From an uncultured Clostridia bacterium (lineage in GTDB: Bacteria; Bacillota; Clostridia; UBA1381): a stretch of DNA of 64,000 nucleotides. The translations under genes and the position numbers were made by a program. The notes below the pieces were generated by a model, which ran no database searches, was not told the origin of the DNA, and was given only the letters and a program-made list of their open reading frames with translations. Positions 1 to 64,000 of the stretch are shown one piece after another. The first letter of the stretch is position 1. Every line of letters starts with the position of its first letter. The stretch lies in the NCBI GenBank assembly GCA_947628515.1, contig CANRAG010000002.1, positions 458-64,457 of the forward strand. The letters are read 5' to 3'.

Positions 1-3000
1 GCGGATTTGTCTATAATAACTCCGTCAACGCCGCGCGCGGTTTCCATATCGGGCGCGCAGTTTTTAAGGAACACTCCGCCTATAGTATACGGCGATATAT
101 CGGTTTCATCGCGGATCGTCACCGTAAAGGTATCGCTTACGTTTTCGCTCGTCTGCGCGCCCGTAACCGCGAGCGTTGCTTTTACCGTGATATTTCCCGC
201 GGTCGCTGCTGCCGGTACTGTCAGCACCCCGTCCTCGACAGTACAGCCGTGATTTTCGCCCTCTATCGTCCATTTCGTTTCGCGCTCGGGTATTACGGTT
301 CCCTGCACGGTCGGGATTGCTTTAAGCGTAAGCGTGCCACCCTTATTTACCAGCTCCTCACCGGCAATTTTAACGCCGTCCGCGTCGCCTACCGCCAGAA
401 GCGTAAGCTCCGCCGTTTTTGTAACCGCGCCGTATGACGCGCTGATTTTGACCGTTCCCGGCTGCGCGGAAGGCGTGATTGTAAGCGTGCCGTCGGCGGC
501 GATACTTACACCCGTGTAACCGTTTACCGAATATGTGACGTTTGCCGCAGTGTCAGCCGCGCCGCGCGCCGTAATTTCGGATTTCCCCATTTCGGTTGTT
601 ATGCTGTTGTAAACCGTAGCGGTATATTTTACCGTTTGGCTTTCGGACGTGATATATTTTTCAGTCACGTTGTTTTCCGCCGCAAGCTCCATTGTGTCCG
701 CGCTGTCGGTAATTTCTATCTTTGAAATTGCCGCCGCGCCCCATCTGCCAAGCGTTATATCGAGCTTTGTCGCCGCACTGCTCAATTTAACCGTCGTCGT
801 GTACCATTTGTCAAACTCGCAGTTTTCCTTTAAGTCGATAACCTCCGAGCCGACATTTATTGTGTCAATGGGAGTGTTGTCGCTGTTTCTGTTCGCGCTG
901 CCGTTGTTGGTCGCATACGGTTTCGCGTATGTTATTTTCATATATTGCCCCGCTTTCACCTCGGCAGGAAGCGTCAGTGTCATTGACACGCCTCCGTTGC
1001 CGCCCGAGCCGAGGAACAGATAATATCCGTTTTCGGGAAGTCCGTTCCCGTAAGGATAATAGCCGCTGTTGTCGCTCGATTTATCCCGCACGACAACGTT
1101 ATTGTAATTTGAGGACACCGTTGAAATTTTAAATCCCGTCTTTCCTATCGCCGTTTCATCAAGACCGGATTGTGTAAAAGCTTTAATTTCATTATACGCG
1201 TCGCCGAAGGTATACGTCGGATTTTCAGGTATCGGCGTAGGCGACGGTGTGGGAGTAGGATCCGGCGCGAGCATATCAACCGAAGCCGGGCCGGAGAGCG
1301 GAACCATTGTATCCAGGCCGTCCCATAAAAATGCTTTTACGGTGTCTGCGCCGTTCTCCGCCGTATAGCTTATTTCCTTATCCTCGTCCGCCGCGAGCGT
1401 TATCGGCCACGTTTGCGCACCGAGTAAAGCGCCGCTCTTATAGCTTGCGATAATCAACTCCGCGTCCGTTACGGCTTCGCCCGCGTGAAGAGTTATTTTT
1501 TCCTTGTCCGCTTCCATATATGTACCGTATTCCGCAATCACATTATAGAATGAAAGCACGCTTTCATTCGTTTTTGCATCAACAAGAGTAGGCGTGAAAC
1601 GGTTCCCGTACATGCAGTCAACCGCTATCGTTCCCGAAAGCGTTTCTTCCGTTGTCAGCTTTACGCTGTTTTTTTCGATTATTTCCGCGTCGGAAACAGT
1701 AAGCGTCATGCCCTTTTTGCTGCCGGCGGATGTTATAATCTCGTCTCCGCCTTGCCTTACGGTAAATTCCTTTGTCAAATCGCCAAGCGCAATCGGCGCT
1801 CCGCCGTTTGTTATGCCTATGCGCTTCTGTGTTTTTTCTGTCTTTTTCAGACCGTTGGAGTTTTTGAATGTGAGAGTAATCTCATGCGAGCCTGTAACCC
1901 TTGCCGTATCAATCGTCGGCTGTCTGAATGAAACGGAGCTGTCGCCGTAAACGACATTACGCGCGGCGTTCGCCCATTTTCCCCCGAGAATCACGTTTGA
2001 GGCGGCGTTATTGTGAACCGTATCTCCAAGCTCCAGTTCGCCTGTGCCTACGACGTATACATTGTCGTACAGTTCCTCGTTACGGCGCTGTATATCCTTT
2101 ATAAACGACCAGCCGGCCTGATGGGAGCCGTTGTTGTAATCGTTAAGCTGCGTGGTGATTATCGTTGTATCCGCGCCGAAAAACGCGCGCATTTCATCAA
2201 AAACCTTTTGCTGAAGGCTTTGATAATTGTACGCGTAATTGTCGTTATCAGCGTCGTTACAGCCCTGATACCACAGAATACCCTTTACGTTATGCGACGG
2301 CATTTTATCAAAGCAGGACTTAAGCGCGGCGATTAAATACCCGCTGTTCGGGTCCGAATCGCGCACACCTTTCACCCATTGATATACGTTTGTGCCGCCC
2401 ACAGACGACTGAACTATACCGACAGGCACGTCCTCGCTCGCAGCTATTTCACGCGCGAAGCTCGTCACCGGAGACGTCCTCACGCCGGTCTTAAAAAATC
2501 TGCCCTCGCCCGCGGGGTGTTCCATTTTCTGCCACGCGCAGTCCTCGGGAAAAATTATGTGCATATTGTCGTTTATCGGATCTTCTGTATCAGGCGTAAA
2601 CCCGTCCGTGATTGCGCCCATATCCGTCATGTTCGACTGTCCCGCAGCGACCCATATGTCGCCGACAGCGACGTTTTCATATTCCGCGACAGTTTCACCA
2701 TCGGATTTTACGGTTATATCATACGTTCCGACGGAAAGCGTTTTCGTGTATATAAACGCGTTATTCTCCGCGTTGACCGCCTCGGCAGCTCCGTCAATTT
2801 CCACCGTGACGTTTTCGGTGCCATTTTCCAAAAGTCCCTTGATTGTGATTTCCGCTTCGTTGTTTTCATCGCGCTGATAAACCTGCCACGCCATCGGCGC
2901 GCGCGTTATCGCGACGCCGTGTACATATTCCGGTTCCGTGCCAAGCGACGCTATAACCTCCGCGCCGTCGAGAATTTCAATCATATCACAGTTGCGCGCG

Positions 3001-3350
3001 TGCTTAAATTCAAGAGTACCGCTGCCGTTCGACGCAGCTTCGTCCGTCCGTATAACCGTGCCGTCCTTTAATTCCTGCTTCACGGTATAGCTTTTGTTCG
3101 CCGTAAGTCCTTCCGCGCGGAACACGGGCTGATTTATACGCATGCCTTGTTTAACGCTCAAAATATCCGCCAGATTATCCGCTGTGACTTCTTTTTCTTC
3201 TTGGTCGTCTTTGTAGCAGGTCTGACTTTCGTTCACAACATTCTGATGCTTAAACACAATATCAGCCGCTTTTGCTGTGACGCATAACCCCGACGCCGCC
3301 GAGCACAGCATGGACATGCCCAGCATACACGAAATCATTTTTTTCATCAT
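1..3350 (-). CDS. Secreted multidomain carbohydrate esterase, 3'-truncated by the window edge: signal peptide, SASA/DUF303-type (sialate-O-acetylesterase-like) domain, Pro/Thr linker, CBM-like region, Big_2-like Ig repeats
   Basis: Absent from the supplied track because there is no stop in the window. My own reverse-complement reading from ATG ATG at 3350/3347 (RBS GGAGGA at 3353-3358) gives MMKKMISCMLGMSMLCSAASG..., a signal peptide, and appears open to position 1. It contains GDIWVAAGQSNM and GILWYQGCND blocks typical of SASA/DUF303 esterases, the linker PDPTPTPSPTPIP, and C-terminal Big_2-like repeats (VTYSVNGYTGVSIAADGTLTI). The plus-strand ORFs here are low-complexity shadow ORFs. Confidence 0.7.
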   Translation of the reverse strand, partial: MMKKMISCMLGMSMLCSAASGLCVTAKAADIVFKHQNVVNESQTCYKDDQEEKEVTADNLADILSVKQGMRINQPVFRAEGLTANKSYTVKQELKDGTVIRTDEAASNGSGTLEFKHARNCDMIEILDGAEVIASLGTEPEYVHGVAITRAPMAWQVYQRDENNEAEITIKGLLENGTENVTVEIDGAAEAVNAENNAFIYTKTLSVGTYDITVKSDGETVAEYENVAVGDIWVAAGQSNMTDMGAITDGFTPDTEDPINDNMHIIFPEDCAWQKMEHPAGEGRFFKTGVRTSPVTSFAREIAASEDVPVGIVQSSVGGTNVYQWVKGVRDSDPNSGYLIAALKSCFDKMPSHNVKGILWYQGCNDADNDNYAYNYQSLQQKVFDEMRAFFGADTTIITTQLNDYNNGSHQAGWSFIKDIQRRNEELYDNVYVVGTGELELGDTVHNNAASNVILGGKWANAARNVVYGDSSVSFRQPTIDTARVTGSHEITLTFKNSNGLKKTEKTQKRIGITNGGAPIALGDLTKEFTVRQGGDEIITSAGSKKGMTLTVSDAEIIEKNSVKLTTEETLSGTIAVDCMYGNRFTPTLVDAKTNESVLSFYNVIAEYGTYMEADKEKITLHAGEAVTDAELIIASYKSGALLGAQTWPITLAADEDKEISYTAENGADTVKAFLWDGLDTMVPLSGPASVDMLAPDPTPTPSPTPIPENPTYTFGDAYNEIKAFTQSGLDETAIGKTGFKISTVSSNYNNVVVRDKSSDNSGYYPYGNGLPENGYYLFLGSGGNGGVSMTLTLPAEVKAGQYMKITYAKPYATNNGSANRNSDNTPIDTINVGSEVIDLKENCEFDKWYTTTVKLSSAATKLDITLGRWGAAAISKIEITDSADTMELAAENNVTEKYITSESQTVKYTATVYNSITTEMGKSEITARGAADTAANVTYSVNGYTGVSIAADGTLTITPSAQPGTVKISASYGAVTKTAELTLLAVGDADGVKIAGEELVNKGGTLTLKAIPTVQGTVIPERETKWTIEGENHGCTVEDGVLTVPAAATAGNITVKATLAVTGAQTSENVSDTFTVTIRDETDISPYTIGGVFLKNCAPDMETARGVDGVIIDKS

Positions 3351-3548
3351 AATCCTCCGTTCTGAATTTTGTACCCGACGGGGAGATAAGAGAGAGAAGA
3401 AAATCTCCCCATCTTGCTCGTTTAACATCATTATACCGCTTTTAAATAACTTTTCTATTATAATAAGTCAGTTGTACTTGTCAAAAAGTCAGATTTTTAT
3501 ATTTACGTATTTCCCGAACGGAGTTATAATAAAAATGAGGTGGAAATT

Positions 3549-4369
3549 ATGGACGTACACAGCAAAAATCAAATACTGAATCAGCGCCTGTCAAAGCTGC
3601 AAACGGAATTTATACTTGTTGACCACGGCTTATGTCCCGACTGGTCGCGGCTTCCTCACCGCCGCAGGCGCGACAGCATTTATCTGATTCTTAGCGGCGA
3701 GGGTAAAATCACGGTAAACGGGCAGGAAATATATCCAAGGAAAACAATATGGTACTGCTCCCGAAAAATTCGATGGTATCGCTGTATTCGAAAAATGAAA
3801 CGTGCTACAACAAATATTGGTGCGATTTTATAATGCACTTTGACGGGATTTCGCTGTTCGACACGATTGATTTTCCGTACATGATAAAGCTTGACGATAT
3901 TTCCCGCGCACTGGAGCTTTTTGAGCTTCTTGACACTCTTCATCTCCGTAACGATACGGCTTCGGCTTTGCAGATAAACGCTGCGCTTTTGGAGCTTATT
4001 TCGATGTTTCTTGAAAACGATGCGCGCGATATGCCTCATGACGCTAAGGACAATCCTTTTACCGATAAAATGAAAAAATATATTGAGAGTCATATTGCCG
4101 GGAATTTGTCCGTAAAGAGGCTTGCCTCGGTTATGAATTTTAACGAAAAATATTTTATTGATGTATTTAAGGATAATTTTAGGACAACTCCCGCAAAATA
4201 TGTGAAAACAGTAAGGCTCGAGGCGGCAAAGCACGCGTTGTTGTATTCCGATGTCAAGGTGTCGTCAATCCCCGGTAAAATCGGATATTCAAGTCCTGAA
4301 AAGCTGTCAAAGGATTTCAAGGAATATACCGGCTTTTCGCCGAGCAACTTCCGCCGGACCTTTAAATAA
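3549..4369 (+). pseudogene. AraC/XylS-family regulator (cupin sensor + double HTH) with one reading-frame break
   Basis: Track ORFs 3540..3833 and 3749..4369 are two halves of one AraC protein. The first ends ...DSIYLILSGEGKITVNGQEIYPRK (cupin). The second continues (NN)MVLLPKNSMVSLYS... and carries the C-terminal HTH_18 region (SVKRLASVMNFNEKYFIDVFKDNFRTTPAKYVKTVRLEAAKHALL...IGYSSPEKLSKDFKEYTGFSPSNFRR). The frames differ by 1 nt around the A4 run at 3741-3744. ATG 3549 is preceded by GAGGTGG. It is divergent from the esterase gene at 1-3350. Confidence 0.6.
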
Positions 4370-4395
4370 ACAAGGTATGATTTTCCGCCGCATCT

Positions 4396-4870
4396 TTGAA
4401 CTCTTATGTTATACACCGCTATATAATCGCCGTGGCAAAGGACGGCTCTCAACCGCGTTTAAACTACACGATCTGGGGATATGACCCCTTTACCGTCAAT
4501 ACGAACAAAAACGGAAATTTGGCGGTGGTAAATCTGATAGCATCCGATTATTCCGGTCAGGGAATATTGATAAACAATGAGCTGAATATCGGCGGCACGG
4601 GTACGGTCGCGATAGTCGGCGGCGGAAGTGCCGTTTACGGACGTCGCGGGAACGGATTGGTTCTATAATGCGGTAAAGGCAGTATACGATGAGGGCATTA
4701 TGAACGGCGTAAGCGATACGGAATTTGCGCCGAACATGCCTCTCACGCGCGGGATGCTTGTGACAATCGTAGGACGCATGGGCGCAGCGGAGTCTGCGTC
4801 AAACACGTCGTTTGCAGACGTTTCCGCTGACGCGTACTACGCTCCGTATGTTGCGTGGGCTGCCGAAAAC
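4396..4870 (+). pseudogene. Remnant of an SLH-domain cell-surface protein gene (two frames, no credible start, truncated)
   Basis: Track ORF 4628..4975 (GTG) reads PFTDVAGTDWFYNAVKAVYDEGIMNGVSDTEFAPNMPLTRGMLVTIVGRM...SFADVSADAYYAPYVAWAAEN, which is about 1.5 canonical SLH repeats. Homology then stops and the ORF runs into the convergent transporter gene. ORF 4396..4668 abuts it in another frame. Neither piece has an RBS. A small hairpin plus T-run follows at about 4892-4916. Confidence 0.4.
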
Positions 4871-4917
4871 ATATTTTACTGTTTTATCTCACGTGCCCTT
4901 TCGGGCTCTTTTTTTAT

Positions 4918-6153
4918 TTACAGCTTTGTAAGAAACTGCGCCGCCAACACCACGGTTATAAGCGCTATGGGATAGGTCGCCGCGTACGCCGACGCAACGT
5001 TTGACGTGCCCGTCATATTGATTAACGCGCCCAATGCCGGCGTGCTCGTCATACCGCCCGTAAGCGAGCCGAGGTTATTAAACAGACTCAGCTTTACAAC
5101 ATATTTCGCTACCATAAATCCTATAATCATCGGGATAAGCGTTATGAGCGCGCCCCATACAAACAGGATTGCGCCATGCTGCGCGAGCGTCTTGACGAAA
5201 GCCGCGCCTCCCTCGACGCCGGCTCCGGCGAGGAAGAGTATAAGCCCAAGCTCCTGGAAGATTGAAAGAAGCTTCGGATCAGCCTTCATGTCAAACCTTC
5301 CTATATGCCCGAAATGGCCGAGGATAAGACCCATAATCAGCGGCCCGCCCGTCGTGCCCAGTGAAAAGGCGCTTCCGCCGCCGAGCGGTATGCTTATCGA
5401 GCCTACGACAAGACCTATCATAATCGCGACCGCGAACGCGCCGATACCGAATTTATCGACCGTGAAATACTTCTTTCCGTCCGACCGTTCGCCCTTGCCC
5501 GCGTCCACGTCCTCAAGCAGCGCTCTTTCCTTTGCCATATCCGCTCCGAGAATTTTCGGCACTATCTGCACAAACAGCACAACGCCTATAACCCCGAACG
5601 GATACGCGATTGCCTGACCTACCGCGACGTTTGTCGCGAGCGTTTCGCCGACAGCCTCCTGTGCCGCGGCAAACGCCGGTGTGCTTGTAAGCGCGCCCGA
5701 AAGCAACCCTACCGTCAGCGCCGCGTCCATGTTCGGCGCGAACTTTATTATCGCGGCAGCCACAATCGCGCCCGAAAATATTATTATAAGTCCCAAAAGC
5801 ACGTATGATTTCGCGTTATTTACAAGGTTTTTAAAAAACGACGGGCCGGCGATAAGTCCGATTGACGTTACAAACAGCACAAGACCGAGGTTCTGCACCA
5901 TTTTGAAGTAATCGTTTACCTTTGACGCGTCGTCCGCCCACGCCGCTATGCTCTCAAAAGCGACGCCCTTAAAGTGACCTACGACCAACGCCATAATAAA
6001 TATACCGGCGCTGCCCAGAGACACTCCCTTTACGGATATGTGCCCCAGAAAGTAGCCCGTTACCAAAATCAGAAACAGAAAGAACAGAGTAAGCGCCATC
6101 GCGCCCATACTGTACATATGCGTTCCCAACACCTCAAATAATTTAAAGCTCAT
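4918..6153 (-). CDS. AAE-family (Asp-Al_Ex repeat; AspT/SucE1/YidE-like) membrane transporter, short form without TrkA_C inserts
   Basis: 411 aa and hydrophobic throughout, with roughly 10 TM segments. The N-terminus ...LGHISVKGVSLGSAGIFIMALVVGH and a second similar half (...ISIPLGGGSAFSLGTTGGPLIMGLILGH) match the duplicated Asp-Al_Ex permease repeat. It is the last gene of the redox string. A 73-nt gap with a weak 6-bp hairpin (6188-6207) separates it from the flavoprotein gene. Confidence 0.6.
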   Translation of the reverse strand: MSFKLFEVLGTHMYSMGAMALTLFFLFLILVTGYFLGHISVKGVSLGSAGIFIMALVVGHFKGVAFESIAAWADDASKVNDYFKMVQNLGLVLFVTSIGLIAGPSFFKNLVNNAKSYVLLGLIIIFSGAIVAAAIIKFAPNMDAALTVGLLSGALTSTPAFAAAQEAVGETLATNVAVGQAIAYPFGVIGVVLFVQIVPKILGADMAKERALLEDVDAGKGERSDGKKYFTVDKFGIGAFAVAIMIGLVVGSISIPLGGGSAFSLGTTGGPLIMGLILGHFGHIGRFDMKADPKLLSIFQELGLILFLAGAGVEGGAAFVKTLAQHGAILFVWGALITLIPMIIGFMVAKYVVKLSLFNNLGSLTGGMTSTPALGALINMTGTSNVASAYAATYPIALITVVLAAQFLTKL

Positions 6154-6226
6154 TTGCTATACCTCTTTCCCTTTTACGCGGCGATAAGACCGCCATGATA
6201 AGCGGTCCCGTCACAGAAACAATTAT

Positions 6227-7828
6227 TTATCTTTCGTGTCTGGCGTACTTCGGTAAAAGCAGCGGAGATACGTCGTTAGTTTCAAGTCCCGCTTCCGCCA
6301 AAGCCTTAGCGTAATCCTCGATATGCCGCAAGGTCAGCGCGCCAAGCTCTATATCCTTAGCCTTAGCCGCCGCTGCCTTACCCGCGTTCCGTCCGAATAC
6401 TATAATATCGAGAAGCGAGTTGCCCATGAGCCGGTTCCGTCCGTGAATTCCGCCCACGGCCTCGCCCGCCACGAGAAGGTTGTCAATAACCTTTGTAAAA
6501 CCGTCGCCGCCTATTTCAAGGCCGCCGTTCTGATAATGCAGCGTGGGATATACAAGAATGGGAAGCTCCCTCATGTCTATTCCGTAGTTCAGATACATTC
6601 TAAGCATCGCCGGTATTCTCTTTTCAATTGTGCCCGCCCCGCCTATTTTCTCAATCATCGGTGTATCGAGCCATACGCCCGAACCGAGCGGCGTCGTTAC
6701 GCCCTTGCCGCGCGCCGAACACTCGCGGATAATTGACGCGGCGGATACGTCGCGCGTTTCGAGCGGGTGCATGAACGCCTCGCCCTCCGCGTTTACGAGC
6801 ATCGCGCCCAAGGAACGCACCTTTTCCGTAACGAGCGCGCCGAATATCTGCGACGGATACGCCACGCCTGTCGGATGGTACTGGATCGTGTCCTGGTACA
6901 GCAGCGGCGCGCCCGCGCGGTAACCCATGACAAGACCGTCGGCCGTGGCTCCGTAATGGTTTGAGGTCGGGAAGTTCTGATAGTGCATTCTCCCCGCGCC
7001 GCCGGTCGCGATAATAACCGTCTTTGCGCGCGCGACCATATAATCGCCCGTTTCCATATTAAGAAGAACGGCGCCCGCCGCGCGTCCGTTTGTATCCTTT
7101 ATAAGCTCAACCGCCGATGTGAACTCGATTACCGGTATCTTGCGGTTTATGACCTCGTCTCGAACGGTTCTCATTATTTCAGCGCCCGAATAGTCCTTGC
7201 AGGCGTGCATTCTCTTTCTCGATGTGCCGCCGCCATGGGTCGTCACCATGTCGCCGTCCTCGTCCTTATCGAACATAACGCCCAGCTCGTTAAGCCATTT
7301 TATGGCGTCCGGCGCTTCCATGACCAACCGCCTTAAAAGCTCGGGTCTTGCGGCAAAGTGACCGCCGCCGAAAGCGTCAAGATAGTGCTGTACCGGCGAG
7401 TCGTTAGGCTTATCAGCCGCCTGTATTCCGCCCTCGGCCATCATCGTATTCGCGTCGCCTATGCGAAGCTTTGTCACTATCATTACCTTAGCGCCCGCCT
7501 CGTCAGCCTCGATTGCGGCCGACGCGCCGGCTCCGCCGCCGCCGATTATCAGCACATCCGTATCATAATCAATCTTTGTGAGGTCAATATCCTCGCCCAG
7601 AATACGGCTGTTTGAATGTAGAAGATTCGCAAGCTCCTTCGGGGCCTTCTCGCCCTTGTTGGGGCCAATCTTAATCTCGTCAAACGCCTCTGTTCTGTAG
7701 TCGGGATGATACGCCTTTAAAAGCTCGTCTTTTTCCTCGGCGGTCATTCTGCGCGGTTCTGTGCGCATACGCTCGTCGCGGGTGGCTTCAACCTTCCTGA
7801 CCGATTTCATCATTTCCGGTGTAAACAT
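6227..7828 (-). CDS. Soluble fumarate-reductase/succinate-dehydrogenase-type FAD flavoprotein (FrdA/SdhA/TfrA-like), non-covalent-FAD type
   Basis: 533 aa. VLIIGGGGAGASAAIEA (ADP-binding fold), TMMAEGGIQAA, QYHPTG and GGIHGRNRLMGNSLLDIIVFG are hallmark blocks of the SdhA/FrdA/NadB superfamily. There is no His at the covalent-flavinylation position (DANTMMAEGG). The N-terminus has an unusual ~90-aa extension. No membrane-anchor genes are nearby. Confidence 0.7.
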   Translation of the reverse strand: MFTPEMMKSVRKVEATRDERMRTEPRRMTAEEKDELLKAYHPDYRTEAFDEIKIGPNKGEKAPKELANLLHSNSRILGEDIDLTKIDYDTDVLIIGGGGAGASAAIEADEAGAKVMIVTKLRIGDANTMMAEGGIQAADKPNDSPVQHYLDAFGGGHFAARPELLRRLVMEAPDAIKWLNELGVMFDKDEDGDMVTTHGGGTSRKRMHACKDYSGAEIMRTVRDEVINRKIPVIEFTSAVELIKDTNGRAAGAVLLNMETGDYMVARAKTVIIATGGAGRMHYQNFPTSNHYGATADGLVMGYRAGAPLLYQDTIQYHPTGVAYPSQIFGALVTEKVRSLGAMLVNAEGEAFMHPLETRDVSAASIIRECSARGKGVTTPLGSGVWLDTPMIEKIGGAGTIEKRIPAMLRMYLNYGIDMRELPILVYPTLHYQNGGLEIGGDGFTKVIDNLLVAGEAVGGIHGRNRLMGNSLLDIIVFGRNAGKAAAAKAKDIELGALTLRHIEDYAKALAEAGLETNDVSPLLLPKYARHER

Positions 7829-7842
7829 TATATCATCCCTCC

Positions 7843-8517
7843 TTACTTCTCAATATCCCTTGTATTGTACAGCTCTTCAATCTCCGTTATCGGCTTTTGC
7901 ATAATCCGTTCTATAAGCTCGTCGTACTCTCCGTGGTTAATCTCCTCGACCCTGTCCTCAAGATGCCTAGATTTCGGCGCGATATATTTGCCCGTAAGCC
8001 GTCTTGCGAGCAACCCCACCATAGGATGCGAGATACCCGCCGGACATCTTACCGAGCAGCAGCCGCAGCCCACGCAATCGAATGAAAGCTCGGCGCACTT
8101 CTTGAAATCGCCCCTCTGCGCATACGCTATGTACTGCATTACGTCAAGCCCCTGTGTGCAGGCCTTTGTGCACGCGTTACAGCCGATACAGCTGTAAATC
8201 TCCGGATAAAGCTGCATCATAATCTGCTTATCCGGCTTTATTTCCTCTATCTTATACGTCCTCTTGTCCGTGGGGAAGAACGGAATACTTGCCACGCACA
8301 TCCCCTCCTGCACCTGCGTCTGACATGCAAGACATGTGTGCAGCTCATTTTTGCCCTTTATCCTGTATATGGTAGCGCAAGCGCCGCAAAAACCGTGACG
8401 GCAGCCGCAGCCGCGTTTTAATTCGTAACCGGCATACTCCATAGCGGTCATAATGGTAAGACTGTCCGGAACGCTGTAGCGCTTACCGTAAAAGTATACG
8501 TCAACCATGTTATCCAT
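7843..8517 (-). CDS. SdhB/FrdB-type iron-sulfur subunit (2Fe-2S plus two cubane-cluster motifs)
   Basis: 224 aa. GCRHGFCGACATIYRIKGKNELHTC fits the C-x4-C-x2-C...C plant-type 2Fe-2S motif of SdhB. It is followed by CIGCNACTKAC and CVGCGCCSVRCP. A 14-nt gap separates it from the flavoprotein gene. Confidence 0.7.
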   Translation of the reverse strand: MDNMVDVYFYGKRYSVPDSLTIMTAMEYAGYELKRGCGCRHGFCGACATIYRIKGKNELHTCLACQTQVQEGMCVASIPFFPTDKRTYKIEEIKPDKQIMMQLYPEIYSCIGCNACTKACTQGLDVMQYIAYAQRGDFKKCAELSFDCVGCGCCSVRCPAGISHPMVGLLARRLTGKYIAPKSRHLEDRVEEINHGEYDELIERIMQKPITEIEELYNTRDIEK

Positions 8518-8530
8518 GTGTCATTCCTCC

Positions 8531-9385
8531 TTAATATTCATCGGGCAGCTCGCCTATCTCGTCATAACGGAATACCGGCCCGTCCTTGCATACATATTTT
8601 GAACCGATATTGCATCTGCCGCACTTACCGATACCGCACTTCATACGCAGCTCCAGAGTTGTGTAAACCTGCTCATCCTTAAAGCCCAGCTCCTTAAGCC
8701 CCTGCAGTACAAACTTAATCATTATCGGCGGCCCGCATACAAGCGCGACTCTGTCGGTATCAAAGCCAAGCTCGCCGACATATGCCGGAACGAAACCCAC
8801 ATGGCCGTCCCAGCCCTCCTGCTCGCGGTCGATTGTGAGATATACGTTAACGTCTTTGGCATTCGCCCACACCTTGCGGATTTCCTCAAGCTTTACGAGA
8901 TCGTCGGCGGAACGCGAGCCGTAAACTATATCAACCGTTCCGTAATCGCCGCGGTTGTCGAGCACATAGTTTATCACCGAACGGAGCGGCGCAAGACCTA
9001 TACCTCCGGCGATAAACAGCAGATTTTTTCCTTTTAAATCCGTCTCGACCGGGAAATGGTTCCCGTACGGACCTCTTACGGTAATCTCGTCACCCTCTTC
9101 AAGATCATGCAGATAGCCCGTCAGCTCGCCGCACTTCTTTATGCTGAACTCCTGATACTCCTTGTTTGTGGGCGAGGATGTTATCGAAAACATACCCTCG
9201 CTTATACCGGGCGCGCAAAGCATCGCGCACTGGCCGGGCATATGCTCAAAGAGCTTGCCGCCCTGCGGAGCGGTCACGCAAAAGGTTTTAACATCAGGTG
9301 TTTCCCGTGTTATTTTTGTTATAACGCCCACACGCGGGACAAGCGCGTCAATCGCGTAATGCCTGGTACATGAACCCTCGCTCAT
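8531..9385 (-). CDS. flxA: FlxA-like NAD(P)H:FAD oxidoreductase subunit (AsrB/HydG-type FNR fold with C-terminal 2Fe-2S)
   Basis: 284 aa. It shows FNR-like blocks (GMFSITSSP, LLFIAGGIGLAPL) and a C-terminal CGIGKCGRCNIG...C cluster motif. Its position at the end of the hdr-flx string matches the published flxABCD-hdrABC module. Confidence 0.65.
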   Translation of the reverse strand: MSEGSCTRHYAIDALVPRVGVITKITRETPDVKTFCVTAPQGGKLFEHMPGQCAMLCAPGISEGMFSITSSPTNKEYQEFSIKKCGELTGYLHDLEEGDEITVRGPYGNHFPVETDLKGKNLLFIAGGIGLAPLRSVINYVLDNRGDYGTVDIVYGSRSADDLVKLEEIRKVWANAKDVNVYLTIDREQEGWDGHVGFVPAYVGELGFDTDRVALVCGPPIMIKFVLQGLKELGFKDEQVYTTLELRMKCGIGKCGRCNIGSKYVCKDGPVFRYDEIGELPDEY

Positions 9386-9386
9386 A

Positions 9387-10415
9387 TTATACGCCCTCCT
9401 TTTTAAACGCTTTTATAACCTTCACTATATTCAGGTTCTGCGGACACTTGTTAACGCATCTGCCGCAGCCGACACATGAATACATACCGTCGTTATTGGT
9501 CGGGAAATACACAAGCTTATGCATAAACCGCTGTCTGAACCGCTGCATCTGGCTTGTTCTGTTATTGCCGTGCGCCATTAATGTGAAGTCGGAATACATG
9601 CATGAATCCCAGCAGCGGTAACGCTGAACGCCGTGCCCCGTATCGTAGTCCTTTATATCGTAGCACTGACAGGTCGGGCATACGAATGTGCAGGTTCCGC
9701 ACGCGATACACGGTTTATATAAATCCTCCCACAGCGGCGAGTTGAAGCGTTCGAGCTTATCGTCCCTGCCCCAGCCGTCAAGCGAAAGGCGCATGTTCGG
9801 TATTTTGGAAACGATTTTCGATATTTCCTCCCGCTTAGCCTCAACCGCCGCGTCGTCTCCGTCGGATAAAAGGCGCTTCACGCTGTCTGTGAGCATTTCG
9901 CCCTTCTCCGTTACGGGGCGCCAGAACAGCTCGTCGCCTATGAGCCATGTTATCACGTCCGCGCCCGACGGCTCCGTGCAGTCAATTCCGAACACCTTGC
10001 AGAAGCAGCTAAGCTCCGGCTCGTTACAAGCCATCGCCACTATTATGCCGTGCTCGCGGCGGGCCGCATAGAATGTGTCCACCGGCTCGGCAAGGAACAC
10101 CTTGTCGAGAACCTCAACGCCGCGAACGTCGCATGCCTTCATGCCGAACACAACAAAGCTTTCGTCCGTAAGCGCCTCAAGCGTTATTGTAATCTTCTTT
10201 CCTTCCTTCCCGCAGGTATACAAATTCTCGCTCTGCGGGAAGAACGCGTCCTTTGGCGATTTTACCGTCTTTAGGGTTTTAATATCCACCTCGGCGGAAC
10301 GCGTCCACTGTTCAAAGTTGGTCTGTCCCGCTTTCTTCACCGGAATATAGAGGGTGTTTGTCTCGGCAATCGCCTCATATAAATCGGGGAGGTTTTCTTT
10401 TGCTATTTTATACAT
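9387..10415 (-). CDS. flxB: FlxB-like Fe-S subunit (AsrA/HydB-type)
   Basis: Cluster motifs CIACGTCTFVCPTCQCYD and CVGCGRCVNKCP are present. The track ORF starts at 10454, but ATG 10415 (MYKIAKENL) has AAGGAGGTG upstream and removes the overlap with flxC. There is a 1-nt gap to flxA. Confidence 0.6.
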   Translation of the reverse strand: MYKIAKENLPDLYEAIAETNTLYIPVKKAGQTNFEQWTRSAEVDIKTLKTVKSPKDAFFPQSENLYTCGKEGKKITITLEALTDESFVVFGMKACDVRGVEVLDKVFLAEPVDTFYAARREHGIIVAMACNEPELSCFCKVFGIDCTEPSGADVITWLIGDELFWRPVTEKGEMLTDSVKRLLSDGDDAAVEAKREEISKIVSKIPNMRLSLDGWGRDDKLERFNSPLWEDLYKPCIACGTCTFVCPTCQCYDIKDYDTGHGVQRYRCWDSCMYSDFTLMAHGNNRTSQMQRFRQRFMHKLVYFPTNNDGMYSCVGCGRCVNKCPQNLNIVKVIKAFKKEGV

Positions 10416-10428
10416 AACATCCACCTCC

Positions 10429-11391
10429 TTATACAGTACCCGGCTCCGCGTCACCGAAGGTGAAGCTTGTAAGCGGGGTCGCGCCCTCGGCGCTCTCGCC
10501 CGCGCAAAAATCGCCGTATAGAGTGTTTATATCCTTTATGAACTTGCGGTTCAGCAAGTGGAGCGGAATACCCTGCGGACATACCCTGCTGCACTCGCCG
10601 CAATCCGTGCACCGTCCCGCGACGTGGAACGCGCGGATTATATGGAACATTTTTTCCTCAAAGCTGTCCGAATTGGCCTTCTGAGCGCTGTCAAACTTCG
10701 TGCTGTCAAACACGCATTTGCGGCACGAGCATGCCGGACACACGTTGCGGCACGCGTTGCATCGGATACATTTTGAAAGCTCTGCCTTAAAGAACGCGAA
10801 CCTTTCCTCCGGACTCATCGCCTCGATTTTGCGAACCTCGTCAAACCGGTCGCCGTCAACCGTGTCAGCCGAGTCGCCTATCAGCTCGTCATAAACGACG
10901 TACTCCTTGCCCCTGCATACGTGGCATCTTTCAAGCATCGCGTCCCTATACGCGCAGGTTGTGTTTCCCGTAAGCGTTTCTATTGTAAGAGTGTCGCAAG
11001 CGTCTGTAAGCTCCGCGCCCTTAACGTCTATGACATTCTTTATCCCTATCGCGTTAAGGCTCGCCTCGCTTATTTTACCCTTGCAGCCCACGCCGATTAT
11101 GTACGCCTTTTCCCTGTCTACTCTGTTCTCCTTTAAAAGCTGGTTGAAGCTGTAGGTATCGCAGGGCTTCAAAAATACAAGCGTTCTGCCATCCAGCTCG
11201 GACGCTTCTATCATATACTTTGAAAGGTTTGCGCCGCAAAAGCCGTTATATACAAATTCCGAAAGACTTTCCCCGTCATTAAAATACGCCGGTTCGGGGT
11301 TTGTCGGTAAATCGCCCCTTCTCCAGCCGAGAACTCTCGCAACCGTGCCGTCGGCCAACAGCTCCTTTGTGCGGTTTATCAGCTCCTGCAT
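10429..11391 (-). CDS. flxC: FlxC-like Fe-S subunit (FrhB/4Fe-4S dicluster-type)
   Basis: 320 aa with CIRCNACRNVCPACSCRKC and CTDCGECSRVCPQGI motifs. It sits between mvhD/flxD and flxB and overlaps the flxD stop by 13 nt. Confidence 0.55.
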   Translation of the reverse strand: MQELINRTKELLADGTVARVLGWRRGDLPTNPEPAYFNDGESLSEFVYNGFCGANLSKYMIEASELDGRTLVFLKPCDTYSFNQLLKENRVDREKAYIIGVGCKGKISEASLNAIGIKNVIDVKGAELTDACDTLTIETLTGNTTCAYRDAMLERCHVCRGKEYVVYDELIGDSADTVDGDRFDEVRKIEAMSPEERFAFFKAELSKCIRCNACRNVCPACSCRKCVFDSTKFDSAQKANSDSFEEKMFHIIRAFHVAGRCTDCGECSRVCPQGIPLHLLNRKFIKDINTLYGDFCAGESAEGATPLTSFTFGDAEPGTV

Positions 11392-11822
11392 CTTAAATCC
11401 CCCAATCTTACGTTCTTGCCGAGCGACTTGATTTTTTCCACAAACTCGTTCATAGTGGCTGAGAACTTAACGCCCTCGGCGGCAGAAACCCACTCGACTC
11501 TCGTTCTGCCGTGCTCAACCCCGATATAGTCAAGCATTGAGAACAGAAGCGTCATTCTTCTTCTCGCATAGTAATTGCCCGTGCTGTAGTGGCAGTCGCC
11601 CGGATGGCAGCCGCACATTATAACGCCGTCCGCGCCCTTTTCGAACGCTCTTAATATAAACATCGGGTTTACGCGGCATGAGCACGGCACCTTTATAATC
11701 TTTACGTCGGCAGGATATGTGAGACGGCTGCTGCCCGCTAAATCCGCGCCCGCATAGCTGCACCAGTTACAGCAGAACGCCACAATTTTGGGTCTGAATT
11801 CCGCGTTATCATTCATCGGCAT
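11379..11822 (-). CDS. flxD: MvhD-like (methyl-viologen-reducing hydrogenase delta subunit) 2Fe-2S protein = FlxD
   Basis: PKIVAFCCNWCSYAGADLAGSSRLTYPADVKIIKVPCSCRVNPMFILRAFEKGADGVIMCGCHPGDCHY is the canonical MvhD/FlpD domain. The likely start is ATG 11822 (GGAGGTG 8 nt upstream) or ATG 11816, which overlaps the hdrA stop as ATGA. The track start at 11921 is inside hdrA. Confidence 0.8.
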   Translation of the reverse strand: MPMNDNAEFRPKIVAFCCNWCSYAGADLAGSSRLTYPADVKIIKVPCSCRVNPMFILRAFEKGADGVIMCGCHPGDCHYSTGNYYARRRMTLLFSMLDYIGVEHGRTRVEWVSAAEGVKFSATMNEFVEKIKSLGKNVRLGDLRCRS

Positions 11823-13801
11823 ATCGCGTCCACCTCCGCTATAATCTGTCTGTTTGAAAAGCCCTGAAGATCCATTGCGCCCGACGGACACGTAACTGTG
11901 CAGGCGCCGCAGCCCTGGCACAGCGCGTTGTTTACAACCGCTACGCGGCGGTTTTCGCGAACGCCCGGACCCATAACAAGCCTTGTTTCATATGAAATCG
12001 CGCCGTAAGGACACACGTTCGCGCACTGCGAACACCCGTTGCACATCAGCTCATCCGCCTTTGCGGTACACGGGTTTGTCATAAGCTTATCCTTTGCCAA
12101 AAGGCCGATTGCCTTGACCGCCGCCGCGCCCGCCTGCGCCACCGTTTCGGGAATATCCTTCGGCCCCTGGCACACGCCCGAGAGGAACACTCCCGCCGTC
12201 GGGGACTCGACCGGACGCAGCTTCGGATGCGCCTCCGTCAGGAAATTATTCGTATCAATGCTTGCGGTAAGCATTGTGGCAATCTGTCTTACCGATGCGG
12301 ACGGCTCGATAGCCGCCGCGAGAACGACCATATCCGCGCTCATTCTGAGCTGCTTGTTATCCAGCAAATCTGACGCGTAAACCGTGAGACTTCCGTCCGG
12401 CTCCGGACAGACCTTTCCAACCTGTCCCTTTATGTAATTAACGCCGTATTCCTCAACAGCGCGGCGATAGAACTCGTCAAAATTCTTACCGGGCGTTCTC
12501 ACGTCGATATAGAATACCGTCACATTCACATCCGGATACTTGTCGCGTATGAGCATCGCGTGCTTCGCGGTATACATACAGCATATCTTCGAGCAGTAGC
12601 TTTTGCCGCGCTCGTCCGCGCAGCGGCTGCCCACGCATTGCACGAATACAATATTTTTGGGTTCCCTGCCGTCGGAAAGTCTTTGCAGATGTCCCTTTGT
12701 GGGACCGGCGGCATTCATAATTCTCTCAAGCTCAAGCGACGTTATAACATCCCTGCTCTGTGAATACGCGTATTCGTCATATTTATCCAGCTTGATAACG
12801 TCAAAGCCCGTCGCGACGACAATCGCGCCGTACTTCCGCGTTATAATCTCATCCTTTTGCTCATAGTCTATCGCGCCCGCCGCGCACACCTTTGAGCACA
12901 GTCCGCACTTTCCGGTTTTAAATTTTATACATGCCTCGCGGTCGATTACCGGCACGTTCGGTATCGCCTGCGCAAACGGTGTGTATATTGCGGTTCTTGT
13001 GTTAAGCCCGCGGTTGAACTCGCTCGGAGTTTTCTTCGACGGACATTTTTCCTGACACAGGCCGCAGCCCGTGCATTTATTCATATCAACGCTTCTCGCC
13101 TTTTTGCGTATGTCAACCGTGAAATCTCCGACAAATCCCGATACCTGTTCCACCTCGCTGTATGTGTAAATATTAATCTTGTCATGCGCGGCGGCCTCGA
13201 CCATTTTCGGCGTAAGGATACACGCCGAACAGTCAAGAGTCGGAAATGTCTTGTCAAGCTGTGACATTCTTCCGCCTATCGACGGCGTTTTCTCAACTAT
13301 ATCCACCTCATAGCCCGCGTCGGCAATGTCAAGCGCGGTCTGTATACCCGCTATACCGCCGCCTATTACAAGCGCGCGCTTTGTAACCCGACTTTCGCCC
13401 GGCTTTAGCGGTGTGTTGAGGTTTACCTTCGCAACGGCGGCGCGCATTAGAATTACCGCCTTCTTCGTCGCCTCCTCAACATCCTTATGTATCCACGAGC
13501 AATGCTCGCGTATATTCGCAATCTCAACCATGTACGGATTTATTCCCGCGCGCTCGGCGCAGGTTCTGAACGTTGTCTCATGCATTCTCGGCGAGCACGA
13601 GCACACCACAATGCCCGTGAGATTTTTTTCCGCGATTGCCGCCGCAATCTTCGCCTGTCCTGCCTCGGAGCACATATACTGATAGTCCTCGGCATGAACA
13701 ACACCCGGCTCCATAAGAGCCGTTTCCGTTACCTTCTTAACGTCCACCGTCGCCGCGATATTACTTCCGCAATGGCAGACAAAAACACCTATTCTCTGCA
13801 A
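11813..13801 (-). CDS. hdrA: Heterodisulfide reductase subunit A (HdrA; FAD + multiple 4Fe-4S, the bifurcating-type flavoprotein)
   Basis: Blocks seen: IGVFVCHCGSNIA, VIGGGIAGIQTALDIADAGYEV, CTGCGLCQEKCP, FVQCVGSRC...CSKICC, CNGCSQCANVCPYG and CQGCGACTVTCPSG. The track ORF begins at 13861 inside hdrC. TTG 13801 with GAGGAG at 13810-13815 (8-nt spacing) avoids that overlap. Confidence 0.85.
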   Translation of the reverse strand: MQRIGVFVCHCGSNIAATVDVKKVTETALMEPGVVHAEDYQYMCSEAGQAKIAAAIAEKNLTGIVVCSCSPRMHETTFRTCAERAGINPYMVEIANIREHCSWIHKDVEEATKKAVILMRAAVAKVNLNTPLKPGESRVTKRALVIGGGIAGIQTALDIADAGYEVDIVEKTPSIGGRMSQLDKTFPTLDCSACILTPKMVEAAAHDKINIYTYSEVEQVSGFVGDFTVDIRKKARSVDMNKCTGCGLCQEKCPSKKTPSEFNRGLNTRTAIYTPFAQAIPNVPVIDREACIKFKTGKCGLCSKVCAAGAIDYEQKDEIITRKYGAIVVATGFDVIKLDKYDEYAYSQSRDVITSLELERIMNAAGPTKGHLQRLSDGREPKNIVFVQCVGSRCADERGKSYCSKICCMYTAKHAMLIRDKYPDVNVTVFYIDVRTPGKNFDEFYRRAVEEYGVNYIKGQVGKVCPEPDGSLTVYASDLLDNKQLRMSADMVVLAAAIEPSASVRQIATMLTASIDTNNFLTEAHPKLRPVESPTAGVFLSGVCQGPKDIPETVAQAGAAAVKAIGLLAKDKLMTNPCTAKADELMCNGCSQCANVCPYGAISYETRLVMGPGVRENRRVAVVNNALCQGCGACTVTCPSGAMDLQGFSNRQIIAEVDAICR

Positions 13802-13829
13802 ACCCTTCACTCCTCTATGACTGTACGAT

Positions 13830-14219
13830 TCACTTTCTGTACCTTCTGAACGCGCTGACAATCAGCTGCTGCGGTGTGTCCTCGTCAAACAGCTCCGGTA
13901 TCTCGTCGGGCGTAAGATAATCCCCGCCCCGCTGTCGTTCCGCTATCTGCCTCGCCGCGTCAATCAGCTTGCCGGGCTTAACGCCGCGCGGGCAGCGCTC
14001 AACGCACGCGAAGCATGAAAGACAGTGCCACAGCGACTTTGATTTCGTAAGCGGTTCTATATCATCGTTATCCACATACGACACGAACTGGTGCGGCTTT
14101 ATATCCATCTTGTCAAAGCTTGGACAGGTTGCCGAGCACTTGCCGCATTTCATACACTTCTTCGGATTAACCCCGCTTATTTCGCGGATTTGCTCCGCCA
14201 ATAAATCCGATTTATTCAT
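13830..14219 (-). CDS. hdrC: Heterodisulfide reductase subunit C (HdrC; two 4Fe-4S motifs)
   Basis: 129 aa with CMKCGKCSATCPS and CLSCFACVERCPRG. The start overlaps the hdrB stop by 8 nt. Confidence 0.8.
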   Translation of the reverse strand: MNKSDLLAEQIREISGVNPKKCMKCGKCSATCPSFDKMDIKPHQFVSYVDNDDIEPLTKSKSLWHCLSCFACVERCPRGVKPGKLIDAARQIAERQRGGDYLTPDEIPELFDEDTPQQLIVSAFRRYRK

Positions 14220-15009
14220 TATCCGCCGCCTCCTTTACGCCCAAAGCCTCGGCGAGCAGCTCTGTAAAATAATATACGGGAAGAACGTCTCCGGCCGCCT
14301 TATTGATATTATACAGGCACAGCGGGCATGCGGTGATAAGCATCTGCGCGCCCCAGCCCTTCGCGCTGCCCGTAATATCTAAGCAGAGATATTTCGACCG
14401 CTCCTTTTCCTTTAGCGATATGTAGCCGCCGCAGCATTCGTTACGGTACGGGTACACAACCGGCTCCGCGCCGATTGCCCTTATGAAATCCTCCATGATT
14501 GTCGGGTTTTCCGGATCGTCAAACGCCATGAGCTTGCCCGGCCTTAAAAGCAGACAGCCGTAATACGCGCCAATCCTCTTGCCCGTCAGCGGATTTACAA
14601 CCTTCTTTTTAAGCTCGTCAAAGCCTATAACATCGCGAAGCACCTCTAAGAAGTGCAGCACCTTTGTTTCGCCCGCATAGGGCGTTTCAAGCTGCATATA
14701 ATTATTCGCGCGAGTTCTTATATCATCGACATTTCGCATATCGTCATTTACGCGCTTTAGAACATGGTGGCACGCCGAGCAAAGCGTTACAAGCTCCTGT
14801 CCTCTGTCCCTTGCCGCCGCAAGGTTTCGCACGGACGCGAGCTTTGTCGCGATTTCATCGCTGCCGAGCGGATAAACGCCGCCGCAGCACTGCCACTCAT
14901 CTATTTCCTCCAATTCGATACCGAGCGCCGCGGCCGACGCGCGCGCGTACTTGTCGAGCGCCGTCGCCTTTGACTTAAGCGTGCAGCCCGGATAATAACT
15001 GTATTTCAT
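14212..15009 (-). CDS. hdrB: Heterodisulfide reductase subunit B (HdrB; CCG-domain protein)
   Basis: 265 aa. YYPGCTLKS..., WQCCGG and NECCGG are the duplicated CCG (Cys-rich) motifs. It lies 28 nt downstream of ldh. Confidence 0.8.
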   Translation of the reverse strand: MKYSYYPGCTLKSKATALDKYARASAAALGIELEEIDEWQCCGGVYPLGSDEIATKLASVRNLAAARDRGQELVTLCSACHHVLKRVNDDMRNVDDIRTRANNYMQLETPYAGETKVLHFLEVLRDVIGFDELKKKVVNPLTGKRIGAYYGCLLLRPGKLMAFDDPENPTIMEDFIRAIGAEPVVYPYRNECCGGYISLKEKERSKYLCLDITGSAKGWGAQMLITACPLCLYNINKAAGDVLPVYYFTELLAEALGVKEAADNE

Positions 15010-15037
15010 ATGGTTTAAGGAACTCTCCTTTCCAAGA

Positions 15038-15985
15038 TTATATTTCTATATTATCTATAACCTTCTTCAAAATGCTTGCGCTGCGCTGAAGCTTATATAT
15101 TTCCTCATCCGTAAGCTTAACCGGCACCTTGCCGCGAACGCCCTCCGGGCCTATAAGCGTGGGAACGCTCAGGCACACGTCGCTTATTCCGTATTCGCCG
15201 TGGAGCATAGAGGTTATTGTAGAAATCGAGTTATACGCCGAAAGAAGTATTGAGCACAGCCGGCATACCGCGACTGACACCGCGTAGAACGTCGCGCCCT
15301 TGTTTTCGATAATTCTTCCGCCGGATTCATGTATGTAATTCGTCATATTTTCCCGATCAAGCGGCTCGATATTCTTTCCGAACGACTTCATAACGTCCGT
15401 ATACTCCTCAAGAGTACAGCCTGAAATCTTCGCTATTGACCACGGCACGAACGAGGAGTCGCCATGCTCGCCGAAAACATACGCGTGTATGTTTCGCTGC
15501 GCAATCTCGTAATGCTCGGACAGCCCGTAGCGCAGCCGCGCCGTGTCAAGCAGAGTGCCCGAACCCATAATCTGATTTTCCGGCAGCCCCGAAAGCTTTG
15601 TGAAAACGTATGTCATTATGTCTACCGGATTGCTGACTATGATATAGAGCGCGTCCGGAGCCGCCTTTACAATATCCGGCGTTATGCTTTTAAGCACATC
15701 CACGTTTGTCTGCGTAAGCTCTATTCTCGTCTGCCCCGGCTTCCGCGCGATACCGGATGTGATTATAACAATATCTGAGCCTTCCGCGTCCTTATAGTCG
15801 CCCGCCTTAATGGATATAGGGTCGCGGAATGACGCGCCCTGAACAATATCCATCGCCTCGCCGATGACCTTCTGCTTATTGATATCAATCATCACAATTT
15901 CTGATGCTATAGCTTCGTTAGATAACGTATAAGCTATTGTGGAGCCGACGCTGCCCGCGCCGATAATAGTAATTTTACTTGCCAT
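15038..15985 (-). CDS. ldh: L-lactate dehydrogenase (NAD-dependent)
   Basis: KITIIGAGSVGSTIAY (Rossmann fold), DIVIITSGIARKPGQTR, SNPVDIMT and GEHGDSSFVPWS (catalytic His block). ATG 15985 (MASKITIIG) follows AGGAGA. The track start at 15994 is 3 codons upstream. Confidence 0.9.
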   Translation of the reverse strand: MASKITIIGAGSVGSTIAYTLSNEAIASEIVMIDINKQKVIGEAMDIVQGASFRDPISIKAGDYKDAEGSDIVIITSGIARKPGQTRIELTQTNVDVLKSITPDIVKAAPDALYIIVSNPVDIMTYVFTKLSGLPENQIMGSGTLLDTARLRYGLSEHYEIAQRNIHAYVFGEHGDSSFVPWSIAKISGCTLEEYTDVMKSFGKNIEPLDRENMTNYIHESGGRIIENKGATFYAVSVAVCRLCSILLSAYNSISTITSMLHGEYGISDVCLSVPTLIGPEGVRGKVPVKLTDEEIYKLQRSASILKKVIDNIEI

Positions 15986-16014
15986 ATATACCATTCTCCT
16001 GTTATTTGTTATAT

Positions 16015-16038
16015 TTCACCTATCCGACTAAGTTAAAG
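16015..16038. repeat. Left arm (core 24 nt) of an imperfect inverted repeat: TTCACCTATCCGACTAAGTTAAAG
   Basis: The reverse complement of 19019-19042 is TTCACCTGTCCGACTAAGTTAAAG, a 23/24 match. Similarity continues inward after a 32- vs 51-nt variable spacer. A is CGGCATAACAACGCGCAATAATCGCTTCACCGCCGGATAGTA (about 16079-16120). B (reverse complement) is CGGCATAATAACGCGCAGATCACTTCATAGCCGAACAGTA (about 18930-18967). The core lies in the ldh 5' leader, about 30-53 nt upstream of the ldh ATG. Confidence 0.85.
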
Positions 16039-16126
16039 CATGCCGCGCGTCCAAATTTGACAATTTCTCAGCCAAACGGCATAACAACGCGCAATAATCG
16101 CTTCACCGCCGGATAGTATTTATAAT

Positions 16127-16144
16127 TTGTCAAATTTTTAACAA
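16127..16144. promoter_or_regulatory. Candidate Rex (redox-sensing repressor) operator
   Basis: TTGTCAAATTTTTAACAA matches the clostridial Rex consensus TTGTTAA-N4-TTAACAA at 13/14 half-site positions and is a palindrome. It lies 142 nt upstream of the ldh ATG and overlaps AT-rich -10/-35-like hexamers on the minus strand (TTGACA / TATAAA). Confidence 0.45.
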
Positions 16145-16396
16145 TCGAAGTCCGCACAGCCCCATTCCGGTACGCGCAAAGAAACCGAAGGCGACCGCCC
16201 CCCGTTTATCCTTATATATATTAGCACATTGATATGAATTTAACAAGTTTTTTTTATCTGTTGGAAATAATTTTTAGCATTGGAACAGTTTTTACAAAAA
16301 TTCTATCGGAAAATTGTATATTTTGCGCCAATACAAGGTTACTTGCGTTAGTTAATGCTTACTTGTGGGTTTTAGCGATATATTTTTTAAAAAACC

Positions 16397-16425
16397 TTGT
16401 TTTTGCGCTAATATTGTGTTATAAT
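16397..16425 (+). promoter_or_regulatory. Sigma-A-type promoter with extended -10 (TTGTTT-N14-TGTTATAAT)
   Basis: -35 TTGTTT at 16397-16402 and extended -10 TGTTATAAT at 16417-16425, with 17-nt hexamer spacing. It points into a short unit that ends at the terminator 16508-16546. Confidence 0.4.
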
Positions 16426-16431
16426 CAAAAA

Positions 16432-16546
16432 GAGAGGTACACGAAAGATGAAATATAAAAGTGCGATAGCGGGAGATATAGAAGCAGCACGGGAAAAGGC
16501 GAATTTAGACGCGGCAAAGCTCAACCGGTTTTGCCGCGTCTTTTTT
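16432..16546 (+). ncRNA. Orphan ~115-nt transcription unit (sRNA or short-ORF mRNA), function unknown
   Basis: It is bounded by the promoter above and an intrinsic terminator. It contains an RBS-like AGAGAGG plus ATG 16448, but that ORF (track 16448..16741) reads straight through the terminator and into the convergent gene. I recognise no riboswitch or known sRNA family. Confidence 0.3.
16508..16546 (+). terminator. Rho-independent terminator
   Basis: GACGCGGCAAA (16508-16518), an 11-nt loop, TTTGCCGCGTC (16530-16540), then TTTTTT (16541-16546). Confidence 0.65.
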
Positions 16547-16571
16547 GTTTGGGCAAGATCCGCAGCATGCG

Positions 16572-16606
16572 AAAAAAAAAACGGCGCCGGGGGATTTTCG
16601 GCGCCG
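16572..16606 (-). terminator. Rho-independent terminator for the 629-aa gene / small-ORF transcript
   Basis: CGGCGCCG (16582-16589), a 9-nt loop, CGGCGCCG (16599-16606). The plus-strand A10 run at 16572-16581 gives a U10 tail on the minus-strand RNA. It is convergent with the plus-strand terminator 25 nt away. Confidence 0.7.
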
Positions 16607-16690
16607 CGTGTATTACAAGCTTATAATTTAATTATACTATCCGCAAGGACAGCGCGGGGATTTTGGATGCGTTGTCCCGAATGGATCTGT

Positions 16691-16855
16691 TTAGAATGTT
16701 ATTGTAACCTTTACAGCATCCGAACCTGCAGCAGCTATTAAACCGTCTACATAGGAATTAGCCTCTCCAACGTCTGTGCTCTCGACACCTGATGCTGTTA
16801 TAACATTCTCCATCTCAAACATGGAGATATTCATAATCGGATTTTCAAATTTCAT
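16691..16855 (-). CDS. Small acidic ORF P1 (54 aa), unknown function; paralogue of the ORF at 31850-32023
   Basis: Not in the track (<60 aa); I translated it by hand as MKFENPIMNISMFEMENVITASGVESTDVGEANSYVDGLIAAAGSDAVKVTITF. AGGAGG sits 9 nt upstream of the ATG. The ORF starts 19 nt after the stop of the 629-aa gene and is followed by the terminator at 16572-16606. Its N-terminal motif and C-terminal I-T-aromatic end are shared with P2. Confidence 0.5.
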   Translation of the reverse strand: MKFENPIMNISMFEMENVITASGVESTDVGEANSYVDGLIAAAGSDAVKVTITF

Positions 16856-16874
16856 AATTATCTACCTCCTGTTA

Positions 16875-18764
16875 TTATTCCAACGTTACCTTTACTGATG
16901 TAACATCCTCTACGTTTCCTATCACAACGTATACCAAGACCGAACCATTGCCTGTCGCGATAGTGGGAAGGCTTACCTCACCCTTCTTGTCACCCTGACT
17001 GGTACTTGTTGCCGTAGCTACAATCTTTGTATATGAAGCATCCGCGCTTATACCGTTGACTGTTGCCTTCCAGACAGACGCATGGTCGCCATTTGTTGTG
17101 AAGTCCCTATCATGTTCAGCCGATACCGGTTCGGGCGTCACAACCGGAGGCTCATATTCACCGGTCTTTTCTATCATAACATAGTCGATGGTGTCCGTTG
17201 CGTCATTAGTGCCTTGTCCGCATATTTTTACGGATGTGCTATCTTCCGTTACGGTAAACGTCAACTCGTGAACTTTATCATCGTTACCGGTTGTTTTCGC
17301 AACATCCTCGTCGTTTATAACAATCTTCTCGCCGCGATGATTAGTTCCGCTGCCGGCCTTGGCCACAACGCTTATATACGCCTTGTACTCGCCCTTATTC
17401 AACGTTACGGTACCAATCGGTGTGTGTGCGCTATCACCGCCATATACTGCCGCTGTACCATTTGAATATGCCGTGTTTGTTCCGTTTTCTTTATCACAGT
17501 CATTGAAGTAAACAATGTTTTCGGCAGCGGTATTATATTCAACGGTATACTCGTTTGAATCCGCCAATGTAACCTGCTGTCCGTATGTGCTTGCGTCTGA
17601 TACATACCACTGATTATCAACTTTCAGATATTTCGGGTAATAATATGTCATCTGCTCGCCAACGTATTTATCCTCTAAGGTTCTTGTTGCGGAATCCGCG
17701 TTTAAATCGGTTTCGTTATCCTTATAGTTAACCTTTATGTTTGATACCTTATTATATTCTGTCTTGGTGAAATACAAACTGATTTCATTCTCGTCCGCAG
17801 TTACCGACGTTTTATTTTTCTGATTTTCACTGTCGTACTTATATACAGTTTTTACGTCCTCGCGTTTTTCAAAGTCCTGTGTATACTTGCTGTCAACAGT
17901 ATAACCTTCTCCTGCCGTTACTTTTTCGATGACTGAATCTATTAACTGATCCTCGCAATAACGCTTAATAGTTACATCACGTGCCGACTGACCTTCTATA
18001 TTGGTTATCTTAAGGTCATCAAATAAGCAATATCTATCTCCATTATCATAATTCGACCCAACCTCGAAAGATGTAACAGCACCTGCATCAGCGACTAAAT
18101 CACCTGTATACGAACTGTTGCCAACTTTAGCGGAGATCTTCTTTGTTGCATAATCCAATGTAATATCAAAATTAACTTTTTTAGCCCAATCCGCGCCATT
18201 GTTAGTATTTGAACCGTTAAAGTCACTTATCGCTATTCCAAGCGAATTTTCGGAAAAACTTGACTTATATGTATCCGCTCTTAAACTTACAAGTTTAGTT
18301 GAATCGGAATAAATATAAAAATGTGTAAATTTGCTACTCAACGGTCCCCATGCCATGTTGAAGTTTACATTAACTTTGTCTTTGGTTGTATCAATCTGTA
18401 ACGCAGCGGGAATACTAACCGTTCCTGTGGCATTTGGCAAAAGCAAATGATTTAGTCCGGCAGAATGCTTATTAGGATCTTTACCAAGCTTTATCTCATC
18501 TGTGGATATGTTATTTGAAACTGCAAGACCGCCTGTGAAATTACCGTCACCGTCTTGATATGTATATCCGTCAATTTCTGCAGACTGCAAATCCACAGTA
18601 TTGGCAAACGGAGATCCGGAATCGGTATCGCCAAAGTCTATACCAACAATCTGACCGTATTTGCTGGTTAGAGCTTCCGCATAACTTGTAACTGCAAGTC
18701 CCGTGAACACAGAACCCGCGACTGCCAACGCCGAAACGGCGCTGACCAACTTTTTAATGTTCAT
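16875..18764 (-). CDS. Secreted adhesin-like protein: signal peptide, jelly-roll (LamG/CBM-like) domain, MucBP-like repeats, CBM-like domain, short Pro-rich linker, ~85-aa C-terminal domain
   Basis: 629 aa. Signal peptide MNIKKLVSAVSALAVAGSVFTGLAVTSYAEA. ...GDRYCLFDDLKITNIE resembles the end of a lectin-fold domain. Repeats such as VTIKRYCEDQLI... and IKVNYKDNETDL... follow. The C-terminus ...ASVWKATVNG...GNGSVLVYVVIGNVEDVTSVKVTLE loosely resembles the C-terminal domain of the 602/625-aa proteins. The gene is visibly more AT-rich than its flanks. Confidence 0.7.
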   Translation of the reverse strand: MNIKKLVSAVSALAVAGSVFTGLAVTSYAEALTSKYGQIVGIDFGDTDSGSPFANTVDLQSAEIDGYTYQDGDGNFTGGLAVSNNISTDEIKLGKDPNKHSAGLNHLLLPNATGTVSIPAALQIDTTKDKVNVNFNMAWGPLSSKFTHFYIYSDSTKLVSLRADTYKSSFSENSLGIAISDFNGSNTNNGADWAKKVNFDITLDYATKKISAKVGNSSYTGDLVADAGAVTSFEVGSNYDNGDRYCLFDDLKITNIEGQSARDVTIKRYCEDQLIDSVIEKVTAGEGYTVDSKYTQDFEKREDVKTVYKYDSENQKNKTSVTADENEISLYFTKTEYNKVSNIKVNYKDNETDLNADSATRTLEDKYVGEQMTYYYPKYLKVDNQWYVSDASTYGQQVTLADSNEYTVEYNTAAENIVYFNDCDKENGTNTAYSNGTAAVYGGDSAHTPIGTVTLNKGEYKAYISVVAKAGSGTNHRGEKIVINDEDVAKTTGNDDKVHELTFTVTEDSTSVKICGQGTNDATDTIDYVMIEKTGEYEPPVVTPEPVSAEHDRDFTTNGDHASVWKATVNGISADASYTKIVATATSTSQGDKKGEVSLPTIATGNGSVLVYVVIGNVEDVTSVKVTLE

Positions 18765-18850
18765 ATGTTTTCTCTCCTCTCATTATAATGAGTAAATTTA
18801 AACATCTCAAACCGGACGAGAATCCCCGCTCGTCCGACAGATATATTTAT

Positions 18851-18879
18851 AATATATAAATAACGCCAAAGCGCGTCAA
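18851..18879 (-). promoter_or_regulatory. Sigma-A-type promoter of the 629-aa gene (TTGACG-N17-TATATT)
   Basis: Minus-strand reading: -35 TTGACG (18879-18874), a 17-nt spacer, -10 TATATT (18856-18851). The leader contains an 8-bp hairpin, CGGACGAG/CTCGTCCG (18813-18836). Confidence 0.4.
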
Positions 18880-19018
18880 TCCCCTCCGCGCTCCGCGGTA
18901 TTTATCACTCATTAATACAGTTACTGTTCGGCTATGAAGTGATCTGCGCGTTATTATGCCGGTTGCTTTAGCAATTAACAAAACCGGACGGGCTTATTCG
19001 CAAACACTGTTTGGCAGA

Positions 19019-19042
19019 CTTTAACTTAGTCGGACAGGTGAA
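19019..19042. repeat. Right arm (core 24 nt) of the inverted repeat: CTTTAACTTAGTCGGACAGGTGAA
   Basis: See 16015-16038. It lies about 140 nt upstream of the -35 of the 629-aa gene. On the plus strand it is followed by the hairpin ATATCCGCCG...CGGCGGATAT (19053-19084). Confidence 0.85.
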
Positions 19043-19232
19043 CTGTAACTTAATATCCGCCGCCAATCCCTTTACGGCGGATATTACCACACTTTTATTA
19101 TACCCCCAATCCCATGGACATGTCAATTAGTCTTTATGCACAAAATGGAATGGAGTTTTTGTATACTTCTGACAAAATCCCCATTCCTGTGTATCTTAGG
19201 TATGTGCACATGAAACATGCGTTACCCACGCC

Positions 19233-19985
19233 TTATTTAATTACCAGCTCCACCGGACAATGGTCCGAGCCGAAAACATCGTCGTGTATATCCGCGCTTA
19301 TAAGTCTGTGCTTTAGCGCGTCAGATACTATAAAATAGTCGATACGCCAGCCCGCGTTCTTTTCGCGTGCCTTAAACATATACGACCACCACGAATATCT
19401 GCCGGTCGCGTCGGGGTGGAAATATCTGAACGTGTCGATAAATCCGCTGTCCAAAAGCTCGGTCATTTTGCCGCGTTCCTCGTCGGTAAAGCCCGCGTTG
19501 CGCCTGTTGGTTTTGGGGTTTTTAAGGTCAATTTCATTATGCGCCACATTCAGGTCGCCGCACATGATTACGTGCTTTGTTCGGTCAAGCTTTTTCAGAT
19601 ACTCCCGCATCGCGTCCTCCCATACCATTCGGTAATCCAGCCGCAAAAGCTCGCGCTTTGAATTGGGAGTGTAGCAGGTTACGACATAGAAATCGTCAAA
19701 TTCCGCTGTTATAACCCTGCCTTCATGGTCGTGTTCCTCAATACCGATACCGAACGAGACGGAAATCGGCTCGGTTCTTGTAAACAACGCCGTTCCCGAA
19801 TATCCCTTCTTTTCAGCCGAGTTCCAATACTGCCTATACCCCGGCAGGTCAAGCTCGATCTGCCCCTCTTGCAGCTTTGTTTCCTGCAGGCAGAACACGT
19901 CCGCGTCCGCCCTGTTAAAATAGTCCATAAAGCCCTTTGTCACGCAGGCTCTTAATCCGTTTACATTCCATGATATAAGCTTCAC
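19233..19985 (-). CDS. xth: Exodeoxyribonuclease III (AP endonuclease, EEP fold)
   Basis: 250 aa with [26 protein letters not shown] and GSDHCPV. The GTG start overlaps the stop of the upstream RNase H gene (GTGA). Confidence 0.9.
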
Positions 19986-20593
19986 GATACCCCTCCGTCC
20001 TTATCTATTCCCAACGCTTCCTTCGCCAGCCTGTCCGCCATGTCGTTGTACTTGTCGCCCGAATGTCCCTTTACCTTGACAAAGCGGACGTCAACCTTAT
20101 TCTTAACAAAATCATAGTACTCCTTGTACCGCGTTGTTCCTTCCTTGTTGGTTTTCCATTCGCCGGTGCACCATTTTTCTATTCCGGCATAGTCATAGTA
20201 AATATCGAGCTTTTCTATGCCGTTTTCAACACAGCAGCGCATTGCCTCCGCCGCGCCGCGTATCTCGCCCGCGACATTGCGCATAACCGCCATGGCAGCG
20301 TCACAAAACGCCTCGTTTCGGGTTATTTCCTCTCCGTTATAAAACAGAACCATACCGTAGGAAAACCTGCCGGTTCCCGCATCATAGCTGCCGTCAACAT
20401 AAGCTGTGGCAGCACCCGCGCGCGGCGCAGTGCCGCGAGGGGCGCCGCTTAAATACGCCTCCGCTTCCGCTAACGTTTCAAATCCCTTAAACTCCGCGCC
20501 GCCAAAACCCGTCACCTGTCTTTGACATTCGGGCCATGTATTAAAAATTCCCGTTTCCCTGCCGTTTTTTACGGCGTAAAATTTCTTTGCCAT
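19982..20593 (-). CDS. RNase H1-type ribonuclease with N-terminal hybrid-binding (viroplasmin-like) domain
   Basis: [46 protein letters not shown] is the RNase H1 HBD. It is followed by ATAYVDGSY...[20 protein letters not shown], the RNase H catalytic core. ATG 20593 is the likely start; the track start at 20641 lies inside deoR. Confidence 0.8.
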
Positions 20594-20597
20594 ATAT

Positions 20598-21362
20598 CTA
20601 AACTGTAATAACCTTAACTCCCGACTCCCGCATCGCGTCATGCCATTCCCTGTCCGGACATATATCCGTTATAAATGTGTCTATTTTGTCGATTGCCGAA
20701 ATAACGGGAATTCCCTTTTTGCCCAGCTTGCTGCGGTCGCACAGAAATATCGCCGAGTCCGACGACTCCATCATAGCGCGCTTTATTTCCGCCTCGTCCT
20801 CCGACGCGTCCGTCATTCCTCGCGAAATCGTGACGCCCTTGCAGGAGAAGAAAAACTTGTTCGCGACAAGGTTTTCCTTTATCATCCGTTCGGCAAATCT
20901 GCCGACATACGACATGTTCCGCGTATTGAGCCGTCCGCCCGTGCATATAATTCTTATATTATCACATTCTTCAAGCTCTAAAACTATATTTACGGCGTTG
21001 GTTATAACCGTGAGTCCTTTCTTGTTTTTTATATTCCTTGCGAGCCATAATGACGATGTGCTCGCGTCAAGAAAAATTGTTTCGCCGTTTTTTATCATCT
21101 CCGCGGCGCGCTCGCCTATCTTCTGCTTCGCCTCGGCATTTACAACATCTCTGTCCTTATAGCTAAGCTCCGAGCCGGAGCTGCCGCAAAGCGTCGCGCC
21201 GCCGTAGGTGCGCACAAGTACGCCCTGCTTTTCAAGCTTTAACAAATCGCCGCGTATTGTCTCCGGCGTAACGTCAAACTGTTTCGCAAGGTCGGTTACA
21301 AGCACGCTCTTATTTTCGGTTATAATTTCCTCTATTCTTGAACGTCGTTCTACCGCAAGCAT
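20598..21362 (-). CDS. DeoR-family transcriptional regulator
   Basis: 254 aa. RRSRIEEIITENKSVLVTDLAKQFDVTPETIRGDLLKLEKQGVLVRTYGGA is the DeoR HTH, followed by a DeoR C-terminal sensor domain. Confidence 0.85.
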   Translation of the reverse strand: MLAVERRSRIEEIITENKSVLVTDLAKQFDVTPETIRGDLLKLEKQGVLVRTYGGATLCGSSGSELSYKDRDVVNAEAKQKIGERAAEMIKNGETIFLDASTSSLWLARNIKNKKGLTVITNAVNIVLELEECDNIRIICTGGRLNTRNMSYVGRFAERMIKENLVANKFFFSCKGVTISRGMTDASEDEAEIKRAMMESSDSAIFLCDRSKLGKKGIPVISAIDKIDTFITDICPDREWHDAMRESGVKVITV

Positions 21363-21365
21363 TTC

Positions 21366-22085
21366 CTATTCCCCTTTGCCCGTTTTAATCGCCTCTGCCA
21401 GGTCAAGATCGCCGGTATACAGAGCGCGGCCGGTAATCACTCCCTCAACGCCCGTGCGGGCAAGCAACCTAATATGCTCTATATTGCCCACGCCGCCGGA
21501 CGCTATCACGTCCATGCTTACGCTTTTTACCATTTCACACATCGCTCCGACATTCGGTCCCGCAAGCGTTCCGTCCGTTGCGATATCCGTGTATACGATT
21601 GTCCTTACGCCCAAATCCTCCATCATTTTCGCAAACTCTACAGCCTTGAACTTCGAGGTTCTTTCCCAGCCCTCAACCGCTGCCATGCCGTCCTTTGCGT
21701 CTATGCCTATTACAATTTTATCACCGTATCTGCTGACGGCCTCCTTTACAAATTCGGGGCTTGACACCGCTTTCGTGCCTATGATTACGCGGCTTATTCC
21801 GCAGGCAAGCTTCGCTTCGATATCCTCCATCGTCCGTATTCCGCCGCCGGTCTGAACCGGAACCGAAACGGCTCCGCAAATCCTTTCTATCGCTTCGGCA
21901 TTCACTCCATGCCCCTTTAGCGCGCCGTCGAGGTCTACGACATGTATAAACTCGCCGCCTTGGGCCTCCCATTGCCTCGCCGTCTCCGCCGGGTTATCGC
22001 CGTATACGGTAACGTTGTCAAAACGCCCCCTTAAAAGCCTTACGCACTTACCATCCTTTATATCTATAGCCGGATAAATTCTCAT
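21366..22085 (-). CDS. hisA: ProFAR isomerase HisA
   Basis: MRIYPAIDIKDGKCVRLLRGRFDNVTVYGDNP...FIHVVDLDGA...GGGIR...SGGVG is a typical HisA TIM barrel. 239 aa. Confidence 0.9.
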   Translation of the reverse strand: MRIYPAIDIKDGKCVRLLRGRFDNVTVYGDNPAETARQWEAQGGEFIHVVDLDGALKGHGVNAEAIERICGAVSVPVQTGGGIRTMEDIEAKLACGISRVIIGTKAVSSPEFVKEAVSRYGDKIVIGIDAKDGMAAVEGWERTSKFKAVEFAKMMEDLGVRTIVYTDIATDGTLAGPNVGAMCEMVKSVSMDVIASGGVGNIEHIRLLARTGVEGVITGRALYTGDLDLAEAIKTGKGE

Positions 22086-22116
22086 ATACCGGTACTCCTT
22101 TCATAAAAACCGCCGT

Positions 22117-22755
22117 TTAATTAGTTGTTTTATCCATGAACGCCTTAACCATTTCCATTATGCGTTCTCTTTCCATCTTCATGCTCACCTTGTTGACAAC
22201 AAAGCGCGCGCTTAGAGGGCATACCGTCTCCAATACGTCAAGGCCGTTTTCGTGAAGAGTCGCGCCCGTCTCTACAATATCCACTATTACATCCGAAAGC
22301 CCCACGAGCGGACCTAACTCAACGGAGCCGTTAAGCTTTATAATATCTATGGTCTGTCCCTTTTTGTCCTGGAAATACGCTCTTGCAATATTGGGATACT
22401 TTGACGCGACCTTCAAATTTGCAATCTCGTCAAGCTTCCCCTTGAGCTCCGGTCTGCCGCATACGCACATGCTGCACGCGCCAAAGCCCAAATCCACCAT
22501 TTCATATATGTTTCGGTTTTCCTCAAGCAGCGTGTCCTTGCCCACTATACCTATATCCGCCGCGCCGTACTCGACATATGTCGGCACGTCCGAAGCCTTT
22601 ACGAGAATAAACTTCATCTTGTTCGCCTCATCGGTGAATATAAGCTTTCTCGACTTCTCTTTCATTTCCGAACAGTCCATGCCTATTGATATAAATATAT
22701 CCATTGCCAGCTCCGCAAGCCGTCCCTTTGCAAGAGCCACGGTTAAATATCTCAT
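22117..22755 (-). CDS. hisG: ATP phosphoribosyltransferase, short (HisZ-dependent) form
   Basis: 212 aa with [10 protein letters not shown]..., [26 protein letters not shown] and [14 protein letters not shown]. The length is typical of HisG-S. Confidence 0.9.
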
Positions 22756-22795
22756 CTGTAATTTATCCTTTCAATTCAAAGTATACGAAACCCGT

Positions 22796-24094
22796 TTACA
22801 TTCTGCGAAATCCCAAATCCTGCGGAGTCGGCTCCGGCTCGAACGCGTCGCCGTAGCCCAAGAACTCGTTTACGGTCGTGTCTATGGTATCCTCCCGCTC
22901 CAAATCATAAACAGTAAGCCTTCCGTCGGGGTATACGCGCAGTATGCAGGTGTTGTTCGTCGCCCTTGCGTATTCCTCCGACTCCTCAAAGCCGCCGCCG
23001 CTTATATACATCTCCGTAAGGCAGCCGTTTACTCTGAGATTTGACGCAAGCTCATATCCGAGCCCTTCGGCGTTCCTTTCGGCATATACAAGCGTTGACG
23101 GGACATCGGCGGTCTCGCCCTTATACACCTGCATAATTCTGTTTATGCCTATCGCGCAGCCCACCGCGCCCTTAGGCGAGCCGAAGCTGCCCATTAAATT
23201 ATCATAGCGTCCTCCCGCGGCTATGGGGAAGCCCACACCGTAGGTATAGCACTTGAAAATAGAGCCGGTGTAATAGTCTATGCTCTGGAGCATACCTAAA
23301 TCGAGGGATATATACTTCTCAAATCCGTAAAGCGTGAGAAGGTCATAAATACTTTTGAGGTTGTCGAGCGCGACCTTTGAGGTTTCGTTAAGTCCCGCAA
23401 CATTTGCGCGCTCTATTATTGACGCGTCGCCGAAAAGATAAGGCAGGTCGATCATGACATTCTTTATGTTTTCCTCAATCTTAAGCTTGTCCACAATGTT
23501 CTTAATTCCCTGTGAGTCCTTTGAATCTATTCTTTCACGAAGCTTTTCGGTCATTTCTCCGTCAAGTCCAAGCTGCTCGACAAGTCCGTTAAAAAACGCG
23601 ACCTGTCCAATCTCCATGGAAAATTCCTCTATGCCGAGCGCGAGCATGGCCTCCATCGCCGCCGCAATCACCTCCGCGTCGGCTTTCGCGCTGTACGAGC
23701 CAATAAGCTCGATACCGCTCTGCGTAATCTCACGGCGGCGCACACCCTCCGTATGCTCGGCGCGGAACACGCTGCCGGTATACATATATCGAACCGGAAG
23801 CTGTAAATTCTGACCTTTGGTTGCCGTCATTCTCGCAATGGATGTGGTGAAATCGGGGCGAAGCGCAAGTATTCTGCCCTGCTCGTCAAAGAACTTGTAC
23901 AGCTTCTCCTGCGAAATCTGTCCTTTTTCGCTGCTGTAGCAGTCGTAGTATTCAAACGACGGCGACTCTATCTCCTTATATCCGAAGGAGGCGAAAACAG
24001 TCCATATAGTGCTTTCAATATCCTTTTTAACCGCACATTCCCCCGGAAGAACATCGCTCACGCCGTTCGGCGTATGTAATTTCCAATCAGGCAT
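22796..24094 (-). CDS. hisZ: ATP phosphoribosyltransferase regulatory subunit HisZ (HisRS paralogue)
   Basis: 432 aa with a class-II HisRS-like fold (GVSDVLP, GGRYDNL, DYYTG). Motif 2 is degenerate: FRAEHTEGVRRREITQSG rather than FRYERPQ.GR. It sits directly upstream of a short-form hisG. An authentic hisS cannot be fully excluded. Confidence 0.65.
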   Translation of the reverse strand: MPDWKLHTPNGVSDVLPGECAVKKDIESTIWTVFASFGYKEIESPSFEYYDCYSSEKGQISQEKLYKFFDEQGRILALRPDFTTSIARMTATKGQNLQLPVRYMYTGSVFRAEHTEGVRRREITQSGIELIGSYSAKADAEVIAAAMEAMLALGIEEFSMEIGQVAFFNGLVEQLGLDGEMTEKLRERIDSKDSQGIKNIVDKLKIEENIKNVMIDLPYLFGDASIIERANVAGLNETSKVALDNLKSIYDLLTLYGFEKYISLDLGMLQSIDYYTGSIFKCYTYGVGFPIAAGGRYDNLMGSFGSPKGAVGCAIGINRIMQVYKGETADVPSTLVYAERNAEGLGYELASNLRVNGCLTEMYISGGGFEESEEYARATNNTCILRVYPDGRLTVYDLEREDTIDTTVNEFLGYGDAFEPEPTPQDLGFRRM

Positions 24095-24174
24095 ATTCTT
24101 GTTTCCTTTCCGTAACCCCCTTCGCCGCGCGATACGCGGCGCTCCCGCTTAGGGGAGTTCGGGGTAATTAATAT

Positions 24175-24825
24175 TTATATTTCAAACGGCTTTGCAAGCC
24201 CCGCTCGCTCAACAAGCTCGTTTGCGCGTTTTAGCTGTTTAAAGCGGTATTCGGTTATGTCGTGCGTATCCGAACCGACGCTCACTCCCACTCCGGCGCG
24301 CTTTATCGCTCCGCGCTTTGCCGCGTTTGTGAGAAAATCATAATAGCAGTTATAGTTTCCCGACGTGTTAAGCTCCCAGAAAATACGCTCCGACCGAAGC
24401 ACCTCCGGCATGTCAAGACCGTAACGCTCGCCGAGCGCGAATATATCGCAATGCGCGAGTCCCACCGGGCAGCTGTACCGGCGCCGCCACGAAACAAACT
24501 CAAAAAAGTCCATCGCGCGAAAATCGTCAAGACTTTCAAACAGAACATAGTCAAGCTTTTCTATATCATACGTAAGCAAATCGTCCGGACGCGGGCGCGT
24601 GCCTATTTCAAGCCCCGCCAAAACCTTTATGTATCCAAAATATTTGCGCTTACATTCCGTAAGCTTTTCTATATACTCGCCCATATTCCCGCTGCCTATG
24701 GAAAACTGGTGGTCGGTTATTCCCACGACGTCAACGCCGTGATAGATGGCGTTCTCTATAACCTGCTCTGCGGAATTTACTCCGTCATAGCTGAATACCG
24801 TATGGTTATGCAAATCCATTATCAT
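24175..24825 (-). CDS. PHP-domain metal-dependent phosphoesterase, possibly histidinol-phosphatase
   Basis: 216 aa. MDLHNHTVFSYDG...VDVVGITDHQF...GSDTHD are PHP His/Asp motifs. The assignment to His biosynthesis rests only on adjacency to hisZGA. Confidence 0.55.
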   Translation of the reverse strand: MIMDLHNHTVFSYDGVNSAEQVIENAIYHGVDVVGITDHQFSIGSGNMGEYIEKLTECKRKYFGYIKVLAGLEIGTRPRPDDLLTYDIEKLDYVLFESLDDFRAMDFFEFVSWRRRYSCPVGLAHCDIFALGERYGLDMPEVLRSERIFWELNTSGNYNCYYDFLTNAAKRGAIKRAGVGVSVGSDTHDITEYRFKQLKRANELVERAGLAKPFEI

Positions 24826-24945
24826 ATAAAACGCCCTCCTTTCGCCGGTTTTTCATACTATTACTATTTTATTATAGCACTCAAGCGGTGATTTTGCAAT
24901 AGCAAATGAAAAATCTCCCGAACTTCTGTCCGGAAGATTTTAAAA

Positions 24946-26490
24946 TCAGTCTATGGTTATCACCGGCGGGAGCGAGGTCGCGTGTCCCACAAACTCATCG
25001 AGCGCCGGAGCCATATCCTTCGTATCAAACTTACTTGTATTATCGCGGTACTCGTCGTCGCCCTCGTATTTTGCGAGAAATTCTATAAGCTTTACATACA
25101 TATCCCGCTGCTTGTTAAACACATCGTATGTATAATCCTCGCACAGCTTGTTTGCCATTGCGGCGGCGTCGCGCGCATCCAACATTTTCTTATCCGATTT
25201 TTCCGTGGCGGCTATAAGGCTGTCCTCATAGGCGAGGAAAAATTCCTTTACCGCGTTCCCGTAAAGGCTGCGGTTCAGTCCGCACAGCACGTTTAGCGCC
25301 CGCGCGTTCCAATACATTGAATACTCGTCATACCCTTTTGAGTCCACCTTGCACATATACGGGGTGTCGGTCATTGCGGCCGCATAATACGGCACAAACG
25401 GAGCAAACTCGCTGTTTGCCATACACAGCCACTCTATGCACCCCGCCTCGACCGGCATATCCGGCCGTATCTGCAATATGTGGCACTCCTCCTGCCTTGC
25501 GGTAGCTATAGCTCTTACGTACTTGTTGCCGGGTATGTTAAGACTGTACTTGGTGTCCTCATAGCGGTAACGCGTAACGTTCATTACGTCCTTAACCGTT
25601 ATCTTTTGCGTGGGTTTAAACAAGAGGTCGTACTCCGTTTTATACGGATCCGCCCACATAACGCCGTGAAGTATTCTTCTTCCGCCCCATATGCGGATTG
25701 AGTTCGAATCCTTCTCCTCCTCCGCGTATGTCTCCCGCAAATTCATAGCGCCGCTTTTCGGCTTTATAAATCCCTTGGATTTCGGCAGATTTTCTATATC
25801 AGCCGAAGCGATAACGTCTTCGGAATTAAAATCCACAACATTTAACATGTAAGCGTTGGGAATAACTGCCGCTTTGTCCGGCGGCAGCTTTATCGCCGCG
25901 TACTGATGCCCGGTATATATTTCCATATACCACGCCTCGTTCCTATCCGCAACCATGATTATATTGCCCTCGCCGGAGCCGTATTTGTCCACAATATCGG
26001 CGATAATCTCTATTCCTTCCCGCGCCGTCGCCGCTCTTGAAAGAATGAGGTCGTTTACGGAAAGCTCATACAGTCCGTCCGTCACAAACGGGTCCGCCGC
26101 TATGGCGCGCGCGTTGGGATACGCGGTTATGGTAGACGTTGCCGCGACGCCCATTTCGTTAAATCCCGCCTCGCCGAACGGAGTTTCGCCCATGCCGCGC
26201 TCGGACGAGCCGGGAACCGCCGTATATCTGTATGTATGCTCCGGATACCCGACGCTCAAACCGTTAGCGTCGGTATAACATTCGCCCGGCTCATGCGACT
26301 GCGCAGGATGCACAATAAAGCGCTTGCTCTCGTCGCTGTACATATCCTCCGTTCTCGCTATCATTACCGAGCCGTCTGATGAAGCATCCTTTCCTATATA
26401 AATGCCCGTGCAGGCATTTACGGACGCCGACGCGAAGCGCGTAAACAACGCCGCGCAAAACAGCGCTCCGAACACCTTCTTAAAATTCAT
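24946..26490 (-). CDS. Secreted C69-family dipeptidase
   Basis: 514 aa. A signal peptide is followed by ACTGIYIGKDASSDGSVMIARTED, the N-terminal nucleophile Cys block of peptidase C69. A TTGACA-N18-TATAAA promoter sits about 30-60 nt upstream. Confidence 0.8.
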   Translation of the reverse strand: MNFKKVFGALFCAALFTRFASASVNACTGIYIGKDASSDGSVMIARTEDMYSDESKRFIVHPAQSHEPGECYTDANGLSVGYPEHTYRYTAVPGSSERGMGETPFGEAGFNEMGVAATSTITAYPNARAIAADPFVTDGLYELSVNDLILSRAATAREGIEIIADIVDKYGSGEGNIIMVADRNEAWYMEIYTGHQYAAIKLPPDKAAVIPNAYMLNVVDFNSEDVIASADIENLPKSKGFIKPKSGAMNLRETYAEEEKDSNSIRIWGGRRILHGVMWADPYKTEYDLLFKPTQKITVKDVMNVTRYRYEDTKYSLNIPGNKYVRAIATARQEECHILQIRPDMPVEAGCIEWLCMANSEFAPFVPYYAAAMTDTPYMCKVDSKGYDEYSMYWNARALNVLCGLNRSLYGNAVKEFFLAYEDSLIAATEKSDKKMLDARDAAAMANKLCEDYTYDVFNKQRDMYVKLIEFLAKYEGDDEYRDNTSKFDTKDMAPALDEFVGHATSLPPVITID

Positions 26491-26778
26491 ACGTATAACA
26501 TGCCTTTCAAATAAATCTGATGTTTTTATAATAACTTAAAAACGTCTTTTTGTCAAGTGCATATGAATTTTGAACCATATTGTTTTGTATGTAAAATAAT
26601 ACCATTTGCCGGCGTCAACTATTCGTTTGATCAGTCCTCACCGAACAGAGCACCGTCGTTAAAACGCGTTTATAGCAGATTGAGCATACGGCATGATAAG
26701 TCATTGTTTTTTGCTATCATATAGCCTTTAAGGGAGAGAAATTTCAGTAGCGCCGTATGCTCAACTTGCAAGCTGATA

Positions 26779-27504
26779 TTAATATGAAAAAACGATTTTT
26801 TCAACGGACGTTTTCGCCAACAGGATTTCCGCGTCGGTCACCGGCTCATCCGTTTCTTTAAATTCGTTATCGGCAATATGTCTGCCTGTCAGTTTCGCGT
26901 ACCATGTCATGCCCAAGGCGTATCGCCCCAAGCCGTATGACGCGTGAAATGTGTCGCGATGGATCTTTTCTATGCCGCTGTCGAGCATATCCGCAAACAC
27001 CTCGCCGGAAGGGATAATCCCGTCCGCGTCTATGGACTTTGCGGCCTTAATATACGCTTTTTTATTGCTCTTAAGCATATCATGATAATCCGCGTATTTC
27101 AGATATGCAAGTCTTTCGCTGCCGTTTTCGTAAGCCCATGTCTGATGCAGGTATATCGCAGACCTCGGCGAATACTTGCGTATATATTCGTTCATAAAGC
27201 CGAGATAGGGCTGATATGTTTCATAGTCGGGCGCGAGGTTACTGACCTGCTGAAGGGTGACAGCGTCCCACTCGTCGCTTATAAGCGCGTCCTTAATCGA
27301 AACCATAAACCCTGTCCCTTCTCCGTCAAACTCCATCCCGTAGTCCCTTCTGTCCTCCAGAGCGTTAATATAGTGCGTCCTGAGAGAGCAGCCGCCTATG
27401 TACAAATTTACAATTTTAAGCTCCGTCCCGTCGGCCTTCGCGATTTTATGAAGATACCTTGCGGCATCCTGCGAAAAACTGTTCCCTATTGCCAATACTT
27501 TCAC
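26779..27504 (-). CDS. SGNH-hydrolase-like protein (DUF4886-like)
   Basis: 241 aa. MKVLAIGNSFSQDA is the GNSxS block I of the SGNH fold. A late DTFH block follows (...HRDTFHASYGLGRYA). Confidence 0.5.
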   Translation of the reverse strand: MKVLAIGNSFSQDAARYLHKIAKADGTELKIVNLYIGGCSLRTHYINALEDRRDYGMEFDGEGTGFMVSIKDALISDEWDAVTLQQVSNLAPDYETYQPYLGFMNEYIRKYSPRSAIYLHQTWAYENGSERLAYLKYADYHDMLKSNKKAYIKAAKSIDADGIIPSGEVFADMLDSGIEKIHRDTFHASYGLGRYALGMTWYAKLTGRHIADNEFKETDEPVTDAEILLAKTSVEKIVFSY

Positions 27505-27536
27505 GTTAATCCTCCTTTTATGTACGGTATTCCCAA

Positions 27537-29273
27537 TTACAGTAAAAGCTTTAAAACGCTTTCCGTAAAGTCCGCAAGCTTTTCTTCCGCCTTCCGCCTC
27601 GACACGTCCTTGACCCCGGTATAAAGCTTTATTTTAGGCTCCGTACCCGAAGGCCTTATACAGCACCACATATCATTCGGAAACTCAAAATACAAAACAT
27701 CGGATTTTGGCAGTCCCGTTTCGCTTTGCGCGCCGCTTTCATAATCTATACGAATACCCTTATCATAATCGCAAAAAGCTGTCACGGTATATCCGCCAAT
27801 ACTCCCTGGCGGGTTGCGGCGCATACCGCTCATGATACCGCGTATCTTTTCCGCGCCCGCAATACCGTCGAGCGTGACGGTGCGCAGCGCTTCACTATAG
27901 AAGCCGTATTTTTTAAACAGTCTTTTCATCTGCCCGCAAAGCGTCAGCCCGTTCTCTTTGTAATATGCGGCTGCCTCGCAAATCGCGGCAGCTGCCGCGA
28001 CAGCGTCCTTATCCCGCGCGTGAGTACCCACGAGACAACCGTAGCTTTCCTCATAACCAAACAGAAACTCGCGCTCGCCGCTTTTTTCGAACAGCTTAAT
28101 CTGCTCTCCGATGTACTTAAAACCCGTGAGCGTTTCAATCAAACCGACATTATATTCCCTTGCTATGTCCCGCGCCATCTTTCCGGACACTATTGTTGTC
28201 ACCACGACTCCGTTACCGGGCAGCATATCTCTTTTTTTAAGCTGTGACAAACGGTACTCGCAAACAAGCGCGCCCAACATGTTTCCGGTAAACGGCACGT
28301 ATTTGCCTGTCGCCGTGTCTTTGGCGTACAATCCCAATCTGTCCGCGTCGGGATCGGTAGCGAGAACAATATCCGCGTCAACTCTTCCCGCAAGCTCCAG
28401 CGCGAGCGCGAACGTTTCCGGCACTTCGGGATTTGGACAAGCAACCGTAGGGAACGCTCCGTCCGCCTTCTCCTGCTCCGGAACAACATACACCTTGCTA
28501 AATCCGAGTTCGGCAAGTATTCTCCGCACCGGTAAATTTCCCGTACCGTGAAGCGGAGTATAAACTATTTTTATTGACGCCGCCTGCCTTTTAACCGCTT
28601 CCGTATTTATGACCGACGCCTTCAAAGCATTTATGTATAAATCGTCGATTTCTTTCCCGATAACATTATACAGTCCCGTCCGCGCGGCTTCTCGCTCCGG
28701 CACTGTCATAGCGTCGCTGTACTTTATTTTGTTTATCTCCGTTATGATTTCAGCATCCCGCGGACTGGTTATCTGCGCTCCGTCCTCCCAATACACCTTA
28801 TATCCGTTGTATTCCGCCGGATTATGGCTCGCGGTGATAACAACTCCGGCTATACATCCCCGTTTTAAAACGGCAAACGACAGCTCCGGAGTAGGACGCA
28901 GACTTTCGAATATAAACGTCATAATGCCGTTCGCCGCCAGACAAAGCGCGGCTTCTTTGGCAAATTCCCGCGACATTTTCCTCGAATCATACGCTATTAC
29001 CACGCCCTTTTTTGCCGCGCCCGCCCTGAGTATAACATTTGCAAGCCCCTGCGTAGCCCTGCGTACCGTGTAGATATTTACGCGGTTTGTTCCCGCGCCC
29101 ATAATACCTCTCAAACCGCCCGTGCCGAACTCCAAATCACGGCAAAATCTTTCGCGTATTTCTTCTTTGTCGCCGCGTATTTTCTTAAGTTCCGCTACAA
29201 TGTTCGCGTCAAAATAGCTGTCGTTACACCATAATTCATAATTTTTAAAAATTACTTCATCAGAATACAACAT
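27537..29273 (-). CDS. Phosphoglucomutase/phosphomannomutase (alpha-D-phosphohexomutase superfamily)
   Basis: 578 aa with TASHNPAEYNGYKVY (phosphoserine loop), DPDADRL (Mg site) and GYEESYG (sugar-binding loop). Confidence 0.85.
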   Translation of the reverse strand: MLYSDEVIFKNYELWCNDSYFDANIVAELKKIRGDKEEIRERFCRDLEFGTGGLRGIMGAGTNRVNIYTVRRATQGLANVILRAGAAKKGVVIAYDSRKMSREFAKEAALCLAANGIMTFIFESLRPTPELSFAVLKRGCIAGVVITASHNPAEYNGYKVYWEDGAQITSPRDAEIITEINKIKYSDAMTVPEREAARTGLYNVIGKEIDDLYINALKASVINTEAVKRQAASIKIVYTPLHGTGNLPVRRILAELGFSKVYVVPEQEKADGAFPTVACPNPEVPETFALALELAGRVDADIVLATDPDADRLGLYAKDTATGKYVPFTGNMLGALVCEYRLSQLKKRDMLPGNGVVVTTIVSGKMARDIAREYNVGLIETLTGFKYIGEQIKLFEKSGEREFLFGYEESYGCLVGTHARDKDAVAAAAAICEAAAYYKENGLTLCGQMKRLFKKYGFYSEALRTVTLDGIAGAEKIRGIMSGMRRNPPGSIGGYTVTAFCDYDKGIRIDYESGAQSETGLPKSDVLYFEFPNDMWCCIRPSGTEPKIKLYTGVKDVSRRKAEEKLADFTESVLKLLL

Positions 29274-29350
29274 ATTTCCCTCAAAAACATCACCGTCGGG
29301 GGGCGCGTTATGACACGCGCCCCCTTACCTCTGAAACCGGTCGAATTTTA

Positions 29351-31645
29351 TTAATCCAATTTCATTATCATCCGCAATATTCTTTGCGCGCATACTTCAA
29401 TCTCCGACCGCGTTATTTTGCCGTCTGCCAGAGCTTGCATAACTCCGTCGCGCTGCCCCTCGGGCATTTTAATATCGTTACCTGCCTTAAGCTCCTTATA
29501 CTGTTCGGCAAGATTGCACCAGTCGGTTGTAATCATGCCGTCATATCCCCACTCACCTCGTAATATATTGGTGAGAAGCTCATAGTTTTCGGACGCTCTT
29601 TCCCCGTTTACAAGGTTATATGAGGTCATTATAACCCACGGCTGCGCCTCCTTCACACATATTTCAAAGCCCTTCAGATATATTTCCCGAAGCGCGCGCT
29701 CGGACATCATAGAGTCTGAATTATATCGGTTTACCTCCTTGTTGTTGGCGCAAAAGTGCTTTGCCGTCGCGGCAATATTCTGCGACTGAATACCACGCAC
29801 CTTCGCTGCCGCCATAATTCCCGAAACCAGCGGGTCCTCGGAAAAATACTCAAAATTTCTTCCGCAGAGCGGGTTTCGGTGTATGTTCATTGCCGGCGTA
29901 AGCCATATTCCTATATTGTTCTCCTTAACCTCTTTAGCTCCCGCGGCGCCTATCTTATACATCAATTCCGGATTCCATGTGCAGGCTATCTGCGTCGCGC
30001 ACGGAAACGCCGTTGTGCAAACGCCCGTTTTTCTATCCACCCGAAGTCCCGCCGGGCCGTCGGCAGTCATAATATTCGGTATTCCGTATTCTTCAAGCGC
30101 GCCCATTCCAAATGTGTTGGCGACTCCCGTATTCGGTTTACCGAACGTAAGCTCTACAAGCTGCAAATCCGAAAGCTGCGCCGTGAACGCGTCAAGCGTA
30201 ACCTTGCCGCTTACAACGTCGGCAAGCATCGCCTTTTCCTCCGGCGCTTTTTCCGTGTTCGCTTCATAAATGCAATCATGCCCGTGTTTCTCGGACGGAT
30301 AAAGCTTCTCGAAGCTGCCGTCGCTGAGCATTCGCTTTTCAAGCTTCTGCGGCGCGCACTGCTGCGTAAGCTGCTGTGTTATTATATCTTCCTCAACTAT
30401 ATACTCGTAATCGGCCTTAACCGTATTTCTGACCGAATTGCCTATATGGAAGCCGTACGCGCCCTTTTCAAGAACATACGCCGATTTCTTAACCTTTCCC
30501 GTATCGTCATAGCTCGCCATCGAGGCAGCTTCGAACTCCATAAACACCGTTCTTGTCTCACCCGGTTCAAGTTCCTTTGTCTTCGCGAACGCCGCCAGCT
30601 CTCTTGCGGGCTTGCCGAGCTTCCCCTGCGGCGCGCTGTAATATACCTGCACGACCTCCTTGCCGCTTATTTCGCCCGTGTTCGTAACATCCGCTCTTAC
30701 CTTTATACGCCCCGCTTCCTCGCTAACGCGAACGCCGGTTATTTCAAAGCTTGTATAAGACAGTCCAAATCCGAACGGATAGTTTACCCTGTCTTGCGCT
30801 CCCGGAATTGTTTCGAAATACCGGTAGCCGACATATATATCCTCGTAGTATTTTACGTAATCGTCTGACTCATTGAAGCTTTCCGAGGAAGGATAGTCCG
30901 AAAATCTCTTTGCGAAGGTATCCACAAGCTTGCCCGACGGATTTACATCACCGCAAAGAACGTCTGCCACAGCAAGGCCGCCTTCCATGCCGGACTGCCA
31001 CGCGTACAAAACAGCGCCTATTCCGTCGTCGGAATGATACCACTCGGTATCCGTCTGCGCGCCCGCGTTTATCACAACAATTATATTGCAAAAATTCGCC
31101 TTTACCTTGTCCACCATTTTCCGCTCCTGCGCGCTCAGGTAGAAATCTCCGTCATCCGGCTCTCCCATTCTGTCCACAAACTCGCTTGAAAAGCGGCATA
31201 TTGTTATAATTGCCGTGTCCGTAAATTTCTTCGCCTCATAAATTAGCCCGTCGGGGATTTCAGGCTCCGTGGTCTTGCCGTTTTCCGCTCCCTTAGCGTA
31301 CTGTCTTTCAACCTCGTTCTTATAGAACTCTGTTAACTCGTCAAAAAGGCACACTTTTCCTTCTCCGGCTTTAATATTAAGACCGTCGCATATGTTTCGC
31401 ACGTATTCGACCGTAACATCTCCCGAACCGCCGCCGCCTTTTACATAATCTATCTGGGCTTTTCCGAATACCGCTATTTTTGTCCCCGCCTTAAGCGGCA
31501 AAACGCCGTTGTTTTTAAGAAGAACCATGCCTTCCGCGCCCACCGTCCTCGAAAGCTCGATATGCTCCCCGGACGCCGTAACCCTTTTGCCTTCCCTGCC
31601 CAACGGCAGACAAGGCGCGTAATTTGCTCTTGCCCATTTTTCCAT
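29351..31645 (-). CDS. GH3 beta-glucosidase-type enzyme with permuted domain order (C-terminal sandwich + Fn3-like domain first, catalytic barrel last)
   Basis: 764 aa. The N-terminal part (VLLKNNGVLPL...VLYAWQSGMEGGLAVADVLCGDVNPSGKL...FGFGLSYTSF...EVVQVYY) matches the usual GH3 C-terminal and Fn3 regions. The C-terminal part (DGPAGLR..., KHFCANNKEVNRY, GYDGMITTDW) matches the catalytic (beta/alpha)8 domain with its nucleophile Asp. There is no signal peptide. Confidence 0.85.
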   Translation of the reverse strand: MEKWARANYAPCLPLGREGKRVTASGEHIELSRTVGAEGMVLLKNNGVLPLKAGTKIAVFGKAQIDYVKGGGGSGDVTVEYVRNICDGLNIKAGEGKVCLFDELTEFYKNEVERQYAKGAENGKTTEPEIPDGLIYEAKKFTDTAIITICRFSSEFVDRMGEPDDGDFYLSAQERKMVDKVKANFCNIIVVINAGAQTDTEWYHSDDGIGAVLYAWQSGMEGGLAVADVLCGDVNPSGKLVDTFAKRFSDYPSSESFNESDDYVKYYEDIYVGYRYFETIPGAQDRVNYPFGFGLSYTSFEITGVRVSEEAGRIKVRADVTNTGEISGKEVVQVYYSAPQGKLGKPARELAAFAKTKELEPGETRTVFMEFEAASMASYDDTGKVKKSAYVLEKGAYGFHIGNSVRNTVKADYEYIVEEDIITQQLTQQCAPQKLEKRMLSDGSFEKLYPSEKHGHDCIYEANTEKAPEEKAMLADVVSGKVTLDAFTAQLSDLQLVELTFGKPNTGVANTFGMGALEEYGIPNIMTADGPAGLRVDRKTGVCTTAFPCATQIACTWNPELMYKIGAAGAKEVKENNIGIWLTPAMNIHRNPLCGRNFEYFSEDPLVSGIMAAAKVRGIQSQNIAATAKHFCANNKEVNRYNSDSMMSERALREIYLKGFEICVKEAQPWVIMTSYNLVNGERASENYELLTNILRGEWGYDGMITTDWCNLAEQYKELKAGNDIKMPEGQRDGVMQALADGKITRSEIEVCAQRILRMIMKLD

Positions 31646-31800
31646 AAAAAAACTCCTTTATGTATAATTTACTCATAAGCGCGTAAGCTTCCCGCCAAAC
31701 GCACTCCTTTAATACTTGCTTCGCTTTAGATTATATACCGGTTTCCCGTCAAAATCAACATCAAGAAAACAACTTTTCAGAGAAAAATCCAAACTTATAC

Positions 31801-31833
31801 AAAAACGCCGTATCCAAAAGATACGACGTTTTT
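31801..31833. terminator. Bidirectional rho-independent terminator
   Basis: AAAAACGCCGTATC-CAAAA-GATACGACGTTTTT: a 10-bp stem (one mismatch/wobble) flanked by A5 and T5. It lies 17 nt downstream of the stop of small ORF P2. Confidence 0.6.
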
Positions 31834-31849
31834 GTATATGTATCAGTAA

Positions 31850-32023
31850 CTACCATGTTATGATATATGAATTTAGTTGAAAATTTCCGTCCTCAGCAGG
31901 CTTGTAGCCTTCCAATTCTTCCGGAGCCGCAAGCTTAACGGCGCTTTCCGTTATTATGTTCTCACTCCCAAAGCTCTTTATGTCAAGAACGGGCGCATTA
32001 TATTTTTTCATATTGTCTTTCAT
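31850..32023 (-). CDS. Small acidic ORF P2 (57 aa), unknown function; paralogue of the ORF at 16691-16855
   Basis: Not in the track; I translated it by hand as MKDNMKKYNAPVLDIKSFGSENIITESAVKLAAPEELEGYKPAEDGNFQLNSYIITW. AGGAGG sits 9 nt upstream of ATG 32023. The ORF starts 18 nt after the stop of the 602-aa gene and a terminator follows. Confidence 0.5.
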   Translation of the reverse strand: MKDNMKKYNAPVLDIKSFGSENIITESAVKLAAPEELEGYKPAEDGNFQLNSYIITW

Positions 32024-32041
32024 AGTCTCTGTCCTCCTAAA

Positions 32042-33850
32042 TTATTCAATCGTGAATGTGGCCTTAACATCTGCCGGCGCGCCAAGAAGTATTACCGAAA
32101 ATACCGCGTTGCCGCCTTGCATATTACCTATTTCAAAGGTTTTCTCAAGCGTCTTGTTATCGGTTTCGCTTGTGAAAACGCCCTTAAACGATTTATGTGA
32201 AAGATCCACTGTCACATCCCAGAAATATCCCGCGTTACTGCTATCATCATCTGTCTTTACGACCTCTTTCCGGTCGGATTGGCCTATATCCGGCGTTGCA
32301 GTCGGCTCCGCCGTGGGCGTAGGCGTCGGGGTCGCCTCCGGCCAGCCTGACGCCGGAGGCGGAATCTCGTCCGTCTGATACGCCGTCATAGAATGAATTT
32401 CCCAGTTTACGGTCGTGGGAATCTCCATCACGCCGTCGCCTTCACCAACATTGAAGTCATCACGCTGCGGGATCGCAACAGGCCAGAGCCTGAAATTACC
32501 CGAGCCATAATTCTCAATAGTTGTTAAATCCTTATTGCTGTTTTCGTCTATGCTATAATCCGCTCCGTCATAGCTGTAATAAGTTTTTGCGCATTGTGGA
32601 TTTTTTTCATTGCCGTTTGGTGAGATAATAAAACGCATGGTATGCATTTTATCCTTGTCGGCTTCAACAATCTGCTTTCCCCTCCACGTCATACCATTGA
32701 CTTCACTGATACAGCTTCCCTCATGGGTAAGCTTAAGACCTATATACGGAGACTCTGCTGAATAATCCTCAAGAGAAACTTTAAACCGCACATCAAGCAC
32801 AATATTCTTATTCGTTACAAAGCGTTCGCCCGGAATCTTAAATGTTGTTTTGTATTCGCTCGCTTTCTTTTGCTCAACCTTTATCGGCGCGTCCGACACG
32901 GTTCTCGGCTTGTCCGAATAAACCCTTGTCGCTCCGCCTGTGCCGAAAAATGAAACGTCAATACTGCCCTCCTGCTTGATTGTGCTTATAGAGTCGTCAA
33001 AATATTTTTTATCGCTCAAATTAAGGATATACTCCTTGTCCGTCTCCGACGGGGTCGGCGTCGCCTTCGGCGGCTCGGGTATCTTGTCCGTTTGGTATGC
33101 CTTAAACGAGTGGAATTCCCAATTTACCGGCGTGTCAAGCACAGATCCATCGTCTGTATTATGTTCGTCTCTGCCTCCGCTCGGTATTGATGTCGGCATA
33201 AACCTTAACTGCGCGGTTTCATCATTTTCTGCAACATAGCCCCAGTTTACCGCGGTCTCCGCAACAGCGCCGCCGGTTTTTGTCTTGTAATCCGCGCCGT
33301 CAAGACTGTATTTCACAACGGCTTTTCCATCCTCCTTGCTTAACACATAGCGCATATGATGCAGTGTATCTTTCTCACTCTCCTTGAGCTGAATTCCTCT
33401 CCATTCCATGCCGTCGCAATTGACCAAGTTATTTGATGTGTATAATCTCAGTCCTATATACGGTGACGGCTGAGCATAATCGTCAAGATATACCTTAAAC
33501 TCAATGTCAACTACTGTGTTCTGTGCGGTTGAAAATGCCTTTGCTTCTGTCCAGAAAGTGCCCTTCCAGTCCGACATCTTTTCCTGTTTTACCTTAATCG
33601 GTTTGTCTGTATCCTTCTCCCAATCTTCACAGGTTATGCTTGAACCTTCACCTCCGTAATAGTAGAGATTTGCGCTTCCTTGCTGCGTAGTTGTATTGTT
33701 TGTATGGTTAAAATACTTTGCGTCACTGATATTAAGAATATAATTGGGCTCCTCCGCCGACGCAAACGGAATGTACAGCGAAACGAGCATGGCGGCGCTC
33801 AAAAATGCCGCCAATATTCTTTTACGGTACTTCTGTGTCATGTTTTTCAT
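32042..33850 (-). CDS. Secreted protein: signal peptide, two copies of an unassigned ~220-aa module, PT-rich linker, conserved ~85-aa C-terminal domain
   Basis: 602 aa. Signal peptide ...SLYIPFASAEE. The modules are marked by YILN(I/L)SD.KYF..., ...FKV.L.DY...SPYIGL(R/K)L... and VNWE(F/I)(H/Y)S(F/M).AYQTD. The linker is PEATPTPTPTAEPTATP. By eye about two-thirds identical to residues 1-500 of the 1142-aa protein at 41428-44856. Confidence 0.8.
   Translation of the reverse strand: MKNMTQKYRKRILAAFLSAAMLVSLYIPFASAEEPNYILNISDAKYFNHTNNTTTQQGSANLYYYGGEGSSITCEDWEKDTDKPIKVKQEKMSDWKGTFWTEAKAFSTAQNTVVDIEFKVYLDDYAQPSPYIGLRLYTSNNLVNCDGMEWRGIQLKESEKDTLHHMRYVLSKEDGKAVVKYSLDGADYKTKTGGAVAETAVNWGYVAENDETAQLRFMPTSIPSGGRDEHNTDDGSVLDTPVNWEFHSFKAYQTDKIPEPPKATPTPSETDKEYILNLSDKKYFDDSISTIKQEGSIDVSFFGTGGATRVYSDKPRTVSDAPIKVEQKKASEYKTTFKIPGERFVTNKNIVLDVRFKVSLEDYSAESPYIGLKLTHEGSCISEVNGMTWRGKQIVEADKDKMHTMRFIISPNGNEKNPQCAKTYYSYDGADYSIDENSNKDLTTIENYGSGNFRLWPVAIPQRDDFNVGEGDGVMEIPTTVNWEIHSMTAYQTDEIPPPASGWPEATPTPTPTAEPTATPDIGQSDRKEVVKTDDDSSNAGYFWDVTVDLSHKSFKGVFTSETDNKTLEKTFEIGNMQGGNAVFSVILLGAPADVKATFTIE
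32083..32189. repeat. Direct DNA repeat copy 1 (C-terminal-domain coding segment)
   Basis: A 107-nt stretch that differs at only 2 positions from 33922-34028. Similarity extends over about 32045-32335 vs 33884-34175. Confidence 0.9.
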
Positions 33851-33880
33851 TCCTTTCCTGCAATGTTGAATTTATTCCAA

Positions 33881-35758
33881 TCATTCAACTGTGAACTTGG
33901 CCTCAACATCTTTCGGCGCGTCAAGAAGTATTACCGAAAATACCGCGTTGCCGCCTTGCATATTATCTATTTCAAAGGTTTTCTCAAGCGTCTTGTTATC
34001 GGTTACGCTTGTGAAAACGCCCTTAAACAAATCATGCGAAAGATCCACCGTCACATCCCAGAAATATCCCGCGTGACTGCTATCAGCTGCTGTTACGACC
34101 TCTTTACGTTCGGGTTGGACTATATCCGGCGTTGCCGTTGGCGTAGGCGTCGGTTCAGCTGTGGGCGTCGGGGTGGGTTCCGGCTCCTTATTGCCGCCGT
34201 CCGATTTGATCGAAACATCGTCAAGCATGATGTAGTTATTCAACATATTACTGGGCTGACCAACTTTTAATATCGCTACGGTTACGGTATCCTTCTCATC
34301 TGAACTCATTATTGTTCTTATAAGCGCGTCATCGCGCGCCGTAACATCAATCGTCTCACCATTTATATTGAAATTTATTTTACCCTTTGCCACATCGTAC
34401 TCAATCTTAACGTCACGCCATTCGCCAAACTCCCAATTTAATGTTTTTTCCGATGTTGTTCCCGAACTCAAAACTTCCCCTGCGTATACGGGCGGCCATA
34501 TACTTCCTGAGCTCTTCATTTGTCCGTGTACTACTGGATCTACTGTACCCACCGTGTCTTCAAACGTAAGTATTCTGTCTGCCGGGGTTGTTTTCGCATC
34601 TTTGAAAAACACGCCTTCTTCGGTTCCGTCCGCTATATCTACAGACAAATCATACTTACGCACTCTCTCCCAACCGTCTTTTTGATCAAATCCGTCCGGG
34701 TCTGAAATCAAAGCCTTAAAACTTATTTCGAGCTTTTCCTTAGGCTTCTTCACGGTGTAGCGCACGGCGCTGTCAAAACTTTGCTCGTCGGATCCATGTC
34801 CCCTTGTACTTTTAAGTATCTTATTTGACGGGTTTTTCGGATCCTTTTCAACAATTGTCTGATAATTTATAGCGCTGAAACCACCTGAATAGTTTCCTCG
34901 GCTTATCAATCCGCCTGTTCTTATTCCGTTTTGCATCGGAGCCATTCCCACCGTGTCCGCTTCAAAATCGCTCCCCGCCTCGTTGGTTATTTCATTCTCG
35001 TATCTGTACAGTCTGAAATTATCAAAATACACGTCCCCCGTGGTAAGCATTTTAAGTATTATCTTAACAGGATTCTCTAAATTCAAACCGTTATAGTTCT
35101 CGAGGTCAAAGTATGCCTTATCATATGTCTGTGGATTGGCAGCAGACGCCGTATAGTTCAGTCTGCCTTGCCAATACATGGTGAGCTTTGTGCTATTCGA
35201 AGCAAAATTGCTGAAAATCATTGTATTAGGTATCCAAATGTTAGGATAATTAGCAACCCAACCGTCGTTAATTTTTTTATCATCGACAATAAATACATTG
35301 CTTCCATCGTATTTTATCAATCTAATTTGTTTCTCCTCCTGCTCCACGATAATTTCAAAACTCGACAAGTCGGGGTCTTGGTGTCTTAGTACGGAAAAAT
35401 CGAACGCAAAGTCTTTTGGCAGCGTTCCGTCGTAAAGCGTAACTGCGTTTTCCTCGCCTTTCTCCGCAGCGGACAGCTTCAAAACATGATTGGCTTTGTC
35501 CGTCTCAAAAAGCGCGTTATACGCGTCATCAGTTTTTATTTCGACAAACGAGCTTCCCATCGGTGAGGAAACTATTTCCGCCGACAAGTTCCCGCTTGTA
35601 TCCGGCAGCTGTCCGTCCTCAAAGTCACGAATCATAAACACAGGATCCGCCACCGCGGGATTATCCGCCACCGCGGCAAACTGCGGGATTAGAGAACACC
35701 CTATAGCTGCCGCCGCCGCGAGAGCCGTCAATTTGAATTTTTTCATTTTCTTTCTCAC
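33881..35758 (-). CDS. Secreted protein: signal peptide, jelly-roll/CBM-like domains, PT-rich linker, same ~85-aa C-terminal domain as the 602-aa protein
   Basis: 625 aa. Signal peptide MRKKMKKFKLTALAAAAAIGCSLIPQFAAVA. Lectin-fold-like strand ends are visible (VYFDNFRLYRY, IMLDDVSIKS). The C-terminus EPTPTPTAEPTPTPTATPDIVQPERKEVV...AGYFWDVTVDLSH...NMQGGNAVFSVILLDAPKDVEAKFTVE is nearly identical to the 602-aa protein. Confidence 0.8.
   Translation of the reverse strand: MRKKMKKFKLTALAAAAAIGCSLIPQFAAVADNPAVADPVFMIRDFEDGQLPDTSGNLSAEIVSSPMGSSFVEIKTDDAYNALFETDKANHVLKLSAAEKGEENAVTLYDGTLPKDFAFDFSVLRHQDPDLSSFEIIVEQEEKQIRLIKYDGSNVFIVDDKKINDGWVANYPNIWIPNTMIFSNFASNSTKLTMYWQGRLNYTASAANPQTYDKAYFDLENYNGLNLENPVKIILKMLTTGDVYFDNFRLYRYENEITNEAGSDFEADTVGMAPMQNGIRTGGLISRGNYSGGFSAINYQTIVEKDPKNPSNKILKSTRGHGSDEQSFDSAVRYTVKKPKEKLEISFKALISDPDGFDQKDGWERVRKYDLSVDIADGTEEGVFFKDAKTTPADRILTFEDTVGTVDPVVHGQMKSSGSIWPPVYAGEVLSSGTTSEKTLNWEFGEWRDVKIEYDVAKGKINFNINGETIDVTARDDALIRTIMSSDEKDTVTVAILKVGQPSNMLNNYIMLDDVSIKSDGGNKEPEPTPTPTAEPTPTPTATPDIVQPERKEVVTAADSSHAGYFWDVTVDLSHDLFKGVFTSVTDNKTLEKTFEIDNMQGGNAVFSVILLDAPKDVEAKFTVE
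33922..34028. repeat. Direct DNA repeat copy 2 (C-terminal-domain coding segment)
   Basis: See 32083-32189: 105/107 identical, same orientation, 1839 bp apart. Confidence 0.9.
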
Positions 35759-35988
35759 ACCTCTTTCTGAAAAAATGAATTAAGTTTTAAGATAAATAAA
35801 ATTCCGAGTCGTTTTCCTGCAATTGTCTTGCAAGCTATGTTCATCCGACCTTTTTTATTATTTCTATTGTACCGCAGCGGAACGGCGCCGGTCAATGTCC
35901 AATATTTAACTTTTCGGCGGACACATTTAAACCTGTTTCGATAATTACGAGAATTTCACTTATTTTCAGGTCAATGCCAAACATTCGC

Positions 35989-36017
35989 TTGACTTTGGCA
36001 TTTGTATATGGTAGTAT
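35989..36017 (+). promoter_or_regulatory. Sigma-A-type promoter of the GH38-GH88 pair (TTGACT-N17-TAGTAT), overlapped by a 7-bp inverted repeat
   Basis: -35 TTGACT at 35989-35994 and -10 TAGTAT at 36012-36017. The inverted repeat TGCCAAA (35975-35981) / TTTGGCA (35994-36000) straddles the -35. Confidence 0.45.
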
Positions 36018-36060
36018 TTAGGTATTGATTACTATAATACGGAAACGGAGGTTCATAAGG

Positions 36061-39018
36061 ATGCCCTATCTTGACAATGATATGAAAGCCATAATCAAAT
36101 ATCGTATGGACAGCATCGAAAGCGCCATGTATACCGTCGTCGGCGAGCTTGGTATCACGGCGTACCGCACAAAGGAGCCGGTCCCCTTTTCGGAAAGGAC
36201 GTCCGGAGAGCGGCTTGACCTTAAAATCGGCGACAGCTGGGGCGAAAAGTGGGACTGTGCATGGTTTCGCTTTACCGGGACGGCGCCCGACGGCGACGGG
36301 CGCGAAGCGGCGCTTATTATCGATATAAACGGTGAGCTATGCATTTTTGACGGGCAAGGCTGCCCGATACGCGGACTTACAAATGTCAGCTCGGATTTCG
36401 ATCGCAGTCTCGGAAAACCCGGGAAAAGAATATATCATCTTCCGGCGGGAACGCGGGAAATAGATATATGGGGCGACGCCGGCTGCAACGACCTTTTCGG
36501 GCACCGCAAAGAGAACGCGGCGATAAAGGAAGCGTATACCGCGCTCGTAAACGAGGACGCGCGCGGGCTGTACTATGACCTTGAGGTGCTGTATGAGCTT
36601 ATGGAGCAGCTTCCCGACGACAGCGCGCGCGGAAAAAGCATATTGTGTACAATGTTTGACGCGGTAAGAGAGCTGGACGAGATAAACAGCGAAACGGCGC
36701 GCGCCGCGCGAGCTCGGCTTTGTACGGAGCTTAATAAAAAAGGCGGAACGCCGTCGCTTAAAATTCTTGCGAGCGGACATTCGCATCTGGACCTCGCCTG
36801 GCTTTGGCCTATACGCGAAACAAAGCGCAAAGCGGCGAGAACCTTTGCGACGGCGATTGCCATGATGGAGCGCTATCCCGACTATATATTCGGCGCGACG
36901 CAGCCGCAGGCATACGCGTGGGTAAAGGAGCAGTACCCCGCATTGTACGAGAAGGTTAAGCAAAAGGTCGCTGAAGGCAGATGGGAGCCGCAGGGCGCTA
37001 TGTGGGTGGAGGCGGACACAAACATATCGGGCGGCGAGGCACTTATACGTCAGATAATATACGGCAAGCGGTTTTTCAAGGATGAATTCGGCGCTGATAT
37101 TGACACGCTGTTTCTGCCGGACGTTTTCGGATACACCGGCGCGCTGCCGCAAATAATGAAAAAAACGGGAATTGAGTATTTCCTGACCATAAAGCTTTCA
37201 TGGAATGTATATAACACATTCCCGCACCATTCTTTTATATGGAAGGGCATAGACGGCAGCGAGGTTATCGTCCATATGCCGCCCGAGGGCGTGTATAACA
37301 GTTCCGCGTCGCCGCGCGCCGCGCGTTTTATCGAGAAAAGCTTTATAGACAAGGGGCGTCTTGACGAATGTCTTATGCTTTTCGGCATAGGCGACGGAGG
37401 CGGCGGTCCCGGCATGGAGCATCTCGAACGGCTGAAAAGGGAAAAGAACCTCGACGGAATTGCTCCCATAGAGCAGGAGCCTACAAGTAAATTCTTCAAG
37501 CGGCTTACGCGTGACCGGGACAAGCTCAAAGTCTGGAGCGGTGAACTGTATCTCGAAAAGCATCAGGGCACATACACCACGCAGGCTGTGAGCAAGCTGT
37601 ACAACAGAAGGTCGGAGTACGCGCTGCGGGAGCTGGAATTTGCCGATGTGCTAAGCGGCAGGAGAAGCACGAGCAAGGACAGGCTTGACGATATATGGAA
37701 GGAAGTGCTTTTGTACCAATTTCACGATGTTCTCCCCGGCTCGTCAATAGACAGGGTTTATGACGAATCGCGCGAGCGATGCCGCAAAATACTTACCGAG
37801 CTTGAATACTCAACTGTCGATATATACAATTCGGTTTTTGACAGAGCCGGCGAAGGCTTTACCGCCGTTAACACCGCGCCGTATAGGAGAAGCGAATGGA
37901 TAAAGCACGGCGGGGAATGGTTCTTTGTCACCGTGCCGCCCATGGGATACGCCGCTATAACCGAAGCGGCGAGCCCCGAAAAAGCGGTGTACGCGGCAGA
38001 CAGCACGCTATCTAACGACGAGCTGAAAATCACATTTAACCTTGACGGTACCGTAGCGTCCGTGCTTGACATTAGGACGGGGCGCGAATACATAAGCGGG
38101 GACTCAAATGTTCTGGAGATATACGAGGATAACGGTAACGCGTGGGATTTCAGTATCCTTGCCCGTGACATGGCACGCAAGCGCTGCAAGCTTATAAAAT
38201 CCGAATATTATACGGACGGGCCCGCCGCTGTTTGCGAGCACACATTCGCTGTCGGCAGTTCCGAAATCGTTCAGAAAATTGTTCTGACCCTCGGCTCGCG
38301 CCGCGTTGATTTCGTGACAAGAGTGGACTGGTGGGAAACGCACAAAATGTTAAGAACGTCATTTGCCGCGAACGTCATGACAAATCACGTCACCTGCGAT
38401 ATACAGTTCGGAAACATAAAGAGAACCAATAATACGAACACAATGATAGATACGGCGCAGTATGAGATATGCGCGCACAAGTGGATAGACCTGTCGCAGG
38501 CAGATTACGGCGTGTCCCTGCTTAATAACTGCAAGTACGGACACAGTGTAAACGGCAATATTATGGACATAAATCTGCTTAGAAGCACCACCGCGCCCGG
38601 CGAGACTGCGGATAAGGGAGTTCATGAGTTCACATATTCGTTCTATCCCCACGAGGGCGGCACAAACGCCGGCGGCACAGACGCGGAAGGATATAAACTC
38701 AATATGCCCGTAAGATGCATTGACAAACTGCCGCCAAAAAACAGTTTCTCGTTAGTTAAAACGGATAAAAGTAATATAGTCGTTGAAACCGTCAAGTACG
38801 CCGAGGACGGCGATGATATAATAATCCGCGCATATGAGAACAGCGGCGCCCGCGCCCGCGCGGTGTTCACGCTCGGTATAGATATAGACGGGGCGTATCT
38901 GACGGACATGACGGAGGAAAACCCAAGGCGTATCGACGCGGACAAAAACAGCTTCAGCGTCGATTTCAATCCGTTTGAAATAAACACTATACGCTTAAAA
39001 AAGGCTGTAAATAAATAA
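36061..39018 (+). CDS. GH38 alpha-mannosidase (cytoplasmic type)
   Basis: ILASGHSHLDLAWLWPIRETKRKAARTF is the GH38 metal/nucleophile region, with LFGIGDGGGGP and YLEKHQGTYT also present. The length is about 985 aa. ATG 36061 (MPYLDND) follows GGAGG. The track start at 36025 is an upstream alternative codon. Confidence 0.85.
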   Translation: MPYLDNDMKAIIKYRMDSIESAMYTVVGELGITAYRTKEPVPFSERTSGERLDLKIGDSWGEKWDCAWFRFTGTAPDGDGREAALIIDINGELCIFDGQGCPIRGLTNVSSDFDRSLGKPGKRIYHLPAGTREIDIWGDAGCNDLFGHRKENAAIKEAYTALVNEDARGLYYDLEVLYELMEQLPDDSARGKSILCTMFDAVRELDEINSETARAARARLCTELNKKGGTPSLKILASGHSHLDLAWLWPIRETKRKAARTFATAIAMMERYPDYIFGATQPQAYAWVKEQYPALYEKVKQKVAEGRWEPQGAMWVEADTNISGGEALIRQIIYGKRFFKDEFGADIDTLFLPDVFGYTGALPQIMKKTGIEYFLTIKLSWNVYNTFPHHSFIWKGIDGSEVIVHMPPEGVYNSSASPRAARFIEKSFIDKGRLDECLMLFGIGDGGGGPGMEHLERLKREKNLDGIAPIEQEPTSKFFKRLTRDRDKLKVWSGELYLEKHQGTYTTQAVSKLYNRRSEYALRELEFADVLSGRRSTSKDRLDDIWKEVLLYQFHDVLPGSSIDRVYDESRERCRKILTELEYSTVDIYNSVFDRAGEGFTAVNTAPYRRSEWIKHGGEWFFVTVPPMGYAAITEAASPEKAVYAADSTLSNDELKITFNLDGTVASVLDIRTGREYISGDSNVLEIYEDNGNAWDFSILARDMARKRCKLIKSEYYTDGPAAVCEHTFAVGSSEIVQKIVLTLGSRRVDFVTRVDWWETHKMLRTSFAANVMTNHVTCDIQFGNIKRTNNTNTMIDTAQYEICAHKWIDLSQADYGVSLLNNCKYGHSVNGNIMDINLLRSTTAPGETADKGVHEFTYSFYPHEGGTNAGGTDAEGYKLNMPVRCIDKLPPKNSFSLVKTDKSNIVVETVKYAEDGDDIIIRAYENSGARARAVFTLGIDIDGAYLTDMTEENPRRIDADKNSFSVDFNPFEINTIRLKKAVNK

Positions 39019-39042
39019 TTACTGTAAAGGAGATGGCACAAA

Positions 39043-40173
39043 ATGTTTAACTTAAACGAAGCCGATAGAAAATTCACAGAGGAAATGTGGAGCAAAATAG
39101 ACAATAAGATGAAAGCGGTCGTCCCGCGCACCGTCGGCAAGATACCGTCGAAATCGGAAAACGGAAAATTCGATAATATGGTCGAGAAGGACATTACATG
39201 GTGGACTAACGGATTTTGGCCCGGAATGATGTGGCTTCTGTATGTTGGAACCAAAAACGATATATATAAAAACGCAGCCGAAATCGCAGAGGAGCAGCTT
39301 GACGCGGCATTTTCGGAATACGACCTCCTGCATCATGACGTGGGATTTATGTGGAATATTTCAAGCGGCGTTAATTATCGTTTGTTCGGAGGCAAAAAAT
39401 CAAAAGTGAGAACATCTATCGCAGCCGACATTTTAGCCTCACGCTATAACGCGAGCGGTAAATTTATACGCGCGTGGAACGAGGACAAAGTGGGCTGGGT
39501 AATAATCGACTGTATGATGAATATACCCATTCTGTATTGGGCGAGCAGAGAGTATAACGATCCGAGATTTAAGTATATCGCAATGAACCATGCGGACACG
39601 GTCATGAAAACGCATATCCGCCCCGACGGTTCGGTTAATCATATAGTCAATCTCGACACGGTTACCGGCGAGCCGATAGAATCGTTCGGCGGGCAGGGGT
39701 ACTGTGACGGCTCATCATGGTCAAGAGGTCAGGCATGGGCTATATACGGCTATGTTCTAAGCTATATTCACACGGGTAAGCAGGAGTATCTCGATACCGC
39801 AAAGAGTGTCGCGCACTATTTCATTTCCTGCGTGTGCGGCGACTGGCTGCCGAGAGCCGATTTCAGATGTCCCGACGAGCCGGTTATATACGACTCCACC
39901 GCCGGCGCGTGCGCGGCATGCGGCATGCTTGAGATTGCGCGTTGTGTCGGAGAGCATGAGAAAAAGCTGTATCTAAACGCGGCGCTAAATATCTTAAAGG
40001 CAATGGAAAAAGAATTTTGCTGCTGGGACGATACGGTGGATTCAATCCTCGGCATGGGCACCGGAGCATACCACGAAAGCCCGCAGGAAAGACATACGCC
40101 GATTATCTACGGTGATTACTTCTTCATTGAGGCAATCTATAAATTAAAAGGCTTTGATATGTTGTTCTGGTAA
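39043..40173 (+). CDS. GH88 unsaturated glucuronyl hydrolase-like enzyme
   Basis: 376 aa. WWTNGFWPGMMWLLY, HHDVGFMW and SRGQAWAIYGY are typical (alpha/alpha)6 GH88/GH105 blocks. There is no signal peptide. It starts 24 nt after GH38. Confidence 0.75.
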   Translation: MFNLNEADRKFTEEMWSKIDNKMKAVVPRTVGKIPSKSENGKFDNMVEKDITWWTNGFWPGMMWLLYVGTKNDIYKNAAEIAEEQLDAAFSEYDLLHHDVGFMWNISSGVNYRLFGGKKSKVRTSIAADILASRYNASGKFIRAWNEDKVGWVIIDCMMNIPILYWASREYNDPRFKYIAMNHADTVMKTHIRPDGSVNHIVNLDTVTGEPIESFGGQGYCDGSSWSRGQAWAIYGYVLSYIHTGKQEYLDTAKSVAHYFISCVCGDWLPRADFRCPDEPVIYDSTAGACAACGMLEIARCVGEHEKKLYLNAALNILKAMEKEFCCWDDTVDSILGMGTGAYHESPQERHTPIIYGDYFFIEAIYKLKGFDMLFW

Positions 40174-40187
40174 TCCTATCCTAAACC

Positions 40188-40232
40188 TAAAAGAGAGAGG
40201 GAGCCGCTTTCGCGGCTCCCTCTCTCTTTATT
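40188..40232. terminator. Strong bidirectional hairpin terminator
   Basis: A 17-bp perfect stem AAGAGAGAGGGAGCCGC (40191-40207) / GCGGCTCCCTCTCTCTT (40212-40228) with a TTTC loop, between the convergent GH88 and GH130 strings. Confidence 0.7.
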
Positions 40233-40377
40233 CAAGCTTTACATATTCAAGAAACTTATCCGCGATAAACGCGTGTTCCACCGAGTTCGGATGAACTCCG
40301 TCCTGTGAGTACCGCTCCGGCTCCGACACGATATACCGCGCCGCAAACAGACCGTCATTCTCGGTTTTTCCGTCTTT
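40228..40377 (-). pseudogene. C-terminal remnant (49 codons) of an SGNH/GDSL esterase gene
   Basis: My own translation of the frame closed by TGA at 40378-40380 is KDGKTENDGLFAARYIVSEPERYSQDGVHPNSVEHAFIADKFLEYVKLE*. DGVHPN...H..IA is SGNH block V (catalytic Asp-x-x-His). There is no start codon, RBS or N-terminal blocks. It lies between the GH130 stop and the terminator. Confidence 0.45.
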
Positions 40378-40401
40378 TCACTTATAGCCGCTTCTCCTTT
40401 T

Positions 40402-41394
40402 TTAGTCATAGCAAAACTCCTGATGCGTTTTAATAAACTCAACAAGCTCGTCAACCTGCGTGTATGCCATCGCGACCACGGTGTCCGCAGCTCCGTAGTA
40501 AATGGCAATTCTGCCCGTGGGCGCGTCGCATAGCGCCGCGCACGGGAATACCACGTTTGGAACGTCGCCCACGCACTCATACTGTGTGCGCGGCGCGAGC
40601 AGGTACGGTTTAGCTCTGTACTTAACCTTCCACGGCTTGTCCGCGTCAAGAATAGCCGCGCCCATACTGTAGTTTAAACCCTGACAGGTTTCCAATACGC
40701 CGTGGTAGAAAAGCAGCCAGCCTTCTCTTGTTTCGATGGGGATAGGGCCTGCGCCAATTTTTACCCAGTCCCACGCGCTGTCCGGCGACATAACATGCCT
40801 GTGTCTGCCCCAGAATGTCATGTCGGGACTTTCACTGTAGAAAATATCGCCGAAATTAGTATGTCCGTTATCACTCGGACGGCTTAGCATGGCGAAGTTG
40901 CCGTTTATCCGCTTCGGGAACATTACCCCGTTTCTGTTACAGGGCAGAAACGCGTTTTCAAGCTGGTAAAACTTATCAAAATCGAACGTGTACGCCACTC
41001 CGATTGTAGGGCCGTGATAGCCGTTACACCATGTCACGTAATATCTGTCCTCGATAAAACACACTCGCGGATCATAACCGAAAACAAAATTATTTATCTC
41101 GTCGTTATCGCTTATGAACTTAATCGGATTGGGTTTTATCTCCCAGTTAATTCCGTCGCTGCTCCTGCCGCAGTACAGCTTCTGCACGCGGCATGTGTCA
41201 TCGCTTCTGAACACCCCGCGAAATTCACCCTTATACGGCACGACAGCGCTGTTGAATATGCTGTTGGAATTTTTTATCGCATCCCGCGTTATGATGGGAT
41301 TTTTCGAGCTTCGCCACACAACGTCGGTACAGCCTTTGGGTCTGTCCTCCCACGGCATGTTCTCGATTGCGCTGCCTATTATCATATTGCTCAT
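40402..41394 (-). CDS. GH130 beta-mannoside phosphorylase/hydrolase-like enzyme
   Basis: [61 protein letters not shown] and YSMGAAILD show the typical 5-bladed propeller GH130 pattern. ATG 41394 is the likely start; the track's 41412 is TTG. Confidence 0.8.
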
Positions 41395-41427
41395 ACCGAT
41401 TAATCCTTTCAATTCTTAATGTTTCTG

Positions 41428-44400
41428 TTATTGTTCAAGCCCAAATACGTCTGAAATCGGCGTCATCGATTTCGCGCTGTCCCACACGAACGCTTTCGCG
41501 GTACAGCCGCTGAGTCCGTCCGTGTTCAAGCTGCCCTTAAACGCGGTCTTTGTCAGACTCTCTCCGTCAAACTCCTTAATCTCCACATCGACCAGCCTGC
41601 CGCTTTCATCATAGAGCGCTACCGCCAGCGCGGCATGTTTTGAAACGGACGGGTGGTCGTTACGAACTCTTACGGCATAGTCTGCCGTATCACCCTTTAT
41701 GTCAAGCGTGCCGGAAACAATACGCAATGTGTCGTCGTCGTTTAGCTTGTACATCTTTATATAGTCAAAGTTCCAATATACCGATGTAACGAGATCCGTC
41801 TCCGCGTCGCCGTCGTTTGACATATTATCGTCAGCGGGACATACGTTCATATATAGTCTTATTCCGTTTTCAAATAACGCGTTTGTATTAAGGTTGTCGC
41901 ATTTGAACTCGTTTATAAGCCTTCCGTCCGATATTGTATAAACCTTGCCGGTTACGGGGTCTATAACAAATTTCACCGTGCGATAGCCGTCGTCAGCTCC
42001 GGGCGTATATATCTCCGCGCTGACATTTGAGTTGGCGTAAATATTGAAATTGGTCAGAGCCAACGCCAGACGCGCCTTCGGCGAAGCGCCCGTTTCGTAG
42101 TCGTCAAGCGTCACCTTGTATCTTGACTCTATCACAATGGGCTTGTCTATCGCTATAGTTGCGGGCGCGGGCGTAAGGACTTGGAGATACCCGCCCCAGA
42201 TCGACTTCTTCTGCTGTCTTACAATAAAGACATCGCTTGTGCTGCCCGACATTACGCCCGACGTCGAATTGAGCATTCCGCCGCCTTCCGTTATCGCTCC
42301 CGCTTGATCGTTTACCGTTATATTATCGTCTATATCCAGAATATATGAGTCCGCTATAAACGGTTTTTCCTCGGCCTCCGCTATGACATTTGTCGAAACC
42401 GTCTCTCCCGCCTCTATCGGGGTGGGAACACCGTCAACATTTGCCCACACCGTTATATCCGACGGATTGTACAGCTTTACTCCGTCCGGCGCGTTTGTTA
42501 CGGTAAGCTGACGGCACGCCGTTACGTAATCGACAAGCTCTATTGTAGTCGGATTCCATATGGTATCGCTGTTGTCCTCAAGATATTTGGCAAATATCTC
42601 GAACTTATCCCATATATCGCCTCTCGGCTCATCCTCATCCGCGCTAAACTGCCAGGCGTGACCGGCAAGGAAAAGCATCTTCCATTCGGACGAGGCGTCC
42701 AGAGCCTTAAACTCATCCATGAATTTCTCGGTCGTTCCGTTTTGCCAATCTCGTTCCACAGACACCCAACCTGTCGGGTTCAAATCATAGAAGCTTGCCG
42801 GAACATCATATTTACCGGTCATTATGCAGTTTCTCGCGTATCTGTAGCCCACGCTCTGAATTATGCCGAGCCTTACAGGGTCCGACGACGCGCTGCACGC
42901 GTACGGGTACGCCAATCCGCCTATCGGGCTGCCCCAATTGTTATCAAGCGTTGTTTTGGATAGCTCCAGTTCTCTTAAAAACTCGTCGTTGGTCGCCTCG
43001 TCAAGCTGAGGATGAGTGTTGCTGTGCGATGCAACCTCCATGCCGGCATAGTATTCTTTTAAGTTCTCCAAAGTTCTGGGCGCGTAATTGCCCGGTACTA
43101 TATTAAATGTGGCCTTTGCATTATGCCGACGGAGAATTTCTATCGCTTTCAAATCTTGGTCAACACACCAGTCAGCGCCGTCGTCAAGGCTTATCACCGC
43201 CGCCTTCATCTTACCGTCCGGGTACGCTCTTACTATACTGTCTTTGAGTTCGGACGGGATCGGTACCGCTGTCGGAACGGGGTTTGCCGTGGGATATTCC
43301 TCATTATCCGTGCCCGTGATCGGGTCGGGAATATCATCCGTCTGATACGCCGTCATAGAATAAATTTCCCAGTTTACGGTCGTGGGAAGCTCCGCCGTGC
43401 CGTCGTCCGTGCCAACGTTAAAGTTCTCGCCGTTCTCGCCTCTGTCTTTCGGGATTGCAACAGGAGCCAATCTGAAGTTCAAACCGTCTCCGCCGTCGTC
43501 ACTCTGCCCGTAATTAGCTATTGTTGTAAGATCCTTCTCGCTTCTGTCCTCAATAGAATATGCCGCTCCGTCATAGCTATAGTAAATTCTCGCGCAGTTC
43601 GGGTTTGTTTCGTTGCCGCTTGACGCTATAACGAACCGTACCGTATGCATTTTATCCTTTTCCTTTTCGGTAATCTGCCTGCCCTTCCACGTCATACTGT
43701 TCGTTTCGTTGATATAAGTCTTTTCGTGGAACAGTTTAACTCCCACAAACGGTGAGTCCTTTGTATAGTCCGCAAGCGAAACCTTGAACTTCACATCGAG
43801 CACGATATTTTTATCGGTTGTGAAGCCCTTTCCCGGGATTTTGAATACGGTTTTATATTCGCTCGCTTTCGTTTGCTCAACCTTTATCGGCTCGCTCGAC
43901 ACGGTTCTCGCGGCGTCCGAATATACTCTTGTCGCCCCTGTCGTGCCGAAGAAGGAAACCGTTTCGCTGCCGGTCTGTGAAATCGTATTGTTCGTATCGT
44001 CAAAATATTTTTGGTCGCTCAAATTAAGGATATACTCCTTGTCCGCCTCCGACGGGTCCGGCGTCGCCTTGGGCGGCTCGGGCTCCTCGTCCGTTTGGTA
44101 TGCCTTAAATGAGTAGAATTCCCAATTTACCGGCGTGTCAAGCGGAGTTTCTCCATCTACTATTTCGCCGTCTCTGCCCACGCTCGGCAAGGACACAGGC
44201 ATAAATCTTAGCATCGCCGTGTCGCCTCCGTCACCGTCACGTCCCCAGTTTTCCGCGTCCGCCGGAATAACGGGATCGCTTATAACGGTCGTTTTATAGT
44301 CCGCGCCGTCAAGACTGTATTTTATGGCCGCGTTACCGTCGCCGTCTTTGGAAAATACATACCGCATATGATGACGCTTATCCTTCATGCCGCTTGTGAG

Positions 44401-44856
44401 CTTCATACCGCGCCATTCCATGCCGTTACAATTTATGTAATTATTTTTCGTATACAGTCTTAATCCAACATACGGCGACGGCTTGGAATAGTCGTCAAGG
44501 TATACCTTGAACTCGATATCGACCACGGTATTCTTGTCAACGGAAAAATTCTTCGCCTCCGTTTGGAACGCGCCTTGCCAGTCCGACATGATGGTTTGAG
44601 TTACTTTAATCGGCTCGTCGGATACCTTATCCTGGCCGTTTGAGGTTATACTGGATCCCGGGCCTCCGTAATAGGATAAATCCGCACTGCCATCCTGCGT
44701 GGTTGTATTGTTTGTATGGTTAAAAATCTTTGCGTCACTGATGTTAAGAATGTAGTCACCGTCAACGGCGAGAGCCGCAAGCGGCGTGAATGCGGAAATA
44801 AGCATTGCCGCGCCCACCAATGACGACAATATTCTCCTACCGTATTTTTGTGTCAT
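41428..44856 (-). CDS. Secreted 1142-aa protein: two N-terminal unassigned modules (paralogous to the 602-aa protein), CE4 polysaccharide deacetylase (NodB) domain, a third divergent module, C-terminal Ig-like domain
   Basis: Signal peptide ...FTPLAALAVDG. The CE4 motifs are VISLDDGADW (TFDDG-like), ASHSNTHPQL (H-S/T-x-x-H) and LAYPYA. The third module is marked by YKVTLDDYETGASP...VYWNFDYIKMYKL. The C-terminal region is ...LAVALYDESGRLV...AKAFVWDSAKSMTPI. Confidence 0.8.
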   Translation of the reverse strand: MTQKYGRRILSSLVGAAMLISAFTPLAALAVDGDYILNISDAKIFNHTNNTTTQDGSADLSYYGGPGSSITSNGQDKVSDEPIKVTQTIMSDWQGAFQTEAKNFSVDKNTVVDIEFKVYLDDYSKPSPYVGLRLYTKNNYINCNGMEWRGMKLTSGMKDKRHHMRYVFSKDGDGNAAIKYSLDGADYKTTVISDPVIPADAENWGRDGDGGDTAMLRFMPVSLPSVGRDGEIVDGETPLDTPVNWEFYSFKAYQTDEEPEPPKATPDPSEADKEYILNLSDQKYFDDTNNTISQTGSETVSFFGTTGATRVYSDAARTVSSEPIKVEQTKASEYKTVFKIPGKGFTTDKNIVLDVKFKVSLADYTKDSPFVGVKLFHEKTYINETNSMTWKGRQITEKEKDKMHTVRFVIASSGNETNPNCARIYYSYDGAAYSIEDRSEKDLTTIANYGQSDDGGDGLNFRLAPVAIPKDRGENGENFNVGTDDGTAELPTTVNWEIYSMTAYQTDDIPDPITGTDNEEYPTANPVPTAVPIPSELKDSIVRAYPDGKMKAAVISLDDGADWCVDQDLKAIEILRRHNAKATFNIVPGNYAPRTLENLKEYYAGMEVASHSNTHPQLDEATNDEFLRELELSKTTLDNNWGSPIGGLAYPYACSASSDPVRLGIIQSVGYRYARNCIMTGKYDVPASFYDLNPTGWVSVERDWQNGTTEKFMDEFKALDASSEWKMLFLAGHAWQFSADEDEPRGDIWDKFEIFAKYLEDNSDTIWNPTTIELVDYVTACRQLTVTNAPDGVKLYNPSDITVWANVDGVPTPIEAGETVSTNVIAEAEEKPFIADSYILDIDDNITVNDQAGAITEGGGMLNSTSGVMSGSTSDVFIVRQQKKSIWGGYLQVLTPAPATIAIDKPIVIESRYKVTLDDYETGASPKARLALALTNFNIYANSNVSAEIYTPGADDGYRTVKFVIDPVTGKVYTISDGRLINEFKCDNLNTNALFENGIRLYMNVCPADDNMSNDGDAETDLVTSVYWNFDYIKMYKLNDDDTLRIVSGTLDIKGDTADYAVRVRNDHPSVSKHAALAVALYDESGRLVDVEIKEFDGESLTKTAFKGSLNTDGLSGCTAKAFVWDSAKSMTPISDVFGLEQ

Positions 44857-44914
44857 GTTCCTTCCTCCCTGTTCTTTTTTATCACATATCCGCGCACGGC
44901 GAATAAAATGAGTC

Positions 44915-47788
44915 TTACTGATAATTTTTGATTACAAGAATTTGCCTCGGCGCGCCGTAGTCGGAGCTTACAAACACCAAATCGTTCGGTTCAATATCGT
45001 TTATCCCTTTAAGCTCTACCTCTTTGCGCTTTGCGTCGTACCAATAAACATTGGTGGAGCCTGCGCCGTACACGCCAATCTTGGTTATCCACAGCTTATC
45101 GCTTGTTATGCCCGACTCGGTCGTTATACCCGGAGCCTTGTAGTAGTCGCCCTGGTTCGTGCTGTTTTCATCTATGCCTATAACCATTGAGTTGGCTCCT
45201 ACCTCCTTGACAATTCCGACGGTACGCTCGTATACGACCGAACTCTGGCTTGTGCCCATCAGAGACTGCCTGGAAAGATTTAGCTTTGAGTAATCGCAGC
45301 GGCTGTCGAAAATTTCACTCGCGCCAACCACATTGTTCCTGTTGTCATACTCTATCTGCCATACGTCGCCCTTGTCTATCTTATCTGCCTTTTCCTTGTT
45401 TTCGTCGTATTCCATGGTGTATACTACCGGCTTACCCATAACGTAGCCCGAAATTTCCGTAACGATCGTTCCCTCGTCGTTAACGCTCGTTTGCACTCCC
45501 GAAACTATAACGCAATCGCTGTCATAATACGAAACGTCCTTTACCTTTGTGCTGACGGATGCCGCGCCGGGGAATATAACCATTATCGAAGCCACATTAC
45601 AATATGAGATATTATACGCCGCGCAGTCGTACTGACGATTGTGTACAAGGTTTGACGAGCCGGTCTTTACCTGCCAGCTTCTTTCGTCCGCGGATGACAA
45701 ATCAAATATCATAACATCATCCGCCGGAATGAAATCGGTAAAGAATGTCCTGAAGCATCTTCTTATCCCGCGCACGCCCGGTCCGGCGTCGCCCGCGGTA
45801 TTTGTATATGTGCTCAGAATACCGACATTCATACGGTCTATGGTTACGTCTACGCCGCTTTTTATATCATTGCCGGTATAGTTCCAGTTATTATATACGG
45901 TCGGCGTTATGATTTGCGAAACCTCATTCTTTTCGTTAATCTTGTAAGCTATGAGCCGGTTTTGCATAGCCTGACCGCCAAGAGTGTCAAAAACCTTCAT
46001 CGCGTCGGTCGATTTGCCGTTAAGCGTCAGTCTTGACGCCAATTTCAGCTTTTCCACCAATTCGGTATTCTTTCTGAACATTTTTACCAGCACCGTTTCG
46101 CCGTCGTCGTCTATCGCGCCCTTCATGAGGATCGCATAGTCATACGCCGAAGAATCCACGGTGTACGCCGCTACCTTGCCGTTCGCGTCAAGATAGAGAG
46201 TACCGGTGTATCCGGTCTTTAAGTCTACGAGGTTGGCGCGCGGAACTATTTCGTAAACGGTATCGTTTATCCTGATTTCATCATCGCTAAAGGATGTTAT
46301 TGTTCCGCTTACCTTTTCGGTCGAAATATGTATATCCGCGTATTGCTCGCCGCGTATGTTCCTGCTTCTTGCCACCGATATTACAATTTCGGGTTTTATT
46401 CCGGCTGCGGTAGTTTCCGTGCCATCCTTAAAATATCTGTACTCCGTGCCGTCCTCCAAATCGATTGGGGAATATCTCGTGCTCGCGTCATTGGTTATTA
46501 CGGCGCTGTTACTCATCGGGTCCGTTACGTCGGAAACAAATATTCTGCCTTCCTCCGAGTTTACGCTTCGGACTACGTATGTTTCATAACTGTTTATGAA
46601 CAAAACGTCATATGTGCCGTTGCCGTCACTGTCAAGCAGACGCATATCCGTCGAATAGTCCGCAAACGAGCCAAAATCGATGTTGCCTATAATATCCTCA
46701 TAAACACCGTTTACAATAACCGGCGCGTTGTCGGCCATGCTGGCTGTTTTTTGCTTTGAGCTGTCGTGGACGTAGTAGCGCAGTCTGTTCCCGCTAAAGC
46801 TCTCAAAATCGCTGTACGCGATTGAAATTACGGTATTGTCGCTCTCTTTCTCAAGAACGTACAGTATCTTCATTTCGTCCATCTCATAGTAGCAGGTCAC
46901 GCGCTTGCCGAGCATATCCTCGCCAATCAGCCCGTCGTCCGTATAAATCTCGCTGTCTATTTTAACGCCGTTCTCGCCCACATCCGAAGCCTCGCTGTAG
47001 AGTCCTGTTCTTTCCAGCGCCGTAATATGGCCTGTAACCTTTTCCACGTTAAAATACTTGTTTAAAAGATTTTCGCCCTTTTGTATTTCATAATCTTCAT
47101 CGCATATATCCGTTTCAAGGGCGTTGCACACCATTACCGCCGCCTGTTCCTTTGTTACCGTCGAATTCTCGTTAAGCGATACGTAACGGCCAAGCTCCAA
47201 ACTCGCCGCCGTGCTTATGTACCCGTCCGGATAGCCCCCGGCGTATTCGGCATAAACCGAATAGCCCAGAACAGTGACAAGCACCTTCATCATATCTCTG
47301 TATACCACCGGCTCGTTAGGCCTGAACGTTCCGTCGTCATAACCGGTCATAATGCCGAGATCGGATATAAACTGTACGGTGGCGTAGTTTTTATCATCAA
47401 ATCCGACGTCGCTGAATTTCTGAACTCTTACCTCCTGTGCCGGAGCGATAAGCGCCGAGCCCATCCATTCCGTGTTTATCGTCTGACCGTTTGCCGACTC
47501 GACAGCGGCGCTGCCGTCCGCGTTTACCGTTCCTTTCAGGTTAAGCATACCCAACGCAATCCCGGCAAGATCCCCGCGTGTGATTATGGTATCTCCTTCA
47601 AATTCCATGCTCTCGCTTATTTGCATAATATTGAGCATTGTGCACATTTCTATTGCGGGCTTAAACCTGCTCGTGTCGGTATCCTGCGGCATTTCTGTTG
47701 AGAACGCTGACACGGGAATACACGATGCCGCAACGGAGAATACCGCCACAATCGCCGCGATGATATTCTTCTTCATTCTTATAATCAT
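44915..47788 (-). CDS. Cell-surface protein with N-terminal SLH repeats and a long uncharacterised beta-rich body
   Basis: 957 aa. A signal peptide is followed by FSDVGFDDKNYATVQFISDLGIMTGYDDGTFRPNEPVVYRDMMKVLVTVLGY (canonical SLH) and flanking SLH-like repeats. I recognise no catalytic motif in the remainder. Confidence 0.7.
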   Translation of the reverse strand: MIIRMKKNIIAAIVAVFSVAASCIPVSAFSTEMPQDTDTSRFKPAIEMCTMLNIMQISESMEFEGDTIITRGDLAGIALGMLNLKGTVNADGSAAVESANGQTINTEWMGSALIAPAQEVRVQKFSDVGFDDKNYATVQFISDLGIMTGYDDGTFRPNEPVVYRDMMKVLVTVLGYSVYAEYAGGYPDGYISTAASLELGRYVSLNENSTVTKEQAAVMVCNALETDICDEDYEIQKGENLLNKYFNVEKVTGHITALERTGLYSEASDVGENGVKIDSEIYTDDGLIGEDMLGKRVTCYYEMDEMKILYVLEKESDNTVISIAYSDFESFSGNRLRYYVHDSSKQKTASMADNAPVIVNGVYEDIIGNIDFGSFADYSTDMRLLDSDGNGTYDVLFINSYETYVVRSVNSEEGRIFVSDVTDPMSNSAVITNDASTRYSPIDLEDGTEYRYFKDGTETTAAGIKPEIVISVARSRNIRGEQYADIHISTEKVSGTITSFSDDEIRINDTVYEIVPRANLVDLKTGYTGTLYLDANGKVAAYTVDSSAYDYAILMKGAIDDDGETVLVKMFRKNTELVEKLKLASRLTLNGKSTDAMKVFDTLGGQAMQNRLIAYKINEKNEVSQIITPTVYNNWNYTGNDIKSGVDVTIDRMNVGILSTYTNTAGDAGPGVRGIRRCFRTFFTDFIPADDVMIFDLSSADERSWQVKTGSSNLVHNRQYDCAAYNISYCNVASIMVIFPGAASVSTKVKDVSYYDSDCVIVSGVQTSVNDEGTIVTEISGYVMGKPVVYTMEYDENKEKADKIDKGDVWQIEYDNRNNVVGASEIFDSRCDYSKLNLSRQSLMGTSQSSVVYERTVGIVKEVGANSMVIGIDENSTNQGDYYKAPGITTESGITSDKLWITKIGVYGAGSTNVYWYDAKRKEVELKGINDIEPNDLVFVSSDYGAPRQILVIKNYQ

Positions 47789-47814
47789 TTAATTTCTCCT
47801 AAGTCTATCCGCGC

Positions 47815-49551
47815 TTATTGCTTGTTAAGGCAGTCATATAATCTGTTAGCAACAACTGCCGCCTGCGCTCTTGTCGCGTTCTGCGTCGGAGCAAAGCTTC
47901 CGTCCTGCATACCCGTCATAAGACCGCGATACGCACATTCCATTGCAAAATCCCGCGCCCAATCGCTTATGGCGTCGGTATCCGGAAAGGCTGCGGTATC
48001 CGTTTCCGTAAAATCATCACTGTCCGCCTCGGTTCTGTACGCTAAAACGAGCATCTTAGCCATCTCCTCGCGTTTTATAGCGTCGTTCGGTCTGAACAGT
48101 CCGCCATCTCCGCTTACTATTCCCAGTTTCGCGCACGCCGAAACGAATTCCGCATACCACGCGCCCGACTCCACATCGGCAAACTCGTTTTCATACGTTT
48201 CGCCGTCACGGCCAATAGCGTTTAAAATCATTTTTGAAAATTCCGCCCTTGTAACCGGCGCTTCCGGATAAAAGTTTCCGTCGCCGTCACCGGACACTAT
48301 TTTGCGCGCAACCGCTGTTTTTATATCCTCGTTTGCCCAATGGTCCGGAGCTACGTCTTTAAAATCCTCCGTCTGTTCGGTAAAGTCATTGCCGTCCTTA
48401 TCCGGTTCGGCGGTCGGCGTGGGTTCGGAGGGCGCTTGCGTCGGTGCTGTTACGGGCGTCACGGGTTTTGAAAGCGAGGTTCCGCCGCCTCCGCCTCCGC
48501 CGCCACCTCCGCCGCCTCCGCCGGCGGTAGACGCGGAGCTTATATAAACGGCGCTCTCCGATATTGCCGGCACTCCGGTCAATCTGCCGTCATTGGCTCC
48601 GGGCGTTATTTTAAGTTTGAGATACTTCCCCGCGTCGGAAGAATTGGGGATGTATGTAAGCCCCCTGCCCGCCGTTTCGTACACGCCGTTCTGTGAGCCG
48701 CTCCTCAGCCACTCGTATTCCGAACTCTTTTCGGGCTTGCCCTGAAAATCGTGGTAGTCATAGCTGCCTTTCAATGTTCCGCCCACCTTCGCGGTTCCCG
48801 TAATACGTATATTATCCACATACGGAAGAGTAGTAATCTCCACTACATTGCCGCTTACTGCCGCCTCGCAGTAGTCTTTTGAATTTTCCGTCTTTACTTT
48901 TACAACCGCGCGCAGATAAATTTTCTTGTCCGCAAACGACTCCTTATGACTGTTATAAACCCGCTCTATATCGGTCGGAGACAGGGTATATGAATTACTG
49001 TTCGACTCATAAGCGTCAAAGTATTCGCCGTCCGGCGTACCCGCCAGCTGCCATATACAGTCTATGTCGCCCATGGCATAGGAAAACGCCGAAAAATAAT
49101 CAAAATACGCGGTTAGGCTATCGTTGTCATACGCCTTGTCCGCTGCAGCGCCGTCCTTTCGGATTTCTACATTTTTAATGTAGAATGTATCCCTTGACGC
49201 GTCAAAGGTAAATGTTTTGGCTGCCGACGCGTCCGTTTTTGTGCCCCTCGCCGTTACCGTATACTCTCCGCTTTGATAGGCGGACGTCATTTTTATATCA
49301 ATATCAAACGCGCCCTTTGAGGTGCTTGTGGTCTGGTCGATATAAACCGTGTCTCCGCCCGAATCGGTAAGCTCTATCGAAACATACGAGCCCGAATTCA
49401 TTTCGCCTATATTGCCCGAAACGGAAATAAACCCGTTTTCATAATCAAGCTCCACATCGTTTAGCGTAACGCTGTATCCATCGGCATAAGCGTGACCGCA
49501 AAATGAGACTGCGGCACAAAACGATATTAATAATACTGCTGTTTTTTTCAT
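47815..49551 (-). CDS. Cell-surface protein with Ig-like N-terminal domains, a Gly14 hinge, a Pro/Thr linker and three C-terminal SLH repeats
   Basis: 578 aa. Signal peptide MKKTAVLLISFCAAVSFCGHAYA. Then ...ITGTAKVGGTLKGSYDYHDFQGKPEKSSEYEWLRS... (Ig-like repeat), the G14 run (48481-48522), and SLH repeats FKDVAPDHWANEDIKTAV..., FADVESGAWYAEFVSACAKLGIVSG... and FPDTDAISDWARDFAMECAYRGLMTG... Confidence 0.8.
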   Translation of the reverse strand: MKKTAVLLISFCAAVSFCGHAYADGYSVTLNDVELDYENGFISVSGNIGEMNSGSYVSIELTDSGGDTVYIDQTTSTSKGAFDIDIKMTSAYQSGEYTVTARGTKTDASAAKTFTFDASRDTFYIKNVEIRKDGAAADKAYDNDSLTAYFDYFSAFSYAMGDIDCIWQLAGTPDGEYFDAYESNSNSYTLSPTDIERVYNSHKESFADKKIYLRAVVKVKTENSKDYCEAAVSGNVVEITTLPYVDNIRITGTAKVGGTLKGSYDYHDFQGKPEKSSEYEWLRSGSQNGVYETAGRGLTYIPNSSDAGKYLKLKITPGANDGRLTGVPAISESAVYISSASTAGGGGGGGGGGGGGGTSLSKPVTPVTAPTQAPSEPTPTAEPDKDGNDFTEQTEDFKDVAPDHWANEDIKTAVARKIVSGDGDGNFYPEAPVTRAEFSKMILNAIGRDGETYENEFADVESGAWYAEFVSACAKLGIVSGDGGLFRPNDAIKREEMAKMLVLAYRTEADSDDFTETDTAAFPDTDAISDWARDFAMECAYRGLMTGMQDGSFAPTQNATRAQAAVVANRLYDCLNKQ

Positions 49552-49559
49552 AATTTACC

Positions 49560-50966
49560 TCATATACCCACATGCGTACCGTCACACACAACCGCATCGG
49601 TAAGCGGGTAGTTTGCGCTGTCCCATACCATATATTTTATAATCTGTTGTTCCTTGTCGGCAACCGTAATTTCGGGCAGTGTAACGGCTGTTTCACCGGC
49701 GGGAAGCGTAACTGTCTTTTCCGCCTTCCCGACAAACATATAGCCCGTATCACTCTTATTGTACAGCGCCGCGATAACTCTTACTTCCTGCCCTTCCGCC
49801 GCGCTTTTAAGCTTCATTTCACCGGTTACAGTTCCTTCTTCCAAAGCCGCGCCGCAGCTTAACGTCACGGGCGCGTCGGCGTCGGCATATACCACCGATT
49901 CTATTATAGGCCTTTTTTCGGTTGTAAACTCTATGCCCACCGGCGCCGCGTTGCTAAACCCGTATTGATCCTTAACCGACGACAGGAAAGTCAGACTGTA
50001 CCTCGTGAAATATTCAACCAATCCCGCAGGATAAACAGTGCATACGTTCGGCTCAAACATCATCGGAATTGCCGTCAATTTCTCGCCTGTAGCCTCGTTT
50101 GTCATCTCTACGGACGTATCGTTAATCGTGTCCGTATCCATATCACAGTCAAAGGAAACGGTGTACGGTCCGCTCACGCTTGCGCCGAAAGAACCGTCCG
50201 TCGGGTCGGATGAGCCTATTCCGTAAGGTGAAATCTGGTATACCTTTATATAGTCGAAATCCCATATTATAGGCGTAGCCAGCGCGACGTTTCCGTCGTC
50301 GTCGCCGTAGTCGAGAACAGTCTTGTTATTTCCCGACTTCATATATTCTCCGTCGGCGTTTTTACCGGCGAGCGGCCTCGGATAGAACTTTATCTGCGAT
50401 ATGTCGTTCTCACCCAGAGCGGCAAACGCCGTTGTTGTTATAAGCTCGTCATTTCTGAATTCCGTAATTTCCTTTGTTACCGGATTTATGACATACTTAA
50501 TCGTATATTCACCTCCGTCAACAGGCAACGTTCGCTTCTGCGATTCACCTTCCCCGGCAAATACGCTTGAACCTGCCGTTACCTGCATACCGTATGTGAA
50601 TGTCGGAATATAATCGTCAACCGTGTCGTCCTGCAGCGTCACGGTAAACTTTGTTTCAAGTACCGTGCAAAGCTGCTCGCCGCTTGCGGCAAACGCCGAC
50701 GGTCTCAATGTCTGCATATTAACCTTATAAAAAGAATAATTCCCGCTTATAAGCTTAAAGCTCTCTTTGTTTTCCGCAACCTCTATCGACTGGTTCGCGG
50801 TCAACACGCAGTTCATTTCATAGTCCCCGTCCGTGAGCTTCGGGGAGGCAAATGAAATGTTATTGTCTATAGTCAGACACTCAATATTTCCCGCGCTCAC
50901 CGGTGCGGGCGAAATAAACATCGCCGCAGCGGCGGCCAATATTGCAGTCGCAAAAAATTTTCGCAT
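49560..50966 (-). CDS. Secreted protein with one unassigned module, an Ig-like domain and the AALY...VWDS C-terminal domain
   Basis: The signal peptide MRKFFATAILAAAAAMFISPAPVSAGN starts at ATG 50966 (or 50972); the long track ORF from 51110 overlaps the upstream gene. The module end is ...TPIIWDFDYIKVYQI. The C-terminal region is ...VRVIAALYNKSDTGYMFVG...IIKYMVWDSANYPL. Confidence 0.7.
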   Translation of the reverse strand: MRKFFATAILAAAAAMFISPAPVSAGNIECLTIDNNISFASPKLTDGDYEMNCVLTANQSIEVAENKESFKLISGNYSFYKVNMQTLRPSAFAASGEQLCTVLETKFTVTLQDDTVDDYIPTFTYGMQVTAGSSVFAGEGESQKRTLPVDGGEYTIKYVINPVTKEITEFRNDELITTTAFAALGENDISQIKFYPRPLAGKNADGEYMKSGNNKTVLDYGDDDGNVALATPIIWDFDYIKVYQISPYGIGSSDPTDGSFGASVSGPYTVSFDCDMDTDTINDTSVEMTNEATGEKLTAIPMMFEPNVCTVYPAGLVEYFTRYSLTFLSSVKDQYGFSNAAPVGIEFTTEKRPIIESVVYADADAPVTLSCGAALEEGTVTGEMKLKSAAEGQEVRVIAALYNKSDTGYMFVGKAEKTVTLPAGETAVTLPEITVADKEQQIIKYMVWDSANYPLTDAVVCDGTHVGI

Positions 50967-51033
50967 AAACATCTTTCCTTTCAGGTGATTGCCGCAAGCG
51001 GAGAAGCGCCTCCGCCTGCGGCAAATTGTTAAA

Positions 51034-54000
51034 TCAGTCTCCGAACAACTGTACCTCTGTAATACTGTTCCACTCGCTGGTTTCACAGCCATGCACGGCA
51101 AGCCGTACATATCTTCCGCCGGACTCCCTTATCTTAAAGTATTCCATATCGGCTGTTTCTCCGCCGGACAGTCCGGAATATACGGTTTCCCAGTTTTCCT
51201 TGTCATTCGATACAAGAACGTCAAATATTTGCTTTCGCGTATTGCCGTTTAATACCGCCATACCTAAATATTTAATCTTATGCGAGCTGCCGAGATCCAA
51301 ATCAAGATACTGTTCTCCCATTGCCGACCATCTTGAGTCGGGAGTGAGGTCGCCGTCTATGGTGTACGCCGCGATGTGGTTGGACTCCGGAGTGTCGCTG
51401 GCCTCCGCTTTAATTATCGGAATTTGCCTTGCGCCGGACGGCGCGCCCATCCTCTTTACGGTTACAAGATATATGGACTTGTTGTTGGCGTTCGCTCTGT
51501 CCGCCACTACAACGGTAGTCGTATCCTCATCCTTAGAGTACGATACGTCCGCGTCCGCCGTTCCCTCTATGACAGGTTCTGTGGCGCTGTCTATCGCAAT
51601 CGGTGAGAGATATGTGTATATATGCTCGTCGCTTGAAAAATTGTCCGGCGTTACTCCGTCAATTGTAAGATTTGTAAGCTGAGGCTTCACCGTCGCCATA
51701 AGCGAGCCGTTATCAATCGTCCATTTCTCCATCGGTCTTGATTTGGGTATGGCAATCGACGGGGCATCCTCGCCTATATCGAGCGGTACAAAGTTAACCG
51801 TTATTGTCACCTTTTGCGTTTTGGGAAGCTCTATTGCAAGCTTCTTTGTGGTGTTTACGGAGTTTACGCTAAGCGGGAACTCCTCGCCCGGCAAATATGT
51901 GGCAGGAATTTCCTTGAAAACGCCCTCGGACGGGCTTGCTATCCCTACCCACATCTGTTTCGATTGATATGTGAGCAGCGCTGATTTTCCGTCGTCGGCA
52001 ATGTTTACATTTGCCGGCGTGTTCATAAGCCACCATATGGTTGAGTCCTCGCTGCTTGTTACAATCTCATCCTGTATTGTCATAAGCTGCCTGTTTTCAG
52101 ACAGCATTATGCCGCGCTTATAGCTCTTGGCGTCGCGGCTGTAGCAGTCGCCCAAATCCACAATTGTGTAGCCGCCTTTCGGCTTTGAAACTATTTTTTC
52201 AATTATCGGCTGTCCCTGCGGATTTTGCTCCGGACGTATATCCGCCGTGCCGTCGCCCCAAATTACGACCGCCGTCTTTCCCTCGGTCCTAAGCCTGTAT
52301 ATATGGCTTCGTCCCGCAACGGTCTGCTCGCCCTTTCCATCATTATAGTCGGGGCGTGTCGCGTCGAAGTAGCCCGGATAGTTGTAGTCGTCCTTTCCGA
52401 GACTGCCCATAACCCAATGCACACCGTTAGCCTCGATATCCACCTGACCGGCGTCCAGGTGTCCGTGTGACGCCGCGTTCGACGCCGCGTGTATCGATAT
52501 GAAATTGCCGTTGGTCGTCCAATTGTTCCTGAATGAAACCAAATCGAGCGCGGGAATAAGGTTATCGAGCTGCGTCATTTCCTCTTCTTCGGCGTTCATG
52601 CTCCTGTCGTAAAAGTCCTTATTATAGAACTGCAGAAGGCGCCAATCAAACAGCGTCGCGGATTTTAACTTGTCAAATATTATTTTTCCGAGCGCCGTAT
52701 CGTCATAACGTGTCGCAAGCCAAAGCCTCGGCATGGCAACCCCCTCTATTATATCGGCGTCACCTATGGAAATGCTGGTGGTGGCCCCTGCCGAACGCAG
52801 CGGGAACCATCCGGCGTTCCTGAGCCCGTTCGTGTCGCTTAGCCCGAAGTCGGTACCCATTATATGCTTGTCAACTTCAAAGCCAATCTCCGCAAACGAC
52901 AAACCGTAGTCAAAATATGACTGACCTTCCTCCGTCTGTCCCATAGGCTCAAACTCTCTTATATATGCCGTTTCGTTATTCATTGTCGTCGCGATAATCT
53001 CCGCGCACAAATCAGGATCCCGCTCATAGCACATATACGCGCCAAGTCTTAAACCGGTGTGGCATATTCCGTTCCAGTTCTGACCGCTGGTTGTCCAGAA
53101 CGCGCCCGTTTTCATTCCTTCCAGACCGGGCTTTAGCGCTTTTTCTATTATAGCGTCCTCAATATCCGCCTTTTCCTGTTTTGACATCATATCGTACACA
53201 AGATCATAGGCTATGGAGATATATGTGGTAGCTACGCCCGCGTCAAGGAAGTGCCGCGGCGCGCCCCAGTCGTCAAAGGTGGCCACGGCGGCAAACACGG
53301 CTTTTATTCGCCGCAGATATGCCGCGTCTCCGGTCATCTTATACGCGTACGCAAGCGGCGGCAACGAATTAACTTCAAAATTATGCAAGTCCTCAACTCG
53401 CAAATTCGCCTCATCGAGATGATATGTTGGCAGCGCGTATGGAAGCGCATTGTTCGCCAGACTGATATTATAGTCATTTATCCTCTTGAAAAGCTCGTCG
53501 CCGTCCTCGATATATTTCTTCATACGGTTAAGGTCATCTTCGGTGGAAAACAGCGACGGATGCGTTCCTATAGCGCCCGTACTCTCTATCGCCGCTTTTA
53601 CCATTTCCGTCGTTATCGTATTAAACTTAACGCCCGCCTGCTGCTCGTCGAGCGGCACATAGTCCGTCGCATAGTCATATGTCCAATATCTGTCGCCCGT
53701 TATTTCATTTACCGTATCGGAAATAAAAGCTTTTTCATTGTTTGGATTAAGCGCCGCGTTACCTATTACTATAACGCCGTCACTGTTCCAGAAAACCTTG
53801 TTTCCCAGGGCCTCCACAAATATCAGCGCCGGTACCATGGACGCGTCGCCGGACATGCAAACAGCCGCGTCCATCTTAGCCGGAACTCCATCCGCCATGA
53901 TGCTGTCCGAACCAACCGTCAGTTTCACGGAATGTCCGTTCCCCTCAACGGTTATTGCTTCCGTCGCATCGTCATAGCCAACGCTCGCGCCCATTGCGGC

Positions 54001-54231
54001 GGCGGCTCCGCGCACGGGAATCATGACAATATCATTTCTTATGTACGGCATCGCGTCTTCATTTGTTTGGTCAACCTTCCCTATCTCGCCGTTGGCATAC
54101 GCCTTATTTTTCCCGACGACCATTATCATGCTTATGTCGTCAGATGACGCGCCTGCGGAAAGCGGAAAAGCACCGGCCGGCAGCAGAGCCGCGGCAATGA
54201 CCGCGCAAACGGCTTTTTTTGCCTTTTTCAT
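51034..54231 (-). CDS. Secreted heparinase II/III-like polysaccharide lyase with N-terminal copper-amine-oxidase-N-like domain and C-terminal F5/8 type C (discoidin) domain
   Basis: 1065 aa with a signal peptide. AYANGEIGKVDQTNEDAMPYIRNDIVMIPVRGAAAAMGASVGYD is the stalk-like Cu_amine_oxidN1 repeat. GQNWNGICHTGLRLGA and ASHGHLDAGQVDIEANG are heparinase II/III toroid and sandwich blocks. The C-terminal AAYTIDGDLTPDSRWSAMG...RYVRLAVHG...SITEVQLFG is a discoidin domain. Confidence 0.7.
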   Translation of the reverse strand: MKKAKKAVCAVIAAALLPAGAFPLSAGASSDDISMIMVVGKNKAYANGEIGKVDQTNEDAMPYIRNDIVMIPVRGAAAAMGASVGYDDATEAITVEGNGHSVKLTVGSDSIMADGVPAKMDAAVCMSGDASMVPALIFVEALGNKVFWNSDGVIVIGNAALNPNNEKAFISDTVNEITGDRYWTYDYATDYVPLDEQQAGVKFNTITTEMVKAAIESTGAIGTHPSLFSTEDDLNRMKKYIEDGDELFKRINDYNISLANNALPYALPTYHLDEANLRVEDLHNFEVNSLPPLAYAYKMTGDAAYLRRIKAVFAAVATFDDWGAPRHFLDAGVATTYISIAYDLVYDMMSKQEKADIEDAIIEKALKPGLEGMKTGAFWTTSGQNWNGICHTGLRLGAYMCYERDPDLCAEIIATTMNNETAYIREFEPMGQTEEGQSYFDYGLSFAEIGFEVDKHIMGTDFGLSDTNGLRNAGWFPLRSAGATTSISIGDADIIEGVAMPRLWLATRYDDTALGKIIFDKLKSATLFDWRLLQFYNKDFYDRSMNAEEEEMTQLDNLIPALDLVSFRNNWTTNGNFISIHAASNAASHGHLDAGQVDIEANGVHWVMGSLGKDDYNYPGYFDATRPDYNDGKGEQTVAGRSHIYRLRTEGKTAVVIWGDGTADIRPEQNPQGQPIIEKIVSKPKGGYTIVDLGDCYSRDAKSYKRGIMLSENRQLMTIQDEIVTSSEDSTIWWLMNTPANVNIADDGKSALLTYQSKQMWVGIASPSEGVFKEIPATYLPGEEFPLSVNSVNTTKKLAIELPKTQKVTITVNFVPLDIGEDAPSIAIPKSRPMEKWTIDNGSLMATVKPQLTNLTIDGVTPDNFSSDEHIYTYLSPIAIDSATEPVIEGTADADVSYSKDEDTTTVVVADRANANNKSIYLVTVKRMGAPSGARQIPIIKAEASDTPESNHIAAYTIDGDLTPDSRWSAMGEQYLDLDLGSSHKIKYLGMAVLNGNTRKQIFDVLVSNDKENWETVYSGLSGGETADMEYFKIRESGGRYVRLAVHGCETSEWNSITEVQLFGD

Positions 54232-54262
54232 ATAAGCTGCACATCCTTTCTCGGATTTCTAA

Positions 54263-55144
54263 TCATTCCTTTACCGAACCTACCAGCACTCCCTTTACGA
54301 AATACTTCTGTAAGAAAGGGTATATGCACAGAATGGGCACGGTTGATACTATAATCAAAGCATATTTAACAGTCTCGCCTATATCGGGTCTGTTATCACT
54401 GTTTATAACGGTGCTGTCCGCCATAGTGTTCTGCAGCAAAATCTCCCTTAATACGAGCTGGAGCGGGTAGCGCTCCCTTTCGGTGCGCAGAAATATCATT
54501 GCGTCAAACCATGAATTCCAATGCCCGACGCCGTAATATAGAATCAGAACCGCTATAGTCGGCATCGAAAGCGGAATTACAATCTTAAACAGAATACCTA
54601 TATGGCTCGCTCCGTCCACGCGCGCGGCCTCTTCCAAACTGTCCGGCAGCGACATGAACGCCGTCCGCAGAATAATCAAATAGAATGTATTTATAACGCG
54701 CGGGATTATAATCGCCCACAGACTTCCGTCAAGGCCGGCGTCCTTTACCGTAAAATAAAACGGAACAAGCCCGCCGCCGAAATACATTGTTATGACTATC
54801 ATAATCATGAGCGGTTTGGATAGGATAAAATCCCGCCTTGAAAGTATATACGCGGCTATAGAAGTCATGATTATATTTAAAGTACTTCCCACCGTGAGAA
54901 CAAACAGCGTGTTTAAATAGCCCCTTAATATCGCGGGATTTTGTTTTACAACGCCGTACGCGCTTAAATCAAAGCCTTTTGGCCAGATCAGAATGCCCTG
55001 ATAACGCATCATTTCAACATTATCGCTCACGGACGCCATCAGCACGTGCCATATCGGATACAGACACACTACCATGATGCATGTGAGAAAGATACAGTTT
55101 ACGATGCTGAATACGGTTTCTCCTTTTGATCTCTTTATCTTCAC
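54263..55144 (-). CDS. Carbohydrate ABC transporter permease (LplC/MalG-like)
   Basis: 293 aa with 6 TM segments. The EAA loop is LEEAARVDGASHIGILFKIVIPL. Confidence 0.85.
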   Translation of the reverse strand: MKIKRSKGETVFSIVNCIFLTCIMVVCLYPIWHVLMASVSDNVEMMRYQGILIWPKGFDLSAYGVVKQNPAILRGYLNTLFVLTVGSTLNIIMTSIAAYILSRRDFILSKPLMIMIVITMYFGGGLVPFYFTVKDAGLDGSLWAIIIPRVINTFYLIILRTAFMSLPDSLEEAARVDGASHIGILFKIVIPLSMPTIAVLILYYGVGHWNSWFDAMIFLRTERERYPLQLVLREILLQNTMADSTVINSDNRPDIGETVKYALIIVSTVPILCIYPFLQKYFVKGVLVGSVKE

Positions 55145-55165
55145 TCTGATTCGCTTCTCCCTTCG

Positions 55166-56131
55166 TTACCACAGCGCGGTGTCCTGAACTCTTTTGCTTA
55201 ACCAGTTGGAGCCGAACAGGAAAATCATGCTTACTACCGAGTTAAACAGACCTACCGCCACCGAGTAGCTGTAGTTGAACTCCAAAAGACCTTTGCGGTA
55301 TACAAACGTCGATATTACATCCGCTGTACTGTATATTGCTTCATTGTAGAGCAAAATTATCTTTTCATAGCCTACACCGAGAATACTTCCCAGGCGGAGT
55401 ATGAGCATTACAACTATAGTCGGCATAATGCCGGGAAGTGTGACATGCAGCGTCTGTTTCCAGCGTCCGGCGCCATCGATGGCAGCCGCCTCGTACAATT
55501 GCTGGTCAATGCCCATAAGAGCCGAAAAATATACTATCGAGCCCCAGCCCATCTCCTGCCATATCTCGGAAATCACATATATCGGGACAAAATATTTCGG
55601 GTTGTTTAGCAGGCTTGAGTCCCCGCCCGTGATTGAGTTCACCAAACTGCCCACAACTCCGGTATCCGATACGAAGGTCTTTATCATACTGCATATGACT
55701 ACCATTGATATGAAATGAGGGAGATACGAGATTGTCTGAACCGTTTTACAGAAGTATTTGTTTCTGACCTCATTTATAATAAGCGCCAATATTATCGGCG
55801 CGGGAAATCCGAATACAATGCTTGTTCCGCTTATAATAAGAGTATTGCTTAGAAGGCGTTTAAAATATATGCTCCCGAAAAATTGCTTAAAATGCTTAAG
55901 TCCCACAAATGTGCTGCCGAATATTCCGTCCTTCGGACTGTAATCCGTGAACGCCATATACGCGCCCAGCATCGGTTTGTAACAAAAATACAGATAATAC
56001 AGAACTATCGGTATAGCCAAAAAGTAAAGCTCGTAATTTCTGGAAAAATCCTTTTTCAGCCTTTTTCTCAAAGTGGTTTTTGTCAAAGCATCCGCCCGTT
56101 GGGCGGATGCTTTCAATCTGTTTGTCTTCAT
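55166..56131 (-). CDS. Carbohydrate ABC transporter permease (LplB/MalF-like)
   Basis: 321 aa. The EAA loop is YEAAAIDGAGRWKQTLHVTLPGI, and the N-terminal basic tail is typical of LplB-type permeases. Confidence 0.85.
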   Translation of the reverse strand: MKTNRLKASAQRADALTKTTLRKRLKKDFSRNYELYFLAIPIVLYYLYFCYKPMLGAYMAFTDYSPKDGIFGSTFVGLKHFKQFFGSIYFKRLLSNTLIISGTSIVFGFPAPIILALIINEVRNKYFCKTVQTISYLPHFISMVVICSMIKTFVSDTGVVGSLVNSITGGDSSLLNNPKYFVPIYVISEIWQEMGWGSIVYFSALMGIDQQLYEAAAIDGAGRWKQTLHVTLPGIMPTIVVMLILRLGSILGVGYEKIILLYNEAIYSTADVISTFVYRKGLLEFNYSYSVAVGLFNSVVSMIFLFGSNWLSKRVQDTALW

Positions 56132-56154
56132 ATTAACCCCTGAATAAATTATAT

Positions 56155-57753
56155 TTACCTTGTTTTATATCTTTCATACGCTTCCTGGTATACTTGCACA
56201 TACTCGTCAACTCCGATGCTCTTGAGTTGATTTAAATATTCGTCGTAGTCGTCTATTGACATTGTGCCCAAGATAAAGCTCATAAACGACTCCGAGGTGT
56301 ATGTGTCAAGGTCACTCTTTATTCGCGCTATTCTATCGCTTTCCTCGGTTGTGAGAAGCAGCCTCGGAAGCTGTGTCTTATCCGCGTCGTTATCCGACCA
56401 CACCTCCAGGGCTTTCTTCTGTTCCGGAAGGCTCGCGCTCTGTTCCATATATCGCGGATCCTGAACAAACGGACCGTTTCCGTTCGGACGGGCGTAAATA
56501 TACAGAGCGTCCGTAAATGATTTTCCGTCCGGGTTATTTGTTATAATATCCGTATATGTGGGGTATCCGTCTATCATGTTATAGCTTACGCCCTCCTCGC
56601 CGAAGTTAAAGAGCATATGCCCCTCTTCGCTGTAAGCGTAGTCAAGGTATCTCATGGCAAGCTCAACGTCCTTGCAGCTTGAACTTATGGATGCCGAACC
56701 TGCTGCCTGAACCATATTGTCAAACTGTCCGAAGCGCACTCTTTCGCCCTTCTTCAGCGACGGGTACGGCGCCGCCACAAGCTTGAAATTCGGATCGACA
56801 GACTTCATTGCCGACGTCCACTTACCGATGCCGCCGCCGACATTTCCTATCATAGCGCCTGTTTTGCCGTCAAGGACGTTTGAGTCGAGTATTTTCGAGT
56901 CAAGCGTAGCAACGTTTTTATCTATGAGCCCTTCCTCATACCATTGATGCATTGTTTTTATAAATTCCTTATAGCCCGGCTCCGCTTCGCCGTATTTAAC
57001 CTTTCCGTTGTCGATATACAGACCGCTGCGCACGCCGTACGCGCCGGAGAACGCCGCTGACGACTTTAGTGAACTTGTAAGGAAACTAAGAGGAGCTGCC
57101 ACGCCCTTCTGCTCCTTAAACGCCGTCAAAACGGTATGCCACTCGTCTATCGTGGTCGGGACTTCAAGATTTAATTCGTCAAGCCAGTCTTGCCTGAGCA
57201 TAAGTCCGCAGAATACGATAAGCGACTTATCTCCTCTTATAAACGGGAACGAGTAATATATTCCGTCGTCGGTCTTGCACATCTTATCGACATCCGGATG
57301 CTCCTCAAGATATTTGCAGAAATTGGGCGCGAATTGCAGGTAGTCGTTGAGAGGGATTATATACTCCTCCTCAATCGCCTTGCTCGGCCCGCCCGGATAA
57401 TTATAAAAATCTATCTCCATTATATCCGGATATTCCCCCGACGCGAGCATCATATTATTTTGCTCGCCGCTGGAGGGATGGGTGAACTTAACGTCTATAC
57501 CCGTTTTTTCCTTTACCGCTTTATAGAACGGTAAATCGGCAAAGTTTGTCACGCCCGCCGTGCTCTGATTTGGGAATTCAACCCAATATGTAAGAGTTGT
57601 GGACGACTCTATGGGATATGTGTCTCCGTACTTCGCGTCCGTCGGTGAAGCCGATGTTTTTACCTCGTCTTTCTTTTCGCCGCAGCCTGACAAAATGCCG
57701 GTCGTAAACATTGACATCGCCGCTATCGCGGCAATAAACGATTTCCTTTTCAT
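56155..57753 (-). CDS. Extracellular solute-binding lipoprotein (LplA-type, large family-1 SBP)
   Basis: ATG 57753 (GAGGAG 7 nt upstream) gives MKRKSFIAAIAAMSMFTTGILSGC, a lipobox. The ~530-aa size is typical of LplA/YtcQ SBPs. No ATPase gene is in the locus, which is usual for this transporter type. Confidence 0.85.
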   Translation of the reverse strand: MKRKSFIAAIAAMSMFTTGILSGCGEKKDEVKTSASPTDAKYGDTYPIESSTTLTYWVEFPNQSTAGVTNFADLPFYKAVKEKTGIDVKFTHPSSGEQNNMMLASGEYPDIMEIDFYNYPGGPSKAIEEEYIIPLNDYLQFAPNFCKYLEEHPDVDKMCKTDDGIYYSFPFIRGDKSLIVFCGLMLRQDWLDELNLEVPTTIDEWHTVLTAFKEQKGVAAPLSFLTSSLKSSAAFSGAYGVRSGLYIDNGKVKYGEAEPGYKEFIKTMHQWYEEGLIDKNVATLDSKILDSNVLDGKTGAMIGNVGGGIGKWTSAMKSVDPNFKLVAAPYPSLKKGERVRFGQFDNMVQAAGSASISSSCKDVELAMRYLDYAYSEEGHMLFNFGEEGVSYNMIDGYPTYTDIITNNPDGKSFTDALYIYARPNGNGPFVQDPRYMEQSASLPEQKKALEVWSDNDADKTQLPRLLLTTEESDRIARIKSDLDTYTSESFMSFILGTMSIDDYDEYLNQLKSIGVDEYVQVYQEAYERYKTR

Positions 57754-58005
57754 GGGATGCCTCCTCTTTCTTATTGTAACCGGCAATATAAGCCGATAAG
57801 TCTTTTTATTATGATATAATAATATTAACATACCTGTCAGCTTAATGTAAACGTCAGCAATTTAACGTTATAAGACAAAATTAAATGTTGTTTGGCGCTC
57901 TTTAAGTCGTTTTCCAACCAAATAACATCATAATTACAGTTTGCATTGCTTTTTTGAAAATCCCGCTGTATAATAAAAGAAATAAAAATATCAGGAGGTA
58001 ACAAT

Positions 58006-59517
58006 ATGGGACTGCCGTTTCAAGTTAATAGGAATTTAACATATGTAAAAAACCCGCAGGTGGAGAAGAACACGTTTATAGGACGAAAGCTGATAACCGG
58101 TGAGCTTCCCGCTTATGAGGACGTTAAGGATATGCTTCCGAAGCCGGTGTTTGACGGTCATAACGACGTCATAGAATGTTATAACAAGGCATGGGAGCTT
58201 GCATTCGGAAATCTCAGGCACGCTAACGCGGACGCGGGCTTTGTCTCTGACTTTATCGACACCGCATTCAACGGCTTTTTGTTTATGTACGACTCCGCGT
58301 TTATTGTAATGTTCGGAAAATATGCGGAAAGATTTTTCAACTTCCAGCAAACGCTTGACAATTTCTACTCGCATCAGCATAAGGATGGATTTATTTGCCG
58401 CGAAATATGCGAAAGCGAACCGGGCGAGCAGTTTTCCAGGGACGACCCCGCCTCCACGGGACCGAACGTACTCCCGTGGGCGGAATGGGAATACTACCTT
58501 TCCACCGGCGATATAAACAGGCTGTCGCGCGTGTTCGATCCGCTGTGCGCATACCACCGCTGGCTGCAGCTGAACCGCTCCTGGCCCGACGGCAGCTACT
58601 GGAGCTGCGGTCTTTCCAACGGTATGGACAATTCGCCAAGGCCGCCAAAGGGCTATGATTCCAATCTCTCGCACGGATTTATGAGCTGGGTAGACACCTG
58701 CGCCCAGCAGTATCTGAGCGCTATAACACTGATTGACATGTCTAAGGTGCTCGGCCGCGCGGATGAAACCGCCTGGTTAAAGGATGAGGCAAAATTGATT
58801 GCCGACATTGTCAACAACACGATGTGGAGTGAAAAGGACGGGTTTTATTATGACAAATACAGAGACGGCACGTTAAGTGACGTTAAAACTGCCGGAGCGT
58901 ATTGGGCTCTCCTGGCGGGACTTGTGCCCGGGGAGCGATTGGAGCGCTTTGTCGCGCACCTTAACAATGAGAACGAATTCAAACGCCCGAACCGCGTTCC
59001 GACTCTTTCGGCAGACTCTCCGTTCTATGAGCCGAATGGCGGATATTGGCGCGGTTCGGTATGGGCGCCGACAAACTATATGATTCTCGCGGGCCTGCGC
59101 CGCGCCGGCTGTCACAGAACGGCGTATGAAATCGCCTGTGACTACCTCAAAAATGTCGTTGATGTTTTTAACGAAACGGGAACTCTGTTTGAAAACTACG
59201 CTCCGGAACGCGCCGCCAAGGGCGACCCGGCAATGCCCGACTTTGTGGGATGGACAGGTCTTGCGCCCATTTCCATTCTCTTTGAATACGTATTCGGCAT
59301 CATCCCCGACGCGCAAAACCGAAAAATCACATGGTATATCAATAGGACGGAGCGCCACGGTATTATGCAATACCCGCTCGGAGACGCGACGGTCAATCTG
59401 ATATGCGAGTCCCGCGGCTCCGACCGTGACAAGCCTGTTGTTCGCGTGACGTCCGATCGCCCCGTCACCGTTAAGGTGATATGGTCCGGCGGCGATAAGA
59501 CCGTTATCACAAAGTAG
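58006..59517 (+). CDS. GH63/GH37-like (alpha/alpha)6 glycoside hydrolase (MGH1/YgjK-like), cytoplasmic
   Basis: 503 aa. GLSNGMDNSPRPP (the GMDNSPR block of GH63-like enzymes), WAEWEYY and GYWRGSVWAPTNYM are present. The RBS is CAGGAGG. It is divergent from the ABC operon. Confidence 0.55.
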   Translation: MGLPFQVNRNLTYVKNPQVEKNTFIGRKLITGELPAYEDVKDMLPKPVFDGHNDVIECYNKAWELAFGNLRHANADAGFVSDFIDTAFNGFLFMYDSAFIVMFGKYAERFFNFQQTLDNFYSHQHKDGFICREICESEPGEQFSRDDPASTGPNVLPWAEWEYYLSTGDINRLSRVFDPLCAYHRWLQLNRSWPDGSYWSCGLSNGMDNSPRPPKGYDSNLSHGFMSWVDTCAQQYLSAITLIDMSKVLGRADETAWLKDEAKLIADIVNNTMWSEKDGFYYDKYRDGTLSDVKTAGAYWALLAGLVPGERLERFVAHLNNENEFKRPNRVPTLSADSPFYEPNGGYWRGSVWAPTNYMILAGLRRAGCHRTAYEIACDYLKNVVDVFNETGTLFENYAPERAAKGDPAMPDFVGWTGLAPISILFEYVFGIIPDAQNRKITWYINRTERHGIMQYPLGDATVNLICESRGSDRDKPVVRVTSDRPVTVKVIWSGGDKTVITK

Positions 59518-59534
59518 AGAACTGCATTTTATAC

Positions 59535-59572
59535 CAAAACAGCCCGAACGGTAAACCGTACGGGCTGTTTTG
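59535..59572. terminator. Bidirectional rho-independent terminator
   Basis: CAAAACAGCCCG (59535-59546) / CGGGCTGTTTTG (59561-59572) with an inner ACGGT/ACCGT stem. It sits between the convergent GH63-like and 1353-aa genes. Confidence 0.7.
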
Positions 59573-59579
59573 GTTCATA

Positions 59580-62500
59580 TCAGTTTTGTTCTCCGGTCAC
59601 GTCCAGATATGTCTGATAATATCTGTGTCCAAATTCAATCTGACCTACCGCGCTTATATGGGTATAGTCATTTTGCCATACCGCCGTATCGTTTTGGTAA
59701 GCGGTACTCTCCGCGCGTGATAGCAGCGGCGTCGGGTCGGTCGATGACGCAAACCCCATATTCGGGATATGGCCGAGTTCTTCCCGCACTCTCGCGTTGT
59801 GTATCACATACGCCGATCGGTTTGTCTCGCTTAGTCCTCCCAATATGAGCGGAACCTCCGGAGCGTCCAAAGCGGCGCGCAAATCATAGACCAAATTTCG
59901 CAAACGTCTCGGATAGGACGCGTCCTGCGCGTCGGACTCACCCTGATGCCATAGCAATCCTTTAAACTCCGCGTCGCCGGAAAGAGCCTGCTTCATACGT
60001 TCGATAGTATTGGCATACCCGTTTACGACATCTTTGATTTTATCATCCTTTGCCGCGTCCTTCTCATAAGAGAGAATAGACGAGCCGGAGGACGACTGTA
60101 CAACCAGTCCTATATTAATATCCGGGTTTGCTGCGGCTGTATCCTCCGCAAATTGATAGCCCATGTTGATACCGAACTGCGGTCCCACATTATCGCTTGC
60201 GTCCGACCAGCCTATATACGGATATTCGGTGCCAATGCCGTTTACTCCGGAATAACGCCGATACGGATGCTGCGCCTGTTCAAAATTGCCCTCTTTATTG
60301 AGAAGCTTCACATTGTCTGAAATCGGGATGTCCACGCCCTCCGCCACGGGGTTGTTCGTGCCGGACATATTGGACTGCCCTATCATCAGATACACATATG
60401 TGGACGGCTTCACCTGCGCTCTTACAGAACCGACTGTAAGTCCGTCTTTTTGAGCCGTTATTACGGCAAAGCCTTCGGATTTCGCCGTTACGCTTCCGCT
60501 CTCGTCCACCGAAGCAACCCGTGGATTGGAACTTGTCCATATAACATCCGCCGCGGCAGCGGTAAGCTGCCCTTCTCCGTGCATTGGCAGGAACAGGTTT
60601 TGCATCTGAAGTCCCTGTCCTCCTCCAAACCGAACAGGACGGCACAACGGTCTTTGGCTGTCGGCTGTCCACAGATATGCCGCCAGTGTTCCATCATTTC
60701 CAAAATCATCCGGAAGCTTGACGCTCGCGCTAACCGGTTCAAACTCCGCTTGCGCTGTCGCCTTTGCGGCGGCGGCCGAAATCAGCCGACCGTCTTTATA
60801 CGCGGCAAGGATAAGCGTTACATCTTTCTCGTCCACAGCGTCCTTTGCCGAAATCTCAGCCCGCGCGTATACGCTGCCGCCCGGTACAATTCCGGTTAAC
60901 GGTTTTGTCATATCCGAATCCTCGTACAGTCCCAAATTACGCGTTACAATATCGGTTTTAATCGCTACGGTCTTGGTTTTACTGCACTTACCCAATCTGT
61001 CGGATGCGGATAGAACAATGTTTCCGTCGGCTATTTCCGGCGAAATACGCAGCGTCCGGCCGTGTATCGACGCAGCATCTTCCGCCGCTCCCGACACCGT
61101 CCAGACAATGCCCTCCGGATTTGCCGGATTGGTATCGCCGTCTTTGTCCGTGAACACTGCGGGCAGTTTGTACTCCAACGCCTCCGCCGGATTGATTTTA
61201 TCGGGTACATCACTCAAATCAATATCCGTGACTTCGGTGTACGAAACGGTCATATTATTCAATATGCCCTGTGTTTTGGCGTCCTTTATAAGTACCGTGT
61301 TGTATTTAACATAACGCGCGTCGGTAGTTGGCAGATAATATACCTGACGACCGCCATATTCCGGCAGCCCTCCCGCGTAAATATCGGTAATCGGCGTATA
61401 TTGCAATCCGTCCCGTGACGCGGAAACGGAAAAGCTCATAACCGAAGAGGGATCGTGCTCCAAAACAATCTTGTTGAACTTTGCCTGTTTTCCCAGATCC
61501 AGTACAGTGCCATCGAGCTGGTTCACATCGCTGTCGCCCACTCCGGTTTCGTAAAGAGCCGACTGCCATGCGCCGGAGCTGGCGGGAGCCTCCAACGGCG
61601 TGCCCTCTTTTGGCTCCTCCGTCTCCTCCTCACCGATAGAACGCTTTATTTCAAAGAAATCGTATGTCCATGTTACCGTCGTGCCCAAATCCTGCGCGTC
61701 GGTATTGCTCTTGCCCTCCGGCTGCACAACCGGGTAGAAAAGAATTTTTTCAAACCGTTCGAGGTCCGTGGAGAACTTGGCGGATGCTATCTGCTGCCCG
61801 TTCAATTTCCCCGTTATTGTGCCGGCGTCGGGGTCTATAACATATACAAGCGTCTGGTCTATGTTCTCCGCGTCCGCGGAAAGCGGGATATTCCCCGTCA
61901 TATCCAGGAACTGGTTCGTCGGCGCCCAATAAACCAGCGTCATCTTCGCTGTAGTGCCCTTACTGTAATCATCCGCTTTAATTCGGAACTTTATGGTAGC
62001 GGTAATGGGCTTATCCAGCAAAATCGGCTGTGGGTCCGTAACCTGAAGTCTCTGCTGGTACGCGGAGGACAGGGATTGCTTTACCTCGAATTTATCATCG
62101 TCCTCAATCAGCTTCTGCGAGAAATTTTTATCGGTACCGGCATTGTAGTACTCATGCAAAATTGCGCCGACAGACTCCGTCTGCGTAAGAGTGGCGTTTT
62201 TAAATGACATATTCTTGTCAATTAACAGCCGATCGTTTCCGGGTACGTAAGGCGTGGCTGTCGGCTCCTCTCCCTCTCCCACGGCGGTTACTTTAAAATA
62301 ATCGATTGTCCATGTGATAGGCGTTACGAGCTTTTCCGTATTCTCGCCCGTGCCCCCGTTTGTGTTCTGGGCTATGAGCTGGAACATAAGCGTGCCGAGA
62401 TTGGCAACCCTTGCAGGGTCATATGAACTGCTGTAACATTCCGCTCCGTCCAGGGTCGCCGTGACCGTGTGTACGGTAGGATTTATGGTGTAGATTAAAT

Positions 62501-63641
62501 CATGCCAACTATCCGCGGTCTCGGATGTTATGGGAATAGTCTTGTTCATATCCGCCCAAAGCGCGCCCTCCTGCAAAACCAGCCGCGCCTTGACGAACGG
62601 AACCGTATCATAACTGTCCGCCGCAAGCTTAAATCTCAATGACACGTGATATGATGTACTGTTCAGCGTCACCGATGAAAGGTCTGCGGAGCGTATTCTG
62701 AAATTGTTTCCCGAATTGCCTGTCTGACGCGCCACAAGCGCGTCGCCGCCCTCGGATACTTTAATATCCGCGCCTATCCAGTTCATAATTACGGCGGTAT
62801 CTCCCGACGCGGCGTCCTTCCACGCGTTTTGTGAGATACTGTTATCCCATCCGTAGGATGTCTGCTTGTCAACGGAGAACACATCGCCGCCGGGCGCCGG
62901 AGTCGTCTCCTCGCCGCTGCCCTCGCCTACGGCCGAAGCTTTTAAGTAGTCAACAGTCCATGTGATGGGACTGTTAAGCGCAGCGTTTTCCTCGATTTGA
63001 CCGTTGGTATTCTGCGCTATCAGCTGGAATTGGGGCGTCCCGAGATTGGTATTTGCCGCCGCGTCAAACGAACCGCTGTAACACGCGTCGCCGTCCAGTG
63101 TGGCTGTTAGAGTATGCGCGGCGGGATCTATGGTGTAGACAAGCTCGCGCCACTTGTCCGCGTCGCTCTCTGTCAGCGGGATGTTCTTGTTCATATCGGC
63201 GTAAACTCCCGCCCATACCATACGGGCTTTTACAAACGGCGCTGTGTCATAGTTTTCCGCCGCCAGCTTAAACCGCATGGAAATCCGGTAGATTTTGCCG
63301 CTTTCCAACCGTGTAGAGGACATATCCGCCGCGTTAATACGCAGCTGATACGCCGATGTGTTTTTCTGATTAATAACGAGCGAGTCCCTGTCCTCGGACG
63401 CTTTAATATCGCAGTTTACCCAGTTGTTGACCACGGAAACGCCGCCGGACAAATCATCCTTCCACGCGAATTGACTAATACCGTTATCCCATCCGTAGGA
63501 TGTCTGCTTGTCAACCAAAAACAACACCTCCTCATTCTCGTCGGGGTCCACCGCAAGAACGCTCGCGTTTGGGCACATCAATAGCAATATCATTGACAAC
63601 AATAACGCTATCCTACTCGAAATCCCTTTTTTTAACAGCAT
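59580..63641 (-). CDS. Secreted 1353-aa esterase: three tandem unassigned modules, discoidin-like domain, Ig-like domains (one Big_2), C-terminal SASA/DUF303 acetylesterase domain
   Basis: Signal peptide ...LMCPNASVLAVDP. Modules 1-3 end in ITWTVDYLKASAVGEGSG, ITWTIDYFKVTAVGEGEE and VTWTYDFFEIKRSIGEE. The Big_2 region is IWTSSNPRVASVDESGSVTAKSEGFAVITA. The SASA region is YVYLMIGQSNMSG...GLLWHQGESD...YTHISAVGQIEFGHRY. Confidence 0.8.
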   Translation of the reverse strand: MLLKKGISSRIALLLSMILLLMCPNASVLAVDPDENEEVLFLVDKQTSYGWDNGISQFAWKDDLSGGVSVVNNWVNCDIKASEDRDSLVINQKNTSAYQLRINAADMSSTRLESGKIYRISMRFKLAAENYDTAPFVKARMVWAGVYADMNKNIPLTESDADKWRELVYTIDPAAHTLTATLDGDACYSGSFDAAANTNLGTPQFQLIAQNTNGQIEENAALNSPITWTVDYLKASAVGEGSGEETTPAPGGDVFSVDKQTSYGWDNSISQNAWKDAASGDTAVIMNWIGADIKVSEGGDALVARQTGNSGNNFRIRSADLSSVTLNSTSYHVSLRFKLAADSYDTVPFVKARLVLQEGALWADMNKTIPITSETADSWHDLIYTINPTVHTVTATLDGAECYSSSYDPARVANLGTLMFQLIAQNTNGGTGENTEKLVTPITWTIDYFKVTAVGEGEEPTATPYVPGNDRLLIDKNMSFKNATLTQTESVGAILHEYYNAGTDKNFSQKLIEDDDKFEVKQSLSSAYQQRLQVTDPQPILLDKPITATIKFRIKADDYSKGTTAKMTLVYWAPTNQFLDMTGNIPLSADAENIDQTLVYVIDPDAGTITGKLNGQQIASAKFSTDLERFEKILFYPVVQPEGKSNTDAQDLGTTVTWTYDFFEIKRSIGEEETEEPKEGTPLEAPASSGAWQSALYETGVGDSDVNQLDGTVLDLGKQAKFNKIVLEHDPSSVMSFSVSASRDGLQYTPITDIYAGGLPEYGGRQVYYLPTTDARYVKYNTVLIKDAKTQGILNNMTVSYTEVTDIDLSDVPDKINPAEALEYKLPAVFTDKDGDTNPANPEGIVWTVSGAAEDAASIHGRTLRISPEIADGNIVLSASDRLGKCSKTKTVAIKTDIVTRNLGLYEDSDMTKPLTGIVPGGSVYARAEISAKDAVDEKDVTLILAAYKDGRLISAAAAKATAQAEFEPVSASVKLPDDFGNDGTLAAYLWTADSQRPLCRPVRFGGGQGLQMQNLFLPMHGEGQLTAAAADVIWTSSNPRVASVDESGSVTAKSEGFAVITAQKDGLTVGSVRAQVKPSTYVYLMIGQSNMSGTNNPVAEGVDIPISDNVKLLNKEGNFEQAQHPYRRYSGVNGIGTEYPYIGWSDASDNVGPQFGINMGYQFAEDTAAANPDINIGLVVQSSSGSSILSYEKDAAKDDKIKDVVNGYANTIERMKQALSGDAEFKGLLWHQGESDAQDASYPRRLRNLVYDLRAALDAPEVPLILGGLSETNRSAYVIHNARVREELGHIPNMGFASSTDPTPLLSRAESTAYQNDTAVWQNDYTHISAVGQIEFGHRYYQTYLDVTGEQN

Positions 63642-63698
63642 AAAAATACCTCCTTTTTGTATCAGATAATATAAGTAACTTATTCAATTCCATCCAAA

Positions 63699-64000
63699 TC
63701 ATTGCTCACTGTTATTTAAAACACGCTTATACGCGTCATAATATCTATGTCCGAACTCAATCTGTCCCTTGGCGCTGAAATGGACGTAATCGTCATCATT
63801 TCCCGAATAGCAGCCCGTGGCGTGTCGGCTCGGTATCATAGACGGCTCGGTTGACGACGCAAAGCCGTACGCGGCAATATAATCAACCTGCTGCGCCGAC
63901 TTGATATTATGCGGTCCGGCGCCAATATTATCCTCCGAAAGCCCTCCGTTTATAAACGGAACCTCCGGAGCGTTAAACGCAAGTCTGAAATCGTAAAGCA
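63699..64000 (-). CDS. 3' end of another SASA/DUF303-type esterase gene (5' part beyond the window)
   Basis: My own translation is ...LYDFRLAFNAPEVPFINGGLSE...GFASSTEPSMIPS...DDDYVHFSAKGQIEFGHRYYDAYKRVLNNSEQ*. It parallels the C-terminus of the 1353-aa protein (...VYDLRAALDAPEVPLILGGLSE...YTHISAVGQIEFGHRYYQTYLDV). The stop is at 63699-63701. Confidence 0.6.
   Translation of the reverse strand, partial: LYDFRLAFNAPEVPFINGGLSEDNIGAGPHNIKSAQQVDYIAAYGFASSTEPSMIPSRHATGCYSGNDDDYVHFSAKGQIEFGHRYYDAYKRVLNNSEQ

Follow-up and report, generated by a model that had tools for sequence, protein, structure and literature searches.

The mini-genes and the exported proteins of the window

The window analysed here is a 64,000-nt stretch of contig CANRAG010000002.1 from an uncultured Clostridia bacterium, and the two genes of interest, P1 and P2, lie on its minus strand, together with all the individual window genes and signals that are placed by coordinates below. 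P2 (31850-32023) encodes a 57-aa mini-protein (KYNAPVLDIKSFGSENIITES ... YIITW) that is a divergent member of its family, and P1 (16691-16855) encodes a 54-aa mini-protein (MKFENPIMNISMFEMENVITAS ... VKVTITF) that is a typical one. Both had been picked out in an earlier reading of the letters alone, here called the sequence-only reading, and both are intact open reading frames with positions and translations exactly as quoted there. As that reading had it, each is preceded by an AGGAGG ribosome-binding site 9 nt before the ATG (32033-32038 for P2 and 16865-16870 for P1) and starts closely behind the stop codon of the upstream large gene, with a measured gap of 18 nt for P2 and 19 nt for P1. 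It had further placed an intrinsic terminator behind each mini-gene, and a hairpin with a T-run was indeed found in both cases: a 20-pair stem followed by a T-run (31796-31838), 12 nt past P2, ends the second of the two operons described below, and the succession GGCGCCG, 9-nt loop, CGGCGCC and T10 stands at approximately 16572-16607, ~80 nt past P1. The latter terminator was read by eye, given that the loop limit of the terminator scanner is 8 nt. The description of the two genes as unannotated is true only of the annotation track used in that reading, since identical sequences are already public among the NCBI and ENA gene calls.

The similarity between P1 and P2 is confined to the N-terminal 24 residues (BLASTP E = 6e-6), where a shared motif had already been seen, and when the 64 kb were translated in all six frames, P1 and P2 alone contained the motif E[ND][VI][IV]T.S. 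Both mini-proteins are acidic (pI 4.65 and 4.05) and free of cysteine. Their maximal 15-residue Kyte-Doolittle values are 0.58 and 1.25, compared to 2.11 for the signal peptide of the 629-aa protein encoded upstream of P1, and the hydropathy and motif checks detected no Sec or Tat signal, there being neither a hydrophobic core nor an RR, in agreement with the original description; among the N-terminal 20 residues, P1 has three acidic ones and P2 has two.

The first operon runs from a promoter-like site through the gene for the 629-aa exported protein (16875-18764) and P1 to the terminator. The 629-aa protein consists of a signal peptide, a passenger without known domains, a linker and a C-terminal domain (CTD; 16878-17132), which is the presumed partner of P1 and was modelled as six beta strands. 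The promoter-like site (19097-19126; TTGACA-18-TATAAT) is a perfect, 12/12 match to the sigma-70-type consensus, although a consensus match only, and lies ~330 nt upstream of the start of the 629-aa gene. The second operon begins with another promoter-like site (35866-35895; TTGACC-18-TACAAT), again a consensus match only, and continues with the genes for a 625-aa exported protein (33881-35758) and a 602-aa exported protein (32042-33850), followed by P2 and the terminator. The 602-aa protein comprises a signal peptide, two passenger repeats of ~230 aa, a Pro/Thr linker and, as its last ~85 aa, a CTD (32045-32299) that is the presumed partner of P2. The 625-aa protein has a different passenger and no mini-gene of its own, but its CTD (33884-34138), detected as an HMM match, is near-identical to that of the 602-aa protein, such that one mini-gene stands behind both. 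In the window, only the 629-, 602- and 625-aa proteins match the CTD HMM (E = 1e-23 to 1e-25; next best 2.9), which bears out the proposal that the proteins upstream of P1 and P2 carry a related C-terminal domain.

The passenger of the 602-aa protein is built of a tandem module (EPNYILNISDAKYF...WEFHSFKAYQTD and KEYILNLSDKKYF...WEIHSMTAYQTD) with a Pro/Thr linker between the copies, and a search for a known domain in this duplicated module returned no match. The window also encodes a 1142-aa protein (41428-44856) that contains a polysaccharide deacetylase domain and no CTD but shares with the 602-aa protein the type of signal peptide and the passenger repeat YILNISDAK.FNHTNNTTTQ.GSA.L.YYGG, indicating that this module is used both with and without the cassette of CTD and mini-protein. 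The region 24946-63641 is rich in genes for glycan utilisation and surface proteins (GH3, GH38, GH88-like, GH130, a sugar ABC system, DUF4886, Peptidase_C69 and several SLH-domain proteins); hence proteins with the CTD and SLH-anchored proteins coexist in the same organism.

The mini-protein family and its upstream neighbour

The sequence-only reading had proposed a profile search for homologous small reading frames in other genomes, and such homologs are plentiful. A first profile search yielded 29 proteins, 29-59 aa in length. HMMER was then run exhaustively against 1.84 billion cluster representatives and detected 275 clusters (clusters at 50% identity) at E <= 1e-3, all of them stand-alone proteins of 39-86 aa, with lengths of 49-62 aa for nearly all. 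P2 itself is recovered by the family profile via a 93%-identical relative, P0002 (E = 1.8e-10), and close relatives found in word-indexed searches carry in-frame indels. The consensus N-terminus is M-K-[FY]-E-x-P-x-M-N-I-S-x-F-[ED]-x-E-N-[VI]-V-T-x-S-[SG], with the Pro, the Phe and one Glu essentially invariant; it is followed by a variable stretch of ~25 residues rich in Ala, Thr, Glu and Gln, and by a C-terminal strand with alternating hydrophobic residues (V-x-V-x-I-x-F, for example, AVKVTITF), in which the last residue is Phe in 108/166 members. The combination of a conserved N-terminus and C-terminal end with a variable middle, originally seen in two sequences, thus holds across the family. 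The N-I-S of the motif (in the window, for example, 16823-16831) is formally an N-x-S sequon for N-glycosylation, its residues being shared by 129 (Asn), 151 (Ile) and 135 (Ser) of the 166 members.

The named relatives are each listed as 'hypothetical protein' (MBQ3428119.1, MCH5212449.1) and come from metagenome-assembled genomes (MAGs) of Clostridia and Oscillospiraceae; matches to genomes fall in MAGs of Oscillospiraceae, unclassified Clostridia and Ca. Ornithomonoglobus, and a single MAG frequently carries at least two copies. Searches of the mini-protein against Pfam, NCBIfam, PHROGs, PDB sequences and Rfam returned no family match; a hit to the RIG-I C-terminal domain profile (E = 0.02) was discarded as a short chance resemblance and is not used as evidence. 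P2 spells the same motif with other codons, for example, AGC rather than TCC for Ser, which points to selection on the protein rather than on the RNA. Judged by these patterns of conservation, the mini-genes are real, conserved protein-coding genes.

The neighbourhood of the mini-gene was compared across 20 loci for which DNA was available, namely, 17 distinct pairs of peptide and neighbour and 3 divergent members that were deliberately chosen; the alignment-derived locus scan comprised 8 genome loci and 7 metagenome loci. At all 20 loci, the mini-gene is located directly behind a gene for a signal-peptide protein that ends in a beta-rich CTD, so that the strict synteny claimed from two cases holds wherever the upstream neighbour was recorded. 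The spacer between the two genes is 13-24 nt and includes AGGAGGT, and a terminator is readable past the mini-gene in many loci. Fusion of the mini-gene to the upstream gene by readthrough or frameshifting was considered and rejected, given that the gaps of 13-24 nt occur in all three frames and that the mini-gene has its own strong ribosome-binding site and ATG. The upstream proteins share a layout consisting of a Sec-type signal peptide, a variable passenger, a Pro/Thr/Glu-rich linker (in most loci) and the CTD. Most of the passengers lack known domains, the exceptions being a subtilase with Big_2, a CBM77 and a Big_2 protein. The other neighbours are unrelated housekeeping or carbohydrate-utilisation genes; no locus has a conserved neighbour other than the CTD gene, and no recurring maturation enzyme, peptidase or exporter was found near the mini-genes in the loci examined.

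Proteins with the CTD from different MAGs begin with a similar signal peptide, M-[NK]-x-KK-[FL]-[IV]-S-x-[VI]-SAL-x-IAASAFAG-[ML]-AVTASA, which has a long Ala/Ser-rich hydrophobic region. It is present in the 629-aa protein (window 18764) and at loci L008, L012, L014, L015, L020, L023, L024 and L027, and absent from the 602-aa, 625-aa and L010 proteins; it may mark a particular export class or reflect mere relatedness. At the divergent locus L039 (2389-4189), a 223-aa exported protein and a 299-aa exported protein with a distant CTD precede the mini-gene. The 223-aa protein resembles dockerins weakly, at E = 8e-4, which does not reach the Pfam cut-off, and a second dockerin protein is encoded nearby on the opposite strand, which hints at a link to cellulosome-like assemblies. 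Cohesin modules were also considered for the short upstream proteins of L039 and L041 but found no Pfam or PDB-sequence support.

The CTD itself is ~85 aa long and rich in beta structure, with the motifs [AS]-x-[VL]-[WFY]-x-A-T-V and G-x-A-x-[VI]-[FY]-x-[VI]-[VI]. In most loci, the CTD protein ends in Glu, otherwise in Asn, Asp or Lys, and this residue comes directly past a beta strand; the C-termini of the mini-proteins are mostly Phe, Tyr or Trp. The domain resembles dockerins, SLH domains and the C-terminal domains of type IX secretion in its setting, a signal peptide, a variable passenger, a Pro/Thr linker and a small shared C-terminal module, but none of those modules is known to have an obligatory downstream mini-gene, and type IX secretion is known only from Bacteroidota. 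Membership in the dockerin or SLH families was rejected because searches of 16 CTDs against Pfam, NCBIfam and PDB sequences gave no profile match, Dockerin_1 and SLH included. In the databases and literature searched, the mini-protein family, the CTD family and their gene arrangement are all undescribed.

Averaged over the 17 pairs, the N-terminal motif of the peptide shows 77% identity, its core 30% and the CTD 27%. Five locus pairs combine clearly related CTDs (53-67% identity) and cores (45-75%) with passengers at the background level of 19-26%; one of these passengers is a subtilase with Big_2 and the others have no known domains. Core and CTD distances are correlated (Mantel r = 0.73, p = 2e-4), a correlation that is driven by related loci and represents co-inheritance, not residue-level co-evolution. 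A strain variant of the P2 locus (L032, 89-616) encodes an upstream protein of 175 aa, reduced to a signal peptide, a short passenger remnant, a Pro/Thr linker and the CTD, and P2 still follows 18 nt downstream. The CTD and the mini-protein are thus co-inherited and move jointly, as a cassette, between unrelated passengers. The functional pairing of P1 and P2 with the upstream CTD that the sequence-only reading had proposed is accordingly strongly supported by the 275 clusters, the synteny at all 20 loci and a co-inheritance that is independent of the passenger.

Structure models and a candidate stem at the ribosome-binding site

The AlphaFold2 model of P1, derived from an alignment of 148 sequences (mean pLDDT 79.9, pTM 0.41), consists of a single helix (28-43) flanked by extended N- and C-terminal segments. 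With a lone helix and extended ends, the mini-protein is not a compact autonomous fold in this model and does not look like a protein with a self-contained fold; a Foldseek search with the model produced no match. The CTD of the 629-aa protein was modelled from an alignment of the three window sequences, and the best model, of low confidence (pLDDT 68.7; the other four 37-51), has six beta strands. Foldseek matched this low-confidence model to generic Ig-like sandwiches only (E >= 0.12). The six strands form in the CTD alone, and the model gives no sign of a missing strand.

At the RNA level, codons 9-13 of P1 (AATATCTCCATGTTT; 16817-16831) are complementary to the region of its own ribosome-binding site (16863-16874) and could form a Shine-Dalgarno-sequestering stem. 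The predicted stem of P1 has a dG of -11.7, compared to -5.0 for synonymous recodings; at the P1-type loci, the SD:anti-SD duplexes reach -11 to -17.6 kcal/mol, compared to -5 to -9 for synonymous recodings. At 14 of 16 related loci, the pairing ranks within the top 2% of the null distribution, although the loci are interrelated and these statistics are indicative only. In the P1-type subfamily, the N-I-S-M-F codons (9-13) are conserved even at synonymous sites; the pairwise difference is 0.35 at third positions versus 0.15-0.16 at the first two. In all three loci in which the F codon is TTC, a co-occurring G stands opposite it. P2 has no such stem. P1-type genes could, alternatively, form a mutually exclusive local hairpin, TCTCCAT-GTTTGAG-RTGGAGA, with equivalents in L006-L028 and none in P2. 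The stem of the P1-type genes could be a translational-coupling device that is opened by the ribosome terminating on the CTD gene.

Explanations for the pairing

The explanation that we favour, while giving it slightly less than an even chance, is that P1 and P2 are dedicated, co-translated partner subunits of the CTD, probably bound via added beta strands. Under this scenario, the mini-protein would bind the CTD, the C-terminal strand (such as AVKVTITF) and the N-terminal segment would probably add beta strands to the CTD sheet, and the variable helix would probably provide the specificity of each pair. In the P1-type genes, sequestration of the ribosome-binding site by codons 9-13 would ensure that the mini-protein is made only once a ribosome finishes the CTD gene, and such coupling would tie both the amount and the place of mini-protein synthesis to the CTD. 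The role of the resulting complex could lie in anchoring, assembly or stabilisation of the exported protein. Of the three options put forward in the sequence-only reading, a leader/core peptide, a dedicated partner or chaperone, and a strand-donating subunit, the second fits the evidence best; the third is compatible with the alternating hydrophobic residues of the C-terminal strand and with the extended termini in the AlphaFold2 model.

The closest working analogy is donor-strand complementation, as in chaperone-usher pilins, the type V pili of Bacteroidia and TasA fibres, in that a short segment with alternating hydrophobic residues from another polypeptide could complete an Ig-like sandwich. 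The analogy does not amount to membership. In those systems, another full-size subunit or a periplasmic chaperone supplies the donor, the two partners are both exported and the outcome is a polymer, whereas here the donor would be the product of a separate gene, 55 aa long and devoid of an export signal; neither by sequence nor by fold was a pilin match obtained for the mini-protein or the CTD. Furthermore, the contrast between 77% identity in the motif and 27% in the CTD fits a shared third component better than the binding of divergent CTDs, and counts against the explanation that we favour, as do the six strands that the low-confidence CTD model forms unaided and the lack of the Shine-Dalgarno-sequestering stem in P2.

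A variant that strikes us as possible but rather unlikely is a self-contained two-gene surface or assembly module of gut Clostridia, in which the signal-less 55-residue protein caps or completes the Ig-like CTD and couples, through its near-invariant N-terminal motif, to a shared machine. It also counts against the favoured explanation that the upstream proteins carry a Sec-type signal and the mini-protein carries none: a simple complex outside the cell would require a further export route for the mini-protein, or else the pair would have to assemble before export, in the cytoplasm. The arrangement poses the puzzle of how a peptide without a signal comes into contact with a protein exported by Sec.

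The composition of the variable core bears on this puzzle. The cores contain no Cys, 0.8% Arg and 0.2% His, with high Thr, Ser, Asn and Gln, and score a log-odds of +0.107 in the direction of exported proteins, with 99% of the cores above zero, all 19 cytoplasmic proteins below zero, independent secreted passengers at +0.06 to +0.14 and the conserved N-terminal motif at about zero, although short low-complexity segments can mimic an export-like score. Such a composition is weak evidence that the N-terminal motif may be a leader for an unlinked exporter and that the core would meet the CTD outside the cell.

The strongest of the rival explanations, albeit an unlikely one, keeps the mini-protein inside the cell as a private cytoplasmic escort, which would capture the CTD at the ribosome, keep it export-competent or hand it to a shared machine, and stay behind. 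An escort would be expected to be acidic and to lack a signal peptide or any hydrophobic segment, as is the case here, and the putative coupling and sequestration of the Shine-Dalgarno sequence would place its synthesis beside the nascent CTD, the last part of the exported protein to be synthesised. The conserved motif and the variable remainder could be taken for a common docking site plus a private cargo-binding part, and a single mini-gene serves the operon with two near-identical CTDs. In these respects, the mini-protein resembles the class I chaperones of type III secretion and VirE1, which are likewise small, acidic and signal-less, are each encoded beside a single client and are made in step with it. 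However, those chaperones have autonomous folds and serve specialised secretion systems, not Sec substrates, and no homology to them was detected in the NCBIfam, Pfam and PDB-sequence searches. The Sec substrates of Gram-positive bacteria are not known to need private chaperones. Moreover, the composition of the core matches that of the exported proteins of this genome, and no docking partner for an escort was identified.

An improbable explanation, in our estimate, is that the mini-protein is a leader-plus-core peptide, the first ~22 residues being a leader for an unlinked processing or export machine (such as a peptidase-ABC transporter or a RiPP enzyme that binds leaders through a dedicated domain) and the variable ~30 residues a core that would be freed to act as a signal, bacteriocin or modified peptide; the linkage to the CTD would then reflect co-regulation or use outside the cell. 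The difference between 77% identity in the putative leader and 30% in the core is the typical pattern of leader peptides, the motif ends in T-x-S-[S/G], and the core is export-like in composition while the leader is not. The leaders of lasso peptides contain YxxPxL followed by a Thr at -2, and the mini-proteins recall these and other RRE-dependent RiPP leaders by the segment [FY]-x-x-P-x-[LM]-x-[IV], itself probably a beta strand that adds to the sheet of a partner, and by an invariant Thr with a small residue ~10 residues further on, two or three residues before the Ser/Gly. The spacing of the motif is, however, offset by two residues, and no gene for an RRE, cyclase or protease was found near any locus. 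A lasso core should consist of 15-26 aa, start with Gly, Ala, Ser or Cys and have Asp or Glu at 7-9, whereas the cores of the mini-proteins are ~30-35 aa long, have no conserved acidic position and are helical in the model.

The likeness to double-glycine leaders, which rests on a leader-like region of ~22 residues that has no Sec features, an acidic, variable peptide poor in Cys and a Gly/Ser junction, fails in a similar manner: the junction is T-x-S-[S/G], the would-be -2 position is Ser in 114/166 members, and the leader lacks the hydrophobic -4/-7/-12/-15 helix pattern and is not helical in the model. No C39-peptidase ABC transporter is encoded in the window or the fetched contexts. More generally, neither the window within ~15 kb of the mini-genes nor three other 20-kb contexts (L008, L010, L012) contain a cyclase (Asn-synthetase-like or other), a radical-SAM enzyme, a leader peptidase or other peptidase, an RRE protein or an ABC exporter, such that a lasso gene context is lacking around P1, P2 and these three loci alike; no curated RiPP or bacteriocin precursor model in NCBIfam or Pfam matches the mini-protein even at E <= 10. 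The core offers no conserved Cys, Ser/Thr pattern or acidic position for ring formation, and the one neighbour that is conserved, the CTD, varies in sequence together with the core. Of the leader/core option in the sequence-only reading, then, the conservation pattern and the export-like core stand, whereas the enzyme or transporter nearby, the conserved modifiable residue and the match to a RiPP model are all missing.

Finally, it is highly improbable that only the act of translation or an RNA element matters (in 3' end protection, antitermination or a regulatory hairpin), a view to which the synonymous-site conservation of codons 9-13 and their pairing with the ribosome-binding site lend some colour, because 275 clusters retain the length of the reading frame, the amino-acid motif and a stop codon that directly follows an aromatic residue, P2 preserves the motif with quite different nucleotides and no stem, Rfam contains no matching family and control of a real gene is the better explanation of the stem. 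The remaining probability belongs to something outside the favoured explanation and these three rivals.

Should the module with a shared machine prove to be real, it would imply either a new leader-dependent route of export or processing, or the cytoplasmic pre-assembly of folded complexes of CTD and peptide; in either case, evolution would have grafted a portable pair, a tag plus a key, onto many passengers. A physical pairing would provide a role for a small-protein family of 275 clusters that is annotated as 'hypothetical' or missed altogether, and would place dozens of exported proteins without recognisable domains in a new domain family. The stem within the motif codons that may sequester the ribosome-binding site is a candidate example of enforced translational coupling, and the compact pair of CTD and peptide might lend itself to use as an orthogonal protein-tagging pair. 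Were the pairing physical, a small C-terminal domain that depends on a co-translated mini-protein of its own would represent a new modular way in which abundant but uncultured Clostridia of the gut and rumen equip their exported proteins.

Follow-up and report, generated by a model that had tools for sequence, protein, structure and literature searches.

A recurrent protein module of about 210-240 aa, found in a 64,000-nucleotide stretch of DNA (the window) from an uncultured Clostridia bacterium, is best explained as a non-catalytic, glycan-binding jelly roll that forms a new and very rare family of the concanavalin-A (ConA) superfold. This explanation, in which both the binding and a xanthan or xanthan-like ligand are predicted, is favoured with moderate confidence. 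It draws on the observed homology of nine copies, the rarity of the family, its fold, the domain architectures and the synteny of the locus. The family is probably a new CBM-type family with predicted binding, in effect an unclassified CBM. As in the generic CAZy definition of a CBM, the module occurs within carbohydrate-active enzymes, with CE4 and SASA in the window and with PL8, CE4 and SASA in homologues.

The module is carried by four proteins of a sugar-degradation locus of the gut Clostridia type, all with signal peptides and named here A (1142 aa), B (602 aa), C (1353 aa) and D (516-aa ORF). An earlier note on this DNA had counted at least nine copies. A family HMM, searched against a six-frame translation of the whole window, detected exactly nine homologous copies and none elsewhere, and their positions agreed with the earlier distribution of three in A, two in B, three in C and one in D (Table 1). 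For D, the length of 516 aa holds as that of the longest ORF, whose start at 51110 lies within the final part of the upstream gene, which ends at 51034. The previously given range, to 50966, corresponds instead to a 468-aa product, which starts with MRKFF and has a normal signal peptide.

Table 1. Positions of the module copies, the proteins that carry them and neighbouring features in the window
Feature	Position	Strand	Residues	Basis or remark
Protein A ORF	41428-44856	-	1142 aa	
Module A1	44074..44766	-	31-261 of A	HMM envelope; 65% identity with B1
Module A2	43321..44046	-	271-512 of A	HMM envelope; 69.5% identity with B2
CE4 polysaccharide deacetylase core	42838..43212	-	549-673 of A	PF01522, E 3e-13
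Module A3	41725..42357	-	834-1044 of A	HMM envelope
C-terminal beta domain of A	41431..41724	-	about 100 aa	Also found behind the final module of CE4 and PL8 homologues
Protein B ORF	32042-33850	-	602 aa	
Module B1	33071..33754	-	33-260 of B	HMM envelope
Module B2	32354..33043	-	270-499 of B	HMM envelope
C-terminal domain of B	32045..32290	-	about 80 aa	80% identity with neighbouring 625-aa protein, BLASTP 2.6e-33
Protein C ORF	59580-63641	-	1353 aa	
Module C1	62910..63539	-	35-244 of C	HMM envelope
Module C2	62262..62891	-	251-460 of C	HMM envelope; 58.6% identity with C1
Module C3	61617..62243	-	467-675 of C	HMM envelope; AF2-modelled stretch is 463-676
SASA-type acetylesterase domain	59604..60398	-	1082-1346 of C	PF03629, E 7e-35
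Protein D longest ORF	49560-51110	-	516 aa	
Module D1	50220..50894	-	73-297 of 516-aa ORF	HMM, Pfam; followed by Big_5 domain
Two SLH-domain cell-wall-anchored proteins, between D and A	44915..49551	-		Pfam SLH
PL35-like lyase (candidate), N-terminal Cu_amine_oxidN1, C-terminal CBM32	51034..54231	-		PDB matches; Pfam
ABC importer: two permeases and solute-binding protein	54263..57831	-	558 aa (solute-binding protein)	Pfam
Predicted intracellular finishing enzymes: GH38 alpha-mannosidase, GH88 unsaturated glucuronyl hydrolase, GH130 mannoside phosphorylase	36025..41412	GH38 +, GH88 +, GH130 -		Pfam

Four subtypes were distinguished (the A/B N-terminal, A3, C and D types), each with a separate HMM. 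Each HMM detected other subtypes (Z set to 1e6), and when the subtype profiles were compared pairwise they aligned along their full length, about 190-198 columns, with hhalign probabilities of 96-99.4% and E-values of 4e-9 to 5e-21, at a between-subtype identity of only 15-27%. Modules of different proteins cross-matched at 3e-5 to 4e-9 (BLASTP, 39-protein database), and A3 bridged the A/B type and the C and D types (4e-9 to C3, 1e-6 to D1). Conserved positions hold across copies that are 15-25% identical, and the four motifs quoted earlier (YILNISD / VDKQTSYGWDN; FKV.L.DY....P; Y.IDP; W.FDY.K.Y) were visible in the alignment. The earlier description of the module as unassigned was also correct: no Pfam or NCBIfam model matched it, and nothing significant was found among PDB sequences, also when a profile of 50 sequences was used (best E 0.43). 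Among 1.84 billion representative proteins scanned there were 46 matches, and in 33 of them the module is present nearly complete or as a clear fragment; the family is therefore very rare. The module profile also picked up LamG-like repeats of P0028.

Modelling of residues 463-676 of C with AF2, from a 50-sequence alignment, resulted in a pLDDT of 93.6 and a pTM of 0.89. The modelled module has 15 predicted strands, arranged as a two-sheet beta-jelly-roll of the ConA/LamG type, and the confident model with its clear domain boundaries and linkers indicates a discrete, independent fold. At E<=1e-3 Foldseek gave 362 matches in the PDB, of which the best 50 were all ConA-like (BoNT Hc-N, sialidase, legume lectins, alpha-amylase inhibitor, GH16, PL7/PL36). 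Foldseek probability was 1.0, and the best matches reached TM values of only 0.45-0.51 with an rmsd of about 5-6 Å. Both checks had been proposed in the earlier note and both supported its guess of a lectin/LamG-type jelly roll; on the predicted model, the module is a member of the concanavalin-A-like lectin/glucanase superfold. The jelly roll is shared with the Laminin_G_3/ConA-like superfamily (PF13385 clan), and the module pattern W.T..Y.IDP......Y.(D/N)G resembles the LamG core. The module differs from Laminin_G_3 in its low TM values despite the high pLDDT and in giving sub-threshold matches only, in three of 50 members (best E 0.0017); in the four window proteins no PF13385 match was found at E<=0.1, and none reached the gathering threshold. 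DUF1080/CBM66 (PF06439) was absent from all 50 members even at E<=5.

The modules had been thought to occupy the place of an endo-acting depolymerase, which was not borne out. A secreted PL35-like protein is the locus's own lyase candidate, judged by its matches to PDB 8KHV (E 3e-48), 8KHW (4e-40) and 9O3Q (2e-36) and to CBM32 chains (about 1e-16), and with it the argument from a missing depolymerase fails. Nor did the modules resemble a depolymerase themselves, since they have no conserved catalytic signature and occur in tandem, in variable copy number and with three catalytic partners, which points to binding. The reported fusion to CE4 and SASA domains was confirmed, and in homologues PL8 is the third of these unrelated catalytic domains; the module is also present in proteins without a recognised catalytic domain. 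The CE4 domain of A has the Asp-His-His metal motifs (SLDDG and HSNTH) in its translation, where the Arg of motif 3 was not evident (AYPY). One to four copies occur in tandem, separated by Pro/Glu/Thr linkers. The CE4 protein A has 2+1 copies and its orthologues P0001, P0048, P0049 and P0050 have 3+1, while the SASA protein C has three and its orthologues P0052 and P0004 have four. The variation in copy number, the linkers and the lack of an invariant acid/base residue together indicate the behaviour of a CBM and not of a catalytic domain.

Residues were numbered along the 214-residue modelled stretch. Among 50 aligned module sequences only G30, L190 and W196 were near-invariant, and no column of Asp, Glu or His was invariant. 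A GH16-type ExDxxE was present in seven of 79 modules, at non-homologous positions, and is not a conserved motif. PL7-type lyases have a cleft lined by invariant Arg, Gln, His and Tyr; in the module, residues of these types occur in the columns of Q60 (78%), R172 (56%), Y174 (50%) and His134 (34%), none of them invariant. The basic positions K/R89 (82%) and K/R91 (88%) alternate along one strand, and Q60 (80% N/Q) and Y/W66 (90% aromatic) are near them in sequence. Together these four positions suggest a basic binding face, and the conserved K/R89 and K/R91 fit the recognition of a carboxylated glycan.

GH16 glucanases and PL7 alginate lyases share the superfold (Foldseek TM about 0.5 to 1MAC, 1GBG and 5ZQI), and in Thermogutta terrifontis a small ConA-like protein, the DUF1080 'xanthanase', provides an earlier case of activity on xanthan (PMC10881899). 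The module differs from these proteins in that no conserved ExDxxE, invariant catalytic residues or DUF1080 Pfam match was found. That some copies are nevertheless catalytic, forming an unrecognised ConA-fold endo-glucanase or lyase that supplies the apparently absent backbone or side-chain cleavage, was judged decidedly unlikely; the best candidates would be the enzyme-free B (two modules) and D. The idea gains from Foldseek matches to GH16 and PL7/PL36 enzymes at the level of those to lectins, from the failure to find GH5 or GH9 in the window, from the report that the 23.7-kDa Thermogutta protein is a weak endo-xanthanase (PMC10881899), and from Q60, Y/W66, K/R89, K/R91, R172 and Y174, which loosely recall the PL7 residues. 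It conflicts with the lack of any invariant acid, base or His, with the scattered positions of the GH16 motif, with the tandem arrangement of as many as four divergent copies in one protein, in numbers that vary between orthologues, with the constant accessory position of the module beside recognisable catalytic or surface-protein domains, and with the PL35-like lyase already in the locus. A bolder version, in which B and perhaps D founded a new ConA-fold family of endo-acting depolymerases for xanthan or xanthan-like EPS in place of a GH5/GH9 xanthanase, the esterase-borne copies being inactivated, binding-only derivatives, is very improbable. ConA-like folds do include enzymes such as GH16, PL7 and the DUF1080 protein (PMC10881899), and 210-240 aa is large for a CBM; both observations count against the favoured non-catalytic, glycan-binding reading.

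The top Foldseek matches were to the N-terminal lectin-like subdomain of the clostridial neurotoxin receptor-binding region (for example 5LR0, 3N7K; E about 1e-7, probability 1.0). At 12-15% identity, a TM of 0.45-0.48 on the query and an unrelated biological context, this likeness is one of fold only. This subdomain of botulinum toxin Hc is not known to bind sugar itself, which lends some weight to an alternative without substrate-glycan binding. The modules would then serve as structural spacers, mediate protein-protein contacts or anchor their proteins to a wall polymer of the cell itself, and would bring the secreted enzymes and SLH proteins together in a surface complex. Two SLH proteins are indeed conserved between the module-bearing genes, and B and the 625-aa neighbour have in common a further C-terminal domain resembling an interaction or anchoring tag. 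However, usual spacers are small and Ig-like, and Big_2 and Big_5 domains of this kind are already present in the same proteins (Pfam). The exposed-looking basic and aromatic conservation at 15-25% identity fits a shared ligand better. Moreover, in various organisms the module comes after CE4, SASA or xanthan-lyase-like PL8, a pattern that goes with a substrate and not with a partner protein. This alternative was considered unlikely. The C-terminal domain of A gave no significant Pfam match in the window protein, and that of the homologue P0011 matched DUF7490 weakly (E 0.0018, below cut-off).

The PL8 fusions of the homologues agree with the earlier guess that xanthan is the substrate. Among solved structures, the PL8 domains of P0012 and P0022 were closest to characterised xanthan lyases (1J0M/2E24 of Bacillus sp. 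GL1 and 6F2P of Paenibacillus nanensis; E 1e-170 to 1e-183), compared to 1e-102 to 1e-123 for chondroitin AC lyase and about 1e-87 to 1e-94 for hyaluronate lyases. No GH5 was seen among the part of the 46 database matches that was scanned for Pfam domains. The GH88, GH38, GH3 and two acetylesterases of the window match published xanthan pathways (PMC10881899; bioRxiv 10.1101/2021.06.02.446819). The best PDB match of GH88 was the UGL of Bacillus sp. GL1 (1VD5, E 7e-57), an organism that degrades xanthan, and that of GH130 was UhgbMP (4UDG, E 2e-159). The window also encodes a GH63/MGH1-like enzyme. GH130 and the GH63-like enzyme are surplus to canonical xanthan, and neither PL8 nor a backbone-cleaving GH5 or GH9 glucanase/xanthanase was found in the window with Pfam; these observations count against the favoured ligand, and another Man/GlcA/Glc polymer may be the actual substrate.

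The same observations speak for the alternative that the module binds a glycan that is not xanthan-like. This could be another acetylated Man/GlcA polymer, such as an acetan-type EPS or a glucuronomannan from fungi or plants, or else a glycosaminoglycan (GAG) of the host. Characterised PL35 enzymes are GAG lyases (PMC12088678, PMC11262172), and GH130 is closest to beta-1,4-mannoside phosphorylases. The PL8 fusions, on the other hand, are far nearer to xanthan lyases than to GAG lyases, and GH38 and GH88 with GH3/GH94 and acetylesterases are the known xanthan enzyme set (PMC10881899). Sulfatases and hexosaminidases were not found in the Pfam-scanned ORFs, which comprised every ORF of the window except six on its left side, away from the glycan genes. 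A ligand of this other kind is possible but doubtful.

Parts of the locus are kept in other organisms. The ABC importer remains beside module-bearing genes, and the synteny of the SLH genes is kept in four related loci (L002, L003, L005, L009). In L004 a gene for PL8 with the module adjoins orthologues of the solute-binding protein (64% identity), the permeases (71-74%) and the PL35-like gene (48%) of the window. L008 has the same order by Pfam annotation, plus GH88, and the related locus L010 has an additional GH94 cellobiose-phosphorylase-type gene.

With the module as a glycan-binding jelly roll, tandem copies would attach multivalently and with high avidity to a heteropolysaccharide that is viscous, acidic and O-acetylated. 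Its likeliest form would be xanthan or a xanthan-like EPS of the acetylated glucuronomannosyl type, with a beta-1,4-glucan backbone and Man-GlcA-Man side chains. Binding would keep the CE4 of A and the SASA of C on the polymer, and in other species the xanthan-lyase-type PL8 may be held likewise. B and D, without enzyme domains, could be surface proteins for glycan binding and capture. De-acetylated, lyase-trimmed oligosaccharides would then be imported, and GH88, GH38, GH3 and GH130, together with phosphomannomutase, would complete their breakdown in the cell.

Xanthan lyases and xanthanases typically bear activity-raising xanthan-binding modules. These are CBM84 (Paenibacillus nanensis PXL, PspXan9; Microbacterium MXL, MiXen), the CsCBM66 of a Cohnella xanthanase and the unclassified terminal module of PXL (PMC11002231; PMC10881899). 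They are likewise accessory beta-sandwiches on secreted xanthan-acting enzymes, as in the PL8 fusions of the homologues, and CBM66 has the ConA-like fold predicted for the module (PMC11002231; PMC10881899). They have no sequence relationship to the module, which is larger, is present in up to four copies and is found mainly on acetylesterases. The module profiles gave no PDB match at E<0.4 and so left the CBM84-containing chains 6F2P and 6FHN, the latter a xanthanase, unmatched; when P0012 and P0022 were aligned with 6F2P, only the PL8 part aligned (chain residues 3-762 and 3-751). RuGH5a, the xanthanase of R. UCG13, has three 'uncharacterized domains'/CBM11-like modules that are needed for polymer activity (bioRxiv 10.1101/2021.06.02.446819; PMC10881899). 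Compared by description, these are likewise tandem and lectin-like and belong to a xanthan locus of gut Clostridia, but they ride on GH5, a family not seen in the Pfam-scanned part of the 46 matches to the module.

If binding is confirmed, the module would represent a CBM family of its own. Very few modules (CBM84, one CBM66 member and some unclassified) have been characterised for the specificity that it is likely to have, xanthan-type acidic acetylated EPS. Such modules would be practical for engineering xanthan-modifying enzymes, and swapping of XBMs has been reported to improve xanthanases (PMC10881899). The PL35-like lyase, the multi-module CE4/SASA esterases, the SLH proteins, the ABC importer, GH88, GH38 and GH130, with a xanthan-lyase-like PL8 in some species, form a conserved cassette in uncultured Clostridia, distinct from the published xanthan loci of R. 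UCG13 and Bacteroides intestinalis. This cassette would broaden the view of which organisms degrade food-additive and microbial gums, and by what means.

The four proteins A, B, C and D of the window share a module of about 210-240 aa, as an earlier note had claimed. BLASTP cross-matches among them ranged from 3e-5 to 4e-9, and the motifs quoted in that note were recovered in an alignment of the nine units, in which identity between subtypes was 15-27%. Profiles were built separately, with orthologues, for the A/B N-terminal, A3, C and D types, and hhalign showed that the four detect one another over about 190-198 columns (probability 96-99.4%, E 4e-9 to 5e-21). Exactly nine copies and zero pseudogene copies were found when all six reading frames of the window were searched with a family HMM. 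To look for diverged copies elsewhere in the locus, the PL35-like protein, the two SLH proteins (957 and 578 aa), the 625-aa protein (both halves and tail) and the ends of A, C and D were compared with the module by hhalign; no probability exceeded 7%, so none of them hides a further copy. A typical signal peptide was observed at the N-terminus of all four proteins, in D only if an internal start is used. The longest ORF of D begins 77 bases within the upstream PL35-like gene (window 50966-51110), and D orthologues are 458-488 aa long. The true start of D is likely M47 or M49 (50972 or 50966), yielding the signal peptide MRKFFATAILAAAAAMFISPAPVSA.

The glycan-utilisation locus fills the window rightward of about 27.5 kb, nearly all on the - strand, and the left part consists of housekeeping and anaerobic redox genes. 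The presence of SLH and Cu_amine_oxidN1 domains points to a Firmicute/Clostridia origin. The 957-aa protein (44915-47788), located between D and A, had one SLH match and no further annotation; its synteny is kept at 55-61% identity. At 16000-20000 the GC content was 0.43, against about 0.50 elsewhere, and a 629-aa ORF in this stretch (16875-18764), adjoining an Exo_endo_phos protein, had no Pfam match.

Genes of the glycan-utilisation locus in the window
Feature	Position	Strand
Phosphoglucomutase/phosphomannomutase	27537-29273	-
GH3	29351-31645	-
Protein B, 602 aa	32042-33850	-
625-aa protein without assigned function	33881-35758	-
GH38	36025-39018	+
GH88	39043-40173	+
GH130	40402-41412	-
Protein A, 1142 aa, CE4	41428-44856	-
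Two SLH proteins	44915-49551	-
Protein D, 516-aa longest ORF, module + Big_5	49560-51110	-
1065-aa protein (PL35-like)	51034-54231	-
Two ABC permeases + solute-binding protein	54263-57831	-
GH63/MGH1-like enzyme	58006-59517	+
Protein C, 1353 aa, Big_2 + SASA	59580-63641	-

The suggestion that the module has no named family was supported. Pfam and NCBIfam gave no match over the modules of the window proteins, and no PDB chain was found at E<0.4 with 9- and 50-sequence module profiles. When 50 members were compared singly with Pfam, only sub-threshold matches to the ConA-like clan were seen (Laminin_G_3 in 3/50, best E 0.0017; DUF6081 in 2/50; galectin in 1/50), and DUF1080/CBM66 gave none. When 1.84 billion cluster representatives were scanned exhaustively with HMMER, 46 proteins matched, 33 with a near-full-length copy or clear fragment; the rest were short repeat or LamG-like motif matches. 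The database proteins P0016, P0020, P0026, P0028 and similar were rejected as members. They match only profile positions ~120-165, many times per protein, a pattern that points to cross-hits to repeats or LamG motifs. About 79 module instances were collected from about 38 proteins, a total that includes A-D and near orthologues retrieved by a word-index search. No match to a module was found in plasmid sequences by tblastn, and no description of it in the xanthan and PL35 literature. As far as Pfam (2025 copy), NCBIfam (2026), PDB (2026) and the searched literature show, in none of which it occurs, the module forms a sequence family that is both new and rare. As a ConA-like and probably CBM-type accessory module it is of a well-known kind and not surprising in principle.

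AlphaFold2 with the nine window copies alone gave a mediocre pLDDT of 69.7. This was superseded by a model from 50 diverse copies (214 residues, C aa 463-676), with a pLDDT of 93.6, a pTM of 0.89 and 15 strands. The top 50 Foldseek matches listed against PDB were exclusively ConA-like jelly rolls, among them botulinum toxin receptor-binding domains (N-terminal subdomain), sialidase, legume lectins, bean alpha-amylase inhibitor, GH16 glucanases and PL7/PL36 lyases. Their probability was 1.0, yet TM scores were 0.45-0.51 and identity was 8-15%. The predicted superfold is therefore clearly the ConA-like jelly roll, with no near relative among solved structures, in agreement with the lectin/LamG-type fold that had been guessed from sequence.

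The secreted proteins carry tandem homologous jelly-roll modules, fused in the family to esterases and lyases, and their genes stand in conserved synteny with those of an ABC importer and SLH proteins. The number of module copies varies among close orthologues, and the linkers between copies are Pro/Glu/Thr-rich. A beta domain of ~100 aa, with the pattern '...ALYD..G.L...(40 aa)...KAF.WD....P', recurs at 41431-41724, at 49563-49900 and within C at ~60640-60930. It is C-terminal, after the last module, in A, D and the CE4 and PL8 homologues, and a weak DUF7490 match in one homologue was its only match.

Domain architectures of module-bearing proteins
Proteins	Architecture
A-like	[module]2-3 - CE4 - module - C-terminal beta domain
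C-like	[module]3-4 - F5/8C - Big_2 - SASA
P0009	three modules - CE4 - F5/8C - SASA
B-like	two modules + small C-terminal domain
P0008	three modules + C-terminal beta domain
D-like	module - Big_5 - C-terminal domain
P0022, P0023, P0030, P0038	PL8 - module - C-terminal domain
P0012	module - PL8 - module - C-terminal domain

Module-fused PL8 enzymes matched the characterised xanthan lyases of Bacillus sp. GL1 (1J0M/2E24) and Paenibacillus nanensis (6F2P) at E 1e-170 to 1e-183; the matches to chondroitin AC lyase (1e-102 to 1e-123) and to hyaluronate lyases were far weaker. The window's own gene order is retained in the related loci L002, L003, L005 and L006. In L004 the PL8+module gene adjoins an AraC regulator and orthologues of the window transporter (solute-binding protein 64% identical, permeases 71-74%) and of the 1065-aa protein (48%). 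L008 has the same order plus a GH88 (Pfam annotation). L009, from the sample of L004, holds a module+Big_5 protein, two SLH proteins, GH130 and a three-module protein. The cassette kept in L004, L008, L009 and L010, all from other uncultured Firmicutes, comprises a xanthan-lyase-like PL8+module, AraC, (GH88), a solute-binding protein, two permeases, a PL35-like protein, module+Big_5, two SLH proteins and GH130; L010 adds AXE1, SASA, GH28, GH94 and GH42-like genes, adjoining an A-like CE4. These genes appear to form a separate kind of xanthan-like utilisation locus that has not been described before. In L001 (680-2456; GTDB MAG of an uncultured Clostridia), fragments of 60-340 aa within about 1.8 kb are 67-85% identical to the window solute-binding protein, PL35-like, CE4 and GH130 genes; this stretch is either a decayed locus copy or a misassembly.

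Among PDB entries, the best match of the window's GH88 was 1VD5 (E 7e-57), the unsaturated glucuronyl hydrolase of Bacillus sp. GL1, which degrades xanthan. The published xanthan enzyme set comprises a lyase, GH88, GH38, GH3 or GH94 and acetylesterases, and xanthan-binding modules (CBM84, unclassified) are characteristic of xanthan lyases and xanthanases (PMC10881899; bioRxiv 10.1101/2021.06.02.446819; PMC12827396). Lyase-treated xanthan is bound by a ConA-like CBM66 (PMC11002231). From the PL8 similarity, the synteny, the GH88 match and this published set of enzymes and modules, we infer that the ligand would be xanthan or an acidic, acetylated EPS resembling it, with the caveat that GH130, closest to beta-1,4-mannoside phosphorylases (4UDG, E 2e-159), and the GH63-like enzyme are unneeded for canonical xanthan. 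A further caveat is that no PL8 or GH5/GH9 xanthanase was found in the window. Identity with the published R. UCG13 xanthan locus was ruled out, since the esterases there are SGNH (PMC10154613) and those of the window CE4 and SASA.

The modules had been proposed to replace a missing endo-acting depolymerase. The locus does not lack a lyase, because the 1065-aa protein matches PL35 lyase structures (8KHV 3e-48, 8KHW 4e-40, 9O3Q 2e-36) and is a candidate. A Cu_amine_oxidN1 surface-protein domain lies at its N-terminus and a CBM32 at its C-terminus, and it is 48-72% identical across all related loci. The sole linkage of a 4-linked uronic acid in xanthan is Man-beta-1,4-GlcA. PL35 enzymes are broad-spectrum lyases acting on 4-linked uronic acids (PMC12088678, PMC11262172). 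A xanthan-lyase-like (side-chain lyase) role of the PL35-like protein would be plausible. To our knowledge, xanthan-type side-chain lyase activity has not been reported for PL35.

A recognisable backbone glucanase was absent from the locus, and a small probability is therefore kept that some of the modules are catalytic, above all those of B and D, which have no enzyme domain. A precedent comes from Thermogutta terrifontis, in which a DUF1080 protein with a ConA-like fold is reported to act weakly as an endo-xanthanase (PMC10881899). However, no invariant Asp, Glu or His was found across the 50 aligned copies, and the GH16-type ExDxxE occurred in just 7/79 modules, at unrelated positions. Near-invariant residues were G30, L190 and W196 only; Q60, S64, K91, Y97, P101, G153, T192 and D199 were 74-88% conserved. 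Position 89 was basic (K/R) in 82% and position 91 in 88%, position 66 aromatic in 90% and position 152 D/N in 98%. This conservation pattern argues for a binding module rather than a catalytic domain.

The secreted 625-aa protein is another candidate for the missing backbone-acting function. It had no PDB sequence match and only a weak match to DUF6081 (ConA-like), and seems to consist of two other jelly-roll-like halves, ending 'YFDNFRLYRYE' and 'IMLDDVSIKSD'; hhalign showed no relation between this protein and the module. In L007 a homologue with 34% identity is encoded close to the C-like gene. B (32045-32290) and the adjacent 625-aa protein (33884-34123) share a C-terminal domain of ~80 aa, 80% identical, preceded by a Pro/Thr linker and with no Pfam match, which may serve as a tag for anchoring or interaction. 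The database protein P0044 (175 aa) combines another signal peptide with the last strand of B2 and this domain at 100% identity, which points to recombination or deletion in a related strain.

As binding modules, the copies would grip the polymer multivalently, possibly via a basic/aromatic face, and so would hold the two acetylesterases, CE4 and SASA, to a substrate that is viscous and helical; PL8 would be tethered likewise in other species. B and D may be cell-surface capture proteins. Products would be imported and finished by GH88, GH38, GH3 and GH130 with the phosphomannomutase. For carbohydrate enzymologists the module family would be a useful addition, and it would also mark what looks like an undescribed xanthan-type locus.
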